Below, piece after piece: positions 1-64,000 of a stretch of 64,000 bases of DNA. The position numbers were made by a program, and so were the translations under genes. Under the pieces are notes generated by a model. The model did not search any database. It was not told the DNA's origin and saw only the letters and a program-made list of their open reading frames with translations. The DNA is from Candidatus Moraniibacteriota bacterium (lineage in GTDB: Bacteria; Patescibacteriota; Minisyncoccia; Moranbacterales; UBA1568), in contig JAUSGT010000003.1 of NCBI GenBank assembly GCA_030648835.1, positions 1,307 through 65,306 of the forward strand, read 5' to 3'. How positions within the stretch are numbered: the stretch's first letter is position 1; the number at the start of each line of letters is the position of its first letter.

Positions 1-52
1 GGTTGAACTGTGAGTTGTCAGGTAGAGGCTGTTGGCTGTATGTTAAAAGTTG

Positions 53-125
53 GGGTCCGTAGCTCAGCGGTAGAGCGGGCGACTCATAATCGCTTGGTCG
101 TTGGTCCGACTCCAACCGGACCCAC
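53..125 (+). tRNA. tRNA-Met or tRNA-Ile2 (anticodon CAT), elongator type
   Basis: Cloverleaf readable: acceptor GGGTCCG/CGGACCC, D-arm GCTC-AGCGGTA-GAGC, anticodon loop CTCATAA (CAT), T-arm GTTGG-TCCGACT-CCAAC, discriminator A. G1-C72 and no 3 G-C pairs above anticodon loop argue against initiator. Confidence 0.75.
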
Positions 126-242
126 ATAGGTAATTGAAAATGTAAAAATCAGAATAAAAAATGGATTTCAATAATTTTGAAATTAAGGATTTGTTTGAAA
201 ATTGTGATTTGAAAATTGGAAATTACGTGCGATAGCACGGCC

Positions 243-314
243 GCGGGTATCGTATAGCGGCTATTATGTGACCTTGCCAAGGTTAAGATACGGGTTCGAC
301 TCCCGTTACCCGCT
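243..314 (+). tRNA. tRNA-Gly (anticodon GCC)
   Basis: Acceptor GCGGGTA/TACCCGC, anticodon stem TGACC/GGTTA with loop TTGCCAA (GCC), T-arm ACGGG-TTCGACT-CCCGT, discriminator T; D-stem weak (AT-rich). Confidence 0.7.
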
Positions 315-326
315 CAGGTTTGGAAA

Positions 327-351
327 AGAGGCTTTAATAAGCCTCTTTTTG
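327..351 (+). terminator. Rho-independent terminator after tRNA-Gly
   Basis: 8-bp stem AGAGGCTT/AAGCCTCT with 4-nt loop followed by TTTTTGTT. Confidence 0.6.
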
Positions 352-445
352 TTATCTGTTATTGACAAAACATAAAAAAATTGTCAAAATCTCTTGTTAC
401 TGTATATGGCTAGTTATTTCCAATCACCTCACCGAAGGAGCCACA

Positions 446-1498
446 ATGGCCAAGAGAAAATTGAAACCCAAAGTTCTCATTCTGGGCTGTGGCGGCACTA
501 TCGCTTCAGTCCCAAATGCGAGAGGCCTGCTTGTTCCCGCTAAGACAGCGAAGGAATTGGTAAGTCTTGTACCATCGCTTTCCGAACATGCGGTGCTCGA
601 TATCAAGCAGCTTGAGAACCGTGATAGCAGCGAACTCAACTCGAGCCATTGGACAAAGTTTGCGATGGCTGTCCATCATGCAATCCTGTCCGGCAAGTAC
701 GACGGCATCATCCTCACACACGGCACCGATACGATGGCATACAGCGCAACAGCTGTCTCGCTCATCTTCGGAACAAAGCTGCCCATCCCGGTGATTTTCA
801 CTGGATCGCAACTTGGCTTGGTGAGTTTCGGTACCGACGCTCGCTCCAATCTCGAACGCTCGCTCCAGGCTCTTCTCGCTGCTCGCGAGCAAAATGTCGC
901 GGAAGTCATGATTGTATTTGACGACGTGGTGTTGCGAGGGTGTCGGGCAGTGAAAACTTCGGAAGCCGAGTTTCATGCTTTTGATTCACCCGCTTTTCCG
1001 CCGCTTGCAAGAATACTGGCGACGGGGAGCAGATTCATTCGTGACGCACACCGCGCTCGATCACTCAAAGCTTTTCGAGAAGCCAACTTCAGTTTCATGT
1101 TTGGACGTGGTGTGGTTGTGTATGACCTGGTTCCGGGACTCGAGCCTGGTATCGTGTTCGACACAATCAAAAACGGCAAGTGTCAGGGTCTCATTTTGCG
1201 CTCACTTGGAATCGGGAATGTTCCTTCGAGCGATGAGTTTTCGCTCATCCCCTGTATTGAAGAGGCGGCCTCACTGCAAATACCAGTAGTCATCACCACG
1301 AAATTTGCAGGCGGGACAACTCATGCGGGGATTTACGAGCCGGGACGATTAGCACTTGATGCAGGAGCCATAGAGAGCGGAGACCTCACCGATGTAGCCA
1401 CACAGGTCAAAATAATGTGGCTTCTCGGGCATGGTGTTCGCGCGAAGGGCATCCGCCAGGCACTTCTCAGACCAGTAGCAGGCGAGGTAAGTAGATAG
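446..1498 (+). CDS. L-asparaginase family protein (type I asparaginase / GatD-like N-terminal domain)
   Basis: N-terminus KVLILGCGGTIAS matches the asparaginase threonine-containing active-site motif (TGGTIAG); GGAG RBS 7 nt upstream of ATG at 446; ORF 362..1498 frame. Confidence 0.7.
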   Translation: MAKRKLKPKVLILGCGGTIASVPNARGLLVPAKTAKELVSLVPSLSEHAVLDIKQLENRDSSELNSSHWTKFAMAVHHAILSGKYDGIILTHGTDTMAYSATAVSLIFGTKLPIPVIFTGSQLGLVSFGTDARSNLERSLQALLAAREQNVAEVMIVFDDVVLRGCRAVKTSEAEFHAFDSPAFPPLARILATGSRFIRDAHRARSLKAFREANFSFMFGRGVVVYDLVPGLEPGIVFDTIKNGKCQGLILRSLGIGNVPSSDEFSLIPCIEEAASLQIPVVITTKFAGGTTHAGIYEPGRLALDAGAIESGDLTDVATQVKIMWLLGHGVRAKGIRQALLRPVAGEVSR

Positions 1499-1590
1499 GG
1501 GTCAACGAACCAGTGTCGAAAAGGCGACACAAGAAACGGCAAACTCACAAGGTTTGTCGTTTTCTAATTGCCTAAATTGCTAAGAAGCTA

Positions 1591-1618
1591 GTTCGAACAT
1601 CGTTGCCGCACCGGCTCA
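1591..1618 (+). repeat. Degenerate copy of tRNA-Gly 3' end (T-loop to acceptor) - tRNA fragment / att-like duplication
   Basis: GTTCGAACATCGTTGCCGCACCGGCTCA aligns with tRNA-Gly 3' end GTTCGACTCCCGTTACCCGCTCA (281-316); the following ~45 nt (terminator plus TTGACA) also repeat the sequence downstream of the intact tRNA. Confidence 0.5.
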
Positions 1619-1630
1619 GGTTTAGAAAAT

Positions 1631-1654
1631 GAGGCTTTGCAGGCCTCTTTTTTG
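1631..1654 (+). terminator. Rho-independent terminator (paralogous copy of the 327-351 terminator)
   Basis: Stem GAGGC/GCCTC with 7-nt loop followed by TTTTTTG; sequence GGTTTAGAAAATGAGGCTTTGCAGGCCTCTTTTTTG parallels 316-351. Confidence 0.6.
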
Positions 1655-1709
1655 TATGATTGACAAGTTCGTACCTACGAAGTAAAAATATCCATGTTAA
1701 AATTAATAC

Positions 1710-2414
1710 ATGAAAGAAAATAAATTGTTTCCTCCTTTTAATAAACAAGCAAACTTTGATGATTTGAATAAATCTTCATTGTTTGAGGGTCAGGGAATTT
1801 TTCCTGAAAAATTTAGAATACCAAAAATAGAATTCAAAGAATCGGAAACCAAATTTGCCGAAACAACAGTTTTTGACTTTGAAGTTGGAGAGCTCCATTT
1901 AAGTGCAGACGTTCATTTGTCTGCAGATAAAGAAGTAGGAGATACGGTGGTACTGGAGATGAATTTTTCTGACAAAAAGGCTAATAAGAGAGTCGCCGAA
2001 TTCCAGGTGCATTTAGGAAGGATAAGTGATTCTGTTGGTGCCGATGTTCGACACGGGAGAGTAGGCAAAAGAATATGGAGAATAAATCACAGATTAGTCA
2101 ATGAAAACTATCGCCAGCGAGGATTGGGAACAACAGCATTTTGTGCGATCGAAAAAACTATCGGGATGATAAATCAAAATAATCCGGAATTGGTAAGTAA
2201 TTTTTTAGAAGTAGGAACCTCTTACACATCGGTAGCCAGAATAATAATCGATCATGAATGGCTCGGACAGCAAAACTCTGGGGGTATCAAGAATAAAAAT
2301 AGGCACGACTTCCACTATATTCCTGTTGAGGGTGCTGAAAATGATGCCAGAAAACTTGTAAGTGAAAAGAAAAAGGGCAGGGGCCCATTTGTGAGTTTTA
2401 GGAAATATTTTTAA
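1710..2414 (+). CDS. Hypothetical protein with GNAT-like acetyl-CoA binding motif
   Basis: 234-aa ORF; segment VNENYRQRGLGTTAFCAIEKTI resembles GNAT motif A (Q/R-x-x-G-x-G/A). Otherwise no recognisable family; AT-rich island. Confidence 0.35.
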   Translation: MKENKLFPPFNKQANFDDLNKSSLFEGQGIFPEKFRIPKIEFKESETKFAETTVFDFEVGELHLSADVHLSADKEVGDTVVLEMNFSDKKANKRVAEFQVHLGRISDSVGADVRHGRVGKRIWRINHRLVNENYRQRGLGTTAFCAIEKTIGMINQNNPELVSNFLEVGTSYTSVARIIIDHEWLGQQNSGGIKNKNRHDFHYIPVEGAENDARKLVSEKKKGRGPFVSFRKYF

Positions 2415-2437
2415 GCATATGACACAATAAAAACATT

Positions 2438-2950
2438 ATGAAAAAATTTCTTCTCATCATAGATGGGCCGATGGGTGTCGGCAAAACGACGGTAGCCAGA
2501 ATTCTCCATGAGAAAATACGGCAGACGGCGCACATCGGGCTTGATCAGATCAAGTGGCTCGTGTCTGGTTTTCAAAGAACCCCCGTACAAAACGAGATGA
2601 CCCGGGCCGTTGTCATGGCTATGGCCGGAGAATATCTGCGCCAGGGAGTCAGTGTCATTCTTGAACAAGGAATGAAAAAAGAGCAGATCGCCGTCTATAA
2701 GAAACTTGCGAAAAGATATAAAGCGAAATATTTCATCTTTCGATTGAGTGCGTCAAAAGAGGTGCTTTTTGAAAGAGTGCGCAAGCGCCCGTCCAAATCC
2801 GGGAGACCAAAAATATCGAACGCGAGACTCCTGCGAAATTACCGTTTCCACTTGGCGAACCGACATACCGAAGGTATCGAAATCAATGCCGAAAAAATGA
2901 TTCCGGAGGAAATTGCAAAGCGTATTCTCAAAGAACTCAAAGCCCGATAG
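2438..2950 (+). CDS. P-loop NTPase / small-molecule kinase family protein (AAA_33 / chloramphenicol-phosphotransferase-like fold)
   Basis: Walker A at N-terminus LLIIDGPMGVGKTTVARIL; size (170 aa) typical of shikimate/nucleoside/antibiotic kinase-like P-loop kinases. Confidence 0.5.
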   Translation: MKKFLLIIDGPMGVGKTTVARILHEKIRQTAHIGLDQIKWLVSGFQRTPVQNEMTRAVVMAMAGEYLRQGVSVILEQGMKKEQIAVYKKLAKRYKAKYFIFRLSASKEVLFERVRKRPSKSGRPKISNARLLRNYRFHLANRHTEGIEINAEKMIPEEIAKRILKELKAR

Positions 2951-3002
2951 GAAATACGATTCAGGTATCGTGGCCAGTCGGATTTAATAGTATAATCGAG
3001 AT

Positions 3003-3713
3003 ATGAAAATAGTGTTTCTCAATGTCTGGGAAGGAAAACTTCAAAGCGCTATCGCGAAGTTTATCAAAGAACAGTCTGTGGATACAGACATTTTTTGTTT
3101 TCAAGAGTTTACTCACGGTATGGACGGGATAGCAAAGGATGTTCTTTCCGGCTACGAAAAAGTTTCTGCCTACAAATCAATAGGCGAAGAAGATTATTTT
3201 CCACAAGCAATATTTGTTCGCAAAAATCTTCGCGTGCTGTCTTTTGGAGTATTGCTTGAAAAGCAAATGGAGTGCGGGTTGGCCATATATGTACAGGTGC
3301 CGTTTGGGAAGAGCGGTTTGTATGTCTGTAACTTGCATGGGACATCGGAGCCGGGCGAGAAATTGGATACGCCAGGCAGGTTGCGGCAATCACAGACACT
3401 CATTGATTATTTCAAAGAGAAGGAGGTCCCGATAATTATTGGCGGAGATTTTAATTTGCTCCCCCAGACAAAAAGCATACGAATATTTGAAGAAAACGGA
3501 TATAAGGATCTCATAAAAGATTTTGGGATAAAAACAACCCGCAATCATTATGCTTGGGACAAGTATCCCAATAGTCCTCATTACTATTCCGACTACGTTT
3601 TTGTCAGTCCAGCGACTTTGACTGTGAAAGAATTTTCCGTCCCCAATAACGAAGTTTCGGATCACCTGCCGCTTATTTTGGATATTGAATCAATACACCC
3701 GAACGTCCTTTAG
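3003..3713 (+). CDS. Endonuclease/exonuclease/phosphatase (EEP) family protein
   Basis: FCFQE near N-terminus, IIGGDFNL and C-terminal SDHLPLIL are the catalytic motifs of the EEP superfamily. Confidence 0.65.
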   Translation: MKIVFLNVWEGKLQSAIAKFIKEQSVDTDIFCFQEFTHGMDGIAKDVLSGYEKVSAYKSIGEEDYFPQAIFVRKNLRVLSFGVLLEKQMECGLAIYVQVPFGKSGLYVCNLHGTSEPGEKLDTPGRLRQSQTLIDYFKEKEVPIIIGGDFNLLPQTKSIRIFEENGYKDLIKDFGIKTTRNHYAWDKYPNSPHYYSDYVFVSPATLTVKEFSVPNNEVSDHLPLILDIESIHPNVL

Positions 3714-4320
3714 GGATTTTGAAAACGATAACTCCAGCGAGAGCCCCCAGAGTATTGAAGCTGATATCCGCCAAAGTATCCCAGGCCAGATAGTTGCCAT
3801 AGACTCCCCATTCCTGCGTTTTGAAAAGGTAGTCCGATGCGGCTTCAAATATTTCCCAGAGTATTCCGGAACCAAACACGATGAGGATAACTAGCCATAC
3901 TATTTTTCTTGATGGCAGGCGAGCCCATCCTTTGAGTGCCTCGCACAGAATGAAAGCAAAAAGCATAGAAACAATGAAATGAGCGAGCTTGTCGTACTGA
4001 AATCCGAATTTGTAGAGTTGGTACAAACCAAGTTCCCCCGCCATATTGATGGAGAGTGAAAATGCTATGGCCGAATGTATTTTAAAGACCATGTTTCTCT
4101 TTTGAGTGGTGTCTTTTTTGAAGAAGAACCCCGGTAAATAGATAAAGAATGGAGAAACAAGCGCAATGATGCCTATGAAGACAGGGTTATAAAAACTTGG
4201 AAACCAGTATTTCGGTCCGAAAAGCAAAGTAAGCCCGATAACTACGAGCACTGCACTTGAAAATTTCAGAAAATTTTTATGCCACATAAGATTCAGAAGG
4301 TTTTGACGTCGGCAAAGCAT
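3673..4320 (-). CDS. Hypothetical integral membrane protein
   Basis: 215-aa ORF, 5-6 hydrophobic segments; convergent, overlaps EEP gene end by 41 nt. Confidence 0.45.
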   Translation of the reverse strand: MLCRRQNLLNLMWHKNFLKFSSAVLVVIGLTLLFGPKYWFPSFYNPVFIGIIALVSPFFIYLPGFFFKKDTTQKRNMVFKIHSAIAFSLSINMAGELGLYQLYKFGFQYDKLAHFIVSMLFAFILCEALKGWARLPSRKIVWLVILIVFGSGILWEIFEAASDYLFKTQEWGVYGNYLAWDTLADISFNTLGALAGVIVFKIPKGRSGVLIQYPK

Positions 4321-4418
4321 TGTATACCCTTTTGATCTTTATGGGAAGCTGGCTGTTTCAAAAAACAGTTTACCGTCATGAGTTAGACGCGGCAACTGAT
4401 GAGTGATATGGTAATCGT

Positions 4419-4991
4419 ATGAAAGATATCAAGAATTCAAAAAATATCGTATATATTCCCGGCTGGATGGACAGGGGAAAAATTCATGGTTTTCAGAACA
4501 GTAGAGATGTGTGGGCGAAAGAACGCAACACACAGTTAGATATTGAAGCTCGGTACATCATCGGCCACAGCGTAGGAGCTCTCATCGCCCTGGATTGCTG
4601 GCAGAGGAAGAAAGACCCCCATCTCATTCTTGTTGGGCCGCTTGTTCCTCAGAGAAGTCTCCTCGTATGGTTGTGGCGCTGGATGAAATTTATTTTTTAT
4701 GAAGGCATTCCCCTGTCGTCGGAGAGATTGAAGACATTTCTTTACATTGTTCAAGGAACAGTAAAGCTGGCAAAGCTTCTGCGCAGCGATCCCCTTGCGA
4801 TAATAGAGCAGGTGCCAAAGGAGAATATCTTGATTATTCGGGGGAAAGACGATCTGTTTTTTTGCGGTGAAGAAGTGATGAGAATATTCAAAGAGAAAGG
4901 AGTGCCGACCATCGAAGTAGCTGGCGTGGGGCATAACTGGCGACCTGAAATCGACACTATTATTGAAGAGTACCTATTGGGTAAGATTTAA
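4419..4991 (+). CDS. Alpha/beta hydrolase fold protein (small esterase/lipase-like)
   Basis: Nucleophile elbow GHSVG (G-x-S-x-G) in IIGHSVGALIALD; 190 aa. Confidence 0.55.
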   Translation: MKDIKNSKNIVYIPGWMDRGKIHGFQNSRDVWAKERNTQLDIEARYIIGHSVGALIALDCWQRKKDPHLILVGPLVPQRSLLVWLWRWMKFIFYEGIPLSSERLKTFLYIVQGTVKLAKLLRSDPLAIIEQVPKENILIIRGKDDLFFCGEEVMRIFKEKGVPTIEVAGVGHNWRPEIDTIIEEYLLGKI

Positions 4992-5020
4992 CGGCGTATA
5001 CACGCTGATTTCATAAAGAA

Positions 5021-5048
5021 CCGCTTCTTTTCCGGAGCGGGTTTTTTT
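5021..5048 (+). terminator. Rho-independent terminator
   Basis: CCGCTTC ... GGAGCGG stem followed by GTTTTTTTG. Confidence 0.55.
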
Positions 5049-5236
5049 GTATCCCGGTAAAAGTGGCGTCTATAAAGCAAAGTAAGCATAACAAAACGAT
5101 AAATATGCTTTAAATAAGCCAAATAGCGGTACTTTAGCCTTGACTAAGTTCTATTTTTGTGCTATCATCGTCGGTTGGCTCGAAAAGTCGACCCGTCTCC
5201 CTTACGAGGGTTGCGGCTCATCCGTAAGAGCAATCT

Positions 5237-5788
5237 ATGATGTTTCGAAAAGGTTTTCTTTTCGTTGTAGCCATGGTAGCGGTTTCCTCCAGTGTAAATA
5301 TAGTCCGCGCCGCAGAAATTACCGATAACCTTCCCCTGTTCAACGCTTACAACTTCAAAAACGACCCGTTTACGTTGGATTGGACGCTTCTTGTTGAGGA
5401 CAAAGAGGCAGAGGTGGCGACTCCCGCTCCGGTGTCTTTTGAGGAAAAAACTCTCAATCGTTGGAAACAGAAACAAGCCCATTTGTGGGGAGCTCTTCCG
5501 AAAGAGAAGTTTATTATCAACGCCTCTGCCTATACGGCTGCGGCTGATGAGTGCGGCAAGAGTGACGGCATCACTGCTTCCGGGCTGAAAGTCGAGGAAC
5601 AGCAGACACTCGCTTGCCCACCCGCCTTTCCCTTCGGTACCAAAATTAGCATTGAAGGAGTAGGTGAGCGGCGTTGTGAAGACCGCGGTGGGGCTATCAA
5701 AGGCAACCACTTCGATATCTATGTGGAGACCAAAGCAGAAGCTTTCGCTTTCGGGCGGCGCAATTTGACAGCGCAAGTGATAGAGTAA
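5237..5788 (+). CDS. Secreted 3D-domain protein (MltA/RlpA-like double-psi beta-barrel; cell-wall associated)
   Basis: N-terminal signal peptide (FLFVVAMVAVSSSVNIVRA); C-terminal GITASG...GTKISIEGVG...HFDIYV matches the 3D domain (three conserved Asp) found in YuiC/YabE-like proteins. Confidence 0.6.
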   Translation: MMFRKGFLFVVAMVAVSSSVNIVRAAEITDNLPLFNAYNFKNDPFTLDWTLLVEDKEAEVATPAPVSFEEKTLNRWKQKQAHLWGALPKEKFIINASAYTAAADECGKSDGITASGLKVEEQQTLACPPAFPFGTKISIEGVGERRCEDRGGAIKGNHFDIYVETKAEAFAFGRRNLTAQVIE

Positions 5789-5800
5789 AACAAAATCAAA

Positions 5801-5832
5801 AACGCCCCGCTCTAAGAACGGGGCGTTTTTGT
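5801..5832 (+). terminator. Rho-independent terminator
   Basis: CGCCCCG/CGGGGCG stem with loop CTCTAAGAA then TTTTTGTTTG. Confidence 0.7.
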
Positions 5833-5938
5833 TTGACGCTCACCTTCAACTCCGATAGACTGATGATGTTCTGTTTCCAGCCCAAGGCTGGTCCGCCTTG
5901 GGCAGAGAGCAATGAAACTTGCTAGAATTAATTGTAGT

Positions 5939-6009
5939 GGTCCGATGGCCGAGTGGTTAGGCAAAGGTCTGCAAAACCTTTTACAGCGGTTCAATTCCGC
6001 TTCGGACCT
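5939..6009 (+). tRNA. tRNA-Cys (anticodon GCA)
   Basis: Acceptor GGTCCGA/TCGGACC, 3-bp D-stem, anticodon stem AAGGT/ACCTT loop CTGCAAA, T-arm AGCGG-TTCAATT-CCGCT, discriminator T. Confidence 0.75.
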
Positions 6010-6025
6010 CAAGATGTTTTTAGTC

Positions 6026-6108
6026 GCCGTGGTGGCGGAATGGTATACGCAGAGGACTTAAAATCCTCGGATCGTAAGGTCATGCGAGTTCGAGTCTCGC
6101 CCGCGGCA
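6026..6108 (+). tRNA. tRNA-Leu (anticodon TAA), class II with long variable arm
   Basis: Acceptor GCCGTGG/CCGCGGC, anticodon stem GAGGA/TCCTC loop CTTAAAA, 14-nt variable arm, T-arm GCGAG-TTCGAGT-CTCGC, discriminator A; 83 nt. Confidence 0.8.
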
Positions 6109-6185
6109 CATAAAGCAATGATTCTGTCGTTTGGCAAGATCCTTGGTTTTGAATTTTAAAATTTTGTTTTTTAACAAACCGTTTT

Positions 6186-6791
6186 TTGGAAAAAAGGATT
6201 TTTGGTATGAACGCAAAAAAGCAGTTAGGAACTCGAGAGTGTCTCGCCGGCTTGATTAGTGGGGAAAACATACAGCATCTCAATCCGAAGGCCTGGCCCA
6301 ACCTTGTGACTCGTATCCGGATTATGATACTGAAGCGACGTTTTTTTTGGACTTTGGCCGGACGTTTTGTTTGTCATCCAGGAGAGCCGGTGTTGGTTGT
6401 GTATAGGTCTCCAAGCAGCGAAACAGAGATCGGAGGGAAGTATTTGTATTTTGGGAAAATCGCCAAAGTAAAACAATCAGCAATTTACTTCAGGAAAATT
6501 CTTTTCCCTACCTCGCAGTATGTAGTGAGTAGAGACTGGCTGACCGAACTGAAGATCAACTGCGTGAAGGGTAACATCCCCGAGATGGTTTTTAGAAGGG
6601 ATATCCTCTGGTTATACTATACCCGCTTTGAACGGGAATATGGTCTCGATTTGTTGATTGGCACAGGTGAGGTCGAAGAGTGGATTTCTGGGAAAAGAGG
6701 GCTATACCCATATTTGATTCCTGCTTTGGCTGATGCTCTCCGTTACACTTTGCGGGTTGGCGCGGGGCAGACTGCAAGACTCTTCGCCTGA
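6186..6791 (+). CDS. Hypothetical protein
   Basis: 201-aa ORF immediately downstream of tRNA pair; no recognisable motif. Confidence 0.35.
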   Translation: MEKRIFGMNAKKQLGTRECLAGLISGENIQHLNPKAWPNLVTRIRIMILKRRFFWTLAGRFVCHPGEPVLVVYRSPSSETEIGGKYLYFGKIAKVKQSAIYFRKILFPTSQYVVSRDWLTELKINCVKGNIPEMVFRRDILWLYYTRFEREYGLDLLIGTGEVEEWISGKRGLYPYLIPALADALRYTLRVGAGQTARLFA

Positions 6792-6946
6792 TTCCGCGGT
6801 GAAATCCTTTAATACGACTCCCCTGGCCAAGAATGCCGGAGGGAGTTCGTTTTTTATCAGAATCGTTTTTTGTCAAAGCACCGTTTTCTGTTATGCTTCG
6901 GTAAACAGAAAAAGCTCGTCCTTTACCAATTTTGAGAGGAGTCCCC

Positions 6947-8362
6947 ATGAAGTTACCTCAGATTATTCAAGGCGGTATGGGGGTTGGTGTTTCCGGATAC
7001 CTCCTTGCCCGCGCGGTAGCCCTTTCTGGCGGTCTTGGTACCGTTTCAGGAGTGGTTGCACCACATATTTTGGCGCATATTTTGCAGCAAGGTGATCCGG
7101 GCGGTCATTATCGGCGGGCGCTTTCCGCATTCCCTTTTCAAAGTATTGCGCACAATGTTTTTGCCAAATACTTTGTTGAGGGTGGTATCCCATCCGAGAC
7201 AGCGTATCGCACTATTCCTGTGTTCAGTCTTCGACTGCCTCGGGAGCTGGTGGAATTGACTCTTTGCGCGAATTTCGCGTTAGTGTGGTTGGCCAAAGAG
7301 GGGCACAACTATCCGATCAGTATCAACTATCTGGAGAAAATCCAAATCCCCCACCTCTATAGTTTCTTCGGGGCGATGTTGGCCGGGGTGAACGTCGTGA
7401 CGATGGGTGCTGGTATCCCGTTCCAAGTCCCGAGTATTTTGGATGCTTTTGCCCAGGGCCAGTCCGCCAACTATCGGGTTGCTATCGAAGGAAGTCCCGG
7501 CGAAGCTGTTTTTATGGAGTTTGATCCGGAGAAGTTTTTTGACGAAAAGCTTCCTCCACTCAAGCGGCCGGCTTTTTTGCCGATTGTTTCTTCGGACAGT
7601 CTGGCGAAGATTTTGCTGAAGAAAGCCAAAGGGACAACCATCGAAGGGTTCGTGGTTGAGCTTCCGACAGCCGGTGGTCACAATGCCGGACCACGAGGGA
7701 CCCCAAAACGCTTTAACGACCAGGGTGAACCTCTTTACGGGGAGGCCGATCGGGTTGATTTTGAGGAGTTGAAAAAACTTGGTCTCCCGTTCTGGATTGG
7801 TGGATCTCTCGGTTCATCGGAAGGATTGGCAGAGGCGCTCTCGCTTGGCGCCGTAGGTATTCAGGCAGGCTCTATTTTTGCTCTTGCGGATGAATCCGGA
7901 CTGGAGAGCAAACAGAAAAGCCATATTCGCCGGCAAGGGTATCTTGGCGATTTGCGTGTCATCACGAGCCAATGGTCGCCGACCGGATTTCCGTTCAAAG
8001 TTGTCGCTTTGCCCGGGACTACTTCAGAGGATGCGGTTTATCAAGCTCGAAAACGGATCTGCAGTATGAGCTATCTGATAACCCCGTTTCGTCGTCCGGA
8101 TGGTATCATCACCTCGCGTTGTTCAGCAGAACCGGAAAAGAAATTCATTCATAAAGGCGGTGATATCAAAGACACTCTTGGCAAGCGTTGTCTCTGCCAG
8201 GGGCTTTTGGCAAGCGTTGGGTTGGGGAATCCCGATGAACCACAAATTTTCACACTCGGTGATGACGTGAGTTTTTTGCGGAAACTTATGGCGGATAAAA
8301 ACGCCGCATACACCGCGGCTGACGCAATGATCTATCTCACGAGGGGAAAACAGGGTGAATAG
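6947..8362 (+). CDS. Nitronate monooxygenase / 2-nitropropane dioxygenase (NPD) family FMN oxidoreductase (FabK-like fold) with C-terminal extension
   Basis: IIQGGMGVGVSGYLLARAVALSGGLGTVSG is the NMO/NPD signature (QGGM...AGGLG); GAGGAG RBS 5-6 nt upstream of ATG 6947. Confidence 0.6.
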   Translation: MKLPQIIQGGMGVGVSGYLLARAVALSGGLGTVSGVVAPHILAHILQQGDPGGHYRRALSAFPFQSIAHNVFAKYFVEGGIPSETAYRTIPVFSLRLPRELVELTLCANFALVWLAKEGHNYPISINYLEKIQIPHLYSFFGAMLAGVNVVTMGAGIPFQVPSILDAFAQGQSANYRVAIEGSPGEAVFMEFDPEKFFDEKLPPLKRPAFLPIVSSDSLAKILLKKAKGTTIEGFVVELPTAGGHNAGPRGTPKRFNDQGEPLYGEADRVDFEELKKLGLPFWIGGSLGSSEGLAEALSLGAVGIQAGSIFALADESGLESKQKSHIRRQGYLGDLRVITSQWSPTGFPFKVVALPGTTSEDAVYQARKRICSMSYLITPFRRPDGIITSRCSAEPEKKFIHKGGDIKDTLGKRCLCQGLLASVGLGNPDEPQIFTLGDDVSFLRKLMADKNAAYTAADAMIYLTRGKQGE

Positions 8363-8412
8363 TACAGGCTTTCTGCGCAGAGCTCCACCAAGCATGGGGC
8401 CGCGCAGTTTTT

Positions 8413-9003
8413 TTACTTACTTTTTTCACTTCGTATCTTTTCCAGAACCTTGGGAATTTTTTTGAAATCTTCGATCAAGGTGGCACGCAGGCTGCCGTTG
8501 TAGAGAGCGGCCGCAGGGTGATAGAGAACGAAAAATACTTGTGGTCCAAGACCCGGCAGTGTCCGACGAAAAGCTTGCCCGTGAACCAACGAAATTTTTT
8601 TACCCGGAATGAAATGTTCCATAGCGTGCCGCCCGAGCGTCACGATGATTTTGGGGCGGATGATTTTTATTTGTTTATGGAGCCATGGGAGACATGCAGA
8701 AATTTCTTCCGGGGACGGATCGCGATTATCCGGTGGGCGATATTTGACGATGTTGGTGATGTAAATGTTTTCACGTTTGAGACGGATGACGGAGAGCATC
8801 TCCGAAAGAAATTTCCCCGCGGCGCCGATGAACGGAATGCCCTGGAGGTCTTCATTTTTCCCCGGCGCCTCTCCGATGAAAAGAATTTCTGCTTCCGCGT
8901 TCCCATCCCCCGGCACGGCCTGCGTCGCTTGGATGCGCAAAGAACAGTCGCACTCAAGAGACATCTTTTCATTTAAGGCATCCAGGGATTTCTGTTTATC
9001 CAT
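8413..9003 (-). CDS. Uracil-DNA glycosylase, family 4 (Fe-S type)
   Basis: ILFIGEAPGKNEDLQGIPFIGAAGKFL (GEAPG motif) and N-terminal Cys pair (CDCS) typical of family-4 UDG. Confidence 0.75.
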   Translation of the reverse strand: MDKQKSLDALNEKMSLECDCSLRIQATQAVPGDGNAEAEILFIGEAPGKNEDLQGIPFIGAAGKFLSEMLSVIRLKRENIYITNIVKYRPPDNRDPSPEEISACLPWLHKQIKIIRPKIIVTLGRHAMEHFIPGKKISLVHGQAFRRTLPGLGPQVFFVLYHPAAALYNGSLRATLIEDFKKIPKVLEKIRSEKSK

Positions 9004-9013
9004 AACGTTGTTT

Positions 9014-9997
9014 TTATGCTACTACCCATCCATTCTGAGTCTCAAGGAGCTTCCCTTGAATCTCGAAACCTGAGGCAAGTTTGTGGCCTCCCCCACCGAA
9101 CCGGTGAGCGATAGCGGAAACATCGATGTTGTGCTGTTCCATTGAGCGGAGGCTGGCGCGAATGAGGTTGTCATCACGTTCAGAAAGGACGAGGGCAAAT
9201 TTCGCATCCGGGACGGCACTCAAGATGGAGGTGATTTGATAAATATCTTCAACGGAGGCACGGCACTCCGCGATATCTTTTTTTGTGATAGCGGTGACCA
9301 GCATGCCATTTTTTTGGTTGAAGTGGGCCTTTTCAAAAGCTCTCCCCCAGAGTTTGAGCGCGGCGATATTTTTATTGGTGAAAATAATTTGTGTGATCTT
9401 GGCAAGAGGAGCCCCTTTTCTTACGAGATCCGCGGCAATCTCCATGACTTGTGGTGAGACATTGGAATGTTGAAATCCGCCGGTATCAAAGAGAATACCC
9501 ATGAGGAGCATCGTCGCCATCGATTTGGTAATCTTGGTATGCGTCGCCGAGAAAAAGAGATAGACCAGTTCGGACGATGAAGAATATTCCGCGTCAATCA
9601 TTACCACGTCACCATGCATATGGATATCGGGGTGATGATCAATAAGCGCAACTACTTGCTTTTGAGAGAGCGTATCGATGATTTTATTGAAACCGCGATC
9701 CACACTGTCGCAAGCGATGACGGCGTCATAGCTCGCAAGGTCAAGCTGGTCAGGGTGAAAAAATGTTTCTTCCCGCAAGGATTTGAGAGTATCGGGAAAA
9801 GCATCAAAACAGGCGATATCCACATGTTTTCCACAGTTCTTGACGTATTCGGCCAGCGCCAGGTTGGCTCCGACGGTGTCCGGATCCGGGCGACTATGTG
9901 CAAACAGGAGGACACGTTTCGACTTTAATACGATATATTCAAGAGTATGAAATTCAGAGTCAAAATTTTGCATACTCGGCGGGACAAGGTAAAACAA
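9014..9997 (-). CDS. nrnA: DHH/DHHA1 family phosphoesterase (NrnA-like nanoRNase / pAp phosphatase)
   Basis: DHH motif (IDHHPD), N-terminal LLFAHSRPDPDTVGANLAL, C-terminal DHHA1 GGGH motif (FGGGGHKLASG). Confidence 0.7.
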   Translation of the reverse strand: MFYLVPPSMQNFDSEFHTLEYIVLKSKRVLLFAHSRPDPDTVGANLALAEYVKNCGKHVDIACFDAFPDTLKSLREETFFHPDQLDLASYDAVIACDSVDRGFNKIIDTLSQKQVVALIDHHPDIHMHGDVVMIDAEYSSSSELVYLFFSATHTKITKSMATMLLMGILFDTGGFQHSNVSPQVMEIAADLVRKGAPLAKITQIIFTNKNIAALKLWGRAFEKAHFNQKNGMLVTAITKKDIAECRASVEDIYQITSILSAVPDAKFALVLSERDDNLIRASLRSMEQHNIDVSAIAHRFGGGGHKLASGFEIQGKLLETQNGWVVA

Positions 9998-10134
9998 TTA
10001 TCGGCTGTATTTTAAAAACTTTGCCATTCTCTTTGTGAAATCGGATACTTTTATGGAATCGACCCCATTTTTACTTTTTCAGTTGTTTTATTGGGTATAG
10101 TGTGTGGATAAACCAGAAAAACCCTGTAAACAAG

Positions 10135-10470
10135 CTAAAAAAGTTCTTTCAATATCTTCTCCACTTTGTCCGCCTCCTGTGCTGTTTTGTCTATTTCGAA
10201 CGATAATTTTGGGAGAGGCTGCATATGGAGCTTGTTGTAGAGATGTTTTTGAATCTTCAAAATCTCCTTTTTTAACGTTTCTGTCACATAGTGTGTTTCC
10301 TTTTCCGGGAAGACACTGATGAACATGCGAGTGTAGCGGAGATCTCTCGATGTGTCAACCTTGGCGATCGTGATGAACACCCCTGTTTTTAGGGAAAGCT
10401 CACGTTCCATAATCTCGCTCAAAAGCTTACGAATAAGCTCGTTTACTTTTATGATACGCATCGAGGACAT
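10135..10470 (-). CDS. rbfA: Ribosome-binding factor A
   Basis: 111 aa; RIIKVNELIRKLLSEIM...LRYTRMFISVF matches the RbfA KH-like domain pattern. Confidence 0.7.
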   Translation of the reverse strand: MSSMRIIKVNELIRKLLSEIMERELSLKTGVFITIAKVDTSRDLRYTRMFISVFPEKETHYVTETLKKEILKIQKHLYNKLHMQPLPKLSFEIDKTAQEADKVEKILKELF

Positions 10471-10492
10471 AGGAGAAATATAAGTTATTGAG

Positions 10493-10564
10493 TGCTCTTG
10501 GCAGGAGTTGAACCTGCTTCTAAGGCTTAGGAGTCCCTTGTTCTATCCGTTGAACTACAAGAGC
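10493..10564 (-). tRNA. tRNA-Arg (anticodon CCT)
   Basis: On minus strand: acceptor GCTCTTG/CAAGAGC, D-arm GTTC-AACGGATA-GAAC, anticodon loop CTCCTAA, T-arm GCAGG-TTCAACT-CCTGC, discriminator A; one A-G mismatch at 31-39 of the anticodon stem. Confidence 0.6.
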
Positions 10565-10575
10565 GAAGACATACG

Positions 10576-11199
10576 TTACCACACTTCTTTTATATGTTCA
10601 ATGCTGCTCATTATCATTTTAAAATAGCTGCCACTTCTCGTCACTCTGATTCGGCACATTCCATACGGAAGCTTCCCCTCCTTTTTACCGTGAAGCCAGT
10701 TTATACCCCTTATAGACTCTGGCAAAATATCCAGTTTTTGAGCCCAAAATGCCCTTGCCACAGACTCCTTGATGTCTCCATAGAGACGAAGATTTATTCG
10801 TAGATCAGATTTTTTCACCCCCAGTTTGAAGAGTCCTTGAATAAAGATTCGAACGAGATCTGGGTCACTGTTTGTTAAGTTAAGATCTCTCTTGCCCCCC
10901 TCGGCCCAATACAATGCGACTATAAAGAGGACAAGGCCTTCTTTGTGGAGAGGAAAAGACATAGAATTGGCTTGTTTACGGGCTTTATCCCATAAAATTT
11001 GAGACCGTTTCTTACTCCCGCCCTGTTTCTCACGCAATAGATCCCTGTATTGAGGGAGTACCACTACATCTTTAACATATTTAAAAACAGTACTGTTGCC
11101 ACGTTTTAGTAGAGAGCAGATTTCAGGCAAACTATGACCTGTTTTTCTGAGTTGCTTAATCTGATGTATTTCCAATTTTGATATAGGCACTCCATTCAT
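10576..11199 (-). CDS. HTH-domain protein with LAGLIDADG-like homing-endonuclease core (free-standing)
   Basis: N-terminal resolvase-type HTH (IKQLRKTGHSLPEICSLLKRGNSTVFKYV); central LVLFIVALYWAEGGKRD plus downstream IFIQGLFKLG resemble the LAGLIDADG helix and I-CreI-like fold; lies 12 nt from tRNA-Arg and 133 nt from tRNA-Ala. Confidence 0.45.
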   Translation of the reverse strand: MNGVPISKLEIHQIKQLRKTGHSLPEICSLLKRGNSTVFKYVKDVVVLPQYRDLLREKQGGSKKRSQILWDKARKQANSMSFPLHKEGLVLFIVALYWAEGGKRDLNLTNSDPDLVRIFIQGLFKLGVKKSDLRINLRLYGDIKESVARAFWAQKLDILPESIRGINWLHGKKEGKLPYGMCRIRVTRSGSYFKMIMSSIEHIKEVW

Positions 11200-11331
11200 G
11201 TATGGACTCTAACATATAAAACAACATTGTACAAGGACGGGTTTTATCTATCCGTTGGGTATCGCTCGAAGAAGAGCTTATTTCAAGCAATTAAAAACAC
11301 TACAAAAAAGTAGTGTCAAAAAATTCTTTTG

Positions 11332-11404
11332 TGGACCGTACCGGATTCGAACCGGTGACCTCTTCCATGCCATGGAAGCGCGCTACCAGCTGTGCTAACG
11401 GCCC
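11332..11404 (-). tRNA. tRNA-Ala (anticodon GGC)
   Basis: Minus strand: acceptor GGGCCGT/ACGGTCC with G3-U70 wobble (Ala identity element), anticodon stem CTTCC/GGAAG loop ATGGCAT, T-arm ACCGG-TTCGAAT-CCGGT. Confidence 0.75.
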
Positions 11405-11533
11405 ATTAAAAGCCTTTTGTACATATTTTCAACGATTTATCCTGGGGAGAGGTATAGTGATCCTCCTTATGGGGTGAGTGGCTATGCATATGCTATACTT
11501 TCTTATCATACTGGCTTTTGAGCTCATTCGTCA

Positions 11534-13285
11534 ATGGCACAGGTCATTGTTATAATGAAAAGGTCTATGTCATTGTCTTTTTCCTCTCACAATTTGAAAC
11601 AATCTTTTGGTATGATTCGTTTCCATACTATCCTGTTTACCTTTTTTCTTCTCTCGCTCCCCTTCTCTATCCGCAAGGTCTTGGGCGTTTTTTCGCCGGA
11701 TGGTTCATTTAATGAGTATTTAGACGTATCTTTATACCTTTCTGACGTCCTGTTTATAGCAGTTTTGATAGTATTTATATTAGAAAATAAAAAAGAATTA
11801 TTGTCAATATCTTACTGGAGACAAATGTTCCACGTGGAACATTTACTTCTCCCCATTTTCATTCCGGCACTCCTTATTTTTTGGTCTGGACTATCCATTT
11901 TATGGTCAGAAAGTGCTCCATTAGCTGTAGTAGCATTTTTTAGGCTTATTGAAGGGTATCTATTATATCTATATATTCTTGTTTGTAATGTTCCACGTGG
12001 AACATTATTGAATAAAGGTGGCCAGACTGATATGTTCCACGTGGAACATTTGGATGACAAAACACAAAATGTTCCACGTGGAACATTTATTGATAGAATA
12101 TTAATCTGTATATCACAATGTTCCACGTGGAACATTTTACAAATATCATTAACTGCAATCATTGTTTCAGGAGCTTTCCAATCCATAGCGGCAATTTTAC
12201 AGTTTATAAGGCAAAAATCTTTAGGACTGACTTTTCTTAAAGAGAGCATTTTTAGTATATATGATCCGGGAGTAGCTAAAGTAGTTATAAGTGGAGATGT
12301 TTTTGTTAGATCTTACGGTTTTTTCCCACACCCGAACATACTTGGAGGCTTTTTGGCACTATCTCTACTCACAACAATTGTTTATCCATTGATATTTAGG
12401 TCAAAAATGTTCCACGTGGAACATCATATTAACGTTTGGCTCTATAGAGGGATAATTATTATACAGCTACTGGCACTTTCTCTTAGCTTTTCCAAATCTG
12501 CCATTCTAGCTTTCGTTATTGGTCTTGCTATGGTTGTTTCCGGAATACACAAAATGTTCCACGTGGAACATTTGGATGACAAAACACAAAATGTTCCACG
12601 TGGAACATTTCAGAATTCAGTAGCTAGCCAGATCCAAAAATGTTCCACGTGGAACATTTATAGAAAATCTATAACAAGTATTTTTAATAAAATGTTCCAC
12701 GTGGAACATTTGATTATTGTATGGACGATCATCATAGCGGGAGTAATGTTACTTTTTATTAATTTAAAGTTTTTTATTGTCCAACCGTTTACTGAGAGGT
12801 TATTTTATATGAGTTCAATTAAAGGCTTATATGAAGCATACTTATTCGAAGGGCTGGGTATAGGACAATATGTTTTTGGTATGCAGCGCTTTTTTATCGA
12901 TAAATTGCTACCATGGCAATTGCAACCTATCCATAATGTGTTTCTCCTTATTTTCAGCGAAATCGGTTTAGTGGGGCTTGTTCTATTTTTATGGTTTCTG
13001 GTCTTTGTTTATTTAAGAAATAACAAAAATGTTCCACGTGGAACATCTACTTACCAAAACCCGGAATGTTCCACGTGGAACAATTCTTTGTCTAGTTATA
13101 TAAAAATGTTCCACGTGGAACAATTATTCAATGCTAGGCAAGCTGTTATAGCCTGTTTATTCCAATCCTTACTAACAATCATCATATTTATCATGTTTTT
13201 TGATCATTACTTTTGGGATATACAACAGGGACAGCTTCTATTATGGATTATACTAGCTTTTACTGTTTCTAATAAGAAATATTGA
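11534..13285 (+). CDS. O-antigen ligase/polymerase (Wzy_C)-like polytopic membrane protein carrying 13 in-frame palindromic-repeat insertions
   Basis: Single 583-codon ORF; >10 hydrophobic segments; RSYGFFPHPNILGGF resembles the O-antigen ligase R-x-G-x-F-x-H-P-H-N loop. The ORF stays open through 13 copies of a 16-22-bp palindrome translated as MFHVEH, NVPRGT(F/L/S) or CSTWNI depending on frame. Confidence 0.55.
   Translation: MAQVIVIMKRSMSLSFSSHNLKQSFGMIRFHTILFTFFLLSLPFSIRKVLGVFSPDGSFNEYLDVSLYLSDVLFIAVLIVFILENKKELLSISYWRQMFHVEHLLLPIFIPALLIFWSGLSILWSESAPLAVVAFFRLIEGYLLYLYILVCNVPRGTLLNKGGQTDMFHVEHLDDKTQNVPRGTFIDRILICISQCSTWNILQISLTAIIVSGAFQSIAAILQFIRQKSLGLTFLKESIFSIYDPGVAKVVISGDVFVRSYGFFPHPNILGGFLALSLLTTIVYPLIFRSKMFHVEHHINVWLYRGIIIIQLLALSLSFSKSAILAFVIGLAMVVSGIHKMFHVEHLDDKTQNVPRGTFQNSVASQIQKCSTWNIYRKSITSIFNKMFHVEHLIIVWTIIIAGVMLLFINLKFFIVQPFTERLFYMSSIKGLYEAYLFEGLGIGQYVFGMQRFFIDKLLPWQLQPIHNVFLLIFSEIGLVGLVLFLWFLVFVYLRNNKNVPRGTSTYQNPECSTWNNSLSSYIKMFHVEQLFNARQAVIACLFQSLLTIIIFIMFFDHYFWDIQQGQLLLWIILAFTVSNKKY
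11823..13125. repeat. Array of 13 copies of a perfect palindrome, core TGTTCCACGTGGAACA (usually AAATGTTCCACGTGGAACATTT), embedded in a CDS
   Basis: Copies at 11823-11844, 11986-12007, 12031-12050, 12067-12088, 12117-12136, 12405-12424, 12552-12573, 12589-12610, 12638-12659, 12690-12711, 13027-13046, 13065-13085, 13104-13125; composite 57-nt unit (repeat + GGATGACAAAACACAA + repeat) identical at 12031-12088 and 12552-12610. Confidence 0.9.
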
Positions 13286-13618
13286 CAAACATATAGATTC
13301 ATTACATAGTATATCATTATGATATATTATTAGAGTTTCTTAATGGCATGCATTCATTTTTTTAGGAACTTTTCCGGACGGATTGACTGCATCTAGTTTT
13401 TTGTGAAAGGATTATTTTTTATGTGTTGAATCCATATTGGCTCTCATTAAGTCCAACGTGAAGTCCAAGGTGGGCTGCTTGATCTTTGTGCTCTGATGAG
13501 ATACGTTTATGCAAATTATTGAGAGATCTTTTTTAGGTTAAGTAATAGTCAACAGAGAGTTGGCTGAGGTGAAAAAAAATGTGTTATAATCAAAACACGT
13601 AAAAACAAAATAAGTGAT

Positions 13619-14602
13619 ATGTACGAAGCGTCTTTTCGAAGTATTTCGGAGAAGAGCACGAAGTTTACGTTATTTCTTTTTTTCAGCCTGCTTATTTTGA
13701 GTGTGGGCTTTTTTGTTTTTGCGGATGATACGGCGAGCAAAAAAAATATTTTTCAGGATTCCGATCAAGATGGTTTGAGCAATGATGAAGAAAAACTCTA
13801 CGGAACAAATCCTTTCAATAAAGATACCGACGGTGACGGATATAGCGATGGTATTGAAGTGGAGAGCGGGTATGATCCACTGAGGCACGCGCCGGGGGAT
13901 AAGATTATCAAGGAAAATAAAATTGCTTCCGTGCCCGTTCAAGGCGAGACAGAAAATTTGACGCAGAAAGTTTCCGGAGAAATCGCCGGCATTTTGAAGA
14001 CGACGAATGAAAGTGGCCAAGCGATTTCCTTGGAAGCAATAAATGCTTCTGTGGAAAAAGTACTCGGCGGGAATATGGAAGAAGTAACGCTTCCGGAAAT
14101 TGACAGCAAAGATATCAAGATAAAAAAATTGCCGAAAAATCTCAAGGAAAAAAATCGGGTAGAAGTAGAGCGCAAAGACGCGATTGAATATCTGACGGTT
14201 ATGGCCTATCTTTTAGCCAACAATACGCCACAAACCTTTCAGACACAGGACGATTTGGGGAGCATGCTGACCAGTCTTTCGACTGATTCTCTCACTGCCT
14301 TGTCATCGGGTAATATGGATGCGATTGAGCAGTTATCCAAGCGAGGGGAAAAAATGTTGGGAGAATTGAAGGATGTAGAAGTGCCGGAAAAAATGGTGGA
14401 TGTGCACGTGAAGGCTCTGAAGATGGCCCGCTACGCGATGCAATTGAAAGAAGAACTCAAACCCACGGGAAGCGATCCGCTTGGACAGATAGCCGTCCTT
14501 TCCAAAGCCCAAGGATTTTTGGGGAGCGTCATAGGATTTGTCGATGAAGTACAAAAGAAATTATCCGATTATGGCATTGAAGAAGTTCCACTTAACTTGT
14601 AG
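13619..14602 (+). CDS. Secreted protein with N-terminal Ca-binding-like D-x-D-x-D-G repeats (thrombospondin type-3-like)
   Basis: Signal peptide/TM (TLFLFFSLLILSVGFFVFA) then DSDQDGLSNDEEKLYGTNPFNKDTDGDGYSDGIEVESGYDP; extended -10 TGTTATAAT at 13583-13591 upstream. Confidence 0.55.
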   Translation: MYEASFRSISEKSTKFTLFLFFSLLILSVGFFVFADDTASKKNIFQDSDQDGLSNDEEKLYGTNPFNKDTDGDGYSDGIEVESGYDPLRHAPGDKIIKENKIASVPVQGETENLTQKVSGEIAGILKTTNESGQAISLEAINASVEKVLGGNMEEVTLPEIDSKDIKIKKLPKNLKEKNRVEVERKDAIEYLTVMAYLLANNTPQTFQTQDDLGSMLTSLSTDSLTALSSGNMDAIEQLSKRGEKMLGELKDVEVPEKMVDVHVKALKMARYAMQLKEELKPTGSDPLGQIAVLSKAQGFLGSVIGFVDEVQKKLSDYGIEEVPLNL

Positions 14603-14632
14603 TCTATGATGATTTGTTCCCCAAAAGAAAAA

Positions 14633-15517
14633 ATGGCAAGGAAACTGATAAAGCAAGTAACAACTTCTGGCCTGATATTTTTTGGTTTGGTTTTTTGTTT
14701 GTTCCCGCAGCCGGCGCGTGCTGACGCATGGGGGGCGAATATGGGGGCAGCCATAATGAAACAGATGTTGGAAAGAATCGCGCGGCAAATCGAAGGGTCT
14801 CTTCTGGGATCGCTGAAGATGGCGGCTGTGCAGATGCTCAATAATCAAGTAGGCCAACTCATCGGCGGGGGAGCATCGGGGCAACCACGCTTCATTACCA
14901 ACTTCAATGATTTTTTGTATCAGGGTCCGAGACAGCGTACCAATCTGTATATGAATGATTTCTTTACGCTGACGACGCGAGGGAGAGGAGCTTCTGCAAA
15001 CTATGTGAGTGCGAGAAGTGGCGGTGGGAACTATGTAGGGTATCTAGAATCAGTTGGTAGAAAAGCGACTGTTGAAAGCGAGGCGTCGTGCACTGTAGAT
15101 CTTGAGGAGTCTGCCAATGCGGAAACGATGTTTGAGGAAGGAGATTTTCGCGGTTTTAATGCCTTCGTTTCCAACCCGTGTAACAATCCTTATGGTTATG
15201 CTTTGGAAGCAGAAGACGCATATCAGGGTGAGTTGATGAGACAACAAGAAGCGGCGGCCATTGAAGCACAATCTTCCGGGTTTTTGGGGGCGAAACAGGG
15301 CAATATGGTGATAACACCGGCAGGATCTATTGAAGCGGCAACGACCAACATACAGAATCTCCCCAATCAGATTATCGCGTCCGCGTCGAACCCCACAGAG
15401 CTCTTGAATGGTGTCGTGTCAGCCATGGCCAATCAAGTGGTAAATAATCTTGTTCGGAATGGCATAGGGCAAGTACAGACGAATATTCGAAGAGAGATCG
15501 GTAGTGTGAAAAGGTAG
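14633..15517 (+). CDS. Secreted hypothetical protein (Gly/Ala/Asn-rich), C-terminus interrupted by TAG at 15515
   Basis: Signal peptide MARKLIKQVTTSGLIFFGLVFCLFPQPARA; ORF frame 14606..15517; 25-aa repeat continues in frame past the stop. Confidence 0.5.
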   Translation: MARKLIKQVTTSGLIFFGLVFCLFPQPARADAWGANMGAAIMKQMLERIARQIEGSLLGSLKMAAVQMLNNQVGQLIGGGASGQPRFITNFNDFLYQGPRQRTNLYMNDFFTLTTRGRGASANYVSARSGGGNYVGYLESVGRKATVESEASCTVDLEESANAETMFEEGDFRGFNAFVSNPCNNPYGYALEAEDAYQGELMRQQEAAAIEAQSSGFLGAKQGNMVITPAGSIEAATTNIQNLPNQIIASASNPTELLNGVVSAMANQVVNNLVRNGIGQVQTNIRREIGSVKR

Positions 15518-15767
15518 ACCAATCTCGTTCGCAATCAGGCAACGGGGTTACTCGGACCAGCGGCTCCGTTTACGCAAAGCGTTCTTCAGCGGAGCATCCA
15601 GGTCAACCCGAGCATGCCGACACTCTCCAACACCGTTACGGGCGGGTATTAGGGACCATTTCAACAGAGTCCAAACAAAAACAAAAAACTCGCACTGCTT
15701 CTTTCGGGAGGCGGGGCGAGTTTTTTTATGGGTGGGGGCCTGTCCAGATTCTCTATTCTGTGCCTTG

Positions 15768-15841
15768 TGGGTGATACTGGACTCGAACCAGTGACCTTCA
15801 CAATGTCAATGTGATGCTCTAACCAGCTGAGCTAATCACCC
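15768..15841 (-). tRNA. tRNA-Val (anticodon GAC)
   Basis: Minus strand: GGGTGAT-TA-GCTC-AGCTGGTTA-GAGC-A-TCACA-TTGACAT-TGTGA-AGGTC-ACTGG-TTCGAGT-CCAGT-ATCACCC-A. Confidence 0.85.
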
Positions 15842-16046
15842 ACGAGATACAGAATCAATGTAGCGCCCTAACTTCACCCCGTCACCTATTCAAGAAAAAA
15901 CTGTGGTTATTGGAAGCCGTGAGACGTAGTCGCCCTACGGCTTTTACTAACAACTGGAGCACGTTCTTACTAAAATAGGTGACGGGGCAAGCTGCCAGCC
16001 CAAGGCTGGTCCGCCTCGGGCGGAAGCTATACGCCCTTTTCGGTTT

Positions 16047-16952
16047 TTACTGTGCCGGAGGGGTTTCGGGGAGAGTGTGGTTGTCAAATACGGACTCTTT
16101 TTCTTTGGCAAATTCTGTTGTTTCATCCTGGCCGGCGATAGATTTGAAGAAAGCCAGCCAGAGCGCTTGTTGGAAGATGCTGAACCAGGTGAAAAATGCC
16201 AAACCGACGATAAGGGCGATGGATGTTTCTTCAAACGGTATGCCTATCTTTTTGGAAAGAGTGACAATGCCCAGGATAATGGTGTTCACGAAAAAAGTAA
16301 AGAGAATTGTCAGTATGAAAGAGAAGAGACCGAAAAGAAGACTTTGAAAAATGAAACGGGAAAAAAGCGCGCCACCGGTTTCGATAGAGCCGCGAATTTT
16401 GAGAGGGGAGAGGAGGAGATAGAAAAGAGCGAATCGGCTAACGAAAAAAATGGCGATGGCGATGGGGATGAAAGCGAGAAAACCGAGCTGCAAAAGCGTC
16501 GTCATTACTCCCGGGTTTTGCGAGGAGGCGATGAGGAAAGGGAGAGAAAATATGCCGATGACCGCCAAGAGAAAAATGAGCGTAAGACATTCGAGAGAGA
16601 ATGTGCGGATGAAATTTTTTCCGATGGCGCGAGCGTTAACCGGATAGCTGGGAAGATGTGTTTTCCCCGTGACGAAAGACAGGGAAGCGATGAGATTGCC
16701 TTTCCCAAAAATTTCCAGGCCAAAGAGAAAAACGAAAATCAAAAGAAAAGAGAGTAGTGCCCCCTCGCTCTTTTCGGAAATACTGTTTAAGAATTCCGGG
16801 AAAGATGTAGTGTCGGGGAGTGTCAAGCTGATCCTGCTTTCGATGACTCCCGCGATCGCAAGGAGGGTACCAAAAATCCAGGGCAGTTTTTTGGACAGCG
16901 TTGCTTGCCATGCCGATAGGATGAATGTACGGAACGGTAATTTTTCCAACAT
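16047..16952 (-). CDS. Hypothetical polytopic membrane protein (last gene of rpsA-ftsH transcription unit)
   Basis: 301 aa with ~8 hydrophobic segments; no catalytic motif recognised. Confidence 0.45.
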   Translation of the reverse strand: MLEKLPFRTFILSAWQATLSKKLPWIFGTLLAIAGVIESRISLTLPDTTSFPEFLNSISEKSEGALLSFLLIFVFLFGLEIFGKGNLIASLSFVTGKTHLPSYPVNARAIGKNFIRTFSLECLTLIFLLAVIGIFSLPFLIASSQNPGVMTTLLQLGFLAFIPIAIAIFFVSRFALFYLLLSPLKIRGSIETGGALFSRFIFQSLLFGLFSFILTILFTFFVNTIILGIVTLSKKIGIPFEETSIALIVGLAFFTWFSIFQQALWLAFFKSIAGQDETTEFAKEKESVFDNHTLPETPPAQ

Positions 16953-16982
16953 AAAGGAGAAGGGTTAAATATCGACCAGATT

Positions 16983-18821
16983 TTAAGCGGGGGTTTCTAC
17001 GTGTGCGATTTTCCCTACGATGGCATCGAATTCATCTTTTTCGAGAGTTTCTTTTTCCAAGAGTGTTTTAGCCAAGACATCGAGGATGGCTCGTTTCTCG
17101 GTGAGGATCTCTGTGGCCCGTTTGAAAGCGTGGTCAATAAAGTGAGAAACTTCCGCGTCGATATCTTGGGCGGTTTTTTCCGAATAGTTGCGTTCCTCGT
17201 GCATTTCACGTCCGAGGAAAACCAGTTCATCTTTTTTGCCGAAAGTACGGGCGCCGAGACGGCTCATGCCATAGCGGGTGACCATATTTCTGGCCATAGC
17301 GGTGGCGCGTTCCAGGTCGCTTGACGGTCCGGTAGTGATATCGCCGAAAACAAGTTTCTCACTGGCATAGCCACCAAGAAACATTGCCAGCTCGTCAAGA
17401 AAATAATTGTGTGAATGGAGACCCCTGTCTTCTGTCGGAACAGCTAGCGTGTAGCCACCGGCGTGACCGCGAGAAATAACGGAAACTTTTTGAACCGGAT
17501 CGGCGTAGAGGAGACTGGCGCCGACCAGCGCGTGGCCGCCTTCATGATAGGCAATGATTTCTTTTTCTTTTTTGTTGATAACGCGACTGCGGCGTTCGGG
17601 GCCAAGGATGACCTTTTCGATAGACTCGGTCAATTCCGGCATCCCGATAATTTTTTTATTGCGGCGAGTGGCGAGAATGGCGGCTTCATTGAGGAGATTG
17701 GCCAGATCGGCGCCGGAAAAACCCGGAGTGCGTTCGGCAATCACGCGCAATTTTACGTCCGCTTCCAGTGGCTTGTTTTTGGTGTGGATAACGAGGATTT
17801 GGTCACGTTCGTTGATATCCGGGAGGTCCATCGTGACGCGCCGATCGAAACGACCGGGGCGCAAGAGCGCCGGATCGAGAACATCAGGGCGGTTGGTAGC
17901 GGCGACGACGATGACGCTCGTATCGGTTTCAAAACCATCCATTTCAACAAGAATCTGGTTGAGTGTCTGTTCGCGTTCGTCGTGTCCGCCACCCAGGCCC
18001 GCACCACGGTGACGCCCCACGGCATCAATCTCGTCAATGAAGACAATGGCTGGGGCATTTTTTTTGGCCTGTTTGAACAGGTCGCGCACACGGCTGGCGC
18101 CGACGCCGACAAACATCTCGACGAATTCACTGCCGCTGATATTGAAGAAAGGGACGCCCGCTTCACCGGCAACGGCCTTGGCCATGAGTGTTTTTCCGGT
18201 GCCCGGAGGCCCGAGAAGCAGAACTCCTTTGGGAATCTTGGCCCCCATACTGAGGAATTTCTTCGGGTGTTTCAGAAAGTCGACAATTTCTTCAAGTTCG
18301 GTCTTGGTTTCTTGCGCGCCGGCGATATCGGCGAATGTGGTACGCTTCTTTTTGTCTTTTGGGTCGAGCATTCGTGCCCGGCTCATACCGAAAGAGAGCG
18401 CCTGGGCATTGCCTCGCTGCGCTTGCCGCATCATAAACCAGATGAAGGCGGAAATCAGAATGAAAGGGAGCAAGAAAGGGAGAATGGTCGCCAACCAAAA
18501 ACTCCAGCCGGAATCTTCTTTGACGGTAATGGAGATGCCTTTCAATTTTTCTTTGTCGATGCCGTAATTGGTGAATGTTTCAGAAAGAGAACTTTCGGGT
18601 TCCTTGCTCGCTTTTTGTTTACTGCCATCCTGGAGTTCGATCTCCAAGACGTTGCTTTGGACGGCGATGGTTTTTACCTGGTCCTGGTTTATTTCAGCCA
18701 CCAGCTCACTGAGAGACACCGGCGCGACTTTTTTCCCCGGCGCTTGGTAGAGGATGATGATGCCGGATACGAGAAGAAAGAGCAGTATGAGCGTGGAGAG
18801 ATTTTTCAGAATTTTTTCCAT
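16983..18821 (-). CDS. ftsH: ATP-dependent zinc metalloprotease FtsH
   Basis: N-terminal TM, AAA Walker [27 protein letters not shown], Walker [12 protein letters not shown], second region of homology, zinc site HEGGHA. Confidence 0.95.
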
Positions 18822-18850
18822 ATGGTTTAAGGTAAAATAAAGTTATGGTG

Positions 18851-19915
18851 CTACGAATAGAGCAGGCTCACTCTATCACCTTTTATAACAAATTTCAACC
18901 CTTTGAATGTTACGGTGCGGGTTTTGCTTTTGGTGCTTTTGAGGGCTTTTATGAGTTCGTGGACGATGTTTTTAGTCGGATTTTTTCCGGTGAGGAATGG
19001 GCGCAGCGAGGCGCGCAATTCGTGACGGAGGCGCGTTTCCGGAAGCCCAAGGAGGATGGCGCGAGAAAACTCTCTTCCTTCAGTACCGGGCATGGTAGAA
19101 ATTTTTACCGAAGAACTTTCCAGGCTGGCGTAATCATCGCCAAGGAGGAGCGCTGTTTCCGCGAGAAGCTTGCGTATCTGTGGTTGAAAATCTTTTTCCA
19201 GGTACGGGATAAGCGCATGGCGGATGCGATTGCGGAAATAACGCGGATCGGTATTGCTCATATCTTCTCGGAAGGGGAGAGAGCGTTCTTTGAGGTAACG
19301 CAGAACATCGGCCCGACTCATTTCAATGAGGGGGCGGATAACAAAATTATTTTTTGCGCGCATAGCCGAGAGTCCGGAAAGTCCGGTACCGCGGAGCAAC
19401 CGGAGGAGAAGTGTTTCTGCTTGGTCGTCTCGGTTGTGAGCGACAGCGATAAGTTGCGCGCCTTGTTTTTTACGGAGTGTTTCAAAAAAAGCATAGCGAA
19501 TGTTTCGGAGCACCTCTTCGGAAGTTCTCGCTGATGTTTTCTTTTGGGAGAGAATGGAAAGAGGGAGATGGTAACGGGCGGCTGTTTTTTTTACCAGCGT
19601 CTCATCGAGGTCGGAGGCGTGGCCGCGTAAATGATAATTCACGTGAGCGACGTGAAGCGTGAAAGCATATTTTTTTTGGAGTGTCACCAACACATCCAGG
19701 AGGCAAAGGCTGTCCGGCCCGCCGGAAACACAGACGACGAAGGTGTCGCCCCTGTGCCAGAGCTCAAATTTTTTGACCGTGTTTTGGACACGCTTGATAA
19801 ACTGTCGGGTAAAGGAAGAAGGCGGCGCCTTACGCGGCGTGTTCCTTGATGATGGCGAGGACTTTTTGGATCGCTTCATCGAGCTTACCTTCTTCATTTT
19901 CGATTTTGTAATCAT
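18851..19915 (-). CDS. tilS: tRNA(Ile)-lysidine synthetase
   Basis: PP-loop FVVCVSGGPDSLCLLDVL; conserved tilS-ftsH adjacency; true start uncertain (ORF N-terminus overlaps gmk end by up to 85 nt, probably later/alternative start). Confidence 0.8.
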   Translation of the reverse strand: MITKSKMKKVSSMKRSKKSSPSSRNTPRKAPPSSFTRQFIKRVQNTVKKFELWHRGDTFVVCVSGGPDSLCLLDVLVTLQKKYAFTLHVAHVNYHLRGHASDLDETLVKKTAARYHLPLSILSQKKTSARTSEEVLRNIRYAFFETLRKKQGAQLIAVAHNRDDQAETLLLRLLRGTGLSGLSAMRAKNNFVIRPLIEMSRADVLRYLKERSLPFREDMSNTDPRYFRNRIRHALIPYLEKDFQPQIRKLLAETALLLGDDYASLESSSVKISTMPGTEGREFSRAILLGLPETRLRHELRASLRPFLTGKNPTKNIVHELIKALKSTKSKTRTVTFKGLKFVIKGDRVSLLYS

Positions 19916-20384
19916 AAATGCATTTGGGGAGCCACTCTCTGATATAATGAAGTCGTTTTTCCAAGTATGCTTCGCTCGGGTTGTCGCGCCTTCTTATACG
20001 GCTTTCCAAAACAGAGAGAGAGGCGTGAATAAATAAGATGATGATCTCCGGGAAGAGGCGTTTGGCTGTCAGCGCCCCTTGAAAATCCGTGCGCCATACG
20101 CCGATACGGTCGGAATGTTGTACGCGCTCAAATTCTTCTTTTGTCAGACCGTAGTAATCATCGTTGTACGTTCGGGCATACTCGATAAATTTTTCCTGCG
20201 CGATGCCTTCCAGAAATTTCTTGCGTGAGATGAAATGATACGGGTGCCCGTCGCTTTCCCCCGGACGCATGGCTCGAGTAGTGGTTGTGATAGTCTGCTC
20301 AATGGGGAGGAGTGCTCCGATTCCTTTCAGGATGGCATCTTGCCCGGAGCCGGATGGCCCATACACCACAAACATATTTTTCAT
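19830..20384 (-). CDS. gmk: Guanylate kinase
   Basis: MFVVYGPSGSG P-loop and TTTRAMRPGESDGHPYHFIS (guanylate kinase signature TTR..R.GE.DG..Y.F); ORF extends to 20405, start chosen at MKNMFVV. Confidence 0.75.
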   Translation of the reverse strand: MKNMFVVYGPSGSGQDAILKGIGALLPIEQTITTTTRAMRPGESDGHPYHFISRKKFLEGIAQEKFIEYARTYNDDYYGLTKEEFERVQHSDRIGVWRTDFQGALTAKRLFPEIIILFIHASLSVLESRIRRRDNPSEAYLEKRLHYIREWLPKCIYDYKIENEEGKLDEAIQKVLAIIKEHAA

Positions 20385-20434
20385 AGAGATTTTTTGCAAA
20401 AACATCCTGGACTGTCAGGATGTTTTTGTCGGCC

Positions 20435-21643
20435 TTAGGCCTTATCTTCTTTTTCTTCTTCTTTGGCGGCTTTCTTTTCCTTGACTTCTTTGCCAGCGCC
20501 TTCTTTGACCGGGAGTAACCCCATACGATGGCTCTTGGGTTCAACGGAAAGGATTTTCCAGGAATAGGTTTCTCCTTCTTTGAAAACTTCCTCAATCTTT
20601 TTGCCCGGATAGACTTCTTGGAATTCGCTCACGTGCGCCAACCCGTGGATGTCTTTGTTCAAGTAGACGAAGGCGCCGAAGTGATTGATCTTGTCCACTT
20701 TTCCTGGGACGATGTCGCCTACTTTGTATTTTTCCAAAACGGCATTCCAAGGATCTTCTTTGAGCGCTTTCATAGACAGTGAAATGCGGGTGTCTTCGAT
20801 ACCGATGATCTTGGCTTGTATGCGGTCACCGGTTTTGATTATTTCTCGTGGATCATCGATAAGTTGCCACGCCAGTTCGGAAATATGCACCAAACCCTCC
20901 AGTTTTTCGGCGAGCCTCTTCTCACCTTCTTTGGTTGGTGGGGCGAATTTTACGAAGGCGCCGAAGTCGACGACGCCGCTGACCTCGCCTTCCACAATCT
21001 CACCGACGCGCAAGAGGTTGATGAGCTCGCGCTCTTTTTCACTCTGCGCCGCTTTTTCACTGACAATAAGTTTTTCGTTTTCGCGATCGGCATCAAGAAT
21101 ACGCACATGCACTTCTTGCCCGATGAGTTTCTTCAAGAGGTCAAAAATCTTGTTTTTGTCGCCATCTTCGACACGCGGGTAATGCTCGCTTGATAGTTGA
21201 GAAACAGGGAGGAACCCTACAATGCCATTGACTTCGATCATGAGACCCCCTTTGTTGGCTTCAACCACCTTGGTAGTCACCACTTCGCGGTTGGTCAGTT
21301 TGTGTTCGATGTCATCCCAGGATTTCTCATAAGAAGCTTCGCGGATAGAAAGTTCGATATAGCCGTCCTCGTTCTCATAGTCCATGAGGGTAGCGATGAT
21401 AGCGGTACCAACTTTCAGTTTGCCTTCCGGACCAAGTCCATCACGCATTTCTTTTCCGAGAACAATACCGGTTCCGAGCGGTCCCAAATCAATCAGAGCG
21501 GAACTGGAAGCCACGTGAATGACGGTACCATGAATAACGTCGCCTATCTCGGGCACTTCCACGACGTGTTTGGTGAGGAGTTCTCCCATCGGAGACGAAT
21601 CGACAATAACTTCTTTTTCTTTGGTTAGTGTAGCTTTAGTCAT
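20435..21643 (-). CDS. rpsA: 30S ribosomal protein S1 (four S1 domains, compact form)
   Basis: Repeated S1-domain motifs (G.V..V..FGAFV...GL.H.SE) e.g. GEVSGVVDFGAFVKF, GLVHISEL, GLAHVSEF; 402 aa. Confidence 0.8.
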   Translation of the reverse strand: MTKATLTKEKEVIVDSSPMGELLTKHVVEVPEIGDVIHGTVIHVASSSALIDLGPLGTGIVLGKEMRDGLGPEGKLKVGTAIIATLMDYENEDGYIELSIREASYEKSWDDIEHKLTNREVVTTKVVEANKGGLMIEVNGIVGFLPVSQLSSEHYPRVEDGDKNKIFDLLKKLIGQEVHVRILDADRENEKLIVSEKAAQSEKERELINLLRVGEIVEGEVSGVVDFGAFVKFAPPTKEGEKRLAEKLEGLVHISELAWQLIDDPREIIKTGDRIQAKIIGIEDTRISLSMKALKEDPWNAVLEKYKVGDIVPGKVDKINHFGAFVYLNKDIHGLAHVSEFQEVYPGKKIEEVFKEGETYSWKILSVEPKSHRMGLLPVKEGAGKEVKEKKAAKEEEKEDKA

Positions 21644-21980
21644 AGTAATGCTGTTTGAGGAATTTGCGAGGGCGCTCTCTCGCGATAATGATTAATGAGC
21701 GACAAACCTTTTTTAAAACAAAAAACACCGACAGTAAATGAGAGTGTTTGGAAAACAAGTGAGAGAAGGGGATTGAAAAGCATCCCGTATTCAGTTGTGT
21801 TATCCAATTACCTCAGAACCCAGTATAGCCGAGCTTTACGTTTTTGGCAAGAGGGGGGAAAGGTGGTGAAAATGTTTCAAAAGGGACCGGTTTTTTAGGT
21901 AGACAGGGGTGAGTAAATATGATAAACTGGATAAAGTCCGATGAGATGCGGAGGTTTTGTTAGTTCTCTATTCTGCTCAT

Positions 21981-22640
21981 ATGAACATTCAATATTACGG
22001 AGATTTTTGTTTTAAAATAAGCACCAAGCCGGCTGGCCGGGCGACGGAAGATATCATTATCTGGACTGATCCGCTGCAAAAGGGGGCTGGGCTGCGTTCT
22101 CCGCAGGGGCAAGTGGATCTTGTATTTTTGTCGCATGAAAAAAAGGAAGATGTGCAAAGCGCGCTCAAAGATGGAACCATTATTTTTGATGCTCCCGGAG
22201 AGTATGCCTCCAAGGGCGTTTCCGCTTTGGGCTTTCAGAGCTATCGGGATGCTGCTTTAGGCGCGGAAAGGGGACAAAATACTATTTTTACTTTTGAGAG
22301 CGAAGATATCCATGTTTGTTATTTGGGGGCGTTGGGGCATGACATCACACCGGAACTTTTGGAAAAATTAAATGGGGTGGATGTGCTGTTCATCCCGATA
22401 GGCGGAGCGGATACGATCTCTGCCAAGGTGGCGGCAGAATTGGTTCGCAAAATTGAGCCGAGTATTGTTATCCCGATGCACTATATGATTGCCGGGCTGA
22501 CACTGCCTCTGGAAACGGAAAAGGCCTTTTGCAATGCCATCGGCAACTGTCCGATGCAGGCGCTCCCCAAGCTCAATATCAAAAAGAAAGATCTGGAAGG
22601 CAAGCCAATGGAAGTGGTTCTTTTAGAGCGAGGTGTATAA
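21981..22640 (+). CDS. MBL-fold metal-dependent hydrolase, UPF0173 family
   Basis: N-terminal MNIQYYGDFCFKI and VDVLFIPIGGADTISAKVAAELVRKIEPSIVIPMHY match UPF0173/YtkL-like proteins. Confidence 0.6.
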   Translation: MNIQYYGDFCFKISTKPAGRATEDIIIWTDPLQKGAGLRSPQGQVDLVFLSHEKKEDVQSALKDGTIIFDAPGEYASKGVSALGFQSYRDAALGAERGQNTIFTFESEDIHVCYLGALGHDITPELLEKLNGVDVLFIPIGGADTISAKVAAELVRKIEPSIVIPMHYMIAGLTLPLETEKAFCNAIGNCPMQALPKLNIKKKDLEGKPMEVVLLERGV

Positions 22641-22765
22641 TAAAAACTTCTAGGTTTGGTACATTTCTTTGTTCCAAGCTCCGGTGCTCGACACGGTACT
22701 ATGAAGTACCGCTTACTTCGCGCCTCGCTTGTGCCGCGAACTGTACTCAAACCTAAAAGTTTTTT

Positions 22766-23140
22766 GTGAAAGTGATTATGGCGCGTGGTTTTTGGGAGAA
22801 AATAGAGTGGGTGAGGCGGCAGCCGGAACATATCCGGATGCGTTACGTGCTCGGCTCCCTCTTTGTTTCTATGGTGTTCATCCTCGGTATCTGGTTTTTG
22901 TCGCTGGCGGAGAGTTTTCAAAGTATTAAACAAGACACTTCAGCCGCCGCTTTCAAGGGTAAAGAGCTTTTACCAAAGGAAGGCGTGCCATCACTCTCCG
23001 GTCTTTTGGAGCAGGCGACGCCGCTAAGAGTGGACGGACAAGGGGAGAAGACAGGCAAGGAATATTTTAATGAGCAATTCCCATCCAATACACAGAGTAC
23101 AAGTGAGGGCATACAAAACAGTCAACCAGCAACTCCTTAA
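22766..23140 (+). CDS. Hypothetical small membrane-anchored protein upstream of gyrA
   Basis: 124 aa, one TM (YVLGSLFVSMVFILGIWFL). Confidence 0.35.
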   Translation: MKVIMARGFWEKIEWVRRQPEHIRMRYVLGSLFVSMVFILGIWFLSLAESFQSIKQDTSAAAFKGKELLPKEGVPSLSGLLEQATPLRVDGQGEKTGKEYFNEQFPSNTQSTSEGIQNSQPATP

Positions 23141-23149
23141 AGAAAACAT

Positions 23150-25600
23150 ATGCCGGAAGAAAAAGCATTTCATGACGGAAAAATCGAATCTCGCTCTATC
23201 ACGGACGAAGTGCGGCAATCGTATCTCGACTACGCGATGAGCGTCATCGTGGCGCGAGCTCTGCCGGATGTGCGCGATGGGTTGAAGCCGGTGCACCGGC
23301 GCATCTTGTATTCGATGTGGTCAACGGGGCTGCGTTCCACCGCCAAGTTTCGCAAGTCAGCTACCGTCGTCGGTGAAGTGTTGGGGAAATACCATCCGCA
23401 CGGCGATACCGCTGTCTATGACACGATGGTGCGTTTGGCACAGGATTTTTCTTTGCGTTACCCTCTCGTGTGGGGACAGGGAAACTTTGGATCGATGGAT
23501 GGTGACAGCGCGGCAGCCTACCGGTATACCGAAGCCAAGCTGGCGGCCATTGCCGAAGAAATGCTTCTCGATATAGATAAAGACACCGTAGATTTCATTC
23601 CAAATTTCGATGGGATGCACGAAGAACCACTGGTGCTCCCGGCCAAATTGCCACAGCTCCTTTTAAACGGCACCGTCGGTATCGCGGTCGGCATGGCCAC
23701 CAACATCCCGCCGCATAATTTGAATGAGTTGGTGGACGGCATCTGTCATTTGATCGAATTTCCGGAAGCTTCTGTGGATGATCTGATGCAATTCATCAAA
23801 GGGCCGGATTTTCCTACAGGGGGGACTATTTATAACGTGAAGGATATTCGCGAGGCCTATGCTACCGGCAAGGGGCCGATTATGGCGCGCGCCAAAGCGG
23901 AGATCGTGGAAAATAAAGCCGGACAATTCCAAATTGTCATTACCGAAATGACCTACGCGACGAACAAGTCGGCGCTCATTATGAAGATTGCCGAGTTGGT
24001 GAAGGAAGATAAATTGCAGGGGATCAAAGACCTGCGCGATGAGTCCGATCGTCAGGGGGTACGCATCGTGGTGGACCTCAAGAAGGAAGCTTTCCCGCAG
24101 AAAGTTCTGAACACACTGTATCAGATGACGGATCTGCAGAAGAATTTCAACGTGAATATGCTCGCTTTGGTGGACGGCGTGGACCCGCAGATTCTTACTC
24201 TCAAGGCCATTCTCGAACACTATATCAAGCACCGTGAGAAAGTGGTGGTGCGTCGGACGGAACATGATTTGCGTAAGACCAAAGACCGCGCGCATATTTT
24301 GGAAGGTTTGAAAAAAGCTCTTGATCACATTGATGCCATTATCGAGACTATCAAGAAGTCGCCGACCAAAGAGGAGGCGCATGTAAACCTGATGAGAAAG
24401 TTCAAGCTTTCCGAGTTGCAAACGACGGCCATCCTCGAAATGCGGTTGCAGACATTGGCCGGGCTAGAGCGCAAGAAAATCGAAGACGAGTTGGAAGAGA
24501 AAATGAAATTGATCGCGTATCTGGAAGACCTTTTGAAACATCGCAAAAAGATTCTCATGTTGGTGAAGAGCGAGCTTGTGGAGGTGAAAGAAAAATTTGG
24601 CGATGAACGGAGAACGAGAGTGATAAAGACCGGCGTATCCGAATTCAAGCAGGAGGATCTCATCCCCAATGATGAAGCGATTATCACGCTCACCGAAGAT
24701 GGCTATATCAAGCGTATGAACCCGAGTGTCTATCGGGTGCAGAAGCGCGGGGGTAAGGGAGTTATTGGCGCAACCACCAAAGAAGAAGATCGTATCGCCC
24801 AAGTGCTCTCGATCGAAACCCACGACAATCTGATGTTTTTCACGAACACCGGCAAAGTCTTTCAGACCAAGGCGTATGAGATTCCGGAATCTTCCCGTAC
24901 TTCCAAGGGACAGGCCATCGTGAATTTTCTGCAAGTGGCGCAGGAAGAAAAAATCACCGCGATGATCGCTTTTTCCAACAACGACGCGTTCAAATATCTT
25001 TTTATGGCGACCGAGAACGGAACGATCAAGAAAAGCAAGTTGGAAGACTTCGAAAATGTGCGCCGCAGTGGACTCATCGCCATCGGTCTCGATAAGGGCG
25101 ATACGCTCGGCTGGGTGCGCCCGACGACGGGGAGTGATGACGCGGTACTCACCACGAGCGATGGGCAAGCCATCCGTTTCCGAGAAACCGATGTTCGTCC
25201 GATGGGGCGGAACGCTTCGGGGGTGCGTGGCATGAAATTGAAAGGCAATGATAAAATTATCGGTATGGATATCGTCCCGAAGGGAGACAAGGGGTTGGAA
25301 TTGCTCATTCTTTCCCAGAATGGTTTTGGGAAAAGAAGCGAACTGAAATCATACAAGGTGCAAAAGCGCGGTGGGTCCGGCATCAAGACCATGAAAGTGA
25401 CTCCGAAAACCGGCAAGCTCGTTGGCGCCGCGATTACCAGTCTGGCGGTCATCGAGGACGATCTTATCCTGACTTCCGAAAAAGGTACTATTATTCGCGT
25501 GCCATTCAAGAGCGTACCGCTTCTCGGCCGGGTGACGCAGGGCGTGCGTGTGATGAAGCCTCAACCGGGCGACGGTGTCGCAGCATTTACCTTGCTATAA
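23150..25600 (+). CDS. gyrA: DNA gyrase subunit A
   Basis: [42 protein letters not shown] with active-site Tyr context [11 protein letters not shown]; 816 aa with C-terminal beta-pinwheel repeats. Confidence 0.95.
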
Positions 25601-25815
25601 TCTTCTTACATCTTAGACATAGCTCTGCTCAACAACCAAAAGTAATCTTTTGTCATTATTTCACCTCTCAGGAGGGTTCTCGGTTACCGAAAAAAGCAAA
25701 CACTAATCGACGGCGGAAATATTCCTTTTTTCGAACCGAAAACCCTCCTTCAGTCATTGTGAAACAAACGCCAAAAAATTCTTTTGGTTATTGAACTATA
25801 AACGTCAAACATCCC

Positions 25816-25846
25816 GACCTCACCTTTTGAAGAGTGAGGTTTTTGT
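25816..25846 (+). terminator. Rho-independent terminator closing the ORF-free segment downstream of gyrA
   Basis: GACCTCAC/GTGAGGT stem followed by TTTTTG; immediately followed by TTGACA...TACAGT promoter for 25912 ORF. Confidence 0.5.
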
Positions 25847-25911
25847 GTTGACAAAAAGGTTATTTTTGCGCTACAGTCGGCGTATCTCAAACTCATCCGA
25901 GGAGTGGAAAG

Positions 25912-26478
25912 ATGAAAGTATATCGATTCGAGTACGCTCCGAAAGGAAGGGTCCCGTTTCGGGATATTTCTTCGGTGGTATCGGCTGGCCTCGAACTTCT
26001 GAAGCAGAAGACCCGTAGCGTTGAAGAAAAAGGACCCCAACTTCTGTGTTGCCAAGCAGTGGATGGTCCTTTGCGGCCAACACAGTCGAGAGATCCCATT
26101 GCTGTAGGATTCATGGATGCGGACCTGCTGGAAGGAACGGAAATGCGTCTTACGTTCGCCTCTGTGGAGTACCACGACATTTCTCTACCGTACGGAGAAC
26201 GGTACAATACACAGATTCCGGCGGGGATATTTTGTCGGCAGCCGTGTGAAGAAAAATGGGATGCCCCTGTTTATATCACGTGTTGTCCGAAAAGTAGATC
26301 CGTTATTCTTTGGGCACAGATTGTAGAAGAAGAGAGTCTCGCTCTTTGTCAACGGGCCTTTTACACCCTTCTTCAGGGGGTTGAAGAGCGGCTTGTAGAT
26401 TCGGCGTTGTTCCATGGACAATTGCTGTCAAGTTTGCGCGCCTGGGAGATAAGGGCGTTGATTTTGAAAAAAGTATGA
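25912..26478 (+). CDS. Hypothetical Cys-rich protein
   Basis: 188-aa ORF, higher GC than surroundings, several Cys (CCQ, CRQPCEE, CCP); no family recognised. Confidence 0.35.
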   Translation: MKVYRFEYAPKGRVPFRDISSVVSAGLELLKQKTRSVEEKGPQLLCCQAVDGPLRPTQSRDPIAVGFMDADLLEGTEMRLTFASVEYHDISLPYGERYNTQIPAGIFCRQPCEEKWDAPVYITCCPKSRSVILWAQIVEEESLALCQRAFYTLLQGVEERLVDSALFHGQLLSSLRAWEIRALILKKV

Positions 26479-26497
26479 GCCGTCGCTTCGTGATGTC

Positions 26498-26534
26498 TCT
26501 CTCCTGGTCAGTGACTGGGAGAGGACGTTTTTTT
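26498..26534 (+). terminator. Putative terminator
   Basis: CTCTCC...GGAGAG stem then ACGTTTTTTT; followed by extended -10 TGTTATAAT at 26553-26561. Confidence 0.45.
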
Positions 26535-26692
26535 ATCGGGGTATTTGGATATGTTATAATGAATCCCGCACTATGCTTTCACAAGCGTTGTATCAGGGCT
26601 TTGTTTTTCAAGTCTGAGGAGCACTGCTCCGCATGTTGACACACGTGGTTTCCTGCATGGTGCGGGATGAATCGCTTATAATATTACTTTTT

Positions 26693-27877
26693 ATGGATAC
26701 ATCACTTTCAGCTCTCAAACCACGCCGTAAGACACGCGTTGTTATGGTGGGGGACATCGGTATCGGAGGAGACAATCCGGTTCGGGTACAGACGATGACC
26801 AATACGGATACGCTCGATATCTTGGCTACCGTGGCGCAAATAAAGGCTTGTGTAAAGGCGGGGAGCGAGCTCATTCGTTTGACGACGCCGACCCCGAAAC
26901 ACGCCCAGGCCTTGGAGCCGATTAGAGCCGCGCTCCTCAAAGAGGGGATTGCCGTTCCTCTCATCGCGGATATCCATTTTTTGCCGGCGGCGGCGTTTGA
27001 AGCGCTCAAATGGGCGGACAAGGTGCGCCTCAATCCCGGCAATCTTTTCGACGGGAAAATTTTCCGCAATTTTGAATTTAATGACACGAGTTACGCCGTG
27101 GAGATAGCGCGTATCGAGGAGAGCCTCTTGCCATTTATTGAAGCGGCGAAACAATCGGGCAAGGCGCTGCGCATCGGGTCCAATCACGGTTCGCTTTCCG
27201 ATCGGATCTTGTCGCGTTTCGGCGATACGCCTCTCGGGATGGTGGAGGCGACGATGGAGTATCTGCGTATTTTTCACAAACATGGTTTTGATGATATTGT
27301 GGTGGCTCTGAAATCATCGAATCCTCTGGTGATGATCGAATCCAATCGTTTGCTCATAGCGACGCTTGATAAAGAAGGGATGGACTACCCGATTCATCTC
27401 GGTGTGACGGAGGCGGGCAACGGTGAAGAGGGACGGGCGAAATCGACACTTGGCATCGGGACGCTGCTTATGGAGGGCGTCGGGGATACGATACGTGTTT
27501 CGCTCACAGAGGATCCGGCAAAAGAAATTCCGACGTGTTATGGGATTCTTCAGGCGACACACCGGCGTATCACACGGACGGAATTCATCTCCTGTCCTTC
27601 TTGCGGGCGCACCTTGTTCGATATTGAGCCGGTCACGAATATTATCAAGGAGCGTATGGGGCACTTGAAGGGTCTGCATATCGCTATCATGGGGTGTATC
27701 GTCAATGGTTTGGGAGAAATGGCGGATGCTGACTATGGCTACGTGGGTGGCGCGCACGGGCAGGTGAGTCTCTATCGTAAAAAGGAACTGGTGAAACGCA
27801 ACGTACCGGAAAAAGAAGCGGTAGAAGAGCTTATCAATCTGATCAAATCGGATGGAAAATGGATAGAGGCGCAGTAG
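26693..27877 (+). CDS. ispG: 4-hydroxy-3-methylbut-2-en-1-yl diphosphate synthase (MEP pathway)
   Basis: VMVGDIGIGGDNPVRVQTMTNTDT and Fe-S cysteines CPSCGRT ... GCIVNG; start at MDTS in ORF 26633 frame. Confidence 0.85.
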   Translation: MDTSLSALKPRRKTRVVMVGDIGIGGDNPVRVQTMTNTDTLDILATVAQIKACVKAGSELIRLTTPTPKHAQALEPIRAALLKEGIAVPLIADIHFLPAAAFEALKWADKVRLNPGNLFDGKIFRNFEFNDTSYAVEIARIEESLLPFIEAAKQSGKALRIGSNHGSLSDRILSRFGDTPLGMVEATMEYLRIFHKHGFDDIVVALKSSNPLVMIESNRLLIATLDKEGMDYPIHLGVTEAGNGEEGRAKSTLGIGTLLMEGVGDTIRVSLTEDPAKEIPTCYGILQATHRRITRTEFISCPSCGRTLFDIEPVTNIIKERMGHLKGLHIAIMGCIVNGLGEMADADYGYVGGAHGQVSLYRKKELVKRNVPEKEAVEELINLIKSDGKWIEAQ

Positions 27878-27912
27878 GCGGTTGAAGTACGATTGACTTT
27901 AACTTATAGGAT

Positions 27913-29133
27913 ATGGATAAAAAGAAACTATTCCTTTGGGCGCTCTACGACTTTGCCAATTCTATAATTTACGTAAACTTCCTGCTGTATTTCGCCCAGT
28001 GGATGGTGATAGACGGAGGACTTTCTGATTTTTGGTACAATGCAATCTTTGCGATAGCCACCGTTCTGCTCCTCTTTACCGCACCAATCCTCGCGGCACA
28101 GACAGACCGCAACGGCGGCAGGAAATATTTTCTCAACCTCTCCACCATCGGAACATTCATCGCTTACGGGTTTGCCGTGTGGGTTGCCTCTATGGGGACG
28201 GGGTATGTTGTTTGGGTTGCGATCCTGTTTCTTATCGGACAGTACTTCTACCAACTTTCTTTCGTCTTTTATAATCCGATGCTCGCAGAAATAGCAGACG
28301 AAAAACATCGGGCACGCGCTTCTGGCATCGGCCAGTTTGCCAATGCTTGCGGACAGGTATTGGGTATCGGGGCAACCTTGTCATTGGCAGGAACCCGCCT
28401 CGGGCCATTGTTTCCGGCGCTTATCGGTTTTTTCGTTCTTGCGTTGCCAATGATGATTTTCTATAAAGAATCGCGTACGCCGTCTGCGCCGCTGCGCCTT
28501 TCCGAGCTGAAGAATGACGCGAGCGCCTATGTAAAAAAATTCTACAGATTTTTTGCGTTTTCAGTCGCTACGCCAATGCTCATCGCATTTTTTCTTTTCA
28601 ACGATGCGCTCCTCACTTTGAGCAATAACTATTCAATAATTCTGGAACGCGTTTTTGCTACACCAGACAGTACAAAATCCCTCTTGCTTATGGGAGTTTT
28701 GGTTATGTCAGCGATCGGGGGTATCACATTCGGGTGGATAGCTGATCGCCTCGGTCCGCTCACCGCGCTCAAGATAATACTGGCGGGTTGGCTGGTAGCA
28801 CTCCCTCTTCTTGCTTTCGCGCCGACATTTACCGTATTCGCTATTCTTACTATCCCTGTGGGGCTGCTTATTGGCTCCCTGTTTGCCGTTAGCCGGGCGT
28901 ATTTGAGCACGCTCTTGCCAAAGGAGGATATGGGATATGGCTTTTCTTTTTACACGCTTGCGGAACGTTTTGCGACTTTTGTCGGACCGCTTACATGGGG
29001 GACAATCATTTCCCTCGGCGGGGCCAGCCATCTCTCATACCGCGTCGCGATAATGAGTATGGCAGTCTTTGTGCTTGCGGGGTTGCTGGTTCTCCTTTTT
29101 TTCAGACAACGGGCTAGCCCAGCTATTCGCTGA
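27913..29133 (+). CDS. MFS transporter (UMF1-like family)
   Basis: 12 predicted TM segments, N-terminal LWALYDFANSIIYVNFLLYF typical of UMF1 MFS; ends with TGA stop. Confidence 0.6.
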   Translation: MDKKKLFLWALYDFANSIIYVNFLLYFAQWMVIDGGLSDFWYNAIFAIATVLLLFTAPILAAQTDRNGGRKYFLNLSTIGTFIAYGFAVWVASMGTGYVVWVAILFLIGQYFYQLSFVFYNPMLAEIADEKHRARASGIGQFANACGQVLGIGATLSLAGTRLGPLFPALIGFFVLALPMMIFYKESRTPSAPLRLSELKNDASAYVKKFYRFFAFSVATPMLIAFFLFNDALLTLSNNYSIILERVFATPDSTKSLLLMGVLVMSAIGGITFGWIADRLGPLTALKIILAGWLVALPLLAFAPTFTVFAILTIPVGLLIGSLFAVSRAYLSTLLPKEDMGYGFSFYTLAERFATFVGPLTWGTIISLGGASHLSYRVAIMSMAVFVLAGLLVLLFFRQRASPAIR

Positions 29134-29251
29134 ATTTATCGTTTGATTGCCAAAAGTTGGGGGGTGTGTTACAGTACGAATGTTAAATTTAATCACGAGC
29201 GGAGATTGGTCCCGCCATGGCAGGACGAGCCTCTAGCTGACATTAAGAGTT

Positions 29252-29518
29252 ATGGCATTGACGCACAAGCAGAAGGAAAAGGTAACTGGCGCGGTAAAAC
29301 GTCACGAGAAAGACTCGGGTTCTCCGGAATACCAGATTGCGCTTTTCACGGAACAGATCAAGAAATTGACGTCGCACCTGAAAAAGAATAAGAAAGATTT
29401 TCATTCTCGCCGGGGGTTATTGAAGATGGTAGCTAAGCGCAAGAGATTGATGAGCTATCTGGAGAAAACCAATGAAAAATCATATAAGTCAGTAGTGAAG
29501 ACTTTGGGGCTTGATTAA
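29252..29518 (+). CDS. rpsO: 30S ribosomal protein S15
   Basis: GSPEYQIALFTEQIKKLTSHLKKNKKDFHSRRGLLKMVAKRKRLMSYL matches S15 (DHHSRRGLL core). Confidence 0.9.
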   Translation: MALTHKQKEKVTGAVKRHEKDSGSPEYQIALFTEQIKKLTSHLKKNKKDFHSRRGLLKMVAKRKRLMSYLEKTNEKSYKSVVKTLGLD

Positions 29519-29544
29519 GCCCCTTTTTGTTTAATTAAAACATT

Positions 29545-30042
29545 ATGGCGAAGTTTGCAGAACAAAGAGTAGGGGTGTTGGTGGATATCCAGAACTTGTA
29601 TTACAGCGCGCGAGTGCTGTATAACAAAAAAGTGAATTTTAAAAACGTGCTTATGGCGGCGGCCGAAGAGCGCAAGCTTATTCGGGCCATTGCCTACGGT
29701 ATCAAGACGGTGGAAGCCACGGAGGAAAAGTTTTTTGAGGCGCTGGAGAAGAGCGGTTTTGAAGTGAAGACCAAGGATCTCCAGATTTTTCCGGATGGGT
29801 CCAAGAAAGGTGACTGGGATGTCGGTATCGCGGTGGATGCCATCAAGATGGCGGCCAAACTCGATGTCATCGTCATCGTTTCCGGTGACGGGGATTATGT
29901 CTCTCTTGTGGAATATATTCAGAGCACCTATGGTTGCCGCGTGGAGGCTATCGCTTTCGCGGAATCGGCTAGCCAGAAGCTGGTGGAAAAAGTAGACGAC
30001 TTCATCAATCTTTCCCAAAATAAGAAACGCTTTTTGATATAA
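29545..30042 (+). CDS. NYN-domain (LabA/DUF88-like) predicted ribonuclease
   Basis: VGVLVDIQNLYYS at N-terminus and VIVSGDGDYVSLVEY match NYN/LabA-like PIN-related nuclease fold; located between rpsO and pnp. Confidence 0.6.
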   Translation: MAKFAEQRVGVLVDIQNLYYSARVLYNKKVNFKNVLMAAAEERKLIRAIAYGIKTVEATEEKFFEALEKSGFEVKTKDLQIFPDGSKKGDWDVGIAVDAIKMAAKLDVIVIVSGDGDYVSLVEYIQSTYGCRVEAIAFAESASQKLVEKVDDFINLSQNKKRFLI

Positions 30043-30058
30043 AGTTTAAAACGAAAAA

Positions 30059-30090
30059 TAAAGCGGACCTGCAGGAGTCCGCTTTATTTT
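30059..30090 (+). terminator. Rho-independent terminator
   Basis: AAGCGGAC/GTCCGCTT stem, loop CTGCAGGA, then TATTTTGTT. Confidence 0.7.
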
Positions 30091-30112
30091 GTTCAGAGAG
30101 AAGTTCCCTATT

Positions 30113-30169
30113 CTAGTATTTTGCAAAATACTAGATATGGTTGACAAAAAGCAGTATTTTCGGTAGAGT
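30113..30169 (+). promoter_or_regulatory. 22-bp perfect palindrome (CTAGTATTTTGCAAAATACTAG) abutting a sigma70-like promoter TTGACA-17-TAGAGT upstream of pnp
   Basis: Palindrome 30113-30134; TTGACA 30141-30146, 17-nt spacer, TAGAGT 30164-30169. Confidence 0.5.
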
Positions 30170-30330
30170 GCGGGAGTAAATATATTCATTAACAACCTTT
30201 TTTTGGCCAAGGAAGACTTGAAAAGAATTCAAATCTCAAAGATCAAAGAGTAAAAGAGTTTTTACTTTCCGACTTTTGTGCTTTGAATCTTTTGTTCTTC
30301 TTTTTCTTGTCTGAAAACGGGTGCGCACAT

Positions 30331-32457
30331 ATGCAAGAGGAGAAGAAATGGTCTTTACAATTGGGAGGCCGCGAATTGACCATCGCGACCGGTCTTTTGG
30401 CGCAGCAAGCGAGCGGTTCGGTCACTGTCCGTTACGGTGATACGGTCGTTTTGGCGGCTGCCACGATGAGCAAGGGAGCGTCGAAGGTTTCCGGATACTT
30501 TCCACTCATGGTGGATTACGAAGAGCGCTATTATGCTGCGGGGAAAATTAAAGGCTCCCGCTTCATCAAGCGGGAAGGGCGTCCGTCAGATGATGCTATC
30601 TTGTCCGGTCGCGCGGTGGATCGGACGATTCGCCCGCTCTTTAATAGTCGGATGCGTAATGACGTCCAAGTAGTCGTGACGACATTGTCGTATGACGGTG
30701 AAAACAACCCCGATACCGTCGCGATGATTGCGGCTTCAGCTGCCCTCACTCTTTCAAGTATTCCGTGGAGCGGACCGATCGGAGCGGTGCGTGTCGGTAT
30801 GGCGGAGAATGGTTCACTGATCCTCAATCCGAGTTCCGATGAGGCCAAAGTGAGCGCTCTCGATTTGCTTCTTTCCGGTACGCAGGAAAAGATCAATATG
30901 ATTGAAGCGGCTGCCAAAGAAGTGACGGAAGACAAGATGGTGGAAGCTTTTCAGTTTGGATTTGAAGCTATTCAGAAAATCACCGCTTTTATTGAGGGTA
31001 TCCGTGCTGAAGTCGGCAAGGAGAAGTCCACTCCGGCGTTGCTTCGTGGCACAGATGAATTTGAGGCCCAGGTGAAGGCCGCATATCTCAAGGAAGGGTT
31101 GGCAGAAGCGCTGTATCTTCTTCCCAAAAAAGCTATGGAAGAGGCAATGGCGACGCTTTCCACAAAAATATCTGACTGGGCGAAAGAAACATTTCCTGAG
31201 CAAGCGTCTCTCGGTGAATTGCTCACGCTTATTTCTGACGAGGCGGCGGATGAAATTGTTCACGCCAATATTTTGCAGCATGAGAAGCGCCCGGATGGTC
31301 GCAAACTGACGGAGGTTCGCCCAATCTGGTGTCAGGTAGGCATACTGCCTCGGACTCACGGAACCGGACTGTTCACACGGGGCGAAACACAAGCCCTTAC
31401 CGTGACAACGCTCGGCGCGCCTGGTGATGAGATGGTGGTGGATACGATGGAAACGGACGAGAAAAAACGCTATATCCATTTTTATAATTTTCCTCCCTAC
31501 TCCGTGGGCGAAGTGAAACCGATGCGTGGTCCGGGGCGGCGCGAGATCGGTCATGGAGCGTTGGCGGAAAAAGCGCTTGTTCCGGTATTGCCATCCAAAG
31601 AAGAATTTCCCTACACGATTATTCTGGTTTCCGAAGTGCTTTCTTCCAACGGTTCTTCTTCTATGGCGTCGACCTGCGGTTCCACGCTTTCGCTTATGGA
31701 TGCCGGGGTGCCGATCAAGAAACCGGTTTCCGGTATCGCGATGGGGGTCATCACCGGGAAAGATGATGCGTATAAAGTGCTGACGGATATTCAAGGATTG
31801 GAAGATCACTATGGCGATATGGATTTCAAAGTGGCGGGGACTGTCGACGGTATTACGGCGATGCAAATGGATGTCAAAATTGACGGGCTGACGCCGGAAA
31901 TGTTGCGCGTTGCTGTGGCGCAAGCAAAAGTGGCGCGTCTCGAAATCATGGAGAAAATGTTGGCTACCATTCCTGCTCCGCGCGCGACGTTGTCCGCGTA
32001 TGCTCCGCGCATTATCACGCTCCATATCAATCCGGAAAAAATTCGCGATGTCATTGGCCCCGGCGGCAAGATGATCAACCAGATAATCGATGAGACGGGA
32101 GTGTCTATCGATATCGAGGATGACGGTTCGGTCTTTATCACGTCAACTGACGAAACGAGCGCCAAACAAGCCGTAGAATGGATCAACAATCTCACTCGTG
32201 AAGTGAAAGCCGGAGAGCTTTTTCAGGCTCGGATTACGCGAATTATGAATTTTGGCGCGTTCGCAGAAGTGCTACCGAATCAGGAAGGTCTGATCCATAT
32301 TTCCGAGTTGGCCGATAGGCGCGTGGAGAATGTAGAGGACGTCGTGCATGTCGGTGACATTGTGCCGGTCATCGTGAAAGAAATCGACAGCCAGGGGCGT
32401 ATCAACCTTTCGCACAAAGCAGCGCTGCACAAAATGAGTGAAGGGGAAAAAGTGTAG
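30331..32457 (+). CDS. pnp: Polyribonucleotide nucleotidyltransferase (PNPase)
   Basis: Two RNase PH domains (GDTVVLAAAT..., SNGSSSMASTCGSTLSLMDAGVPI), KH (GPGGKMINQIIDETGVSIDIEDDG) and S1 (GLIHISEL) domains; follows rpsO. Confidence 0.95.
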   Translation: MQEEKKWSLQLGGRELTIATGLLAQQASGSVTVRYGDTVVLAAATMSKGASKVSGYFPLMVDYEERYYAAGKIKGSRFIKREGRPSDDAILSGRAVDRTIRPLFNSRMRNDVQVVVTTLSYDGENNPDTVAMIAASAALTLSSIPWSGPIGAVRVGMAENGSLILNPSSDEAKVSALDLLLSGTQEKINMIEAAAKEVTEDKMVEAFQFGFEAIQKITAFIEGIRAEVGKEKSTPALLRGTDEFEAQVKAAYLKEGLAEALYLLPKKAMEEAMATLSTKISDWAKETFPEQASLGELLTLISDEAADEIVHANILQHEKRPDGRKLTEVRPIWCQVGILPRTHGTGLFTRGETQALTVTTLGAPGDEMVVDTMETDEKKRYIHFYNFPPYSVGEVKPMRGPGRREIGHGALAEKALVPVLPSKEEFPYTIILVSEVLSSNGSSSMASTCGSTLSLMDAGVPIKKPVSGIAMGVITGKDDAYKVLTDIQGLEDHYGDMDFKVAGTVDGITAMQMDVKIDGLTPEMLRVAVAQAKVARLEIMEKMLATIPAPRATLSAYAPRIITLHINPEKIRDVIGPGGKMINQIIDETGVSIDIEDDGSVFITSTDETSAKQAVEWINNLTREVKAGELFQARITRIMNFGAFAEVLPNQEGLIHISELADRRVENVEDVVHVGDIVPVIVKEIDSQGRINLSHKAALHKMSEGEKV

Positions 32458-32530
32458 CAGGAAGAAAAAATTTGATGTATAATGGAAGAAAGATATCTGT
32501 CTCTTGTTTGTGTAGACTAAACTTTCATTA

Positions 32531-33670
32531 TTGCGTATGGCCCCCGCATTGTTTTTAAAGAAACAATCAACCGAAAAGGAAGATGGAGAAGAATTGAACA
32601 ATCTTCTCGGGAGAGTGCGTACTATGAAAGATGATCTTGAAGACATTCGACTCGGTAAACAAGGGACGCCTCAGCCTCAAGCCGAAAAACAGAAATCCCA
32701 AAGCGACTTGCTTCAAAAAACGACGAACCCGTTCAGCGAAGCAGGGGAAAAGATTCTTCAGACGCGGGCGCAAGCGAGCGATGGGCAGCCGGGGAATCCA
32801 TTTGGTGTTGCCCCTCGGAACAAAAGTGGACCCATTTCAAATGTCCCACAGTATCCATCTGTGAAAAATGGTTTGTCCGGTCTCGCATCTGATGGTGGGG
32901 GGGTACTTATCAACCGCCCCAAGAGAAATAATCAGACTCTCTTGGTGGCAGGTATCGTCATTTTGACTTTGGCTATTATTTCAGCTGGGGTGTTCTATTT
33001 TTACTCCCAGAGAAACCAGGGGGAGATCTCTCCGCTCTCACCTGATGAAACTTCAAATATTCCGGAGAAGATAGCGGAGGTCCCCTCAAAAGAACCACTT
33101 CTTGCTTTAGACAAGCCAAATTACCTTTCTTTTAATACAGAGACAGTATCCCCAGAAGACATTAAAAAGATTCTTTCCCAAGCGGCTCTCCGTGTCAAAG
33201 CGGGGAACATTACTCGCCCGGTGGAGTTTTTGGTGACCGATCAGAACAACAATCCCCTCGCGTTCAATCGGTTTGCTTTTCTTTTGAAATTGAATCTGGC
33301 TCCAGATGTAGCCGCTTTGGCTAATGAGGCGTTTTCTCTCTATGCTTATAACGATGCTTCACGCGTGCGTTTCGGACTCGCGCTTACCTTCAAAGATGCT
33401 CCAGCCGCCGCTTTGGCTATCGCTAAAGTAGAAAACACCTTGCCGAGTGCGTTTGAAGCTTTGATTTTTGAACCAAACATACAGATTCCTAAAGAGGTTT
33501 CTTTAAGTTCCGGCACTTACAACCAATTTACTATCCATTTTGTAAATATAGACAATAGTCAGAATGTATCGTTCGATTATGTCCTTGACGGCAATCAGTG
33601 GTTTATCGGAACAAGCAAAAATACTATGCACGCGATCTTGGATGCCTATGCAAGGCAGGGTTCACTTTAA
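32531..33670 (+). CDS. Hypothetical membrane-anchored protein with large extracytoplasmic domain
   Basis: 379 aa; single TM LLVAGIVILTLAIISAGVFYFY after a ~130-aa charged N-terminal region. Confidence 0.4.
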   Translation: MRMAPALFLKKQSTEKEDGEELNNLLGRVRTMKDDLEDIRLGKQGTPQPQAEKQKSQSDLLQKTTNPFSEAGEKILQTRAQASDGQPGNPFGVAPRNKSGPISNVPQYPSVKNGLSGLASDGGGVLINRPKRNNQTLLVAGIVILTLAIISAGVFYFYSQRNQGEISPLSPDETSNIPEKIAEVPSKEPLLALDKPNYLSFNTETVSPEDIKKILSQAALRVKAGNITRPVEFLVTDQNNNPLAFNRFAFLLKLNLAPDVAALANEAFSLYAYNDASRVRFGLALTFKDAPAAALAIAKVENTLPSAFEALIFEPNIQIPKEVSLSSGTYNQFTIHFVNIDNSQNVSFDYVLDGNQWFIGTSKNTMHAILDAYARQGSL

Positions 33671-33812
33671 AAAGTTTGGCTCTATAAAAGCAAAATACCG
33701 AGTAACGGAAAAGTAATTTATTTCTTTTTTGAGCGGGAGAGAAGAAAAAAATAATTATTTGGAAACAATGAGGGAAAAATGCCTCAAACAAAGCAATACG
33801 GCTCCAGTGTGA

Positions 33813-33841
33813 TTGACCGAGACATTTTTTTCTGGTATAAT
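33813..33841 (+). promoter_or_regulatory. Near-consensus sigma70 promoter with extended -10 (TTGACC-17-TGgTATAAT) with no ORF downstream
   Basis: TTGACC 33813-33818, 17-nt spacer, TGG then TATAAT 33836-33841. Confidence 0.6.
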
Positions 33842-33847
33842 AGGTAG

Positions 33848-34370
33848 GTAACGAGTAGAACTTTGACAACTGTTTCCTCCAAAACCGTTTCTTGATATGA
33901 ACGGTGGAAGATTTCCCAATCACAATTCCCCCTAATTGTGAAGGGGAACTCTTCCACTATTCAAGCGTCACGACAAAGTTCGCGACCGCCTCGTCCTAAC
34001 ACGAGGACCCAAAACAAAAACAAAGTTGACTTCAGAAAAATAATAAAATCTGAAGAAAAACAAAAAGAAACAAAAAATTGTTCTTTCAAAAAACAAAGGC
34101 CTAGTGCCAGAGAACGGTGGAGGGAGAAGTAGCTAACAAGTTAGGCTAGCTGCGATGGTGCAAGTGCACAAACTACAGGAATGTAAATTGGATTATGAAT
34201 GCTTTCTCACCCGAAGCTACATAACCGACATACCTGTTGGCACATGCAAAGTTCGGGCGTACAGCCAAGTATTTATTTATTGGGCGTCGTACGCCCGGAC
34301 ACCAACATTTCATATGATTGGTAACCGGGTGAAAAGAAGAACGAATGGCTATAAGGCCGTTTTTTTGTTG
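33848..34370 (+). ncRNA. Candidate structured non-coding RNA (unidentified class), ~520 nt from promoter to T-run
   Basis: ORF-free; multiple hairpins (CTTCAGA/TCTGAAG 33984-34012, CGGGCGTAC/GTACGCCCG 34253-34297, AGCTA/TAGCT 34132-34153), pseudoknot-like CACAATT-CCCC-CTA-AATTGTG-AA-GGGG at ~33922-33948, ends GGCTATAAGGCCGTTTTTTT. Confidence 0.3.
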
Positions 34371-34456
34371 TTGAAAAGAGTATATAATGATGACATACTT
34401 TTTTGAAAAGTTTTTTTGGGAGATGAACACTTATTCAATGACACGTCAACGTTTAT

Positions 34457-34891
34457 TTGAACGGAAAAGTGAGTACTATGTGGCTATGGAAGAAAAAAGA
34501 GCGGTGGGAAGTAATGCCGGGCGATTCTTTGGGGACGTTGGGGGAGAAGCTGGGTTGTCGGTATCTGGAAAAGAAAGGGTATAAGATTGTGGAAACGAAT
34601 TATAAAAATAATAAGGGCAAACGGCTGGGCGAAATCGATATTATCGCTACGGTGGGGAAGAAAATCGTTTTCGTGGAGGTAAAAACTAGAGAAAAGAGCG
34701 GACTCCGTTTTGGACTGCCTGAGGAAAATATCAATCGTGCCAAACTTCACAAGTTGCAAAAAATCGTTGCGTACTATTTGCGACAAAAGAAATGGGTCGA
34801 TCGGGAGTATGCGTTTGACGCTCTTTCTGTCGTGTACGATGGGGTGACAAGAAGTGCCAAAATCCGCCATCTAGAAGGTATTTTTTTCTAG
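34457..34891 (+). CDS. YraN family endonuclease (UPF0102)
   Basis: GEKLGCRYLEKKGYKIVETNYKN..GEIDIIATVGKKIVFVEVKTR matches UPF0102/YraN; true start probably internal Met. Confidence 0.65.
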   Translation: MNGKVSTMWLWKKKERWEVMPGDSLGTLGEKLGCRYLEKKGYKIVETNYKNNKGKRLGEIDIIATVGKKIVFVEVKTREKSGLRFGLPEENINRAKLHKLQKIVAYYLRQKKWVDREYAFDALSVVYDGVTRSAKIRHLEGIFF

Positions 34892-34944
34892 ACAGAGCAT
34901 TGGCTATTTGATATACTGGAGCGGACAGAGTACAAAATAATTTT

Positions 34945-35304
34945 TTGAAACAGGTGATTATGGCCATTGATAAAGCACTCATGAGTGAGCTCAAAGAGAA
35001 ATTGCTTGGAGAGAAGTCTCATTTGGAGGCTGAACTTTTGGTTCTTGCCAAGCCGACCGGCAGTGCTGGCGATTATGAAACACGTATGGAAGAAATCGGT
35101 ACTGACCCGGATGAAAATGCTACCGAAGTGGAGGGGTATGTTGATAATCTCGGGCTGGAAACCAATCTTGAAGGTCAGCTAAAGGACGTCACTGATGCTT
35201 TAGCGAAAATGGATCAGGGGACATACGGGGTATGTGAAAAAACCGGAGAGGAAATCAGCGTGGATCGTTTGAAGGTTTATCCGGCTGCCCGAACCGCTCT
35301 TTAG
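34945..35304 (+). CDS. DksA/TraR-family protein (YteA-like, degenerate zinc finger)
   Basis: C-terminal GTYGVCEKTGEEISVDRLKVYPAARTA resembles DksA/TraR C-terminal finger with single CxxT; coiled-coil N-terminal region. Confidence 0.5.
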   Translation: MKQVIMAIDKALMSELKEKLLGEKSHLEAELLVLAKPTGSAGDYETRMEEIGTDPDENATEVEGYVDNLGLETNLEGQLKDVTDALAKMDQGTYGVCEKTGEEISVDRLKVYPAARTAL

Positions 35305-35520
35305 TTTTTATTTAGCTTTTTCACAAGCAACCTCTCCGGGTAGCCATTCGTTTGCCCCAGCGGACAAACTCTTTGCGTGAACTTTTTTTGATCCGTCGAA
35401 GCGACGGAACCCTGCCTACCGGCAGGCAGGCATGCTCAAAAAAACTTCAAGCCTCCCGGAAAGATTCTTGTGAAAAATCTTTGGATATCACTGTATTTGA
35501 ATTTGTGATTTGATTGTGTT

Positions 35521-35934
35521 ATGAAGCTTCAGAAAGTAAGGCGATTGATATTTTTTTTCGCCTTTTTTCTTTGTCTGCATTTTCTCTTGCGTTTCTGGGT
35601 GACCAACTCGGGAATATTTTTGACAGTCTGCAACTTTGGTGGACCGTTCGGAACCACGATTCCAAAGTGGTTCTTTATCCCGGTGGTTCTTGGTGCTTTG
35701 GTTTTTTTGGTTGTACAATGGTGGAGAGAAAACTCTTTTTCATCAGAATGGCCATGGCTTCTTATTTTTTCCGGTGGTTTGGCAAATCTTTTGGAACGTT
35801 TTTTCTTCGGGTGTATCACGGATTATATCGTACTTCCATTTTTCCCGGTGTTCAATATTGCTGATGTTTTACTAACGATAAGCGTGCTAGGGATTTTATG
35901 GAGTGGGTATTTCAAGAAAGGGGAGAAAAAGTAA
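35521..35934 (+). CDS. lspA: Lipoprotein signal peptidase II
   Basis: Four TM segments; conserved ITDYIVL and FPVFNIADVLLTI (F-N-x-A-D) motifs of signal peptidase II. Confidence 0.75.
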   Translation: MKLQKVRRLIFFFAFFLCLHFLLRFWVTNSGIFLTVCNFGGPFGTTIPKWFFIPVVLGALVFLVVQWWRENSFSSEWPWLLIFSGGLANLLERFFFGCITDYIVLPFFPVFNIADVLLTISVLGILWSGYFKKGEKK

Positions 35935-36047
35935 AAATTTTCAATTTCTGGTTTTCAAGCAACTTACAAAGATTTGTTGGAAAATTAATGAATTATAGAA
36001 TTGTTTAGAAATTAGAAATTAGTAATTAGAAATTTCTTATAACAACT

Positions 36048-37571
36048 ATGTCGGCCAAAGTGTATTCCGCAACAACTCTTGGTTTGGAAAGCGTTTCCGT
36101 GGAGGTAGAGGTGGATGTCTTATCTCAAGGATTGCACAATTTTACGTTGGTCGGATTGCCGGACACGGCGATCAAGGAGTCACGTGATCGCGTCAGTTCG
36201 GCGCTCAAGAACAGCGGTTTCAAACCGCCGCACCAGTGTGGCCGCGTGACCGTCAATCTGGCCCCGGCTGATTTACCCAAGAACACCCCGATTTACGATT
36301 TGCCGATGGCGTTGGGATTCCTTCTGGCGACAGAGCAGCTCTTTTTTGATCATCGGAAAAAATTATTCATAGGAGAACTGGCTCTGGATGGCAACGCGCG
36401 CCGCGTGCAAGGAGTGTTGCCCATCACGCTTTACGCGAAAGAAAAGGGATTCGCGGAAATATATGTTCCGGAAGACAATGCTTATGAAGCGGCGCTTGTG
36501 GAGGGTATCGCTGTCATTCCGGTGAAGAATCTTTTTGATCTTGCGAAGCATCTGCGCGGTGAGCAATCGATTACTCCCTTTACGAGAGACGCCGTCGTCT
36601 TTTCCGGGGAGGAAAGCGAGACGCTCGATATGTCATTCGTGTTGGGGCAAGAGCATGCCAAGCGAGCGCTCGAAATAGCGGCCGCGGGAGGTCACAATAC
36701 GCTCTTTATTGGACCACCCGGATCGGGGAAAACGCTTTTGGCTAAGACGTTACCGACTATTTTGCCTCGCTTGGATATGGAAGAAAGTTTGGAAATTACC
36801 AAGATATTTTCTATTGCCGGGCGTTTGTCAAAAGACAAGTCACTGATCACGATGCGACCGTTTCGTTCCCCTCACCACACGGCGAGCGCCATATCACTCG
36901 TGGGTGGCGGCACATTTCCTCGTCCGGGTGAAATCAGTCTGGCTCATCGAGGAGTGCTCTTTCTGGATGAATTTGCGGAATTTTCCCGTGCGGTTTTGGA
37001 AAATCTGCGCCAGCCGCTCGAGGATGGGGAGATTACCGTTTCACGCGCCAGGGGATCACTCTCTTTTCCGGCGCGCTTTATGTTGGTAGCGGCGATGAAT
37101 CCTTGCCCATGCGGGCATGCCGGCGATCCACAACGTGTTTGTTCCTGCTCACCGTTTCAGGTAGTGCGCTATCGGCAGAAAATTTCCGGACCGATTCTCG
37201 ATCGGATCGATCTGCATATCGATGTGCCTCGGGTGAAGTTCGAGAAACTGGAAGGGCAGGAAAAGGGCGCGGAGAAAAGCAGCGCTATACGCGAACGAGT
37301 GGAAAGCGCTCGGGCTATACAAAAAAAACGTTTCGTGAATAAAGAATGTCGGACGAACGCGGAAATGACGAGTCACATGGTAAAAGAATTTTGTCCTCTC
37401 AATGACGAAACGCGAGAAATTTTGCGCAACGCCGTGACGAGAATGAAACTTTCCGCGCGCGCCTATATGCGGATTTTGAAAGTGGCGCGGACCATCGCCG
37501 ACTTGGCGGCCGCTCCGGCAATTGAGGTACCGCATCTGGCGGAGGCGCTCCAGTATCGGTTCAAGGAATGA
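36048..37571 (+). CDS. comM: Mg-chelatase-like AAA+ ATPase YifB/ComM
   Basis: N-terminal Lon-like domain (MSAKVYSATTLGLESVSVEVEVD...), Walker A LFIGPPGSGKTLLAK, Walker B VLFLDEFAEF, Cys cluster CPCGHAGDPQRVCSCS. Confidence 0.9.
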   Translation: MSAKVYSATTLGLESVSVEVEVDVLSQGLHNFTLVGLPDTAIKESRDRVSSALKNSGFKPPHQCGRVTVNLAPADLPKNTPIYDLPMALGFLLATEQLFFDHRKKLFIGELALDGNARRVQGVLPITLYAKEKGFAEIYVPEDNAYEAALVEGIAVIPVKNLFDLAKHLRGEQSITPFTRDAVVFSGEESETLDMSFVLGQEHAKRALEIAAAGGHNTLFIGPPGSGKTLLAKTLPTILPRLDMEESLEITKIFSIAGRLSKDKSLITMRPFRSPHHTASAISLVGGGTFPRPGEISLAHRGVLFLDEFAEFSRAVLENLRQPLEDGEITVSRARGSLSFPARFMLVAAMNPCPCGHAGDPQRVCSCSPFQVVRYRQKISGPILDRIDLHIDVPRVKFEKLEGQEKGAEKSSAIRERVESARAIQKKRFVNKECRTNAEMTSHMVKEFCPLNDETREILRNAVTRMKLSARAYMRILKVARTIADLAAAPAIEVPHLAEALQYRFKE

Positions 37572-37581
37572 GTCAAGTATT

Positions 37582-38571
37582 ATGTATCACGTATTACGTA
37601 TAGGGGAAAAGAGGGGAGCGAGAAGGAAAGGATTGAGATTCTTTTCTTTTTTAATTGCGCTTTTGTTTTTGGGGGCGTTAGTATATTTTTATTTTGAGAA
37701 ATCAAAGTCTGAAGAATGGAATAAAAGTGATACAAAAACGATTACCGTCACCGACGGCGGGCTGGAGTTTCCTTTCGCGAATGTGGCTGAAAAAACGGTT
37801 GGTGAATTTCTCGCTTCAAAAAAGCTGTCTTTGTCAGAGGGGGACAGCATCTTTCCAAATGAAACTGAGCCTCTTTTTTCCGGCACGCATATTATTATCG
37901 CGCGGGCGCACGTGATGGTTGTCCGTGTTGATGGAGGAGAGACAATACTCTATACGCAGGCGACGACGGTGGAGCAGGCGCTCAAGGAGAGTAGTATCGT
38001 TTTGGATGAGGATGACATTGTGAAACCCGGTCGCGAGGCGTTTGCCGAGAACGGTATCAAGGTGGTTGTTACCCGTGTCAAAATAGAGGAGCAGACAGTC
38101 GAAAAACCGATAGCGTTTGCCAAAAAGATCAATGAAGATAGCAAGCTTTCTTGGCGTAAGGTCGTCGTGACAGAGAAAGGTGAAAAAGGCATAGAGCGGC
38201 TGACGTATCGGGTGAGCACATACGACGGTAAAGAAGTGAATCGCAAGCTTCTGAAAACCGAAACCATCAAAGACCCCACTGTGGAAATCACGACTCAGGG
38301 GACGTACGTACAGGTGGGTAAAACCCACAAAGGTGCCGCCTCGTGGTATGCTTTTACCGGGACCATGTCCGCGGCCAATCCGTGGTTGCCGATCGGGAGT
38401 TATGTGCGAGTGACCAATGTGGAGAATGGAAAGAGCGTTATCGTGCGTATCAATGATCGCGGACCATTCGTACCCGGCCGCATTATCGACCTCGACAAGG
38501 TAGCCTTCCAGAAAATCGCTTCCATTGGCGCTGGAGTCATCGGTGTGACGATGGAAGAAATCGTGAATTGA
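37582..38571 (+). CDS. Secreted cell-wall protein: DUF348 - G5 - RlpA-like double-psi beta-barrel domain
   Basis: N-terminal TM; G5-like region; C-terminal GAASWYAFTGTMSAANPWLPIGSYVRVTNVENGKSVIVRINDRGPFVPGRIIDLD matches RlpA/DPBB lytic transglycosylase-like domain. Confidence 0.6.
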   Translation: MYHVLRIGEKRGARRKGLRFFSFLIALLFLGALVYFYFEKSKSEEWNKSDTKTITVTDGGLEFPFANVAEKTVGEFLASKKLSLSEGDSIFPNETEPLFSGTHIIIARAHVMVVRVDGGETILYTQATTVEQALKESSIVLDEDDIVKPGREAFAENGIKVVVTRVKIEEQTVEKPIAFAKKINEDSKLSWRKVVVTEKGEKGIERLTYRVSTYDGKEVNRKLLKTETIKDPTVEITTQGTYVQVGKTHKGAASWYAFTGTMSAANPWLPIGSYVRVTNVENGKSVIVRINDRGPFVPGRIIDLDKVAFQKIASIGAGVIGVTMEEIVN

Positions 38572-38651
38572 ATCTGGAATTTCGAATATAGAATCTCGGA
38601 CCGAAGCTTTAAAGAAAAAGTGAGATAATTTGTCTGTATTTGTAAGCTGTT

Positions 38652-39446
38652 ATGGAACGGGTCAAAGCCAAGAAATCATTGGGGCAGAATTTTCTTCAGG
38701 ATGCGGAAGTTATTGAAAAGATTTTCGAGGTGGCCAACGTGCAAAAGACGGATTGGGTATTTGAGATCGGCCCGGGAACCGGCGTACTGGCCTTCCGTTT
38801 GTCGGATCAGGTGGAAAAACTGTTGGCAATCGAGATCGATCATCGGTTGGTGGAGCGTTTGCAACAACATTTTGTTGATTCCAAAAGCGTTTCTATTTTG
38901 GAAGGGAACATCTTGGATATGGATTTGAAAGAATTGTTTGAGGCGTTCGGTTTTGATGAACATCCTTACAAAATTATCGCCAATATCCCGTACTATATTA
39001 CGGCGCCCATCATAAAGACGCTCCTCTCACTCAAGTATCAGCCGCAGTCGCTCACGCTTATGGTGCAAAACGAAGTGGCGGACCGCTTGGCGGCCAAGCC
39101 GGGAGGGATGTCGCTTCTCTCCATCATGGCGCAGTACTACGCGACTGTGGAAAAGAAATTTTTTGTGCAAAGGGAAGCTTTTGACCCGGTGCCGGATGTC
39201 GATAGCGCGGTAATCCAGATTATTCCGAGGAGAGCCTACAATCCGGAAGAAGATCGGAGAATATTTCGTCTGGCTCGGGCCGGGTTTGCCGCGCGCAGGA
39301 AGACTTTGGCGAACAATCTCTCTTCCGGTCTGTCCATCGCGAAAGAAACGGTAGAAGAAAAATTGAAACTGCTTGGTCTGCGTCCGGACATTCGGGCGCA
39401 GGCGCTTTCCATAGAAGATTGGGAACGCTTGGGAAAAATTTTTTAG
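38652..39446 (+). CDS. rsmA: 16S rRNA (adenine1518/1519-N6)-dimethyltransferase
   Basis: KSLGQNFLQD N-terminus, SAM-binding VFEIGPGTGVLA, NIPYYITAPII motif. Confidence 0.9.
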   Translation: MERVKAKKSLGQNFLQDAEVIEKIFEVANVQKTDWVFEIGPGTGVLAFRLSDQVEKLLAIEIDHRLVERLQQHFVDSKSVSILEGNILDMDLKELFEAFGFDEHPYKIIANIPYYITAPIIKTLLSLKYQPQSLTLMVQNEVADRLAAKPGGMSLLSIMAQYYATVEKKFFVQREAFDPVPDVDSAVIQIIPRRAYNPEEDRRIFRLARAGFAARRKTLANNLSSGLSIAKETVEEKLKLLGLRPDIRAQALSIEDWERLGKIF

Positions 39447-41077
39447 AAAAGGGAAAGGGCAATCGTTAGCCCGTAGAGAGCGACGACAGTGAGGATCAGT
39501 CCCGGAAGTTTGCGATACGCAAAGAAAGCGGCTTCCTCGTCTGTGCCTTTTTGCATAGTCCAGAACGCCAGACTGCCGAAAAAAACAGCCGGCAGCAGAA
39601 GGACGCGCGCGTGGAGAATGAGCGGACTCAAAATATACAAGAGAAGCATACTGCTCCCGATAAGCAGCTTGGCTTTTTCCGCTCCGAGAATAACCGGAAG
39701 CGTATAGACACCGTCTTCTCTGTCGCCACGGATATCTTTGAAGTCTTTGATGGGCAAACAAGTGGCATACGCCAAGAAAAGAAAGAAAAGAATCGGAAGT
39801 GGAAGGGTGCGCAATCCGTTTTCGGGAGACACGGCGAGGAAGCCTACGATAAGGATGAGGATACCGGCGAAGGCGGCCAACGCTGTCGCCAGAAGAGGGA
39901 AACGTTTGAGGCGGAGCGGGGAGGCGGAATACAACCATGCCAGCGCCTGGTAACTGAGCAAAAGAAGCAGCGCTGGGAAACTCACAATACCGGAGAAGAT
40001 GAGTGAAGCAATGAAGAATAAGATGCCAAAAGTCTTGTAGAGCTGGAGAGGAATAGTGTTTTGGATGAGCGGGCGAGTCGGGTTGGTAATGCTATCGATG
40101 CGGATATCCACTATATCGTTGATAATCACCGAAGCGAGCCAGGCGCTCTCAACCGCACAGAGGAGGACGAAGGCTGAAGCGATATGGAAGAAATCAAAAG
40201 TCGGGGATATGCCGGTGAAGAAAAAAGCGAGGAGCATACCCAAGAACAGTAGCCCGCCGTGATAGATGACTTGCGGCAAGCGGGCATTTTTCCACAGAGC
40301 AATGAAATATCTTGGATATTCGCGGTACAGGAGAGTGCCAATGAGAAATACGCTGAAAGCGCCATACACGATGCTCATTTTTACGTTGAGCACGCTTCTG
40401 TAATCCGTCAGATGACGGGCGAAAATATTTTCCGGTGTGAGAAAAAGAGCCGCCACATCGTTTTGGCTTATGGCGAGAAAACTTTTTTGAAAAACGAGCA
40501 GGAACAGCGTCAGCCAGGATGGGAAAGTGCCAAGAATGAAGAGAATACTGTAGGTCAAGAGGGAAACGACGAGCGCTTTCTTCCAGCGCCGCGATTTGAT
40601 GAACGCATAGAGGCCGAGCGCGAGCGTCACGATGACAACTTCTGCGCGGACACCGTATGTGATTCCTATATTGGGTGTATCGCCAAAGAGGGTGACGAAG
40701 CGTTTGAGGAGGCCGAGGAAGCCATCAAATTCATAGAAACTCCAAAAATGACTGCCGTGAAAAACAAGTGTATCGATGATGGGTGGCGTGAGGATGATGA
40801 GAAAGCCGAAGAGGAGGATGTTGGTGGCGCGGGCCAGGTTGACGTTGCCGGCCCAGCGTGTCAAAAAAACCAGGATGAGAAACGCGCACAGAAAGAAGAG
40901 GAAGGTGTGGGTGAACTCGAAAAAGTAATAAAAGAAGGTGTGCCCGCTGAATAAGCCGAGCGTGTTTTCGATAAGCAGTCTCACAAATATCAGCGCGAAA
41001 AAACTGACCACAAACGCCGCGAGCGTCAGCGGAGTATTTTCTATGGAATGGACTGTTTTTTCGAGAAAGTGCCTCAT
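39443..41077 (-). CDS. Polytopic membrane protein with C-terminal UbiA-family prenyltransferase domain
   Basis: 544 aa, ~14 TM segments; NDIVDIRID (N-D-x-x-D-x-x-x-D) prenyltransferase motif in C-terminal half; N-terminal half unassigned. Confidence 0.5.
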   Translation of the reverse strand: MRHFLEKTVHSIENTPLTLAAFVVSFFALIFVRLLIENTLGLFSGHTFFYYFFEFTHTFLFFLCAFLILVFLTRWAGNVNLARATNILLFGFLIILTPPIIDTLVFHGSHFWSFYEFDGFLGLLKRFVTLFGDTPNIGITYGVRAEVVIVTLALGLYAFIKSRRWKKALVVSLLTYSILFILGTFPSWLTLFLLVFQKSFLAISQNDVAALFLTPENIFARHLTDYRSVLNVKMSIVYGAFSVFLIGTLLYREYPRYFIALWKNARLPQVIYHGGLLFLGMLLAFFFTGISPTFDFFHIASAFVLLCAVESAWLASVIINDIVDIRIDSITNPTRPLIQNTIPLQLYKTFGILFFIASLIFSGIVSFPALLLLLSYQALAWLYSASPLRLKRFPLLATALAAFAGILILIVGFLAVSPENGLRTLPLPILFFLFLAYATCLPIKDFKDIRGDREDGVYTLPVILGAEKAKLLIGSSMLLLYILSPLILHARVLLLPAVFFGSLAFWTMQKGTDEEAAFFAYRKLPGLILTVVALYGLTIALSLF

Positions 41078-41170
41078 AGAGCATATAGTAGCATATGCAG
41101 GGTGAATGTAGAGAGAGGCGGGTAATTATGTTAGAATACTAAAGTTCTTCGTAAAAAAGCGTTACAACAC

Positions 41171-43435
41171 ATGCGTTTTTGGGAAAAGGGTCTCAATCCG
41201 GAACAGTTACGCGCGGTTCTCACGACAGAGGGCCCTGTTTTGATATTGGCCGGGGCCGGATCGGGTAAGACGAAGACGCTTACTCACCGTATCGCGTATC
41301 TTATCGATGAGAAAAAAGTATCACCGGACAATATCTTGGCGGTGACCTTTACCAACAAGGCAGCGGGGGAAATGCGCGAGCGGATAGAGCGGCTGCTGTC
41401 GCAGAGCGAGGCGGCAGAGTATGGCGGTCTACAACTTCCACAGTATATTGGGACGTTCCACAATATTTGTTCGCGTATTTTGCGCCGCGAGATCGAGACA
41501 CTTGGGTACGGGAAACGTTTCAATATTCTTGACAGCCAGGATCAGGAAACTCTCGTCAAGCGGGCGATGAAGGCGCTTGAAATAAACCCTGATCAAGTGA
41601 AGCCACGCTCCATCCTTGACGCCATCTCGCGGGCCAAAAACGCGTTTATTGACGCGGAGCAATTCGCGCTCTCAGCCGAGAGCTACTATGAAGAAATCAT
41701 TGCGAAAGTGTACGGGCATTATCAGAAAGAACTCCGCGCAACGAATGCCCTTGATTTCGATGATCTCATTATGCTCACCGTGAAGCTCTTTCAAGAACAC
41801 CAAAACGTTCTCGAGAAGTATCAGGATGTGTTCCGTTATATACTGGTGGACGAATATCAGGACACCAACTACCCGCAATATCTCCTCGTGTATCTGCTGG
41901 CGAAAAAACACAATAATATTTTTGTTATCGGTGACGACTATCAGTCAATTTATGGTTGGCGCCAAGCCGATATCCGCAACATTCTCAATTTTGAAAAGGA
42001 TTATACAAAAGCGGCGGTTATCACGCTCGATCGCAACTATCGTTCGACACAGATTATTCTCGACGCGGCGGACGGTATCATTTCCAAAAATAAGAACCAG
42101 CGTCACAAAAAACTGTGGACGGAAATAGAAGCAGGGGAACTCATTACACTCGTGCCAGCCGAAGATGAAGAGGCTGAAGCGCGTTTTGTGGCGGAAACAA
42201 TTCTCCGGGAACATACGGGAGGCCGGCCATTCAGTCATTTTGCCGTGCTCTATCGGACCAATGCCCAATCGCGCATCATAGAAGAAATGTTTCTGCGCCA
42301 TTCGATCAATTATCGCGTCGTCGGCGGACTGAAATTCTATCAGCGCAAAGAAATCAAGGACATGATCGCTTACGTGCGGTTGCTTGAAAATCCACGCGAT
42401 GCTTTGGCGCTCGAGCGCATCGGGAATGAACCCAAGCGGGGTTTGGGGAAAGCAACACTTGAGAAATGGATAGCGTTCGGGAGAGAAAGTGCGCTCGATC
42501 TTTTCGCCGCCGGGTATAAGTTGACCACCGAAAAAAGCGGGCTCAAGGAATCAAAAATAAAAGTCATCAGGGACTTCGTGGATATATTCCTCCAGTTGCG
42601 TTCCGAGATAGACGCTCGCGCCGATATGCGCTTTTTGGAACTGTTGGATACAATCACGAAAAGAAGCGGCTATTTCGCGAGTCTCGCGGACGGCACGACC
42701 GAGGGGGAGGTACGCCAGGAAAATGTGCGGGAACTGTTGTCTGTAGCCCAGAAGTATAACGACATGCCTCTTTCGGAAGCGCTGCATCACTTTCTCGAAG
42801 AGGTGGCGCTTTCTTCGGACACGGATGAAATAAGCAAAGAGAGTGATGTGGTCAATGTGATGACCCTCCATAGTTCCAAAGGACTGGAGTTCCCGGTCGT
42901 GTTCATCGCGGGTTTGGAAGAGGGGATTTTTCCGCACTCGCGGAGCGCCTTATCGCCGAGTGATCTGGAAGAAGAACGACGACTCATGTATGTCGGTCTC
43001 ACGCGCGCCAAAGAAAAAATCTATCTTCTGTATACGCTGGAGCGGACGATTTTTGGCGGGGTGCAGGTCAACCCTCCCTCGCGTTTCCTTCAGGAAATTC
43101 CCCAGCATCTGGTTGACGAGGTCACCTGTGTGTCATCGGGGATGCTTGGGAGGCGTCACTCTCAGAAATCGCGCAACTATTTTTCGGTGGTGTCAAAAAA
43201 ACAGAGCGCCTTTGCGGTAACAGCCAAAAGCATATCCCAAGAAAAGAGCGGAGAATCCGGCATGCGCGAGAAGCCGCTTGCTCTGGACGATGTGAGACCG
43301 GGTGATATGGTGGAACATCCGCAATTCGGTTCCGGTCTGGTTATTTCTATTGTCGGGACATTGGCCACTATTGCGTTCAAACGCTCCGGCGTTAAAAAAA
43401 TGATGTTGGGAGTGGCTCCTTTGAAGAGGCAGTAA
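41171..43435 (+). CDS. pcrA: ATP-dependent DNA helicase PcrA/UvrD
   Basis: LNPEQLRAVLTTEGPVLILAGAGSGKTKTLTHRIAYLI (helicase motif I), LVDEYQDTN, VIGDDYQSIYGWR, VMTLHSSKGLEFPVVFI, YVGLTRA motifs. Confidence 0.9.
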   Translation: MRFWEKGLNPEQLRAVLTTEGPVLILAGAGSGKTKTLTHRIAYLIDEKKVSPDNILAVTFTNKAAGEMRERIERLLSQSEAAEYGGLQLPQYIGTFHNICSRILRREIETLGYGKRFNILDSQDQETLVKRAMKALEINPDQVKPRSILDAISRAKNAFIDAEQFALSAESYYEEIIAKVYGHYQKELRATNALDFDDLIMLTVKLFQEHQNVLEKYQDVFRYILVDEYQDTNYPQYLLVYLLAKKHNNIFVIGDDYQSIYGWRQADIRNILNFEKDYTKAAVITLDRNYRSTQIILDAADGIISKNKNQRHKKLWTEIEAGELITLVPAEDEEAEARFVAETILREHTGGRPFSHFAVLYRTNAQSRIIEEMFLRHSINYRVVGGLKFYQRKEIKDMIAYVRLLENPRDALALERIGNEPKRGLGKATLEKWIAFGRESALDLFAAGYKLTTEKSGLKESKIKVIRDFVDIFLQLRSEIDARADMRFLELLDTITKRSGYFASLADGTTEGEVRQENVRELLSVAQKYNDMPLSEALHHFLEEVALSSDTDEISKESDVVNVMTLHSSKGLEFPVVFIAGLEEGIFPHSRSALSPSDLEEERRLMYVGLTRAKEKIYLLYTLERTIFGGVQVNPPSRFLQEIPQHLVDEVTCVSSGMLGRRHSQKSRNYFSVVSKKQSAFAVTAKSISQEKSGESGMREKPLALDDVRPGDMVEHPQFGSGLVISIVGTLATIAFKRSGVKKMMLGVAPLKRQ

Positions 43436-43467
43436 GGAGTAAGTAGAAAGTAGTAAGGGTTGAGAAG

Positions 43468-43842
43468 CTAGCTTCTCAAAACGGATTTTATGAGCCCAGT
43501 AAGGAGTTTGTGAACGAGAACGGTTCGTTCTGCGATTTGAGAAAACTCTGGTTTGCCGATGTATTTTATATCTCGGGCAATAAGAAGCTGGTTTTGAATT
43601 TCTGCTACCGATCCATGCGCTATAGCATAAAAATGTGATTTGTCTTTAGCGGATCTTCGATTAAAACCTTCTGCAATATTGGAAGTGATTGAGACTGCGG
43701 CTCTTCGCATCTGATTTGTTAAACCAAACATTTCTTCATTAGGAAAAACTTTAGTTGCTTTATAAATATCAAGAACCAGTTTGTGCCCTTCTTGCCATAC
43801 TATTAAATTTGTAAATGACTGAATTTTTTCTTTTATTTCCAT
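43468..43842 (-). CDS. Four-helix-bundle protein (23S rRNA intervening-sequence protein family)
   Basis: 124 aa; LVWQEGHKLVLDIYKATKVFPNEE...SNIAEG matches the TIGR02436 four-helix-bundle family. Confidence 0.6.
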   Translation of the reverse strand: MEIKEKIQSFTNLIVWQEGHKLVLDIYKATKVFPNEEMFGLTNQMRRAAVSITSNIAEGFNRRSAKDKSHFYAIAHGSVAEIQNQLLIARDIKYIGKPEFSQIAERTVLVHKLLTGLIKSVLRS

Positions 43843-43877
43843 ATTTTTGCAATTAGCTCCTTACTACTTTCTGCGTG

Positions 43878-44819
43878 CTACTTGCTACCCTTTCCTTTCC
43901 TCTTGGCATGGAAAGAGTGATGAATTTCTTTCAGGCGTTCGTTGGTGATATGGGTATAGATTTGTGTGGTGGTGATGGAGGCGTGACCGAGCATCGATTG
44001 GACCGATCGGATATCGGCACCGTTCACGAGAAGGTCAGTTGCGAAACTGTGGCGGAGCGTATGCGGATGAACATCTTTGCCAATGCCGGCTTTCTTGGCA
44101 TAGTGCTTTACCAGGCGTTGGACACTTCTCTGTGTAAGACGTTTGCTCTCGCGCTTCGCGTTTTTGGTGTTGACCAATCCAGTCTTCCCATAGGCGATAA
44201 AGAGAGCGGGGTCGATGTCACTCCGTTTATCGAGGTACCTTTTGAGGGAAGTTTTGGCGGCCGGAGAGATGAAGACAATACGCAGCTTGCCTCCTTTGCC
44301 ACGGACGCTGAATTCTTCTTTATCGAGGTTGAGGTGATGGCGGTCGAGCCCGGTCAGTTCCGAAACGCGTAGTCCGGAAGAAAACAACAGTTCCAAGATG
44401 GCTTTATCACGCAGAGACCTGAGGCTGGTTCCCTCCGCCGCTTCCATCAGACGTTCTACTTCCGCAAACTCGAGAAAATCGACTTGGCGATCGGGAGTTT
44501 TTCCGATTTCTATTTTTTCGGCGGCCAACGCCGAGACATCTTGCTTGGCCAGATATTTGAGAAAGGTGCGCAAGACGATCGCTTGGTAAGCTTGGGTATT
44601 TTTTTTGAGCGTACCGCCTCGGCCGTTTCCCTTGCGATTGAGATAGAGCCGGTATTCCCTCACTTTGTCGGCAGTGATGTCCTTGGGGATGTGGAGATTG
44701 CCCCAAGCGAAAAAGGCGCACAGAACCCGGCCATAACTCTCAATAGTGCGGAGCGAGCGGTTCATCTCGATCTCGAGGTGTTCGAGGAAGCGTTTGGTAT
44801 AGTTTTGGAGTGCGGTCAT
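43878..44819 (-). CDS. xerC: Tyrosine recombinase XerC/XerD family
   Basis: C-terminal HTLRHSFATDLLVNGADIRSVQSMLGHASITTTQIYTHI (R..HxxR..Y catalytic signature), SGLRVSELTGL box I. Confidence 0.85.
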   Translation of the reverse strand: MTALQNYTKRFLEHLEIEMNRSLRTIESYGRVLCAFFAWGNLHIPKDITADKVREYRLYLNRKGNGRGGTLKKNTQAYQAIVLRTFLKYLAKQDVSALAAEKIEIGKTPDRQVDFLEFAEVERLMEAAEGTSLRSLRDKAILELLFSSGLRVSELTGLDRHHLNLDKEEFSVRGKGGKLRIVFISPAAKTSLKRYLDKRSDIDPALFIAYGKTGLVNTKNAKRESKRLTQRSVQRLVKHYAKKAGIGKDVHPHTLRHSFATDLLVNGADIRSVQSMLGHASITTTQIYTHITNERLKEIHHSFHAKRKGKGSK

Positions 44820-45096
44820 GGATTTACGTTATGCGACATACAAAGTATAACATATCAAAGGTGGTAGGCTCCCAGGTAAAATCATATGGTATCTAAGCTC
44901 ACCAGCCTCGACGTCTAGGCGGGAAAAAACTTCAACTCTCCCAGGAAGATTCTTGTGGCAGGAGGCTAAAAAAAGGTGAATAGTCTGTGGTTTGATAAAG
45001 AGCAAGAAAAAGCTTCATTTGAGGGATAAAATGACTTTGTGCACACAGAAAATGCTTTATATAAAGCAAAAAATTGGAAAATATGATATATATTGG

Positions 45097-45125
45097 TTGA
45101 CTCTGGGATAGGACTGAGTTATACT
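45097..45125 (+). promoter_or_regulatory. sigma70-like promoter TTGACT-17-TATACT
   Basis: TTGACT 45097-45102, spacer 17, TATACT 45120-45125; ~300-nt leader before LysM-CHAP gene. Confidence 0.45.
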
Positions 45126-45428
45126 GAATTTTGTAAAAATTAGGATAAATTCTCAATGAGCGGCACCTCCCGGTTTTCTGAGTGGGGTCGTATCTAGGGG
45201 TTTTATCGACTGAAAGGCGAGAATTCTATCCGTACAGAATCTATCATTTCTTTCCTCAAGACTTGTTTTACGGCAGTTGAGAGACGTACCCGGTCTTCGT
45301 TTGCGCGCGTTTCCGGAAAAGAGGAGAAAAAGGATATAAACACCCGCCTGCGGGAACTTCACACGCACATTCATCATCTCCAGACTCGCTTTTTACAGTT
45401 TATCAAGGAGGTCTCCGGATACCGGGTT

Positions 45429-46514
45429 GTGCGTGTTTTTCGTAACTACTCGGCTTTTTCTATTGTTGCTTCGAGTGCCCTTCTCGTTTCGGCCAGCAAC
45501 CTTGCTCAGGGCAAGGATTCCAGCAGCTTACTCTTTGGCTATGTCAGTGGTGATACGGCAAGTGAGGTAACGCTTTCTTCCAAGCATCGTATCGCCGCTC
45601 AGACGAGCAAAAAAGAAAATCTCTCACTTGTGCCTCTGGCGAGCGGAGGGAATATCGTTGATCCGACTCAAAAAGACGAAACATCCCTTTTGGATATAGA
45701 GGGACTTCAGTCAGGGAGTCAAATAATACTTTCCTCACAGGCAAGCGCCATTACCAAAGACCCCGAGGAGGACGGTGGAGTGAAGATTTATACCGTAGAG
45801 CTGGGCGACACGGTGAGTGGAATCGCCGCCAAAAACAATATTACGGTTAACACCATTCTGTGGGCGAACGATATGGACAATGTGGATCAGATCAAACCGG
45901 GTGATCAGCTTTTTATCCTGCCGGTAGCCGGTCTCTCGTACGCCGTGAAGTCAGGTGACACCATCGATACCATCGCGGCAAAGTTCAAGGCGGAAAAAGA
46001 CAAAATTATCGCGTTCAATGAATTGCCCGCGACGGGAGAAATTCAGGCGGGTGATGTGATTATCATTCCGGATGGAAAGAAAGACGAAGTAGCGCGCCCC
46101 GTCAGTCCGGCTTCCGGTTTGGAGCGTCGTCAGTACGCGACTCCCTTCGGTGGGTCGGCTGCCGATATTTCCTCCGGTTTTCGTAAGCTCGATGGCAAAG
46201 CCGGTTCCGGACATCGATTTCCGTATGGCTATTGTACGTGGTATGTGGCTCAGAAACGCTATGTGCCATGGAGTGGCAATGCCGGTACGTGGCTCTATAA
46301 GGCCAAGGCGCTTGGGTACAGAACCGGGCGTACTCCGGCAGTCGGAGCTATTGTTGTGACAACGGAAAACCGTTACTATGGACATGTAGCCGTCGTGGAA
46401 AAAGTGAGTGGTGGTAATATCACGGTTAGTGAGATGAATTATGCCGGATGGGGCAAGACCGACCGACGAGTCCTCTCGGCATCCAGTCGGGTTATCAAAG
46501 GATTCATCTATTAA
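45429..46514 (+). CDS. Secreted peptidoglycan hydrolase: 2x LysM + C-terminal CHAP domain
   Basis: Two LysM repeats (YTVELGDTVSGIAAKNNITVNTILWAN; YAVKSGDTIDTIAAKFKAEKDKIIAFN) and CHAP domain (GYCTWYVAQKRY...GHVAVVEKVSGGNITVSEMNYAGWG); GTG start called. Confidence 0.7.
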   Translation: MRVFRNYSAFSIVASSALLVSASNLAQGKDSSSLLFGYVSGDTASEVTLSSKHRIAAQTSKKENLSLVPLASGGNIVDPTQKDETSLLDIEGLQSGSQIILSSQASAITKDPEEDGGVKIYTVELGDTVSGIAAKNNITVNTILWANDMDNVDQIKPGDQLFILPVAGLSYAVKSGDTIDTIAAKFKAEKDKIIAFNELPATGEIQAGDVIIIPDGKKDEVARPVSPASGLERRQYATPFGGSAADISSGFRKLDGKAGSGHRFPYGYCTWYVAQKRYVPWSGNAGTWLYKAKALGYRTGRTPAVGAIVVTTENRYYGHVAVVEKVSGGNITVSEMNYAGWGKTDRRVLSASSRVIKGFIY

Positions 46515-46686
46515 AAGTGATAAAGGACCTTCCTTCTGTAGCCCCGCTCGGCGGGCGTTCGCTTGATGGGCAATCACACAAGGTAGGGACTGAGTGATGA
46601 AGGAAAAAATATTTTTCTCATAATATAAACTGTGTTTCTCCTGCTATCGTGGAAGAAATACGGAAGCATTTTTTTGTCAGGCTCGC

Positions 46687-47751
46687 ATGAAAAAAGAATA
46701 TGACATCATTGGCGTGGGCAACCCGCTCCTCGATATTATTTTCGAGGTGGAGGAGGCTCTTCTCATTTCCCATAAACTGAAAAAGGGGGGCATGCATCTT
46801 GTCACGAGTGCCCAAAGCCAAAAAATCTTTGCCGGTTTGAAAAAGTATAAGAAAACTTTTGCTCCCGGCGGAAGCGCGGCAAATACCCTCTCTGGCGTAG
46901 GAGTGCTTGGCGGTAAAGGATTGTTTTTGGGGAGTATCGGGCGAGATAAACATGGCGATGCCTATCTGCAAGCCCTCTCCACAAGTGGTGTCAAGACAAA
47001 GCTTGCCCGGCATGCCAAAGAAAAAACCGGATCGGCAATCACGTTGATCACTCCGGGCGGCGAGAGAACATTTGTCACCTGTCTGGGTGCGGCTTCGTGT
47101 TTACGAGAGGAACATATTGCGGAGAAGGATATCCAAAAAAGTAAAATCCTCCACATCGAAGGTTACTTGTTGGAAGAGAAGAATACCCGTCGAGCGGTTC
47201 TTCGGGCGATGAACTTTGCCAGAAAACATGCTACACTGGTTTCTATTGATCTTTCCGACGCAGGAATTATAATGAGGAAGAAAGTTCTCATCAGAAATCT
47301 CATCAGGAAATACGCGGATATCGTTTTTGTCAACGAGGACGAGGCGTTCGCCTTTACCGGGGAAAAAGAACGCGCGGCTTTGGAAGTGATAGGTGATTTA
47401 TGCGATATAGCCGTGGTGAAGTTGGGAGCGCGCGGCAGTCTTATCAAGTCGCAGGGTCAGGTATACATGGTTGACCCTTACCGTGTGGTGGTAATGAATA
47501 CCAATGGCGCGGGTGATATGTACGCGGCGGGCTTTCTCCACGGATTGGCAGGTGGGCATGAGATCCCTCTGGCGGGCCAAGTAGCCAGCTGTGTCGCCGC
47601 GCTGGTAGTCTCCAGTCCGGGCGCCAGAATCCATACCCGACATCACAAAAAACTCAAGAATGTTCTGAAACTGTATTCTCAAAAAAAGAAAAAAAAGTTA
47701 CGCCCGGTAGTAGAATTTCGACCGACAAAAATTTTGAAAACATCTAAATAA
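46687..47751 (+). CDS. PfkB-family carbohydrate/nucleoside kinase (probable adenosine kinase)
   Basis: [11 protein letters not shown]-terminal motif, GGSAANT, C-terminal [17 protein letters not shown] (PfkB DTxGAGD motif); adjacent to ahcY. Confidence 0.65.
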
Positions 47752-47827
47752 GTATTATCTAAACATTTTTACCGAGACTTTCATATTGTGCACAGATAAA
47801 TGCATTGTCGAAGTTTCACTACTGGGT

Positions 47828-49240
47828 ATGAACGAAACACAAAATTATAAAGTGCGAGATATTGCCTTGCATGCCTTTGGCCGGAAGGAAATCGAGATGG
47901 CTGAAGAAGAAATGCCCGGGCTTTTGGCGTTGCGTAAAAAATATCAGGGGGAAAAACCGTTTGCGGGCGCGCGCATCGCCGGCAGTCTGCATATGACCAT
48001 CCAAACGGCGGTGCTTATCGAAACGCTTGTGGCGCTGGGAGCGACCGTTCGCTGGGCCTCCTGCAATATTTATTCGACGCAAGACCATGCCGCGTCCGCC
48101 ATCGCGGAAACGGGGACGCCCGTATTCGCGTGGAAAGAGGAAACGCTCGAGGAATATTGGTGGTGCACGGCGAAAATATTTGATTTTGGTGCTGATCAGG
48201 GCCCGCTTCTTATTGTCGATGACGGTGGAGACGCGACGCTTATGCTTCACAAGGGAGTGGAATGTGAAAAAAATACGGCGCTTTTGGAGAAGGACTATGC
48301 ACAGGCTTCGGAAGACGAACGTGAGTTGATGAAACGGTTGCGAACAATATATGAAATAGATAAACAGTTCTGGACAAAAAGAATCACAGCGGTTCGTGGT
48401 GTATCGGAAGAAACCACGACCGGCGTTCATCGTTTGTATCAAATGTTGGCCGAGAAGAAACTTTTGTTTCCGGCTATCAATGTGAATGACTCGGTAACCA
48501 AAAGCAAATTTGACAATCTGTACGGGTGTCGGGAGAGTCTGGTGGACGGAATCAAGCGCGGTACTGATGTCATGGTGGCGGGGAAAAGAGTGGTGGTGTG
48601 TGGCTACGGTGATGTGGGGAAAGGCTGCGCCCAAAGTATGCGCGGGTTTGGGGCGCGCGTGATCGTGACGGAAATTGATCCCGTGTGTGCCCTGCAGGCT
48701 GCCATGGAAGGGTATGAAGTGCGCACGGTGGAAGAGGTGATAAGCCAAGCGGATATTTTTGTGACGGCGACGGGCAATCAAGACGTTATCCGCGTGGAAC
48801 ATATGGAAAAAATGAAACATGACGCCATCGTCTGCAATATTGGACATTTTGATAACGAGATCCAAGTGGAAAAACTGGAACACTATCCGGGTATCCAAGA
48901 AATCGCGATCAAACCTCAGGTGGACAAATTTATTTTCCCCGATGGGCATGCCATTATTTTGCTTTCCCGTGGACGACTGGTAAACCTCGGTAATGCGACA
49001 GGCCATCCGAGCTTCGTCATGAGCACATCGTTTGCCAATCAGGTACTGGCCCAGATAGAGTTGTGGACAAAGCCGTATGCTATCGGGGTGTATACGTTGC
49101 CGAAGAGTCTTGATGAAGAAGTGGCGCGCCTCCATTTGTCCAAGCTGGGGGTTTCTCTCACTGAGCTGACTCCGGAGCAGGCAAAGTATATTGGTGTCCC
49201 GAAGAGCGGTCCTTACAAGGGAGAACACTATCGGTACTAG
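47828..49240 (+). CDS. ahcY: Adenosylhomocysteinase
   Basis: [29 protein letters not shown]-binding [31 protein letters not shown]-terminal [13 protein letters not shown]. Confidence 0.9.
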
Positions 49241-49364
49241 CCCCGCACTAACTTTGCTTTGTATTCACGAATAATCCCTGTTGTTTAAAGTTTGTGTTGT
49301 GTAAACTATATTTACTTTTTTTATCATAAATTGTTAGGAAAAATGAAGCAAAGTTAGTGCGGGG
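49241..49364. repeat. 19-bp perfect inverted repeat (CCCCGCACTAACTTTGCTT / AAGCAAAGTTAGTGCGGGG) flanking 86 nt of AT-rich DNA
   Basis: Left arm 49241-49259, right arm 49346-49364; directly abuts ahcY stop and the -35 of the metK promoter. Confidence 0.7.
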
Positions 49365-49399
49365 TTGACGGAAAAAATCGCCCTTGCTATAGTAGACCT

Positions 49400-49546
49400 A
49401 CAATTGAAAAAGTATCCAGAGTGAGGCGAGAGAATTGGCTCGTAGACCCTCCGGCAACCATTGATTAAAGGGTGCCACATCCAACCCGCAAGGGAAAGAT
49501 AGTTTCGTCGACATCTTTTCCCCTGTATGGGGATTTTATTTTTTAA
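49400..49546 (+). promoter_or_regulatory. SAM-I (S-box) riboswitch with intrinsic terminator, upstream of metK
   Basis: Aligns to S-box consensus: ATCCAGAGTGAGGCGAGAGAATTGGCTCGTAGACCCTCCGGCAACC...GGGTGCCACATCCAACCCGCAAGGG (cf. ATCAAGAGAGGTGGAGGGACTGGCCCGATGAAACCCGGCAACC...GGTGCCAATTCC); terminator CCCCTGTATGGGG + TTTTATTTTTT at 49520-49546; promoter TTGACG-17-TATAGT at 49365-49393. Confidence 0.6.
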
Positions 49547-49558
49547 GAAAAAAAGAGT

Positions 49559-50494
49559 ATGAAGACCGCGGAGTTCGTCACGCCAAAGCACCCGGATAAG
49601 ATGTGCGATCACATCGCGGATAGTATTTTGGACGCGCATTTGAAAGGAGATAAGAATAGCCGCTGTGCCGTGGAAGTGATGGGCGGTCACAACCTCGTGA
49701 CCATCAATGGCGAAGTGACGAGCCTTGCTACACCCGACATTGAGGCCATTGTCAAAGGGATTGTCGGCGCTGATTTCCGCGTCATCATAAACTTTGTGAA
49801 ACAGAGTCCGCAAATCGCTCAGGGAGTGAACACGGGCGGAGCGGGGGATCAGGGTATTATGAACGGCTATGCGACGAATGAGACTCCGAATTATATGCCG
49901 CGAGAATACGAATTGGCGCGCACGCTGTGCATGAAAATTTTTGAAAAGTATCCCTCTGACGGCAAGACGCAGGTGACCATTGATGGTGAGCGGGTAAAAT
50001 GCGTGGTGGCGAGCTTTCAAAACAGCAAAAACGCCGATCTTCTCCCCTTGGTAAAAAGCTTCATCGAGGCCGATGAGTATCTCATCAATCCGGCGGGCGA
50101 GTGGCAGCAGGGCGGTTTTGACGCCGATACCGGGGTTTCCGGTCGCAAACTGATTGTCGATAACTACGGGCCGGAAGTGACCATTGGCGGCGGTTCGTTT
50201 TCCGGCAAGGACTATACCAAAGTCGATCGTTCGGCCGCTTATATGGCGAGAAAAATCGCGGTGGATTATCTACGGAAAGAGAATGCCAAAGAAGTTTCGG
50301 CCAAAATTGCTTACGCTATCGGCAAGGCAGAACCGGTGATGGCGCGCGTCGTCGTGGATGGGAAAGAAATGGAGATCGAGGGGTATGATCTCTCTCCCAA
50401 GGGGATTCGCGAGTTTCTCAAGCTTGACAGTGTCACCTACACCGCTACTTCCGACTGGGGCCACTTCGGCAGAAACTTTTCGTGGGACAAATAA
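49559..50494 (+). CDS. metK: S-adenosylmethionine synthetase (compact 311-aa form)
   Basis: HPDKMCDHIADSILDAHL, GGAGDQGIMNGYATNETPNYMP, GGGSFSGKDYTKVDRSAAYMARKIA, WGHFGR all match MetK signatures. Confidence 0.85.
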   Translation: MKTAEFVTPKHPDKMCDHIADSILDAHLKGDKNSRCAVEVMGGHNLVTINGEVTSLATPDIEAIVKGIVGADFRVIINFVKQSPQIAQGVNTGGAGDQGIMNGYATNETPNYMPREYELARTLCMKIFEKYPSDGKTQVTIDGERVKCVVASFQNSKNADLLPLVKSFIEADEYLINPAGEWQQGGFDADTGVSGRKLIVDNYGPEVTIGGGSFSGKDYTKVDRSAAYMARKIAVDYLRKENAKEVSAKIAYAIGKAEPVMARVVVDGKEMEIEGYDLSPKGIREFLKLDSVTYTATSDWGHFGRNFSWDK

Positions 50495-50793
50495 GACTCA
50501 TTTTTTGACGGAGGAGGGAAAAGATTTTCTCTCCTCGATCAAGCTTTGGAAATCCTTCTTTAGCGAAATTTTACAGGGTGAATTTGCCCAATTTTTTCTG
50601 GGAAGCTGGTTTAAGAAAATAGTGTAAGCCGATAGGCGGATACGCCACAAATGAGCGTAGAAACCGCTGGCGTTTTGATGTTGTACGGGGTATACTATCA
50701 TCAGATAATCCCTTCTCTTCGAATGTCCGGGAGCAGTATGTTTTTCACGGATAAAAAAAAGAAAAAAACTTTGGTGTTATTTTCATAAAAACT

Positions 50794-53295
50794 ATGATTT
50801 TTTTGGGTGGAAATAAAAAGAAAAATGTTCTTAGGTTAAAGATGGTTTCTTTCTTGGTGCCTGTATTGCTTCTTTTTGGGAAAGTTAAAACTGCTCATGC
50901 TGTTGTTCCTCTTGTTGGATATGGGCTTTGGGCTGCGGGCGGTGCTGTAGCAGCATACTTTGGATCGGAGGCCGCAGGTAATATTGTTGTGTATGCATTC
51001 AAGTGGCTTCTTTATGGTATTTTTACCATGTTTGGGTGGCTGGCATCTTTAGCTATTTCTATTTTTGAGTGGGCAATAGACCCCAATGACGTTATTCTCC
51101 TTTTCAACAATCCTGGAGTGTATGAATCGTGGAAATTTGTGCGCGACTTCTTCAATCTATTTTTCATTCTCATTTTGCTTTATATCGCCTTTACGGTGGT
51201 GTTCCAGATTAATAAAGATTTCAAGAAGACCATATTGAGTCTGGTACTGGCGGCTCTCTACATCAATTTCAGTTTTCCCGTTTCGCGCGCGCTTATCGAT
51301 ATGACCAATGTGCCGATGTACTTCTTTGCCAATCAGATGATGGCGAGAAGTGCAGCACAGGGGACGGGAATTTTGGGTGGGGTGATGACCGCCTCACACA
51401 TAGCGGGGATACTTATTCCCGGAGCTGAAAAGGGAGGAGACTTTGAAACTAGTGAAGTAAGTGTTTCGCGCCTTTTGATGGCAATCGTGTTTATGTTCAT
51501 TTTTTCTATTACTTTACTCGTTTTGTCTATCATGTTCGTCATCCGGTTGGTAGCTTTGGTTATTCTTGTTATATTTTCTTCGGTAGGATTTGCGGCATCC
51601 ATCATTCCGGGAATGAGCAGTTATTCCAAGCAGTGGTGGGATAATTTTTGGAAATACGCACTCTTTGGTCCGGCGGCGATGCTGATGATTCTTGTTGCCA
51701 CGCGTTTTTTTGCCTCAATGGGTAATGATAGTGGGGCGCTTATGCAGAGTATGAAAGCTGTTACAGTAAATAATGTTGTGGCTTCAGAACAAACTTTTTT
51801 CGCATCCATGGCGTTGTTCACAATTCCGATTATTATGCTCTGGTTCGCGATGGGGTTGGCGCAGAAGATGTCCATCGCCGGCGCCTCCACAGTCGTCGGT
51901 CTCGGGCAGAAAGTAGCCAAGTGGGTAGGAAAACAAGCCACTCTTACGCCAGCAGCATTTCTCGGGCGTAAATATGAGAAGTTTATGACTACTCGGAAAG
52001 GTAAGGTTGGGGCAGTAACAAAGTGGCTTGCTCCCACGGCTGCTTATAAAGGTTGGGAAAAATGGCGAGAGCGATCGCACGAATTGGATCACAAGCCGGT
52101 AGAACAGGCGGGGGCGAAAATCAGTGACGAAATGGCAGTCGCTTATTCTACAACGCTTGGGCGGCTTCCTATCATCGGCTCGAAGGATCATACGGACCAT
52201 GCTTTCAAGAACTTTTCAGCCAATGCTGCCAAAGAACGGAAAGAAATTTCCGATATTTCTACCAACTCGGATTATGTCATCCATGAGCTTATCAATGCCA
52301 TCAAGGCTGAAGACGATGACAAGGTAGTGGGAGCTTTGCAGATTTTGGCTTCCAACAATGATTTGAACGATATGATGCACGTGATGGAGAGGATTCAAGA
52401 TGAAACCGGCGTCAATCTCGGTAAAGTGACAGAGGAAAATCCTACAGGAAGGGCCAGCAGCGAAATGAGCAGCGAAAATGCCAAGGAAGTTTTGAAAAAT
52501 ATGATGAAACATGCTGGGCTGAATGATGAAATGGCCGCTAAGAATATGCTCAATATTTCCAATACTGCCATTGCGGCCGGCAATGTCGGTATGGCCGGTT
52601 CTGCCAAATTGGGTGACGATGGTAAATTCAGAATTACTACCGATGAAGAGCAGGCTCAAATTGCTGCCGCTAAACTTCAGAATCTGGAAACTCAGGCTCG
52701 TCAGCGGACGCTCCATCACAACGCGATTTTCAAAGAAAAGGGGAAGTTCAATAAAGTAAAGGATGCCAGTGGCAATCTTGTCGATGAGGAAGTCGAAATG
52801 ATGGGCGAAGATGGCAAACCGAAAAAGGTCAGAGTTGCCCATTATGGCGGTATTAATGATCTGGCTGGCGAAGCGGTGTTGGGGACCATTACGGCAGCCG
52901 ACCTTCGTGAATCGCACCGTTCCCGTGATGATTTGAAGCGTGAAATTGCTATTCGTATGGAAGTTATCCGTGAGGGGAGTGGTGGAAAGGACTTAGAAGG
53001 CAATATAGTACCGCCCGAAGAAGTTGAGAAACTGAAAAAAGAGATGGAAGATGCTATGGAAAAAAATCCGAACCTTAAACATTATTTTAAGTTATTGTAT
53101 GCATATCAGACGGGTGTTCACTATGATAGTCAAAGTCCTGCAGATAAAGATGGAAAGGAAATAAAACCAAAGGAAGGACAAGAAGCCAAGGCGGCTCCGG
53201 CAGCTGCACCAGCGGAAACTCCGGCTGAAAAGCATGCAAGAGACAAGGCAGAAGCTAAGGCAAAAGCGGATGCACGTAATAATAGAGGACGTTAG
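50794..53295 (+). CDS. Putative VirB6/TrbL-like type IV secretion membrane protein with long hydrophilic C-terminal extension
   Basis: N-terminal ~380 aa with 6-7 TM helices, then ~450 aa charged/coiled region ending in Ala/Pro/Lys-rich tail; neighbours VirB4 and PrgI-like genes. Confidence 0.35.
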   Translation: MIFLGGNKKKNVLRLKMVSFLVPVLLLFGKVKTAHAVVPLVGYGLWAAGGAVAAYFGSEAAGNIVVYAFKWLLYGIFTMFGWLASLAISIFEWAIDPNDVILLFNNPGVYESWKFVRDFFNLFFILILLYIAFTVVFQINKDFKKTILSLVLAALYINFSFPVSRALIDMTNVPMYFFANQMMARSAAQGTGILGGVMTASHIAGILIPGAEKGGDFETSEVSVSRLLMAIVFMFIFSITLLVLSIMFVIRLVALVILVIFSSVGFAASIIPGMSSYSKQWWDNFWKYALFGPAAMLMILVATRFFASMGNDSGALMQSMKAVTVNNVVASEQTFFASMALFTIPIIMLWFAMGLAQKMSIAGASTVVGLGQKVAKWVGKQATLTPAAFLGRKYEKFMTTRKGKVGAVTKWLAPTAAYKGWEKWRERSHELDHKPVEQAGAKISDEMAVAYSTTLGRLPIIGSKDHTDHAFKNFSANAAKERKEISDISTNSDYVIHELINAIKAEDDDKVVGALQILASNNDLNDMMHVMERIQDETGVNLGKVTEENPTGRASSEMSSENAKEVLKNMMKHAGLNDEMAAKNMLNISNTAIAAGNVGMAGSAKLGDDGKFRITTDEEQAQIAAAKLQNLETQARQRTLHHNAIFKEKGKFNKVKDASGNLVDEEVEMMGEDGKPKKVRVAHYGGINDLAGEAVLGTITAADLRESHRSRDDLKREIAIRMEVIREGSGGKDLEGNIVPPEEVEKLKKEMEDAMEKNPNLKHYFKLLYAYQTGVHYDSQSPADKDGKEIKPKEGQEAKAAPAAAPAETPAEKHARDKAEAKAKADARNNRGR

Positions 53296-53316
53296 TTTTA
53301 CGGTTTAGTATAAAGT

Positions 53317-54969
53317 ATGGAACTCCAAAACAAGCAACAACAATACGAAGATATCTACGCACGGGCGTTGGACGCGATCGAGCACTGGGATGCTGTGTTG
53401 GCTTGGAATATTTATTGTGAGTTGGAGAAGTTTCTCGGGGGGTTGCCAATGGAGCAAAAACAAGAGCCCGAGCTTGCCAAAGAAATCGTAATTCTCAAGC
53501 GCAGTCTGCTTGCGGTGGGTTTCCCCGCGTTGCCGAGGGAGGGCGCGGTGAGGCTTTTTCGTGAGCACATCCTGGATTTTTTTCGGGTGGATGTGGATTT
53601 TAAAGAACGGCTTTTGACACGCTATACCTTTGTTGGTTATGGAGAAAAAGAGGATGAGCAAAAACGTTTACAAGAAGCGCTGCTCCAAAATCAAGAACGT
53701 CTTGGGCAGTTTACTTTGGGTGAGTGGGTGAAACTTTTTGAGCGGCACTTTAAATTAGAAACGCGCGACAAACAGGCAGTGACGACTTTCTTGACACAAA
53801 CTGGTGAGGTGGCATCACTGACGAAGTCAGAACAATCAATTTTACGCCAGATTCTTTCTGTTTATGACCAATATATAGCGCACGTGGCTTTGGATGAATT
53901 TGATATGGCTGTGATAGGGGCTAGTGTAAATCAGGAACAGGCTTCCCGTCATGCTACCAGTCGAGGAACTTCGTCACCCAGTAGGGCAGATCAAAAAGCA
54001 GCAGTTTCTCTTCCGCTTCTGCAAGCGTTATCGAAGTATGAGCGGCTCGGGGAGCAGTTGATTACTCGGGGACGCATCAAAGTGGGGTCACAAACGGAGC
54101 CGGTGCGACCGTCGCTTCTTTACTGGCTCAAATATTACCGTGATGAACTGGGTATCGGACAGCACTCGAGTGTGGAGCGTGGGAATTTCTTATTCCGTTC
54201 CGAAAACGGCAAGAATCTTTCTGCCGAAGAGCGCGAACGAATCAATATCATCTTGAAATCGGTAGAAGAGAATTTTCCGCTCTCGATTGATCCCAAGAAC
54301 CAAGAAATTATCTTCCCCACCAGCAACGCTTTCAGCATAACTGCAGCGAGTAGGCCCGCTTCGACAACGCCCCTGGTCTCGCGAGGCGAAAATTCAGGCG
54401 GGAGAAGTAGCCCTGTCTTCAATGTTTCGCCTGTTCGTGGTAGCTATCCCAACAGTGTTGCCGGTGTGCCCGCTTTTGTTTCGGCACCTGTATTCAAAAG
54501 TGCTCAAACATCGGTTTCTCTGCCTCTTCCAAAAGTCGCGACTATCGGCACCCCGGCATTCTTTGTCCCCAAGCCCGAAGAAAGTGAAATTCGTGAGAAA
54601 AAACCGCCAACCGCGAGTCCTATCAGCTTTTTTGACCCACATGAAGGGGATGGGAAAGCCAAGGAAGCCATTATTCCGCCTGTGCAAACCAAAAGTGTTA
54701 GTTTTTCCACGAGTCATATCTTTCCGGCAGAAAAAGAAGCGGCTGAGGTACGCTCCCGTATGAGTGAGACTTCAATGAAGCAAGTGGTTGTCCCAGAGAA
54801 AGAGACACCGCCTCTACCTCCTCAGCCCGCTCTGCCTTTGGCTTCCCAGGATGAGCCTGTTGTTGCCCCTACGTCCCAATCGGCTCCAAATTTTTCACAG
54901 CCGAACCCTATACCAAAAAAGTTAAACTCATTCCGTATTCGCCCGGTCAGTCTTGGCGGAAGGGATTAG
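53317..54969 (+). CDS. Hypothetical protein (T4SS-cluster associated), Pro/Ser-rich C-terminus
   Basis: 550 aa, no TM, no recognised domain. Confidence 0.35.
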   Translation: MELQNKQQQYEDIYARALDAIEHWDAVLAWNIYCELEKFLGGLPMEQKQEPELAKEIVILKRSLLAVGFPALPREGAVRLFREHILDFFRVDVDFKERLLTRYTFVGYGEKEDEQKRLQEALLQNQERLGQFTLGEWVKLFERHFKLETRDKQAVTTFLTQTGEVASLTKSEQSILRQILSVYDQYIAHVALDEFDMAVIGASVNQEQASRHATSRGTSSPSRADQKAAVSLPLLQALSKYERLGEQLITRGRIKVGSQTEPVRPSLLYWLKYYRDELGIGQHSSVERGNFLFRSENGKNLSAEERERINIILKSVEENFPLSIDPKNQEIIFPTSNAFSITAASRPASTTPLVSRGENSGGRSSPVFNVSPVRGSYPNSVAGVPAFVSAPVFKSAQTSVSLPLPKVATIGTPAFFVPKPEESEIREKKPPTASPISFFDPHEGDGKAKEAIIPPVQTKSVSFSTSHIFPAEKEAAEVRSRMSETSMKQVVVPEKETPPLPPQPALPLASQDEPVVAPTSQSAPNFSQPNPIPKKLNSFRIRPVSLGGRD

Positions 54970-55089
54970 TCGCAAATGGAATTATGAATAGGGAATCGAG
55001 AATCACGAAAAAAGAAGAGAGCATGTTATAATAAGCAGGTATTGAATACATAATTCTCAATTCTTGATTCATGATTCCTCTTCAAAACT

Positions 55090-55497
55090 ATGATGTTCAG
55101 TGTTCCGCAATTTATCGATGTTGAAGACAAGATAGCCGGGCCGCTCACCTGGAAACAACTCCTTTGGATGATTGGTATGGGAGCAGTACTCCTGGTTTCT
55201 TTCAATGCTTTTGATACCTCGTTGTTTTTCATCATAGCTGTCCCGACGGTTCTTATCTTCACGGCCTTGGCTTTCTACCGCCCCAACGGGTTCCCTCTGA
55301 CGACATTTATCTTTTATGCCATTCTTTTTCTTTTCCGCCCGAAAGTGTCCGTCTGGGAACGCCCGCTGGAAAAACAATCGCTAGCCAAAGCACCGGTGGA
55401 GAAAACAGACGCGGCGGATACGCATGCCAAACATATCAATCAGGAAAAACTTACCGAATTGGCGCACATTTTGGATAGTCAAGGTGGGGGAAAGTAG
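55090..55497 (+). CDS. PrgI/VirB3-like small membrane protein
   Basis: 135 aa; FIDVEDKIAGPLTWKQLLWMIGMGAVLLVSF followed by second TM; architecture typical of PrgI family proteins encoded next to VirB4. Confidence 0.45.
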   Translation: MMFSVPQFIDVEDKIAGPLTWKQLLWMIGMGAVLLVSFNAFDTSLFFIIAVPTVLIFTALAFYRPNGFPLTTFIFYAILFLFRPKVSVWERPLEKQSLAKAPVEKTDAADTHAKHINQEKLTELAHILDSQGGGK

Positions 55498-55553
55498 AAT
55501 CAAGAGTCAAGAATTAAGAACCACAAAAAAGAAAGAAAATAAACAACAAAACA

Positions 55554-56243
55554 ATGGAGCTTTTGAAGCCGAAAAATAAAGGAGGGAGTACGTCCGGCAC
55601 GCAGAAATATGTGGAAGTGGATGAGATCCGCGATGGTGTTATCGTGCTCAAAAGTGGGGCTCTCCGCGCTGTCGTGCTTGTTTCATCACTCAACTTCGAC
55701 CTCAAATCAACGGAAGAACAGGATGCCATTATCAATCAGTACCAACAGTTCTTGAACTCGCTCGACTTTCCTGTCCAGATCGTTATTAGCTCTCGCCGTT
55801 TCAATATTGAACCATACCTCGATCTTCTCGAGAAAGAGGTAAAACAGCAAGAGAACGAACTTTTGCGTTTCCAGATTTCCGAATATAAGTCTTTCATCAA
55901 AAACCTGACGGAAGTGTCGAATATTATGTCGAAGTATTTTTATGTTGTCGTGCCTTTTTCTTCCTCGGAGGATGAGCAGGGTGGTTTTATTGACAAGATT
56001 CTCGGCACTTTTCGTTCCAAGCAGTCTGTTGGCGCGCATGGCGTTCTCTTCGAAACGTACAAAGCTCAACTTTTTCAGCGCGTCAATCATATCGCGACAG
56101 CTCTCGGGGCGGCGGGCGTCAACGCGGTACCGCTCGGTACGGAAGAAATTATCGAACTGCTTTACAACAGTTACAATCCATCACTCTACACGGCGGCGGT
56201 TATAAAAAATGTTGAGGATATCGAGCTTGGACCAAGCAAATGA
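55554..56243 (+). CDS. Hypothetical T4SS-associated protein
   Basis: 229 aa soluble protein immediately upstream of VirB4 ATPase gene. Confidence 0.35.
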   Translation: MELLKPKNKGGSTSGTQKYVEVDEIRDGVIVLKSGALRAVVLVSSLNFDLKSTEEQDAIINQYQQFLNSLDFPVQIVISSRRFNIEPYLDLLEKEVKQQENELLRFQISEYKSFIKNLTEVSNIMSKYFYVVVPFSSSEDEQGGFIDKILGTFRSKQSVGAHGVLFETYKAQLFQRVNHIATALGAAGVNAVPLGTEEIIELLYNSYNPSLYTAAVIKNVEDIELGPSK

Positions 56244-56381
56244 AAAATGCAAAAATCAACTCATCCCAAGTAACCCCCATTGTCATTCTGAGCAGAGCGA
56301 AGAATCCCGTTATAAAAAGCAACTGCTTCTTCCATTCGAGATCCTTCACTCCGTTCAGGACGACAGCCAAGTAAGGGAAGA

Positions 56382-58268
56382 ATGAAATTAAATAAAAAAG
56401 ACATGGCACAAAGAACTCCCATTATTGATATAGAGGCACAAGGAGCGGACGCTTCCAAGAAGAAAAGCGTGCTTGATATTTTTAATCGTCCAAAAAAAAT
56501 GAGCGCTGCCGAGACGCTCTATCAGCGCGGGGTTGCCACCATCAGGGACTTGATCGCACCTCCGGCCATCAAGCTCAGCCCCAACACGATGCAGATCGGT
56601 GAGATCGTGTCGCGTACATATTTTGTTATCACCTACCCGCGCTTCCTCTCCACCAATTGGTTCTCGCCGATTATCAATATTGATTTCGCGATGGATATCG
56701 CGCTCTTTGTGCACCCTATCGATACGGCGGAAATTTTGAAGACACTTCGCAAGTCGTCGACGCAGGTGCAGTCACAGATTCGTATCGAAACTGAAGGCGG
56801 GAAAGTGCGCGACCCGGTCTTGGAAACCGCGCTCGAAGACATCGAGGGTTTGCGTAACAACCTGCAACAGGGTACGGAGAAATTTTTCCGTTTCGGTCTC
56901 TATATGACTGTCTATGGGAGTGACGAGAAAGATCTGAACGGGAAATGTCAATCGATAGAGGCTATTCTCGAAGCTCAGCTGGTATATACGAAACCGGCGG
57001 TGATGCGTATGGACCAGGGGTTCGCGGCGACTCGGCCGTTGGCGAACGATGTTTTGGATGTCGCCAACAACCTGAATACGGAACCGCTCTCGACCACTTT
57101 CCCCTTCGTTTCTTCCGATCTCTCTTCCAATGAAGGTATTCTCTATGGTATCAATCGCCACAACAACAGTTTGATATTGTTTGATCGTTTCAAGATGGAA
57201 AACGCCAATATGGTGGTGTTCGCCAAATCCGGCGCCGGCAAAAGCTACACTGTGAAATTGGAAGTTTTGAGATCGATGATGTTCGGATCAAGCGTCATTA
57301 TCATCGATCCGGAGAATGAATACAAGCATTTGTGCGAGGCCGTGAGTGGGACGTTTTTGAAGGTTTCGCTCAATTCCGATGTTCATCTCAATCCTTTTGA
57401 TTTGCCGAAGAAAATCGAGGATGAGGATAGCGTGGGGCTGTTCCGCAACACTATTGCCAATCTCATCGGGCTGCTTCATCTGATGCTCGGTTCCGTGACA
57501 CCGGAAGAGGACTCTATTCTCGATCGCGCTATCCGGGAAGCATATGCCATCCGCGATATTACAGAGACGAGTGATTTTTCGATCCTTACTCCAAACTCAT
57601 TTCCGACCATGTCCGATCTCTACGCGGTGTTGGAAAATATGGAGGGAGCAGAGTCGCTTGCGGCGCGCTTGGAGCGCTATACGGAAGGGATTTTTGGCGG
57701 TTTTCTCAACAAGCAAACCAATGTGGAAACGGACAATCAGCTGGTCGTCTTCAACATTCGTGATTTGGAAGATGAGCTTCGGCCGATTGCGATGTATATC
57801 ATCCTGCAATTTATCTGGAACGAAATTCGTTCGCATATGAAGAAACGCGTGATTGTGGTGGATGAGGCGTGGGTGATGATGCAGCACGAGGATGCCGCGG
57901 CCTTTCTTTTCGGTATCGCCAAACGTTGTCGCAAATACTATACGGGATTGACGACTATTACCCAGGATATCGGGGACTTTGCTTCTTCGCGTCATGGCAA
58001 ACCGATTATTACCAACTCCTCGATGCAACTTCTCTTGCGCCAATCGCCATCCTCCATTGATCTGGTGGCGGAAACATTCTACCTCACGGATCACGAGAAA
58101 TTTCTCCTGCTTGAGAGCAATGTGGGAGAGGGAATTTTCTTTGCCGGGTCCAAACACGCGGCTATCAAAGTGATCGCCTCCTACAGCGAAGATCAGATTA
58201 TTACTTCCGACCCGCGGCAATTACTCGAGATTGAACAGGCCAAAAAAGATTTCGATGCAGGGCAGTGA
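56382..58268 (+). CDS. VirB4/TrbE/CagE-family type IV secretion ATPase
   Basis: Walker A VVFAKSGAGKSYTVKLEV, Walker B RVIVVDEAWVMM, downstream ITQDIGDF and C-terminal motifs of VirB4-type ATPases; 628 aa. Confidence 0.75.
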   Translation: MKLNKKDMAQRTPIIDIEAQGADASKKKSVLDIFNRPKKMSAAETLYQRGVATIRDLIAPPAIKLSPNTMQIGEIVSRTYFVITYPRFLSTNWFSPIINIDFAMDIALFVHPIDTAEILKTLRKSSTQVQSQIRIETEGGKVRDPVLETALEDIEGLRNNLQQGTEKFFRFGLYMTVYGSDEKDLNGKCQSIEAILEAQLVYTKPAVMRMDQGFAATRPLANDVLDVANNLNTEPLSTTFPFVSSDLSSNEGILYGINRHNNSLILFDRFKMENANMVVFAKSGAGKSYTVKLEVLRSMMFGSSVIIIDPENEYKHLCEAVSGTFLKVSLNSDVHLNPFDLPKKIEDEDSVGLFRNTIANLIGLLHLMLGSVTPEEDSILDRAIREAYAIRDITETSDFSILTPNSFPTMSDLYAVLENMEGAESLAARLERYTEGIFGGFLNKQTNVETDNQLVVFNIRDLEDELRPIAMYIILQFIWNEIRSHMKKRVIVVDEAWVMMQHEDAAAFLFGIAKRCRKYYTGLTTITQDIGDFASSRHGKPIITNSSMQLLLRQSPSSIDLVAETFYLTDHEKFLLLESNVGEGIFFAGSKHAAIKVIASYSEDQIITSDPRQLLEIEQAKKDFDAGQ

Positions 58269-58310
58269 GGTTGGGGGAGAATGATAAGAGAAATTTGAAT
58301 ACTTACGCTT

Positions 58311-58892
58311 ATGGCATCGGAACCGTCCGCGGCATCAAAAGCCGCTTCTCAAGCAAGACGGCGTGCTATGGGGAAAGCACGGCGGGCCGTACGCAAGGCG
58401 GTACCCAAGACAAAATTTACTGGAGAGAAACCATCCTTCATGCTCTATGGTGGAGCGACCATTATTGCACTTTTCAAAGATTTGCTTGATTTTGTGGGGA
58501 TTGGGTCACTTCCGGCTATTGGCACGGTAGTAACTATTTGTTTCAGCTTGCTTATTTTTATTTTATTAACGGTTTTCGATAACTCTGGAGGATGGAACAA
58601 AACCAACAGGGTGATAATGCGCGGGCTGGTCTTTACCTTAGTGGCTATTTTTGAGGGAATTTTCTTTGGGCTTAATTTTTTGCCATTGGAAACATTTACT
58701 GTGATTGGACTTTATCTTTTTGCACGCCATACATGGAAAGAAGAGGATATAAAAGCTAAAGAGGAAAATCGACTCTCGGCACAGCAAACACGCGAGGAAC
58801 AGATACAAGAAGGGCGGTACGCGAGGATAGAAGAGGAAAGAAGGCAGGAAGAAATGGCACGAGAGCAAGCAATGACTGGTGGTAACAGTTGA
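58311..58892 (+). CDS. Hypothetical membrane protein (possible pilin/VirB2-like component)
   Basis: Basic N-terminus, 3-4 TM segments, charged C-terminal tail; in T4SS-like cluster. Confidence 0.3.
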   Translation: MASEPSAASKAASQARRRAMGKARRAVRKAVPKTKFTGEKPSFMLYGGATIIALFKDLLDFVGIGSLPAIGTVVTICFSLLIFILLTVFDNSGGWNKTNRVIMRGLVFTLVAIFEGIFFGLNFLPLETFTVIGLYLFARHTWKEEDIKAKEENRLSAQQTREEQIQEGRYARIEEERRQEEMAREQAMTGGNS

Positions 58893-58924
58893 TAGATAAT
58901 AGGAGGGGGGTATAATTTAAGAGT

Positions 58925-59581
58925 ATGTTGGAAACACTTTCGAAAAATCGGCGGTTTGTGGTGACGGGGTTGCTCGTTGTGTTTTCCATTTTGTTTTTGG
59001 GATTTTTCCCCGAGAACGATCGCTTGAGTCCGGCATTCCAGGGGCTGATTGTCAGTCTGGCATTTTTCTTGGTCATTCCTCTCTTGTATAGTAAAATAGT
59101 GCTAAGAGAGTCCTTGAAAAATATCGGCTTGCAGAAGGGAAATTTTGGAGCAGGGGTGCTGATTGGCACCGCTTCCGTCATCCTCGCCGTCATACTGGTG
59201 GTCTTCTTGGCGTTCACATTTCCTCCATTCCGCGCGCAGTATGTCTTTCCGGCTTTGATTGAAACAGGCTTTGTATGGTTTGTGCTTTATGAGCTTGTTC
59301 TGGTTCCTTTCATGATTATTCTGTACGAGGTGTTTTTCCGCGGGCTGGTGGAATTGCTCTGGCTCAAAGCGTTCGGACTCTGGGCCGTTTTCATCCAGAC
59401 AGGGATATTTCTCGGTTTTTCATACTTGAGCCATGACGTTTCTTGGCAGAGGCTTCCCTTCCTCATTTTCTGCCCGCTGGCGGGGTTTATCGCCTATCGC
59501 TCAGGATCTCTCTGGTATTCGTTCGCGGCCAGCTGGGTGTTCCTCTTTTTGACTGATATTTTTTTCCTCGTATTTCGTTAA
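58925..59581 (+). CDS. CPBP-family (CAAX/Abi-like) intramembrane protease
   Basis: Polytopic; LYEVFFRGL (E-E-x-x-x-R-like motif) and later SHD/His in TM context resemble CPBP motifs. Confidence 0.4.
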   Translation: MLETLSKNRRFVVTGLLVVFSILFLGFFPENDRLSPAFQGLIVSLAFFLVIPLLYSKIVLRESLKNIGLQKGNFGAGVLIGTASVILAVILVVFLAFTFPPFRAQYVFPALIETGFVWFVLYELVLVPFMIILYEVFFRGLVELLWLKAFGLWAVFIQTGIFLGFSYLSHDVSWQRLPFLIFCPLAGFIAYRSGSLWYSFAASWVFLFLTDIFFLVFR

Positions 59582-59590
59582 AAAATTCTT

Positions 59591-62473
59591 ATGAGGTTTT
59601 CTCGCAAAAAACAAACAGCATTCTTGAGTTTTTTTCTTATCCTGGAATTTTTTGTTGTGAGCGCCCTGCCTGCTTCGGCCGGACTGTTTGGTGGTGGAGG
59701 GAGTATGCCATCGGCATCGAGTATGCTATCCGAGATGGAGCAGCGCTATCATCTGAATCTTGGTGCTATACAAAATCAAGGCGAGGGATTCAATGTATCG
59801 GGTGATAAAAACCCGGCGCCGGAAGTCTCACTTTTTTTCAGTCCCAGCGATCCGAAAGAGGGTCAGAAACTTTCGGCGAAAGCGTTTCCTATTTATTTTT
59901 CGAATACTGAAGAATCACTTTACTATACCTGGTATCTGAAGCGAGCGGGTTGTGATTTGGATGATAATGTTACGGATAATGACACTCTTGATCTTTGTAA
60001 TGCTTCCGATCCCAATCGTGGAACATCTCGCCGAGAAGATCCGGGCGATATTACTGTTGAGGATTGGAAAATCGAGGCGATGAGAATTCTTGTGCAAAAT
60101 GGGTATGACAAAGAGGATGCCAATTATGCTACGAACACAGATGACAGTGACGGGTACAGAGCAAAGTTTGGTGGAGATAACAAAGTAAATCCGCCAAATT
60201 ATTGCTACGCCCATGACAGTGTTTCAGGAATAAATTATGAGCTTGCGGAAAATATAAATGAGCCATCTTTTGGTGATTGTGGGGATGGTTATACCCCGAT
60301 GTGTCTGGTTGGTGAGGGGCAGGCAAATGCAGGTACAGTAGACTTTACCAGTCCTAGTCAACAGAGCGTTTTTAATTTCACCGATACCGGCAAGTGTTAT
60401 GTTTCCGGTTACCCGACTTGCTCAGCGAGTACCCCTACCTGCAGCGTTGGTTTTGCTCGTTGCGTGGCAAACTCCGCTGCAGAAAATGATTGTGGAACGG
60501 CGATTTCTTCTTGTACTGCCGGTACGGATTCAGGCGATGCCAATCCGGTATGTGAACATCTCTTCCCGAATGCCCCAGGACATAAAACAGCACAACGGGA
60601 GAGTAATGATTCCTATTCTTTCAATCCAGATGAAGAAGAATTTTGGGGTACCAATCCACAGGACCCCAGTACGGCAGACAATGGTAATAAAGACGAAGCC
60701 AATGTAGCCGGCCTAGGCCAATCAACGTTTGCTTGGAACTATGTTTCCGGAGATCAGGTGGGGGTAGCGGTCGAGGGGTCTTCGATGATTCCGACGAAGC
60801 ATAACGATTCTTCGTATATGATTATGTGGGCTTTCCCGAAAAAAGACTGTCCCGTAACGAATACGGGTTCGTATACGCAATCCATCCGTGGGTATACGGT
60901 TACCATACAGGCAGTGGATGTGGAAGGCGAAGATACGTTTGATCTGAATGACTGTATCAAAAAAAACTTGGTTGATCCGACGCAGGGTGGGCAGGCGACG
61001 AATCTCGATGTCAGTGTGACGGCGACTCCGGACAATCCTATTAACGATAGTACTGATGATAAGAGCGGAGATGTTGTTGTGGTTCAAACAAATGTAAACA
61101 ATGCTCAGCACAATGTGACGGATATATTTTTTGATTGGAGAGTAGAAATAAAAGATGATATGAATTTTAATGACAGTAACGGTAGGCTTGACATTACTGA
61201 AAAATTGCGAGAGTGGGGACTTTTGGGTAACACCAGAGGGAATGCTCTTGATAGTATTCGGATGAAACTGGATATTTTGGATAATAATACGTACAAGTTT
61301 AGTGATGACAGTAAACTTTCTGATTATTTGAATGATGGTGTCGGATATTTGCGTTTCAAATCCAGTGTGACGGAGAACTTTTCCGGTTCAGCTGTTCGTA
61401 AGGGGAAAAGCGATGTTATCGTGAAATTTACATCAACAGACAAGAAAATTATTGCCTACAGAGCGGGAGTATCATCCGGGAGAGTGACGATTGCAGGAGG
61501 GGGAGCAGGCGAGATTTGTCCTGATCCTACTCAAAATCCTCCAGCCCCCGCTTACGAACAGGCCCTTGATCGAGCTACGTGTCGGGTAATTAAAAATGAT
61601 ATTATTGGCTTAAAAGTTGAAAGTTCTAGCGGTGTTTCTTTATCGAATTTCTATTGGACCGTGAACGGCAGTCCGCTGATTTGTTCTACTAAGGTTTCTA
61701 CTGCCTGTAGCGATACAGAGCAGAGGAATGTGAACTTTTTTCCCGTGACGGGGAATCTTGGGGATACTTATACTGTGACGGTGACGGGGAGTGATGTGAA
61801 TACGGGCAACACATTGACGTTGACACGGACTTTTGTTGTAGTGTCACCGGAAGTTTCCATAGTATCCTCGAATAGAGATATCGCTTGGCCGAGACTTCTC
61901 GGACAGTACAGGGATATTACGGGCAATACCGCTGTTTGCCCCGAGGGGCTCTGCAATGATGAGAGTACATCCATGTTTGAGGCATTTCCCGGCAGTACGC
62001 TTGGTTTTCGCGCTGTATTTATTCCCGGTTCTCTTGAGGGTATAGCAGAAAAAAAATGGTCTCTTGATGGAGTAGCGACAAACGTAAATACTTCAGGAGA
62101 AATCGGGTTTGTAGCCGATAAATTGGTAGGTGGAATATATAATATAGGATTGACAGCTCAAGTAAAACAGCCAAATGAAACTCGGCGCGCCCTGCTTGAC
62201 ATTTGGGGGATTTCGCCTTTTGATTCTCCGGAAATAAATTTCTCTACGGCTATTCAGGTACAGCTACAGAGTCAAGATCTCGCTGTAGGGCCGCAGAATG
62301 GCCCACGAAAATATCTGGCCGCTATTGTATCGTATATTCCGGCATCAGTGATGTTTACATTCCGCATATTTTTGAGTGGCATACTTATTCTCTTTGTGAC
62401 CGGCTTTCTCTACACGCTTCTTGAGGATCGCCGAGCAAAAGCCCTCGAGTCTCCCTCCTCGGGAAGAGAGTAA
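59591..62473 (+). CDS. Large (960 aa) Cys-rich secreted protein with C-terminal membrane anchor (putative surface adhesin / pilus-associated)
   Basis: Signal peptide FLSFFLILEFFVVSALPASA; >30 Cys; C-terminal TM (ILILFVTGFLYTLL) followed by basic RRAK. Confidence 0.5.
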   Translation: MRFSRKKQTAFLSFFLILEFFVVSALPASAGLFGGGGSMPSASSMLSEMEQRYHLNLGAIQNQGEGFNVSGDKNPAPEVSLFFSPSDPKEGQKLSAKAFPIYFSNTEESLYYTWYLKRAGCDLDDNVTDNDTLDLCNASDPNRGTSRREDPGDITVEDWKIEAMRILVQNGYDKEDANYATNTDDSDGYRAKFGGDNKVNPPNYCYAHDSVSGINYELAENINEPSFGDCGDGYTPMCLVGEGQANAGTVDFTSPSQQSVFNFTDTGKCYVSGYPTCSASTPTCSVGFARCVANSAAENDCGTAISSCTAGTDSGDANPVCEHLFPNAPGHKTAQRESNDSYSFNPDEEEFWGTNPQDPSTADNGNKDEANVAGLGQSTFAWNYVSGDQVGVAVEGSSMIPTKHNDSSYMIMWAFPKKDCPVTNTGSYTQSIRGYTVTIQAVDVEGEDTFDLNDCIKKNLVDPTQGGQATNLDVSVTATPDNPINDSTDDKSGDVVVVQTNVNNAQHNVTDIFFDWRVEIKDDMNFNDSNGRLDITEKLREWGLLGNTRGNALDSIRMKLDILDNNTYKFSDDSKLSDYLNDGVGYLRFKSSVTENFSGSAVRKGKSDVIVKFTSTDKKIIAYRAGVSSGRVTIAGGGAGEICPDPTQNPPAPAYEQALDRATCRVIKNDIIGLKVESSSGVSLSNFYWTVNGSPLICSTKVSTACSDTEQRNVNFFPVTGNLGDTYTVTVTGSDVNTGNTLTLTRTFVVVSPEVSIVSSNRDIAWPRLLGQYRDITGNTAVCPEGLCNDESTSMFEAFPGSTLGFRAVFIPGSLEGIAEKKWSLDGVATNVNTSGEIGFVADKLVGGIYNIGLTAQVKQPNETRRALLDIWGISPFDSPEINFSTAIQVQLQSQDLAVGPQNGPRKYLAAIVSYIPASVMFTFRIFLSGILILFVTGFLYTLLEDRRAKALESPSSGRE

Positions 62474-62515
62474 GAAGAAGAAATAATTTTTCCGAATTCG
62501 TAACCAAAAAAAGAA

Positions 62516-62551
62516 CCCCGCCCTTCGATAAACTCAGGGCGGGATTTTTTT
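62516..62551. terminator. Bidirectional Rho-independent terminator
   Basis: CCCCGCCC/GGGCGGG stem flanked by AAAAAAA upstream and TTTTTTT downstream; sits between convergent genes. Confidence 0.7.
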
Positions 62552-62567
62552 GGTTTAGAGGGTCTTT

Positions 62568-62732
62568 TTACAAGAGCCCTATTTGGCCAAAGAAGGTGAG
62601 GCTGATGACGGGAACGAGAGCCAGCAAGAATGCCAAGCTTATCTCTTCGTTTTTTGTTGCTTCCTCTGCTGCTTTTGCGCAGTTACCACATTCTGCCGTG
62701 GTCTGCGGAGATTCGGTTGTCCCGGTCTCCAT
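62568..62732 (-). CDS. Small (55 aa) hypothetical membrane protein not in ORF track
   Basis: ATG at 62732 with GGAG 7 nt upstream; METGTTESPQTTAECGNCAKAAEEATKNEEISLAFLLALVPVISLTFFGQIGLL; ends at bidirectional terminator. Confidence 0.35.
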   Translation of the reverse strand: METGTTESPQTTAECGNCAKAAEEATKNEEISLAFLLALVPVISLTFFGQIGLL

Positions 62733-62971
62733 TTGGATTTCTCCCATAAAATTATTTTATGTTAATTTTTATTGGCTCCACGCGGCACCTAAATCGACTT
62801 TTAGGCTTCGTTTGGAGCATGTTGAGAAAGAAAAAACGGATGTCTGGCAATCATGCCTTTCACCCGTTTTTCATTTCTCAACATATCTAGTATAGCGCAA
62901 AGTAAGGGAAAAGTCAAGGCTGGTTGGATTTTGGTGATTCTGTTTTTTCGGGTATACTGATAAATGTATAT

Positions 62972-63712
62972 ATGAAAAATATGCGTAAAAAAATTTATGG
63001 GACAGCCCTCATTGCTGTCGCGATGCTTCTCTCCGGTTGTACGATGCGGACTGCCGAGGTACGCAAAGAAAGCAAAGCGCCGAGCGACTTGAATTTCTTT
63101 TCTGAAACAAAAAACCAGAGCGCGGCTGTTCCACAGAAGAAACCGGAAAGTGAAGCCCCACAAACCCCACCTGTTCCTCCTTCTAACAATGTAACAAAAA
63201 AGAAAATGTACACGACACAACCACCGATGACTCTCGCCACCACCAAAGAATATTCTGCCACCCTCAAAACCGATGCGGGTGACATTGTTCTCGCTCTCGA
63301 CGCCAAAACAGTGCCGATCACGGTCAATAATTTCGTTTTTTTGGCCCGTGAAAAATTTTATGAAAATACTATTTTCCACCGGACGATCAAGGGATTTATG
63401 ATCCAGGGTGGCGATCCGGAGGGGACCGGAGGTGGTGGCCCCGGCTACAAATTTGCCGATGAGCCGTTTACCGGTGAATACACTCGCGGTACGCTGGCCA
63501 TGGCCAATGCGGGGCCGAATACCAACGGAAGTCAATTCTTCATTGTCCACAAAGACACTGCTCTCCCCAAAAGCTATGTGATATTTGGGCGTGTGACGGC
63601 CGGTCTGGACGTCGTTGACACAATTGCGGAGGCCAAAACCTTGTCAGGCGGAGAAGGGTCATCACCGGTCACGCCGGTACAGGTGCAAACAGTCGTTGTT
63701 ACCGAGAAGTAA
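62972..63712 (+). CDS. ppiB: Peptidyl-prolyl cis-trans isomerase, cyclophilin type (lipoprotein)
   Basis: Lipoprotein signal (LLSGC); FHRTIKGFMIQGGDPEGTGGGGPGYKFADE and GTLAMANAGPNTNGSQFFI are cyclophilin signatures. Confidence 0.85.
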   Translation: MKNMRKKIYGTALIAVAMLLSGCTMRTAEVRKESKAPSDLNFFSETKNQSAAVPQKKPESEAPQTPPVPPSNNVTKKKMYTTQPPMTLATTKEYSATLKTDAGDIVLALDAKTVPITVNNFVFLAREKFYENTIFHRTIKGFMIQGGDPEGTGGGGPGYKFADEPFTGEYTRGTLAMANAGPNTNGSQFFIVHKDTALPKSYVIFGRVTAGLDVVDTIAEAKTLSGGEGSSPVTPVQVQTVVVTEK

Positions 63713-63720
63713 AGGAAAAT

Positions 63721-64000
63721 ATGCCACAAAAGCGGCTATCAGTATGCGGAGTTTTCTTCTCCCGCCTCGTTTTTCATCTGACGGGGTTTTTGGCAATACT
63801 TTTCTTGGTTTTTGGAGGGATGTCCGTTGTTTCGGCACAAACAGTTTTTCCACAGGAAGCATTGGCGGATTTGATCAAGCCTTCCATCGTCCGTATTGTG
63901 GAACACGTTGAGGGGATTGCCAGGATTCCTGAAATAAAAGTCGATATTCGCAAGCATTCGGTAACTGTGGTCCCCGGTAAGTACAATGATGTTCCGGTGG
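63721..64000 (+). CDS. Partial CDS: secreted protein, possible trypsin-like (HtrA-type) protease N-terminus
   Basis: Signal peptide (AILFLVFGGMSVVSA) then ...LIKPSIVRIVEHV...; truncated by window end. Confidence 0.3.
   Translation, partial: MPQKRLSVCGVFFSRLVFHLTGFLAILFLVFGGMSVVSAQTVFPQEALADLIKPSIVRIVEHVEGIARIPEIKVDIRKHSVTVVPGKYNDVPV

Follow-up and report, generated by a model that had tools for sequence, protein, structure and literature searches.

Introduction

The closest described counterparts of the locus reported here are the chromosomal parS sites of Bacillus subtilis, Pseudomonas, Myxococcus, Corynebacterium and Streptomyces, where an identical or same-type 16-bp palindrome forms sites that are clustered in one region, as they are here. 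Such sites are spread over kilobases to hundreds of kilobases, usually near parAB, and single parS sites within coding sequences are known, e.g. in spo0J of B. subtilis. A plasmid-type repeat centromere is represented by sopC of F, with 12 tandem 43-bp repeats. Rickettsia palindromic elements (RPEs) are selfish, lineage-specific elements of ∼100–150 bp, which are scattered over many genes and intergenic regions. The number of parS sites on known chromosomes ranges from 1 to 22 (PMC7022226, table).

We analyzed a 64-kb stretch of DNA (referred to as the window) from a Moranbacteria-type bacterium of the CPR/Patescibacteria. A first-pass annotation had found 13 palindromes within one of its genes and considered them mainly as a proliferating, RPE-like mobile element. 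From their sequence and conservation we conclude that the 13 palindromes are very probably canonical chromosomal parS sites, which form a dense centromere placed in-frame in five alternate loops of a working WaaL-like gene.

Results

The 16-mer TGTTCCACGTGGAACA occurs in 13 exact copies in the window, while ∼0.03 copies are expected by chance, and none of 100 shuffled sequences attained this number. All 13 copies are located within the 583-codon ORF 11534–13285 (+ strand), in agreement with the earlier count, and the window contains no further match even if two mismatches are allowed. As can be read directly from the sequence, the 16-mer is stop-free in every frame. Six copies are translated as MFHVEH/Q, four as NVPRGT and three as CSTWNI/N, which confirms a palindrome without stop codons that is read in three frames. 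Two details of the first-pass annotation had to be revised, since the 13 copies are distributed over five loops (1+4+1+4+3) instead of forming four clusters, and the extended 22-nt form AAATGTTCCACGTGGAACATTT, described as the usual one, accounts for just 6 of the 13 copies.

Site 1 (11826–11841, MFHVEH) lies in the loop of residues 88–103. An FHVE site is present at this place in 58 of 103 aligned homologues, and the distance of 163 nt to site 2 is found in most orthologues. The loop of residues 152–201 contains site 2 (11989–12004, NVPRGT), site 3 (12033–12048, MFHVEH), which opens a duplicated 57-nt unit, site 4 (12070–12085, NVPRGT) as the second site of this unit, and site 5 (12119–12134, CSTWNI). 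Site 6 (12408–12423, MFHVEH) is located in a short loop (residues 288–298), with F293 and H294 conserved to at least 90% across the family. In the loop of residues 336–392, site 7 (12555–12570, MFHVEH) and site 8 (12592–12607, NVPRGT) belong to the second copy of the 57-nt unit and are followed by site 9 (12641–12656, CSTWNI) and site 10 (12693–12708, MFHVEH). The last loop (residues 496–533) harbors site 11 (13030–13045, NVPRGT), site 12 (13067–13082, CSTWNN) and site 13 (13107–13122, MFHVEQ). The site-to-site spacings of 163, 44, 37, 49, 289, 147, 37, 49, 52, 337, 37 and 40 nt reveal no consistent helical phasing.

The host gene encodes a polytopic membrane protein of the WaaL/O-antigen-ligase family with a WaaL-type fold. 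For the window protein, the Pfam score for Wzy_C (PF04932) was 16.3 bits, or 20.1 bits without the inserts, which is below the gathering cutoff of 31.7; PF04932 is assigned to many homologues in precomputed annotation. The family has 15 invariant residues. R422, Q464, P465 and H467 do not vary among 103 sequences, which agrees with the His and Arg residues of the large extracytoplasmic loop of such proteins, and they are candidate catalytic residues. The ORF is intact at 16 of 19 genome loci, and two MAG loci (L075, L028) are broken by a frameshift or an in-frame stop. Gene callers truncate the gene or label it as 'hypothetical', with the inserts masking its Pfam domain, and short-read assemblies break at it. 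A 207-aa ORF upstream of the host gene is missing from orthologous loci, and a scan for promoters and terminators yielded nothing other than the palindromes.

The parS sites are situated between hydrophobic segments, in model loops of low pLDDT and always in alternate loops. The first-pass annotation was correct that the sequence is stop-free and that loops of an O-antigen-ligase-like gene, which is still coding, accommodate it. The parS-bearing loops are probably cytoplasmic, a side assigned from the homology to WaaL and from the topology of that enzyme, while the positive-inside count (20/192 vs 12/145) is not decisive for topology. LPS synthesis is not known from CPR bacteria. The sequence identity of the host protein to the O-antigen ligase WaaL (PDB 7TPG/7TPJ) is 10–12%, and compared to this enzyme its presumably cytoplasmic loops are ∼145 residues larger, made up of parS-encoded and spacer sequence.

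The parS sites of P. putida and P. aeruginosa are the same 16-bp word as TGTTCCACGTGGAACA (PMC7022226, Table 1). All 13 copies in the window equal this published Pseudomonas site and fit the consensus TGTTNCACGTGAAACA. Since the 16-mer is letter-for-letter Pseudomonas parS, we regard it as a ParB-binding centromere site and not as a Rickettsia-type mobile palindrome. Only three variants occur in relatives, TGTTTCACGTGAAACA, TGTTTCACGTGGAACA and TGTTCCACGTGAAACA, the last of which is the parS of B. subtilis, and all of them deviate at the N position of the consensus and/or at its symmetric partner (positions 5 and 12). Among the sites matching TGTT[C/T]CACGTG[G/A]AACA in 80 related loci, 271 were of the CC..GG type, 24 TC..GA, 23 TC..GG and 6 CC..GA, and the one-mismatch sites of L124 are of exactly these CC/TC..GG/GA variant types. 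Natural variation is confined to the degenerate consensus position and its symmetric partner, as is characteristic of parS. In a homologue that uses TGTTTCACGTGAAACA, only the FHVKH and VSRET frames are seen, as would be predicted from the TGA in the third frame. Relatives also carry relic sites with one or two mismatches, several of which hit the central CACGTG (e.g. CATGTG, CACATG), with relic peptides such as CSLWNI, IVPCGT and MFQVEH; these sites represent decay where selection lapsed. In other phyla, the same word is present as non-coding parS beside parB, and dense triplets of the 16-mer are located 1–3 kb from a parB gene.

A Pfam search of 60 ORFs of the window detected neither ParA nor ParB, a ParB-box regex and gene context within ±10 kb of ∼100 related loci gave no such gene either, and a database search with a consensus ParB returned only ParBs of other, non-CPR phyla. 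No report on parS or ParB in the Moranbacteria-type lineage was located in the searchable literature. The GC skew is positive over the entire window with no switch, and dnaA is absent from these 64 kb. Three genes with an origin-proximal position in Firmicutes, gyrA, ftsH and tilS, lie 4–12 kb from the array.

As a secondary idea, the first-pass annotation had proposed an array of dimeric DNA-binding sites. This idea gained support and can be narrowed to the ParB site, because the sequence is that of canonical parS. The sites might instead be operators at which a non-ParB transcription factor controls the surface-glycan gene or its neighbors. Such an array would likewise be consistent with a perfect dyad around CACGTG and with a lineage in which the searches described above located no ParB, and ParB itself is capable of silencing nearby genes (PMC7022226). 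However, a regulator of this kind would have to use the exact parS word and to tolerate changes only at position 5 and/or its partner 12, and 13–19 sites over 1.3–1.6 kb of coding sequence, away from the promoter, are atypical for operators. None of the conserved neighbors of the host gene is DNA-binding: two of them encode secreted proteins (a TSP3 protein and one of 303 aa) and the third a membrane protein of 301 aa. We therefore consider this explanation improbable.

The parS sites of the lineage follow a nearly absolute frame rule. Adjacent sites share a frame, i.e. have a spacing divisible by 3, in only 6 of 158 and 1 of 92 cases (7 of 250 in total), compared to 109 of 319 adjacent spacings in other phyla. 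Since neighbors are almost never in-frame with each other, a change by one unit would throw the host gene out of frame, and therefore only frame-preserving changes survive. The same property might serve as a phase-variation switch, in which deletion or duplication of single out-of-frame units toggles the surface-glycan gene. Intragenic exchange clearly takes place, and the two broken MAG loci could be taken as examples of the off state. However, the ORF is intact at most genome loci, the broken ones may be repeat assembly errors (the Logan assembly breaks at the array), and a switch leaves the exact identity with parS, the lineage-wide invariance and the fixed orthologous positions unexplained, so that we regard it as very improbable.

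Within the Moranbacteria-type lineage, the array is both ancient and specific to one gene. In 80 metagenome loci, which were picked solely by native protein motifs, the orthologous gene contained 324 parS sites and the 696 kb of flanking DNA none, although these counts are not independent of the phylogeny of the loci. A word-seeding bias of the first homologue search was controlled by an insert-free query and by this native-motif-only metagenome scan. Across 103 aligned homologues, down to ∼31% identity, the sites keep both their orthologous positions and their reading frames. Relatives carry up to 19 sites in arrays of 1.3–1.6 kb, and the copy number per loop differs among them.

The main reading of the first-pass annotation, a miniature, coding-tolerant palindromic element of the RPE or MITE type that recently proliferated in its host gene, fits a word that is stop-free in all frames and occupies loops in three frames, the variable copy number per loop and the exact 57-nt duplicate. 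This duplicate does exist, although its coordinates had been given 1–2 nt off. The copy in loop 2 (12032–12088, + strand) consists of parS, TTTGGATGACAAAACACAAAA, parS and TTT and is identical to the copy in loop 4 (12554–12610, + strand). However, within any one genome the two copies match exactly, whereas they differ between genomes. In the relative L130 both share two amino-acid changes, LDDNAQ for LDDKTQ, which indicates gene conversion. The duplicate is thus the product of gene conversion between the two loops, recurrent in other genomes, and reflects concerted evolution between the loops instead of recent mobility; a pattern of transposition is lacking. Like RPEs, all 13 sites are tolerated in-frame in loops, where palindromic DNA adds a peptide to surface or loop regions, but the likeness is one of analogy only. 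An RPE is dispersed and recently inserted at non-orthologous positions, whereas the 16-bp site is a universal, pan-bacterial protein-binding word that is restricted to one gene, both in the window and in the related loci, and keeps its orthologous positions and frames. Neither a transposase nor target-site duplications were seen, and a triplet of the 16-mer occurs in just 1 of 2.9 million viral contigs. Since the arrangement is conserved across the whole lineage of these ultra-small CPR bacteria, it is not a mobile element, and we consider that reading extremely improbable.

Selection acts on the DNA word and not on the peptide. Of 262 parS-derived peptides, 257 are encoded by one identical DNA string, while the invariant peptides FPHPN, QPxHN and DIQQG are encoded by 15–19 different strings. 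In comparison with an 84%-identical relative, no synonymous difference was present among 77 conserved parS codons, as opposed to 76 among 334 conserved core codons. The 16-mer remains invariant across the lineage, while its flanks vary and synonymous sites elsewhere in the host gene are saturated, which argues against a mobile element. A function at the RNA level, with mRNA hairpins after each pair of TM helices that pause translation or stabilize the transcript, is hardly credible, since compensatory changes would be expected in the stem whereas stem and loop letters are both invariant, no Rfam family scored over threshold for the sites and the same word acts as non-coding parS near parB in other phyla, even though every site can fold into a 6–11-bp hairpin (some followed by T runs), every second TM segment is followed by such sites and their flanks are palindromic more often than those of shuffled sequences. 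In the Rfam scan only tRNA exceeded the threshold; miRNA-like matches were hairpin artefacts far under the cutoffs.

Discussion

While parS itself is well known, a coding gene that carries a dense array of it as a probable centromere is new. In known chromosomes, parS sites are not known to reach the density seen here, where a single gene holds 13 of them, and up to 19 in relatives, within 1.3–1.6 kb. All of them are in-frame in loops of the host protein, neighboring sites are nearly always in different frames, and parAB was not found within 10 kb. The array resembles sopC in that many ParB-type sites at a spacing of ∼37–52 bp form one regional centromere, but it is split over five loops without a fixed head-to-tail period, is translated and uses the chromosomal parS word. 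Perfect, fixed-period tandem arrays on chromosomes were encountered in other phyla only, with 13 sites at exactly 38 bp in L090 and 51 sites in 4.8 kb in L084. In-frame mini-arrays of 3–5 16-mers are present in mnmG/gidA of Verrucomicrobia (L011, L083) and Kiritimatiellae (L110) as well as in RNase R of Acidobacteriaceae (L058). These are short, confined to one linker and have all copies in one frame (e.g. VPRGT x5), whereas the Moranbacteria-type array is larger, extends over five loops and steps in frame from site to site.

Identity with parS suggests that the array of 13 sites in 1.3 kb is bound by ParB and has a role in segregation. We propose that ParB dimers would load on each 16-mer and build a single partition complex, which would mark the locus for chromosome segregation and probably also serve SMC loading. 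The GG/CC form of parS can be read through in every frame and therefore fits tolerant loops. There it is translated as MFHVEH, NVPRGT or CSTWNI while selection retains the DNA word, and the copy number shifts through recombination and gene conversion between loops.

More tentatively, and in our view rather unlikely as a combined scheme, the centromere may exploit its host gene twice, by frame-locking and by membrane tethering. With parS neighbors out of frame, slippage or recombination of a single copy would destroy a needed membrane protein and be purged, so that purifying selection on the ORF would stabilize a centromere which, despite the small genome, consists largely of repeats. In addition, coupled transcription, translation and membrane insertion (transertion) could tie the ParB–parS complex to the membrane and provide a built-in anchor for the segregating chromosome in ultra-small CPR cells. 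Under this scheme, the in-frame arrays in gidA and RNase R of other phyla would indicate that centromeres have been placed in coding sequence repeatedly, a design that had gone unrecognized.

In Moranbacteria and their relatives, a large uncultivated lineage within the CPR/Patescibacteria, the array is likely to be the centromere of the chromosome. It is also an unusually clean case of dual coding, as an invariant 16-bp protein-binding word is translated in three frames while the surrounding enzyme is subject to purifying selection of its own. The near-absolute frame rule leads to a testable idea of how repeat arrays are stabilized, and the compact 1.3-kb centromere is portable, so that plasmid stabilization can be tested in hosts with a ParB that recognizes the same word.

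Results

Occurrence and identity of the repeated word

The window carries 13 exact copies of the 16-nt palindrome TGTTCCACGTGGAACA from 11826 to 13122 and no further match elsewhere in its 64 kb, even if two mismatches are allowed. Shuffled sequence gives a mean of 0.03 matches, and in 100 shuffles the count of 13 is never attained. In agreement with the first-pass annotation, all copies lie within one ORF of 583 codons (11534-13285), and the word is free of stop codons whatever the frame. Translation of the 13 copies likewise confirmed the use of several frames, namely MFHVEH/Q (six), NVPRGT (four) and CSTWNI/N (three). The 57-nt duplicate proved to be exact (12032-12088 and 12554-12610) and joins loops 2 and 4. 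The sites occupy five protein positions (1+4+1+4+3) instead of the four clusters described before, and the 22-nt extended form AAATGTT...ACATTT, previously regarded as usual, is found in only 6 of 13 copies.

In every letter, TGTTCCACGTGGAACA equals the chromosomal parS of Pseudomonas putida and P. aeruginosa, and it fits the general consensus of ParB/Spo0J binding sites, TGTTNCACGTGAAACA (PMC7022226, Table 1). A scan for three copies in ∼100 bp, with one genome per species, identified at least 119 loci in many phyla. In the loci outside the Candidate Phyla Radiation, CPR (Acidobacteriota, Planctomycetota, Bacillota, Bdellovibrionota and others), a gene encoding the ParB signature boxes GERRxRA and ENLQR is located at a distance of 1-3 kb from the triplet, so the word behaves as a genuine parS wherever the partner is visible.

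Host gene and protein

A protein search returned more than 400 homologues of the array gene. The named ones bear the labels Moranbacteria/Moraniibacteriota, Parcubacteria or Patescibacteria, and PF04932 (Wzy_C, O-antigen ligase) is assigned to many of the homologues. The protein encoded in the window falls short of the Pfam cutoff for this family, 31.7 bits, with a score of 16.3, or 20.1 without the insert loops. Fifteen residues, including H266, N268, R422, Q464, P465 and H467, are invariant in 103 sequences, and the host protein is thus under purifying selection. According to hydropathy and a structure model, the parS peptides all fall between transmembrane segments and always in alternate loops (aa 88-103, 152-201, 288-298, 336-392 and 496-533), with two large conserved loops, aa 223-268 (FPHPN) and 412-468 (QPxH), on the opposite side. 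Since the large catalytic loop of WaaL (PDB 7TPG) is reportedly periplasmic, the insert loops are probably cytoplasmic; the positive-inside count by itself does not settle their side.

The gene order UDG-DHH-RbfA-[array gene]-TSP3-...-FtsH-TilS-Gmk-S1-...-GyrA is common to the orthologous loci. In the window (13619-16952) and in these loci the array gene is always followed by genes for a TSP3-repeat protein and a 303-aa protein, both secreted, and for a 301-aa membrane protein; with the WaaL-like enzyme these three may form a conserved cell-surface module. In array-rich genomes (the window and loci L001, L002, L037 and L109) the GC content of the array gene is 6-19 points below its surroundings, with 0.32 (parS letters removed) versus 0.47 in the window; locus L126, with only three decayed sites, is an exception (0.36 versus 0.375). 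A 207-aa ORF between tRNA-Arg and tRNA-Ala (10576-11199, reverse strand) matches nothing in Pfam or NCBIfam. The orthologous loci L001 and L002 lack this ORF, and it could be an element that inserted beside the tRNAs. It recurs in L123, a 9877-bp contig (Logan SRR13727527, short-read assembly) of the same organism. Elsewhere in the window (50794-62473), clustered genes for PrgI-like, TraC-like and VirB4/TraG-type ATPase proteins, together with several large proteins without family match (833, 550 and 960 aa), look like a type-IV-secretion or conjugation-like apparatus.

Conservation across relatives

In L001, 17 of 17 sites are exact 16-mers and in L002 18 of 19; all of them are inside the orthologue, and the ±10 kb flanks of both loci contain no parS 16-mer. 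Across the 103-sequence alignment the same five hot spots recur, the reading frame is kept at each orthologous site, and the frame order inside a hot spot is cyclic (FHVE, VPRG, STWN). Inter-site distances over conserved transmembrane pairs are fixed in most genomes (163 nt and 289 nt). Because the first protein search was word-seeded and therefore biased to motif carriers, two controls were run. An insert-free query again detected parS peptides, in 47 of the 51 homologues that it added. A metagenome scan on native motifs only yielded 80 loci, which together contain 324 parS sites, all of them within the gene; their flanks, 696 kb in total, contain none. At least one site is present in 61 of these 80 loci, and the siteless ones have the most divergent homologues (23-30% identity).

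Both assembly and gene calling break down at the repeat array. Contig L123 stops ∼180 bp beyond the 207-aa ORF and ∼330 bp short of the array-gene start codon. The 583-aa product has no database record, and the gene call for L001 covers 425 aa of a 629-aa open frame. A single in-frame stop in one orthologue (L028:6887-6889) and a frameshift in the array region of another (L075, ∼1100-1217) could be real inactivation or repeat assembly errors. Six TPA MAGs labelled 'uncultured Bdellovibrionales' (L023, L028, L065, L068, L075, L078) have the Moranbacteria-type gene order and an FtsH 84-87% identical to that of the window; their taxonomic labels look wrong.

Discussion

For the invariant peptides FPHPN, QPxHN and DIQQG, 16-21 genomes show 15-19 different DNA strings, whereas one string accounts for 257 of 262 occurrences of the parS-derived peptides. 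In a comparison with L130, the closest relative (84% protein identity), identity is 85.2% for core codons, among which 334 conserved codons show 76 synonymous differences, 80.6% for loop spacers and 99.6% for parS codons, which show no synonymous difference. The bases flanking the 16-mer vary among genomes. The homologue P0125 carries TGTTTCACGTGAAACA instead, the third frame of which gives TGA, and its protein uses the FHVKH and VSRET frames only. Site-poor lineages retain relic sites 1-2 letters off, several of them in the central CACGTG (e.g. CATGTG, CACATG), and their peptides have decayed to CSLWNI, IVPCGT, MFQVEH and the like, so the peptides themselves are not the conserved feature. Judged from these comparisons, selection acts on the DNA. 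Self-complementarity of the bases that flank the 16-mer (window 11822-13126; L002:10244-11885) is more frequent than after shuffling of partners within a genome (mean extension 1.62 versus 1.27, with shuffles reaching at most 1.46). In L002 the palindromic flank differs from site to site, as might be expected under quasi-palindrome correction or under selection for a cruciform or hairpin.

Three rival readings, an operator array for a regulator other than ParB, a phase-variation switch and an mRNA-hairpin role, would each explain a subset of the features, but none of them accounts jointly for exact parS identity and DNA-level invariance. The mobile element resembling Rickettsia palindromic elements that the first-pass annotation had proposed is, like any RPE/MITE-like element, rejected here: the word is confined to one gene, its sites are orthologous and invariant, and viral contigs almost never carry it. 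The 57-nt duplicate had been taken as a mark of recent mobility or duplication, yet in L130 the unit in loops 2 and 4 differs from that of the window by two amino acids, and both L130 copies share these changes (LDDNAQ versus LDDKTQ in the window). In each of L001, L002, L049, L037, L098 and L124, different loops share spacers that are identical or nearly so and peculiar to that locus. The units thus evolve in concert, through intragenic recombination or gene conversion and not by transposition.

For adjacent sites at most 70 bp apart, spacings of 1, 2 and 0 mod 3 number 122, 30 and 6 in genome loci of the lineage, 53, 38 and 1 in the independent metagenome sample, and 95, 115 and 109 in other-phylum arrays. 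Neighbouring sites in the lineage thus have a frame in common in hardly any case (7 of 250; the counts are not phylogenetically independent), and each of the five hot spots, like the expansions, obeys the rule. Since gain or loss of a single unit frameshifts the gene, only three-unit or loop-exchange changes survive; the rule may have been selected because it stabilises the array, or may be a by-product of history.

Single parS sites inside coding DNA and repeat centromeres of plasmids are known. Clusters of up to 22 parS sites have also been described (PMC7022226). In-frame mini-arrays of 3-5 copies occur in mnmG/gidA of Verrucomicrobia (L011:2692-2841, L083) and Kiritimatiellae (L110:1603-1807) and in RNase R of an Acidobacteriaceae MAG (L058:2174-2297), but unlike in the window one frame serves all copies (e.g. 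NVPRGT x5, FHVEQ x3). Chromosomal parS arrays of very high density in other phyla comprise 13 tandem sites with an exact 38-bp period in a Planctomycetota MAG (L090:7407-7878), 22 sites that span 1.1 kb immediately upstream of parB in a second Planctomycetota genome (L101:2081-3199), and 51 sites in 4.8 kb with a ∼58-60-bp period in a Granulosicoccaceae MAG (L084:47-4851). What appears to be new is the density (13-19 sites per gene), the spread of in-frame sites over five loops of a conserved enzyme, the lineage-wide conservation of a gene-embedded array and the frame rule for neighbouring sites; the searchable literature, of limited coverage, yielded no description of gene-embedded parS arrays, the frame rule or related designs.

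What weakens a centromere reading most is that no ParB gene was located in the 64-kb window or in any related-locus flank, and that database and literature searches found none for the lineage. GC skew is positive over the entire window, so neither origin nor terminus lies within it. We infer ParB binding, a segregation role and origin proximity for the array, and consider it likely that it constitutes a gene-embedded chromosomal centromere. ParB dimers would load on the 13 sites and build one partition complex across 1.3 kb. In a compact genome, the stop-free GG/CC variant of parS would fit into loops where a membrane enzyme tolerates it.

Follow-up and report, generated by a model that had tools for sequence, protein, structure and literature searches.

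What is transcribed from the strongest promoter of the window, the 64-kb stretch of Moranbacteria DNA analysed here? The first-pass annotation had proposed a lineage-specific structured non-coding RNA (ncRNA). A conserved promoter and terminator, covariation, the lack of a conserved reading frame and the lack of an Rfam family uphold this proposal, and the interval 33813-34369 on the plus strand is almost certainly a genuine gene, which encodes a structured ncRNA of a new family.

Promoter, terminator and coding potential

The promoter comprised a -35 box TTGACC, a 17-bp spacing and a TATAAT box with TG extension (33813-33841, plus strand). In a scan of the whole window it was the sole 11/12 match having both the TG and the 17-bp spacing. 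It was kept in all homologues. The scan confirms its earlier description as near-consensus and the best of the window. The predicted transcript start was placed approximately 7 nt past the -10 box and the end at the U-run (Table 1). The T7 run had already been named as the end of the RNA, and this assignment stands, as a conserved and covarying terminator hairpin precedes it. Across lineages, the terminator stem was either of the GGCY/RGCC or of the CCCC/GGGG type. Transcription, the transcript ends and the abundance of the RNA were inferred from such sequence signals.

The first-pass statement that no ORF of at least 60 codons was present was wrong. The plus strand has one ORF of 64 aa at 33938-34132 and another of 83 aa at 34155-34406, and the minus strand has one of 85 aa. 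However, no conserved reading frame was detected: all four window ORFs tested were broken by stops or frameshifts in most homologues. The ORFs of 64, 83, 31 and 41 aa were rejected as genes because they were not conserved in the homologues. A conserved small ORF, which had been named as evidence against an ncRNA, was not found among the homologues.

Table 1. Features of the RNA gene and its predicted transcript (window coordinates).
Feature	Position	Strand	Remarks
-35 box TTGACC	33813-33818	+	TTGAC invariant in 11-sequence alignment A1
Extended -10 box TGgTATAAT	33833-33841	+	Top-scoring sigma70-like site of the 64-kb window; conserved in A1
Predicted primary transcript, ~520 nt	33848-34369	+	Inferred from promoter and terminator; homologues cover the same interval
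Variable 5' leader	33848-33898	+	Alignments A1 and A3; lineage-specific hairpin insertions in some homologues
P1 long hairpin	33899-33962	+	94.6% pairing in lower stem; double changes in 6 of its pairs
P2 hairpin	33967-33986	+	6/7 pairs with compensatory double changes
P3 hairpin	33989-34006	+	Stem covaries, CCUCG/CGAGG vs CUCCG/CGGAG; loop CCUAAC 33995-34000
A-rich single-stranded tract 1 (ACCCAAAACAAAAACAAA)	34007-34024	+	Nearly invariant in 24 sequences
P4 hairpin, A-rich loop	34030-34055	+	All 4 counted pairs covary
A-rich tract 2 (GAAAAACAAAAAGAAACAAAAAA)	34055-34077	+	AAAAAC/AAAAAG hexamer periodicity
Conserved GUUCUUUC segment	34080-34087	+	GUUCUUU near-invariant, last base variable
P5a mini-hairpin GGC-CUAGU-GCC	34098-34108	+	100% paired, one GC-to-CG swap
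Core segment AGAGAACGGUGGAGGGAG, copy 2 of GAACGGUGRAGG	34109-34126	+	ALT partner; contains the invariant 20-mer
P6 hairpin, loop GUUAGG 34140-34145	34129-34153	+	5/7 stem pairs covary
P7 multi-helix domain (P7a-d)	34166-34247	+	Helices 11-14; 10 pairs with double changes
P8 hairpin, inner stem GCC/GGC, AU-rich loop	34252-34299	+	Helices 15-16; 9 pairs with double changes
Conserved 3' tail GACACCAACAUU	34299-34310	+	ACCAACA invariant except in divergent L034, L035, L076 and L078
Variable spacer before terminator	34311-34342	+	A1 and A3; 8 to ~100 nt among homologues
Intrinsic terminator, hairpin 34343-34362 and T7/U7 34363-34369	34343-34369	+	Conserved, stem covaries

Homologues and gene neighbourhood

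Approximately 24 distinct homologues were recovered, each sited between yraN and hyp379, a membrane-protein gene found in Moranbacteria only. The RNA was present at 10 of 10 GTDB loci reached via the neighbouring protein, and eight more loci (nine records) were reached via protein neighbours. A 20-mer search pattern drawn from the invariant core segment 34109-34126 gave 16 metagenome matches, 13 of which were RNA homologues; the other three were located within coding region and were discarded as chance matches. Promoter, terminator and the ~520 nt were conserved in about 24 distinct Moranbacteria lineages. The RNA showed 77-89% nucleotide identity, compared with amino acid identities of 40-62% for hyp379 and 53-89% for YraN, and its 3' core was recognisable even where hyp379 identity was down to 22-29%.

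The family occurs in a single clade of Candidatus Moranbacteria (CPR/Patescibacteria) and nowhere else. Beside yraN, the RNA was missing from at least two Moranbacteria lineages. Second copies or divergent homologues were detected neither in the window, where the RNA is single-copy, nor at two RNA-less Moranbacteria loci by nhmmer --max, motif greps and an unfiltered covariance model. No homologue was found in phage, plasmid and viral collections. A mobile or phage origin was rejected, since pattern scans of viral sequences yielded chance matches only and blastn gave no match in phages or plasmids.

Gene order was common to all homologues, with the RNA directly upstream of yraN on the same strand; as this one order occurs throughout, the context says little on function. 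Downstream of the RNA lie yraN-dksA-lspA-comM, of which dksA encodes a DksA/TraR-type zinc-finger protein. The interval between terminator and yraN was without a good or conserved promoter and spanned 1-60 nt in some lineages, including 1-14 nt in L034, L037 and L078. In the AlphaFold model of hyp379, the N-terminus was disordered, one transmembrane helix was present and the C-terminal part formed a confidently modelled alpha/beta domain. The protein had no Pfam domain, and Foldseek against the PDB returned nothing at E < 0.05, so that hyp379 gave no clue to the role of the RNA. The C-terminal domain is predicted to be extracytoplasmic by the positive-inside rule, which would make it an unlikely RNA binder.

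Fold and covariation

The minimum free energy of the RNA was -171.8 kcal/mol, with z-scores against dinucleotide shuffles of -8.6 for the plus strand and -5.1 for the minus strand. Covariation was scored on the structure-blind MAFFT alignment A3. Here, 95.8% of cells were paired, compared with 32-42% when partners were slid, and 52 of 100 pairs showed compensatory double changes. The observed pairing and covariation values were reached by none of 500 shuffles. Many conserved G-U pairs were compatible with the plus strand only. The extensive compensatory changes among homologues and the z-score of -8.6 bear out the initial description of the sequence as highly structured. Two domains make up the fold of the RNA, the 5' domain comprising P1-P3 and the 3' domain P5a, P6, P7 and P8.

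In the 5' domain, P1 is built from a lower stem (33899-911/33950-962), an upper stem (33912-16/33945-49) and P1b (33920-26/33935-41), which closes the C-rich loop UUCCCCCU (33927-34). The 5' strand of P1 is copy 1 of GAACGGUGRAAG. A helix between ACCGUU of the 5' leader and copy 1 (downstream GAACGG) was rejected because shuffles scored as well. The H-type pseudoknot suggested earlier at 33922-33948 found no support: GGGG (33943-46) pairs in nested fashion with UUCCC (33915-19), and this hairpin covaries also in homologues without the C-run in the loop. In L005, L006, L008, L009, L014 and L016, the C-rich loop was swapped for unrelated loops. P2 was enlarged by approximately 50 nt in L076. The hairpin first described at 33984-34012 is real and corresponds to P3, but its stem has 5-6 bp instead of 7 and its loop, CCUAAC, is not simply A-rich. 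P4 appears to be missing from L076, in which, by direct reading of the sequence, the A-rich tract seems unbroken.

One element is less certain: the GUUCUUUC segment would form the 5' strand of predicted P5 (34079-86/34109-16) or alternatively pair with copy 1 (ALT2). P5 was 92-93% paired with zero compensatory changes and was weak in L076, while ALT2 was 89% paired, likewise with no compensatory changes. P5 is thermodynamically predicted and is kept as a possibility alone. A closing helix of GGUG (34116-19) and CACC (34300-03) was 96% paired, with little or no covariation. The P7 domain contains the invariant strands GCACAAACUACAGG and CCUGUUGGCACAUGC, and the P7d loop reads CUCACCCG. A pseudoknot of this loop with CGGGUGA in the 3' spacer was rejected as a family feature, being present in 5-6 of 21 sequences. 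The 9-bp stem CGGGCGTAC/GTACGCCCG (34253-61/34289-97) noticed in the first reading was recovered as helix P8, in which 7 of 11 pairs covary.

Kissing loops, competing helices and A-rich tracts

The P3 loop CCUAAC and the P6 loop GUUAGG are complementary and 145 nt apart. They were 99.3% paired, with double changes at three of six positions. Lineage variants of the loop pair were CCUAAC/GUUAGG, UCUAAC/GUUAGA, UCUGAC/GUCGGA, UCUGAC/GUCAGA and CCUAG/CUAGG. As judged from this covariation, the two loops form a kissing pseudoknot of 6 bp that clamps the 5' domain to the 3' domain.

The 3' strand of P1 (13 nt, 33950-33962) is also able to pair with 34112-34124. This helix, ALT, was 97.1% paired and included four double-change pairs. 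On comparative grounds, the strand has two near-identical GAACGGUGRAGG partners approximately 210 nt apart, and compensatory changes maintain both pairings. Energy minimisation predicted the P1 state for all members except L076 and L078, for which it gave ALT; in the nearest-neighbour model, P1 beat ALT by 5-21 kcal/mol in most members. In the alignments, the domains are connected by near-invariant A-rich tracts with AAAAAC/AAAAAG periodicity, which are single-stranded in the deduced structure. Hairpins of approximately 60 nt were inserted right after tract 1 in L032, L037 and L077.

Search for known RNA families

At gathering score, Rfam 15 assigned no family to the window copy or to divergent homologues, and the hits of all scans were at chance level only. 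Permissive scans of four divergent members (E up to 10, down to approximately 9 bits) listed no RNase P, tmRNA, SRP or 6S RNA, and OLE, ROOL, GOLLD, HEARO and raiA models gave no match at gathering or permissive thresholds. ARAGORN detected no tmRNA in the window, and Rfam gave no tmRNA match. The Infernal/Rfam check that had been proposed at the outset thus led to no known family, and the early failure to match RNase P, tmRNA, SRP or 6S signatures was borne out. Scans of the window copy, L034 and L037 with E up to 10 did not list the RNase P models RF00010 and RF00011, and in 10 loci no RNase P model reached its gathering score. By direct reading, neither of the RNase P P4 strands, GGAAAGUCC and ACAGAA..GGCUUA, was present in 33848-34369, and the invariant blocks of the RNA family differed from them. 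No RNase P, tmRNA, SRP or 6S gene was found elsewhere in the 64-kb window, an absence that means little, since the window makes up only a small share of a genome in which the source contig by itself measures 150.7 kb.

Sub-threshold RsaE matches were located on P1, with 33.9 bits for the window copy and 25.2 and 16.3 bits for others (gathering score 79), and sub-threshold CrcZ matches on the A-rich region, with 9.6 and 11.1 bits (gathering score 95). The RsaE matches spanned a single hairpin only; RsaE/RoxS itself is an sRNA of approximately 100 nt that has two C-rich motifs and a terminator. Membership in RsaE/RoxS was rejected on account of scores below 79 and the loss of the C-rich loop in six homologues. 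A search of the literature on structured ncRNAs of CPR, Patescibacteria, Parcubacteria and Moranbacteria found no description of such an RNA.

Proposed function and alternative explanations

Overall, the best explanation is an independent structured ncRNA gene of ~520 nt, belonging to an uncatalogued family of one Moranbacteria clade; as a complete account it has about an even chance of being right. A trans-acting mechanism, as scaffold of a ribonucleoprotein (RNP) or as a switch, is proposed tentatively. The RNA would work in trans and provide a ribonucleoprotein with its structured core, its A-rich tracts may offer a platform for protein binding, and the strand exchange between P1 and ALT could represent a two-state switch or a folding or assembly step. 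Read-through of the terminator probably also supplies yraN-dksA-lspA-comM, comparable to 6S RNA (ssrS) and ygfA in E. coli. More speculatively, the RNA may be the first large "ornate" class specific to CPR, kissing-clamped and strand-toggling, and might function as a ribozyme, as an RNA-only assembly or as a core able to switch within an unknown RNP that replaces a function lost from the reduced genomes.

Several features could also be read as a giant cis-acting leader or attenuator, i.e. a 5' UTR of yraN-dksA/traR-lspA-comM in which the two-state helix and the terminator set read-through, as riboswitches and T-boxes do. The RNA is on the same strand as, and directly upstream of, yraN at every locus, a conserved promoter between terminator and yraN is missing, the spacer shrinks to 1-14 nt in three lineages, a terminator is present and P1 and ALT are mutually exclusive. 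This reading is nonetheless unlikely. The competing helices (33899-33962 and 34112-34124) do not include any part of the terminator, which follows over 200 nt downstream, and no pairing conserved across members that competes with the terminator hairpin was found. Neither length (8 to ~100 nt) nor sequence is constant in the segment between core and terminator, which contains no conserved anti-terminator, and the terminator stem type switches between lineages without a matching change in the core. With 520 nt, at least eight helices and a long-range kissing loop, the RNA is far above known bacterial leaders in size. Other Moranbacteria have yraN operons without it, and it is better conserved than several of the would-be target genes. 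It is somewhat less improbable that the RNA acts as a ribozyme or assembles by itself into an RNA-only particle like OLE, ROOL and GOLLD; pairing of the P3 with the P6 loop and of the duplicated GAACGGUG strands would then join separate molecules into a homo-oligomer. Kissing loops mediate the homo-oligomer contacts of GOLLD, ROOL and OLE. A cryo-EM study reports homo-oligomeric complexes for all three (PMC12286853), which provides a precedent. Size, many invariant junction and loop nucleotides and extensive covariation agree with such a particle, and two pairs of complementary elements could equally pair in trans; intra- and intermolecular pairing, though, look alike in sequence, no catalytic motif was recognised, and neither sequence nor models show similarity to OLE, ROOL or GOLLD.

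It is very improbable that the RNA is a far-diverged form of one of the housekeeping RNAs (RNase P, tmRNA, SRP or 6S), aberrant in CPR and missed by standard models. CPR RNase P RNAs are known to score under the thresholds of Rfam (Lui et al. 2021, PMC8172020), genes of all four classes are missing elsewhere in the window, and a strong constitutive promoter with high conservation is typical of the class. But the diverged CPR RNase P RNAs keep their core helices and were still recovered with RF00010 at low score (PMC8172020), whereas permissive scans of the present family listed no such model and ARAGORN no tmRNA. Inspection revealed no P4-type GGAAAGUCC/ACAGAA..GGCUUA pair, no tRNA-like CCA 3' end and no SRP domain IV motif, and ~520 nt exceeds all four classes in size. 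Besides, at least two Moranbacteria lineages are without the RNA next to yraN, and the family tracks a lineage-specific protein. There is a small chance that the RNA is a base-pairing or sponge sRNA, its C-rich P1 loop acting on Shine-Dalgarno regions as in RsaE/RoxS or its A-rich tracts titrating an Hfq/Crc-like protein as in CrcZ. The RsaE matches on P1 are weak but recurrent, CrcZ matches weakly to the A-rich region, and the tracts conform to (A-R-N)n, which the distal face of Hfq recognises. All scores are, however, far under the gathering thresholds, the P1 loop is not the conserved functional element since it is replaced in six homologues, and approximately 300 nt of covarying tertiary architecture would be superfluous for a simple sponge.

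Comparison with known RNAs

Large, intricately folded bacterial RNAs without an assigned function are rare, the main examples being OLE, GOLLD, ROOL, HEARO and raiA, each of which opened new biology. As no such large RNA was found described for CPR/Patescibacteria, the Moranbacteria RNA would be the first of its kind there. CPR genomes have approximately 1 megabase, so that each retained 0.5 kb likely matters, and the present RNA has changed less than several of the proteins encoded next to it and has a promoter of top strength.

In size class, the RNA resembles OLE (RF01071, Bacillota; ~600 nt). In both, numerous covarying helices alternate with single-stranded segments of high conservation, and a strong promoter suggests high expression. 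OLE always adjoins oapA, a lineage-restricted membrane-protein gene, as the Moranbacteria RNA adjoins hyp379. The two differ in phylum and share no sequence or covariance-model similarity, and hyp379, single-pass with its conserved domain predicted outside the cell, shows no similarity to OapA. Long A-rich tracts and a putative duplicated-strand switch are not known from OLE. Association with phages or prophages is common for ROOL and GOLLD, whereas the Moranbacteria RNA is chromosomal with fixed synteny, absent from viral, phage and plasmid collections and without a match to their models. It is large and ornate like ROOL and GOLLD, which form homo-oligomeric cages (PMC12286853). Its complementary loop pairs could mediate RNA-RNA contacts.

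6S RNA shares an abundant-type promoter and a comparable arrangement: ssrS is directly upstream of ygfA in E. coli, and the Moranbacteria RNA is likewise upstream of, and probably co-transcribed with, protein genes. Members of the DksA/TraR family bind RNA polymerase. 6S RNA, however, is a single long irregular hairpin of ~180 nt with a central bubble, whereas the Moranbacteria RNA is multi-domain. The resemblance to RsaE/RoxS (RF01820) is confined to one hairpin similar to P1 with a CCCCC loop, and that to CrcZ (RF01675) to the A-rich motifs. Like the diverged CPR RNase P RNA (PMC8172020), the family escapes default Rfam thresholds; the former retains its core helices and is found by RF00010, whereas the latter gave no hit and has no P4 consensus.

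The kissing loop and the mutually exclusive covarying helices are precise targets for probing, mutagenesis and cryo-EM. The alignment is a ready seed for a new Rfam family, which would improve the annotation of Moranbacteria MAGs. In these MAGs, the RNA stretch is either left as intergenic DNA with no annotation or given small spurious ORFs.

Transcription signals and coding potential

The RNA encoded between hyp379, a Moranbacteria-only membrane-protein gene, and yraN represents a new family of large structured RNAs that, as far as the searches reach, belongs to a single Moranbacteria clade. Its locus proved to be an autonomous-looking transcription unit; the encoded RNA is conserved, has several domains and includes both a pseudoknot and a two-state helix. 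The lineage-specific structured non-coding RNA proposed in the first-pass annotation was supported by promoter, terminator, covariation and the lack of both a conserved ORF and an Rfam family. The proposed promoter, TTGACC-17-TATAAT with TG extension, was present and was the sole 11/12 match with this extension and 17-bp spacing on both strands of the 64-kb window. The expected end at a T7 run was recovered as a terminator-like hairpin followed by T7. Strong structure, also claimed, was reflected in a folding energy of -171.8 kcal/mol on the + strand (z = -8.6 against shuffled controls); the - strand of the interval reached z = -5.1.

The statement that ORFs of at least 60 codons were absent did not hold, as frames of 64 and 83 aa were found on the + strand. 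Stops or frameshifts interrupted each ORF of the window in most homologs, and neither strand held an ORF whose position was conserved. Indels of 1-2 bases were dispersed across the best-conserved blocks of the aligned RNAs.

Features of the RNA locus (positions in the window)
Feature	Position	Strand
hyp379	32531-33670	
Promoter	33813-33841	+
P1	33899-33962	+
P2	33967-33986	+
P3	33989-34006	+
A-rich tract 1	34007-34024	+
P4	34030-34055	+
A-rich tract 2	34055-34077	+
A-rich tract 3	34088-34097	+
P5a	34098-34108	+
P6	34129-34153	+
P7a-d	34166-34247	+
P8	34252-34299	+
Terminator hairpin	34343-34362	+
64-aa frame	33938-34132	+
83-aa frame	34155-34406	+

Homologs and gene order

The hyp379 protein was identical to a hypothetical protein from a Candidatus Moranbacteria MAG, except that the called starts differed by 2 residues. 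Its family comprised 84 clusters, of which the informatively named minority were all Moranbacteria or Moraniibacteriota. It held no Pfam domain and a fold search returned no match. In the structure model the N-terminus was disordered and a single transmembrane helix was present; the C-terminal domain is predicted to lie outside the cell. The protein offered no clue about the RNA.

Relatives of the RNA were gathered through hyp379 loci, by scanning metagenomes for an invariant 20-mer, and through distant hyp379 or YraN relatives. All ten loci fetched via hyp379 contained the RNA at 77-89% nucleotide identity, with hyp379 only 40-62% identical. The 20-mer retrieved 16 loci, 13 of them true homologs; the other three were chance matches within a coding region. 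The distant relatives added eight loci in nine records (L032/L033, L034, L035, L036, L037, L076, L077 and L078). In the most distant, L076-L078, hyp379 identity was 22-29% and the 3'-core covariance model still scored 94-111 bits.

Wherever the contig extended, gene order was constant: (rpsO-NYN-)pnp-hyp379-RNA-yraN-dksA/traR-lspA, usually followed by comM, which extra genes preceded in some loci. The window held a single copy of the RNA. In two other Moranbacteria lineages, yraN was preceded by dnaJ or an S1 gene, and neither hyp379 nor the RNA occurred at that position. At 29252-30042, upstream of hyp379 and the RNA, lay an arrangement of rpsO (S15) and pnp with an NYN-domain gene between them; S15 was identified by reading the translation and the NYN domain from homologous loci. 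Directly past the hyp379-homolog stop codon, upstream of the RNA promoter, a DnaA-box-like CTGTGGATAA was seen in three divergent lineages (L034 5114-5150, L035 5132-5165, L076 4109-4125). Some Moranbacteria carried genes for small RRM_1-domain proteins, possible binders of A-rich RNA, in the vicinity of yraN or pnp (L028 4950-5243, L076 1-50).

Secondary structure and covariation

Covariation was assessed on 21 distinct sequences aligned by MAFFT without fitting to any structure; the RNAalifold consensus, together with one loop-loop helix, supplied 100 pairs. Standard pairs occupied 95.8% of cells, versus 32-42% with the 3' partners slid by 1-3 columns. Both-sided changes were present at 52 of the 100 pairs, and none of 500 column shuffles reached the observed values. 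Many positions were conserved as G-U pairs, which are compatible with the + strand alone. A 9-bp stem noted previously corresponded to P8, and a supposed H-type pseudoknot near 33922-33948 turned out to extend a single long hairpin by nested pairing. The thermodynamically predicted P5 was without compensatory support. Lineage-specific hairpin insertions of about 60 nt, behaviour typical of structured RNA, occurred after the first A-rich tract in L032, L037 and L077, in L013 within the loop that precedes P5a, and in L076 within P2. In L002, the closest GTDB relative, a (GTGATAA)n tandem expansion (~7770-7850) lay in the variable 3' spacer between conserved core and terminator.

The P3 loop (CCUAAC, 33995-34000) was complementary to the P6 loop (GUUAGG, 34140-34145), and the loops covaried across lineages. 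Most sequences held this pair; L009 had UCUAAC/GUUAGA, L034 and L035 UCUGAC/GUCGGA, L077 and L078 UCUGAC/GUCAGA, and L076 CCUAG/CUAGG. Among 24 sequences the loop helix was 99.3% paired, and three of its six positions had changed on both sides. One terminal-pair mismatch was found in L014 and likewise in L019, a 3'-truncated copy outside that alignment.

The motif GAACGGUGRAAG was present twice, in the P1 5' strand (copy 1, from 33899) and from 34112 (copy 2), and the P1 3' strand (33950-33962) can therefore pair with either. The P1 lower stem was paired in 94.6% of cells, with double changes at six pairs; the alternative long-range helix, ALT (with 34112-34124), was paired in 97.1%, with double changes at four. 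Where both copies vary, pairing with copy 2 was always Watson-Crick, whereas copy 1 formed G-U wobbles at two such positions, in three sequences each. Under constrained folding, P1 was the more stable by 5-21 kcal/mol in most members; in L076 and L078 the lowest energy belonged to ALT. From these sequence patterns, we read P1 and ALT as mutually exclusive helices, both under selection. They could work as a switch, reflect an intermediate in folding, or swap strands between molecules. The family yields concrete structural hypotheses open to testing.

The three single-stranded A-rich tracts were near-invariant, with AAAAAC/AAAAAG periodicity. L076 seems to lack the P4 hairpin, and its tract reads as one continuous A-rich run of ~80 nt. 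That unpaired RNA is conserved in so sequence-specific a way points to a putative binding platform.

Comparison with known RNA families and possible function

An Rfam 15 search, proposed earlier as a check, gave no gathering-score match for the RNA, either for the window copy or across 10 homologous loci. Scans of the window copy and the L034 and L037 homologs at permissive settings (E up to 10) returned noise, save weak matches of P1 to RsaE (16-34 bits versus a gathering score of 79) and of the A-tracts to CrcZ (10-11 bits versus 95). The literature searched held no description of such an RNA, nor did the viral, phage or plasmid collections searched contain it. A 16-mer, CYGTTGGCACATGCAA, matched 37 IMG/VR contigs (L039-L075), none homologous to the RNA; many shared one nhmmer footprint, suggesting a phage sequence family containing the word by chance.

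The RNA would form the structured core of a trans-acting RNP in which the A-tracts serve as a putative protein-binding platform, and terminator read-through probably supplies the downstream operon. A ribozyme or self-assembling particle is rather unlikely. In the Rfam scans the OLE, ROOL, GOLLD, HEARO and raiA models, like those of RNase P, tmRNA, SRP and 6S, found nothing. ARAGORN detected no tmRNA. Lui et al. 2021 (PMC8172020) report that RF00010 could retrieve diverged CPR RNase P RNAs at a lowered score, whereas the present RNA gave no such match. A diverged housekeeping RNA is very improbable.

A cis-acting leader of the downstream operon is kept alive by the lack of a conserved promoter between terminator and yraN and by a spacer as short as 1-14 nt in some loci. 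However, the switch helices leave the terminator uninvolved, the intervening spacer is variable and the operon runs without the RNA in related genomes; this reading is quite unlikely.

Other features of the window

A SAM riboswitch (RF00162) was located at 49409-49505 (+) with 57.5 bits, above the gathering score, near a promoter-like TTGACG-17-TATAGT at 49365. A perfect palindrome of 18-22 nt, (A)AATGTTCCACGTGGAACATT(T), recurred in 13 copies at 11822-13138, in three main clusters with a spacing of 37-52 nt inside a cluster, plus two isolated copies. This region was low in GC (0.31-0.36), open as a 583-aa frame (11534-13285, +) and gave miRNA-like hairpin matches in Rfam. It could represent a repeat protein (MFHVEH motif), an array of protein-binding sites (CACGTG core) or an RNA array.

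Follow-up and report, generated by a model that had tools for sequence, protein, structure and literature searches.

Patescibacteria account for a large part of bacterial diversity, and their cells apparently live attached to other microbes. In a 64-kb stretch of DNA from one such organism (hereafter the window), eight co-directional genes had been predicted to form a type IV secretion system (T4SS)-like cluster built around a VirB4 ATPase. Two questions arise from this locus: whether it encodes the conjugation machinery of a mobile element or a chromosomal apparatus serving another purpose, and which genes belong to it. The source genome is that of a Candidatus Moranbacteria (Patescibacteria/CPR, class Paceibacteria). 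The exact 960-, 833-, and 550-aa proteins of the cluster correspond to NCBI hypothetical proteins Q7S04_04535, Q7S04_04500, and Q7S04_04505 of a Candidatus Moranbacteria MAG.

ORF calling recovered all eight genes on the + strand between positions 50794 and 62473, placed and sized as in the original prediction. Hundreds of homologues were found for each of them, and their spacing was identical in the NCBI locus tags of five other MAGs. The synteny comparison proposed in the original prediction revealed that gene order is colinear in all related loci containing at least five of the genes (63/63). Considering the many homologues and the conserved gene order, the eight ORFs are real genes rather than chance reading frames. 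VirB4 of this locus is ~73–94% identical to its counterparts in the 80 closest loci, and nearly all informatively titled records among these loci are Candidatus Moranbacteria/Patescibacteria MAGs. Many TPA records among the VirB4 relatives are labelled "Bdellovibrionales", apparently wrongly.

The 628-aa product (56382–58268) matched the NCBIfam model conju_CD1110 (2e-105, 353.7 bits, model positions 145–730 of 752), above the curated cut-off of 325 bits for this VirB4 family, as well as Pfam P-loop_TraG (4e-28). Using phmmer, significant similarity was also observed to PrgJ (3.3e-43) and TraE (7.6e-38). Both motifs named in the original prediction were located, Walker A (GAGKS) at residue 284 (57231–57245) and Walker B (VVDEAW) at residue 492 (57855–57872). 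The best family models for this protein are those of MPF-FATA types (CD1110 and Mbov_0397), and the possibility raised earlier that the ATPase might belong to a non-T4SS family was not borne out. Judged from these matches, the protein is a VirB4 ATPase that corresponds to the C-terminal five-sixths of a full-length VirB4.

The missing N-terminal part is encoded by the neighboring gene (55554–56243, 229 aa), which had been listed correctly as a gene but left without an identity. Its product matched positions 2–126 of the CD1110 VirB4 model and positions 101–233 of the Mbov_0397 VirB4 model, together with TrsD/TraD (4.3e-6, all NCBIfam), and its precomputed Pfam match is TraC-like (PF26593). The 229- and 628-aa proteins thus together make up one full-length VirB4, and the former is a TrsD-like protein, the N-terminal domain of VirB4 detached from the ATPase. 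This gene is a separate ORF in all 76 related loci. Upstream of it, the 135-aa two-transmembrane protein (55090–55497) was confirmed as PrgI/VirB3-like by Pfam PrgI (1.2e-10, 42.2 bits, cut-off 27 bits), and all of the 73 related loci have the gene. This triad, VirB3-like (135 aa)–TrsD (227–229 aa)–VirB4 (628–672 aa), recurs with equal order and sizes in the pGO1/pSK41 Tra (Trs) system of Staphylococcus aureus, an MPF-FATA subclass with TrsD, where the matching triad of pSK41 is TraC–TrsD–TraE.

Two kinds of non-coding elements were detected around these genes. Arrays of a GAATCAA-like heptamer lie in the two intergenic regions flanking prgI (54993–55010 on the + strand, 55053–55077 on the - strand, and 55497–55521 on the + strand), with five matches versus 0.21 expected, and jointly form a 29-nt inverted repeat (I2) that encloses prgI. 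The related loci L001, L002, L006, L007, L009, and L042 have such arrays as well, either ahead of prgI or behind virB4. In addition, the 138 nt that separate virB4 from the TrsD-like gene contain a stable hairpin (56280–56366, + strand, MFE -31.6 kcal/mol), which is absent from the loci of other genomes, where this gap is typically 8–20 nt.

The first gene of the cluster (50794–53295) encodes an 833-aa protein whose residues 1–360 include 6–8 hydrophobic segments and whose C-terminal half is hydrophilic. The transmembrane bundle spans approximately residues 60–360 and is followed by a C-terminal domain of ~430 aa, which is probably cytoplasmic and is poorly conserved even inside the family. 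The window protein itself had no match in Pfam or NCBIfam. Three weak but concordant lines point to the VirB6/TrbL-like identity suggested in the original prediction. First, in a Foldseek search of the PDB with the AF2 model (mean pLDDT 83; >95 over residues 470–790), ranks 1–4 were all TrwI/VirB6 of R388 (probability 0.89–0.97, E-value 0.12–0.35); the C-terminal domain had no significant PDB match. Second, hhalign against 36 reference proteins placed TraL, TcpH, and PrgH as the top three for this family, at probabilities of 23% or lower. Third, among 49 family members, NCBIfam models of the CD3337/EF1877 mobilome membrane protein matched 14 (best 3.7e-6), pLS20_p028 matched seven, and Bacteroides TraJ matched two. 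We suggest that this protein is an extended VirB6-class channel protein. A multi-transmembrane N-terminus, a large hydrophilic C-terminal domain, and a length of ~830 aa are shared with the extended VirB6 proteins of monoderm elements (TcpH of pCW3, 832 aa; ConG of ICEBs1; CD3337/EF1877), and TcpH ranked second of 36 in the hhalign comparison, with marginal sequence similarity. pSK41 also has a TrbL-family channel protein, TraL, which has only 305 aa.

A ninth gene was found upstream of the cluster. The protein encoded at 45429–46514 (+ strand) contains LysM (4.5e-22) and CHAP (2.5e-19) domains according to Pfam, and its CHAP hydrolase is similar to TraG/TrsG of pSK41 (1.1e-15) and PrgK of pCF10 (1.5e-9) in phmmer searches. 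In 36 of 47 relatives, the hydrolase gene is located no more than 250 nt upstream of the VirB6-like gene, and the two remain neighbors even where the pair has been relocated. Here, a pfkB–ahcY–metK insertion (46687–50494) parts it from the rest of the module, and the SAM-cycle housekeeping genes inside the module carry their own riboswitch. The hydrolase gene was not in the gene list of the original prediction. Its product is a secreted LysM-LysM-CHAP peptidoglycan hydrolase and the VirB1 analogue of the module. The module thus has nine genes: the hydrolase, the VirB6-class protein, PrgI/VirB3, VirB4 split in two, and four lineage-restricted genes.

We then considered whether these genes represent an ordinary integrated conjugative element (ICE), or its decayed remnant, sitting in the chromosome by chance. 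Such an origin could account for the homology of the VirB1-like CHAP protein, VirB3, TrsD, VirB4, and the VirB6-class protein to Gram-positive conjugation proteins, and a tyrosine recombinase gene (43878–44819) is located 6 kb upstream. However, this recombinase is of the XerC/XerD type (2e-73 and 1e-71), that is, a protein of chromosome dimer resolution. Neither a relaxase, a coupling protein (T4CP, VirD4), nor VirB11 was found among ~58 larger ORF products (~110 aa or more) of the window or in a further ~10 kb downstream, as the original prediction had noted for the cluster, and replication or partition genes are likewise absent within this total of ~74 kb. A full conjugative module, which had been named as evidence for an ordinary ICE, was not found within the same ~74 kb. 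The flanks consist of housekeeping genes (gyrA, ispG, pnp, ksgA, pcrA/uvrD, an xerC/D-type recombinase, metK, and a PPIase), with no GC discontinuity between them and the locus. The colinear order in 63/63 related-species loci, at the VirB4 identity given above, fits vertical inheritance, and interruption of the module by housekeeping genes with their own riboswitch also argues against an ICE. Because of the lack of nearby relaxase, coupling protein, and VirB11 genes, the housekeeping flanks, and the colinear order, we conclude that the locus is not an ICE and give this explanation almost no credence. The genome could still carry a gene for a T4CP or a relaxase at another site.

Two other components were also searched for. 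No module protein matched PrgL, TcpC, or any VirB8 model (HMMs, phmmer, and hhalign). For VirB2-like pilins, no PF04956 or PF18895 match was observed among the window proteins, nor at E ≤ 1 among 40 members of the 193-aa protein family of the module, and no module protein showed similarity to TraB/CagC of pSK41 (phmmer and hhalign). pSK41, a conjugating plasmid, differs from the present locus in having the T4CP TraK, relaxases, the topoisomerase TraI, the CagC/VirB2-like TraB, and TraF/H/J.

With VirB4 and PrgI above their cut-offs and no conjugation gene nearby, the minimal, non-conjugative apparatus of CPR/Patescibacteria type that had been proposed is well supported. This type of system has already been published (Wang et al. 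2023 Cell; Quinonero-Coronel et al. 2025 Microb Genom, PMC12102498). In that survey, the VirB4 proteins of Patescibacteria form a clade nested in MPF-FATA, genes for TrsD and PrgI often adjoin virB4, ksgA is often near, and VirB1 is linked to virB4 in Paceibacteria, whereas relaxases and VirB8 are rare and VirD4-like genes are far from virB4 in most Patescibacteria (PMC12102498). The present locus shares with this clade its chromosomal location among housekeeping genes with ksgA near, an MPF-FATA-type VirB4 with an adjoining TrsD gene, PrgI/VirB3, VirB6, a virB4-linked VirB1-type hydrolase, and the absence of a relaxase, a nearby T4CP, and VirB8. On the other hand, a VirB2-like pilin gene is located near virB4 in many Patescibacteria (frequent, not universal; PMC12102498), whereas no such gene or pilin array was detected here; the VirB6-class protein is an extended one; and four conserved genes lie outside the survey. 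Placing the locus in the published clade on the basis of taxonomy and best-matching family models, we consider it very probable that it encodes a vertically inherited chromosomal Patescibacteria-type T4SS, which derived from monoderm MPF-FATA (pGO1/pSK41-like) conjugation machinery and became unlinked from DNA-processing genes.

The four remaining genes, encoding the 550-, 193-, 218-, and 960-aa proteins, are lineage-restricted orphans which were described neither in Wang 2023 nor in Quinonero-Coronel 2025, and they are tied to the T4SS by conserved operon position only. The first (53317–54969, 550 aa) encodes a soluble protein with no detected transmembrane segment, a conserved core (approximately residues 225–335), a Pro/Ser-rich tail, and the conserved C-terminal motifs SFSxxHxxPAEKE and NPFxIRPVS. 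Analysis of 40 members and a family profile gave no Pfam or PDB match. Every informatively named source of its 164 homologues belongs to Moranbacteria/Patescibacteria, and of 69 loci long enough to include the expected position, 59 have the gene. The protein may act as an adaptor or a substrate.

The second orphan (58311–58892, 193 aa) is a small membrane protein whose N-terminus is basic and whose C-terminal tail is charged; it contains two strongly hydrophobic helices, or possibly four. Multiple alignment (A4) revealed conserved D57, D60, G65, and P125. The family (40 members) had no VirB2/T4SS-pilin or other consistent Pfam match, there was no PDB match, and no resemblance to any of the 36 reference T4SS proteins was observed (phmmer and hhalign).

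The third orphan (58925–59581, 218 aa) had been described as a CPBP-type intramembrane protease. The window protein matched the Pfam Rce1-like family below the cut-off (0.0031, 18.2 bits versus 22.4), and 23 of 40 relatives matched it at E ≤ 0.1 (best 2.8e-7), which speaks for homology to CPBP proteins. Like members of the CPBP family including myxosortases (CAAX protease/bacteriocin-processing, Rce1-like), it is polytopic, and its family alignment (A5) contains the invariant ExxxRG of motif 1 (E135xxxR139G140). However, EExxxR has Tyr in place of its first Glu, and in no column does His reach 90% conservation, the FxxxH and HxxxN/D motifs being without a conserved histidine. For this reason, the protease part of the description is doubtful: the protein is a CPBP homologue that is probably not a canonical protease.

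The last gene (59591–62473) encodes the 960-aa protein, which contains an N-terminal hydrophobic signal (residues 10–28, ...PASA/G) and C-terminal hydrophobic helices at 903–952, with a transmembrane anchor and a basic tail. All 20 of its Cys residues are conserved, 17 being invariant, among 48 sequences of ~50% identity, and ten disulfides are probable; a DsbA-like gene is located ~10 kb downstream. The secreted, Cys-rich, C-terminally anchored protein described earlier was thus recovered. It had no Pfam match, and a whole-library profile search detected 485 representatives. In the AF2 model (pLDDT 76.8), ~820 residues form beta-sandwich (Ig/FN3-like) domains with a Cys-knot region at 205–321, and Foldseek matches in the PDB (4e-9 to 1e-5) include Ig-domain adhesion molecules, pilins, S-layer proteins, and complement MG domains. 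The protein is a signal-peptide-bearing, disulfide-rich, C-terminally anchored multi-Ig-like surface protein, and this fold is consistent with the proposed adhesin role. The suggested position at a pilus tip has no support, as the search of the locus for VirB2-like pilins was negative. PrgB/PrgC of pCF10 and TraO of pIP501 are also large, secreted, cell-anchored, beta-rich multi-domain proteins in T4SS operons, although anchored through LPXTG/sortase. The 960-aa protein instead has a C-terminal transmembrane helix, LPXTG being absent from its C-terminus (SYIPASVMFTFRIFLSGILILFVTGFLYTLLEDRRAK), as well as its probable disulfides, and shares no sequence similarity with these proteins (PrgA, PrgB, and PrgC examined by phmmer and hhalign). 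The survey of Patescibacteria T4SSs detected no adhesins such as PrgB (PMC12102498).

In an alternative reading, the genes of the 193-aa, CPBP-like, and 960-aa proteins, or only the latter two, are no T4SS parts but a separate surface-protein module sharing the transcript, for instance an S-layer-like or other envelope protein accompanied by a CPBP-derived sorting/maturation partner. Such a partner would act on the C-terminal motif–transmembrane–basic-tail signal of the 960-aa protein, and CPBP-family myxosortases, which process tripartite C-terminal sorting signals, provide a precedent (PMC11980579; bioRxiv 10.1101/2023.06.07.544157). None of the three proteins resembles any of the 36 reference T4SS proteins, and S-layer proteins are among the structural matches of the 960-aa protein. 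The CPBP-like gene (63 of 75 related loci) and the 960-aa gene (60 of 72) are 9 nt apart and always co-occur; loci without them all belong to one distant subclade (L066–L080), which keeps PrgI–TrsD–VirB4. On the other hand, throughout the subclade that possesses them, each locus has the three genes directly behind virB4 and in an unchanged order. The intergenic gaps are 9–42 nt. The absence of a conserved His makes proteolysis by the known mechanism unlikely, and the Cys that is invariant in myxosortase substrates is missing from the C-terminal signal. An independent module seems quite improbable to us.

How might a Patescibacteria-type T4SS of this composition work? The LysM-CHAP hydrolase would open the wall locally, PrgI and TrsD would tether a VirB4 hexamer to the VirB6-class channel, and VirB4 would drive assembly and translocation. 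The 960-aa protein would jut from the cell surface as a contact or adhesion element, filling the part of LPXTG adhesins such as PrgB in Gram-positive systems. The apparatus may then serve epibiotic host interaction rather than conjugation, through either export of proteins to the host or import of host material, with export somewhat more likely. A homologous T4SS of Southlakia epibionticum is essential for epibiotic growth, its role being "completely unknown" (PMC12857230, PMC11665869).

A machine dedicated to the uptake of DNA or other host macromolecules, similar to the Helicobacter ComB T4SS or archaeal Ced, would likewise lack a nearby T4CP and relaxase, as ComB does. The organism is auxotrophic by lineage, and uptake has been named as a candidate role of the Saccharibacteria T4SS (PMC11665869). 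VirB4 also weakly matches the archaeal DNA-import ATPase CedB (5e-13); however, this match is far weaker than that to conjugative VirB4 families (2e-105), and the module has no ComEC-like or DNA-binding component. In addition, the disordered tail and the basic C-terminus of the conserved, soluble 550-aa protein would seem more in keeping with an export cargo or adaptor. We regard an uptake machine as unlikely, yet deserving of consideration.

For the Patescibacteria-type T4SS proposed here, a more speculative scheme is that Moranbacteria have swapped the VirB2-type pilus found in other Patescibacteria for a dedicated surface organelle encoded in the operon, in which the 960-aa protein is the host-contact stalk or adhesin, held or matured via its conserved C-terminal motif–transmembrane–basic-tail by the CPBP-derived and 193-aa proteins, and the 550-aa protein is a cognate cargo or an adaptor replacing the coupling protein. 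We hold this scheme to be possible but on balance doubtful. If true, it would represent an accessory T4SS architecture not described before and would provide concrete candidates for host docking by non-Saccharibacteria CPR cells.

The Patescibacteria T4SS is essential in the one species tested. The locus is no new kind of system; it shows the version present in Moranbacteria, a lineage without a cultured member, and two easily missed parts were identified in it, namely the TrsD-like product of the split VirB4 and the VirB1-like hydrolase, which has been displaced. Host recognition, anchoring, and cargo are candidate functions of the four conserved lineage-restricted orphans, among which the multi-Ig-like, disulfide-rich surface protein and the degenerate CPBP homologue paired with it stand out, and it is in these genes that the mode of host contact could be revealed.

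All eight co-directional genes of the original prediction (50794–62473) were found on the + strand at precisely the predicted coordinates and lengths, separated by gaps of 9–138 nt. Three of the encoded proteins (960, 833, and 550 aa) are recorded as hypothetical proteins (Q7S04_04535, Q7S04_04500, and Q7S04_04505, respectively), encoded on a contig of 150,745 bp in a Candidatus Moranbacteria MAG. A back-translated pattern scan with the VirB4 protein as query, covering one genome per species, detected 80 related loci in other genomes (L001–L080) with 74–94% VirB4 identity. Nearly all of those with informative titles belong to MAGs of Candidatus Moranbacteria/Moraniibacteriota or the "Patescibacteria group"; the label "Bdellovibrionales," carried by many TPA records among the 80, is evidently wrong.

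Using tblastn of the window proteins against these loci followed by ORF mapping, we observed a conserved gene order (LysM-CHAP hydrolase, 833-aa protein, 550-aa protein, PrgI, TrsD, VirB4, 193-aa protein, CPBP-like protein, and 960-aa protein) that was colinear in 63 of 63 loci. The eight-gene list was incomplete in that it missed the first member of this order, the hydrolase (45429–46514), whose signal-like N-terminus is followed by two LysM domains and one CHAP domain; the latter resembles VirB1-type hydrolases such as TraG of pSK41 (1.1e-15) and PrgK of pCF10 (1.5e-9). Its membership agrees with a published observation that Paceibacteria in particular have VirB1 homologues linked to virB4 (Quinonero-Coronel et al. 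2025; PMC12102498). The hydrolase gene ends no more than 250 nt from the VirB6-class (833-aa) gene in 36 of 47 relatives. In the window, pfkB-ahcY-metK (46687–50494) stands between the two, an insertion found at this site in this genome only (0/80 related loci). These are methyl-cycle genes; a SAM-I riboswitch (RF00162, 57.5 bits, 49409–49505) lies upstream of metK, which is unusually short (311 aa). In those loci of a distant subclade that extend far enough (L066, L069, L072, L074, L078, and L080), the hydrolase has moved ~10 kb downstream of virB4, where it still adjoins a VirB6-class gene if the locus continues.

The 628-aa protein contains the two motifs noticed earlier, Walker A (GAGKS) at residue 284 and Walker B (VVDEAW) at residue 492, and an NCBIfam scan bore out its VirB4 identity: it scored 353.7 bits against the CD1110 VirB4 family (cut-off 325; model positions 145–730 of 752) and also matched the Mbov_0397, TraC-F, and VirB4_CagE models. 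The neighboring 229-aa protein, whose gene had been correctly located and left without assignment, covers positions 2–126 of the same CD1110 model. It also matches positions 101–233 of the mycoplasma VirB4 model (Mbov_0397) and the TrsD/TraD family, and its precomputed Pfam family is TraC-like; we therefore assign it as a TrsD-like VirB4 N-domain. Since the two proteins match complementary parts of one model, VirB4 is encoded by two genes, one for the N-domain and one for the ATPase. This split was seen in 76 of 76 related loci, and the TrsD–VirB4 gap there was usually 8–20 nt. The 135-aa protein, predicted to be a two-TM PrgI/VirB3-like protein, indeed exceeds Pfam's PrgI cut-off and has two TM segments in a hydropathy scan. 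The order and sizes of PrgI-TrsD-VirB4 are like those of TraC (135 aa), TrsD (227 aa), and TraE (672 aa) in pSK41.

Two kinds of noncoding elements were also observed here. The 138-nt TrsD–virB4 spacer of the window is filled by a stable hairpin (56280–56366, −31.6 kcal/mol) with arms GTCATTCTGAGCAGAGCGAAGAATC and its imperfect complement, which is absent from the loci of other genomes, where the genes nearly abut. Arrays of GAATCAA-like heptamers are confined to the intergenic regions on either side of prgI (54993–55010, +; 55053–55077, −; 55497–55521, +; five matches vs. 0.21 expected) and make a 29-nt inverted repeat around this gene. In six related loci (L001, L002, L006, L007, L009, and L042), similar arrays either precede prgI or lie in the gap that follows virB4. 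Such arrays could serve to bind a regulator or to allow phase variation by strand slippage.

As predicted, the 833-aa protein is polytopic, with multiple TM segments within its first ~360 residues (simple hydropathy scan) followed by a ~430-aa hydrophilic C-terminal half. The protein itself has no Pfam or NCBIfam match; three independent lines place it in the VirB6 class. First, the best four PDB matches of its AlphaFold2 model (mean pLDDT 83; 350,542 chains) are TrwI/VirB6 chains of the R388 T4SS (prob 0.89–0.97, E 0.12–0.35, TM about 0.4), and a viral-library match annotated as TrbL/VirB6 had a prob of 0.80. Second, when the family profile was compared by hhalign with 36 reference T4SS proteins, pSK41 TraL, pCW3 TcpH, and pCF10 PrgH took ranks 1–3 in this order. 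Third, family members match the CD3337/EF1877 mobilome membrane protein model (14/49, best 3.7e-6), the pLS20_p028 conjugation membrane protein (7/49), and Bacteroides TraJ (2/49). PF19590, precomputed on two homologues, was not reproduced by a fresh scan, and tblastn revealed no match of the protein among 72,556 plasmids. The C-terminal half is probably cytoplasmic because it follows a Lys/Arg-rich segment, and the protein fits the term "extended VirB6" as used in PMC12857230. Residues ~470–790 (51800–53295) were modelled with pLDDT >95 from only 49 sequences; no PDB fold matches this domain significantly, and it is weakly conserved among family members (11–34% identity per block).

Is the locus part of an ordinary integrated conjugative element? 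As the original prediction held, relaxase, coupling protein (VirD4), and VirB11 genes were absent, as were replication and partition genes, both among the ~58 window proteins scanned (roughly ORFs of 110 aa or more) and in the 10 kb beyond the window end. The only recombinase found is of the XerC/D type. Considering also that the gene order is conserved across species and that the GC content of the cluster (0.46–0.49) equals that of its flanks, such an element is ruled out as far as this 74-kb view allows. The remainder of the window consists of housekeeping genes: tRNAs, asparaginase, UDG, DHH phosphoesterase, FtsH, a TilS-like protein, guanylate kinase, an S1 protein, GyrA, IspG, PNPase, a Mg-chelatase-like ATPase, KsgA, UbiA, PcrA/UvrD, the XerC/D-type recombinase, an adenosine-kinase-like PfkB, AdoHcy hydrolase, MetK, and cyclophilin. 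Positions 10000–14600 have a low GC content (0.35–0.40 vs. about 0.48), with tRNA-Arg and tRNA-Ala genes at the upstream end, a 583-aa ORF (11534–13285) lacking any Pfam or NCBIfam match, and then a bacterial TSP3-repeat protein (13619–14602); this stretch may be a small acquired island.

The 193-aa protein has two strong hydrophobic segments (hydropathy scan), consistent with the small membrane protein proposed earlier, and a conserved membrane core (D57, D60, G65, and P125). It has no Pfam or NCBIfam match, and a VirB2/pilin identity found no Pfam support in 40 members. A pilin array at 34.4–35.9 kb was also rejected: by-eye sequence reading suggested that the three small co-directional ORFs there resemble a YraN-like nuclease, a DksA/TraR-like protein, and signal peptidase II. 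In this otherwise gene-dense genome, the ~750 nt at 33700–34450 contain no convincing ORF and no Rfam match at the gathering threshold.

The soluble 550-aa protein combines a conserved core of ~110 residues with a tail rich in Pro and Ser and with C-terminal motifs that are also conserved. It likewise lacks Pfam and NCBIfam matches and has only 164 homologues, all of which, where the source name is informative, are from Moranbacteria/Patescibacteria. An 8-bit match of its profile to PrgL/PrgM was dismissed as compositional.

The 218-aa protein has about six hydrophobic segments (hydropathy scan). Its designation as a CPBP-type protease stood in part: the family is homologous to CPBP/Rce1-like proteins (23/40 members, best 2.8e-7), whereas the window protein scores below Pfam's cut-off for them. 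Alignment of 40 sequences revealed that of motif 1 only ExxxRG is kept and that no histidine is conserved, which makes the known CPBP catalytic mechanism unlikely, as judged from these residues.

PDB searches with single sequences and profiles of the 833-, 960-, 550-, 193-, and 218-aa families returned nothing meaningful, and comparison of the five profiles with the 36 reference proteins (pSK41, pCW3, and pCF10; hmmsearch and hhalign) gave only the VirB6-class signal of the 833-aa family. Among loci reaching the expected position, the 550-aa, CPBP-like, and 960-aa genes were undetected in 10 of 69, 12 of 75, and 12 of 72, respectively, essentially in the same distant subclade (L066–L080). Its Moranbacteria/Parcubacteria members L066, L069, and L071–L080 (VirB4 73–76% identical) keep PrgI-TrsD-VirB4 and have other unannotated ORFs after virB4.

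The 960-aa protein, anticipated as a Cys-rich secreted protein with a C-terminal anchor, has an N-terminal signal, C-terminal hydrophobic helices, and 20 Cys residues (hydropathy scan). It has no Pfam or NCBIfam match itself, and none of its 489 word-indexed homologues contains a Pfam domain; all those with a source name are called hypothetical, and the named organisms are Moranbacteria, Minisyncoccota, or unclassified bacteria. A family profile search of 1.84 billion representatives found only 485, indicating a lineage-restricted family. All 20 Cys are conserved (17 invariant) despite ~50% overall identity. The AF2 model (pLDDT 76.8) runs from a signal helix through a low-confidence linker and a succession of beta-sandwich domains to two C-terminal helices. 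Foldseek related it to Ig/FN3/cadherin adhesion molecules, fimbrial subunits, S-layer proteins, and complement MG domains (E 4e-9 to 1e-5), so the predicted architecture is a generic extracellular multi-Ig-like one. At the C-terminus, a conserved KYLAAIxSYIPASV motif accompanies a TM helix and a basic tail; LPXTG is absent. About 8–10 kb past the window end (20267–22883 of L081, our handle for that region) are genes for a ferric-reductase-like membrane protein, a 415-aa orphan, and a DsbA/thioredoxin-like protein. This set could supply the disulfide-forming machinery that the 20-Cys protein needs.

The core of this finding is already known from published descriptions of Patescibacteria T4SSs. 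In a survey of 3,035 Patescibacteria genomes (Quinonero-Coronel et al. 2025; PMC12102498), the VirB4 clade was monophyletic and nested in MPF-FATA; TrsD was its most frequent companion, followed by PrgI/VirB3 and VirB6, VirB8 was scarce, VirB2-like pilins lay near virB4 in many genomes, relaxases were almost absent, and ksgA was among the common neighbors. Its authors detected no adhesins such as PrgB, and CPBP-like proteins go unmentioned. Not covered by these descriptions are the accessory genes specific to Moranbacteria and the locus's apparent lack of a VirB2-like gene. With these corrections, the reading as a minimal, non-conjugative Patescibacteria T4SS-like apparatus is supported.

With the parts list and conservation of the module established, a mechanism can be proposed by analogy with Gram-positive T4SSs. 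The CHAP hydrolase would open the peptidoglycan, PrgI and the TrsD domain would couple a VirB4 hexamer to the VirB6-class channel, and VirB4 would energise assembly and transport. The 960-aa protein would be Sec-exported, disulfide-stabilised, and project from the membrane as a contact element, in a machine that may serve host interaction rather than conjugation. Southlakia epibionticum requires the homologous locus to grow as an epibiont (Wang et al. 2023, as summarised in PMC12857230 and PMC11665869); the T4SS role there is termed "completely unknown," and both effector delivery and uptake have been proposed. For the present system we lean to export, at roughly even odds, and regard import as doubtful. 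The interest of the locus rests on its conserved orphan accessory genes.
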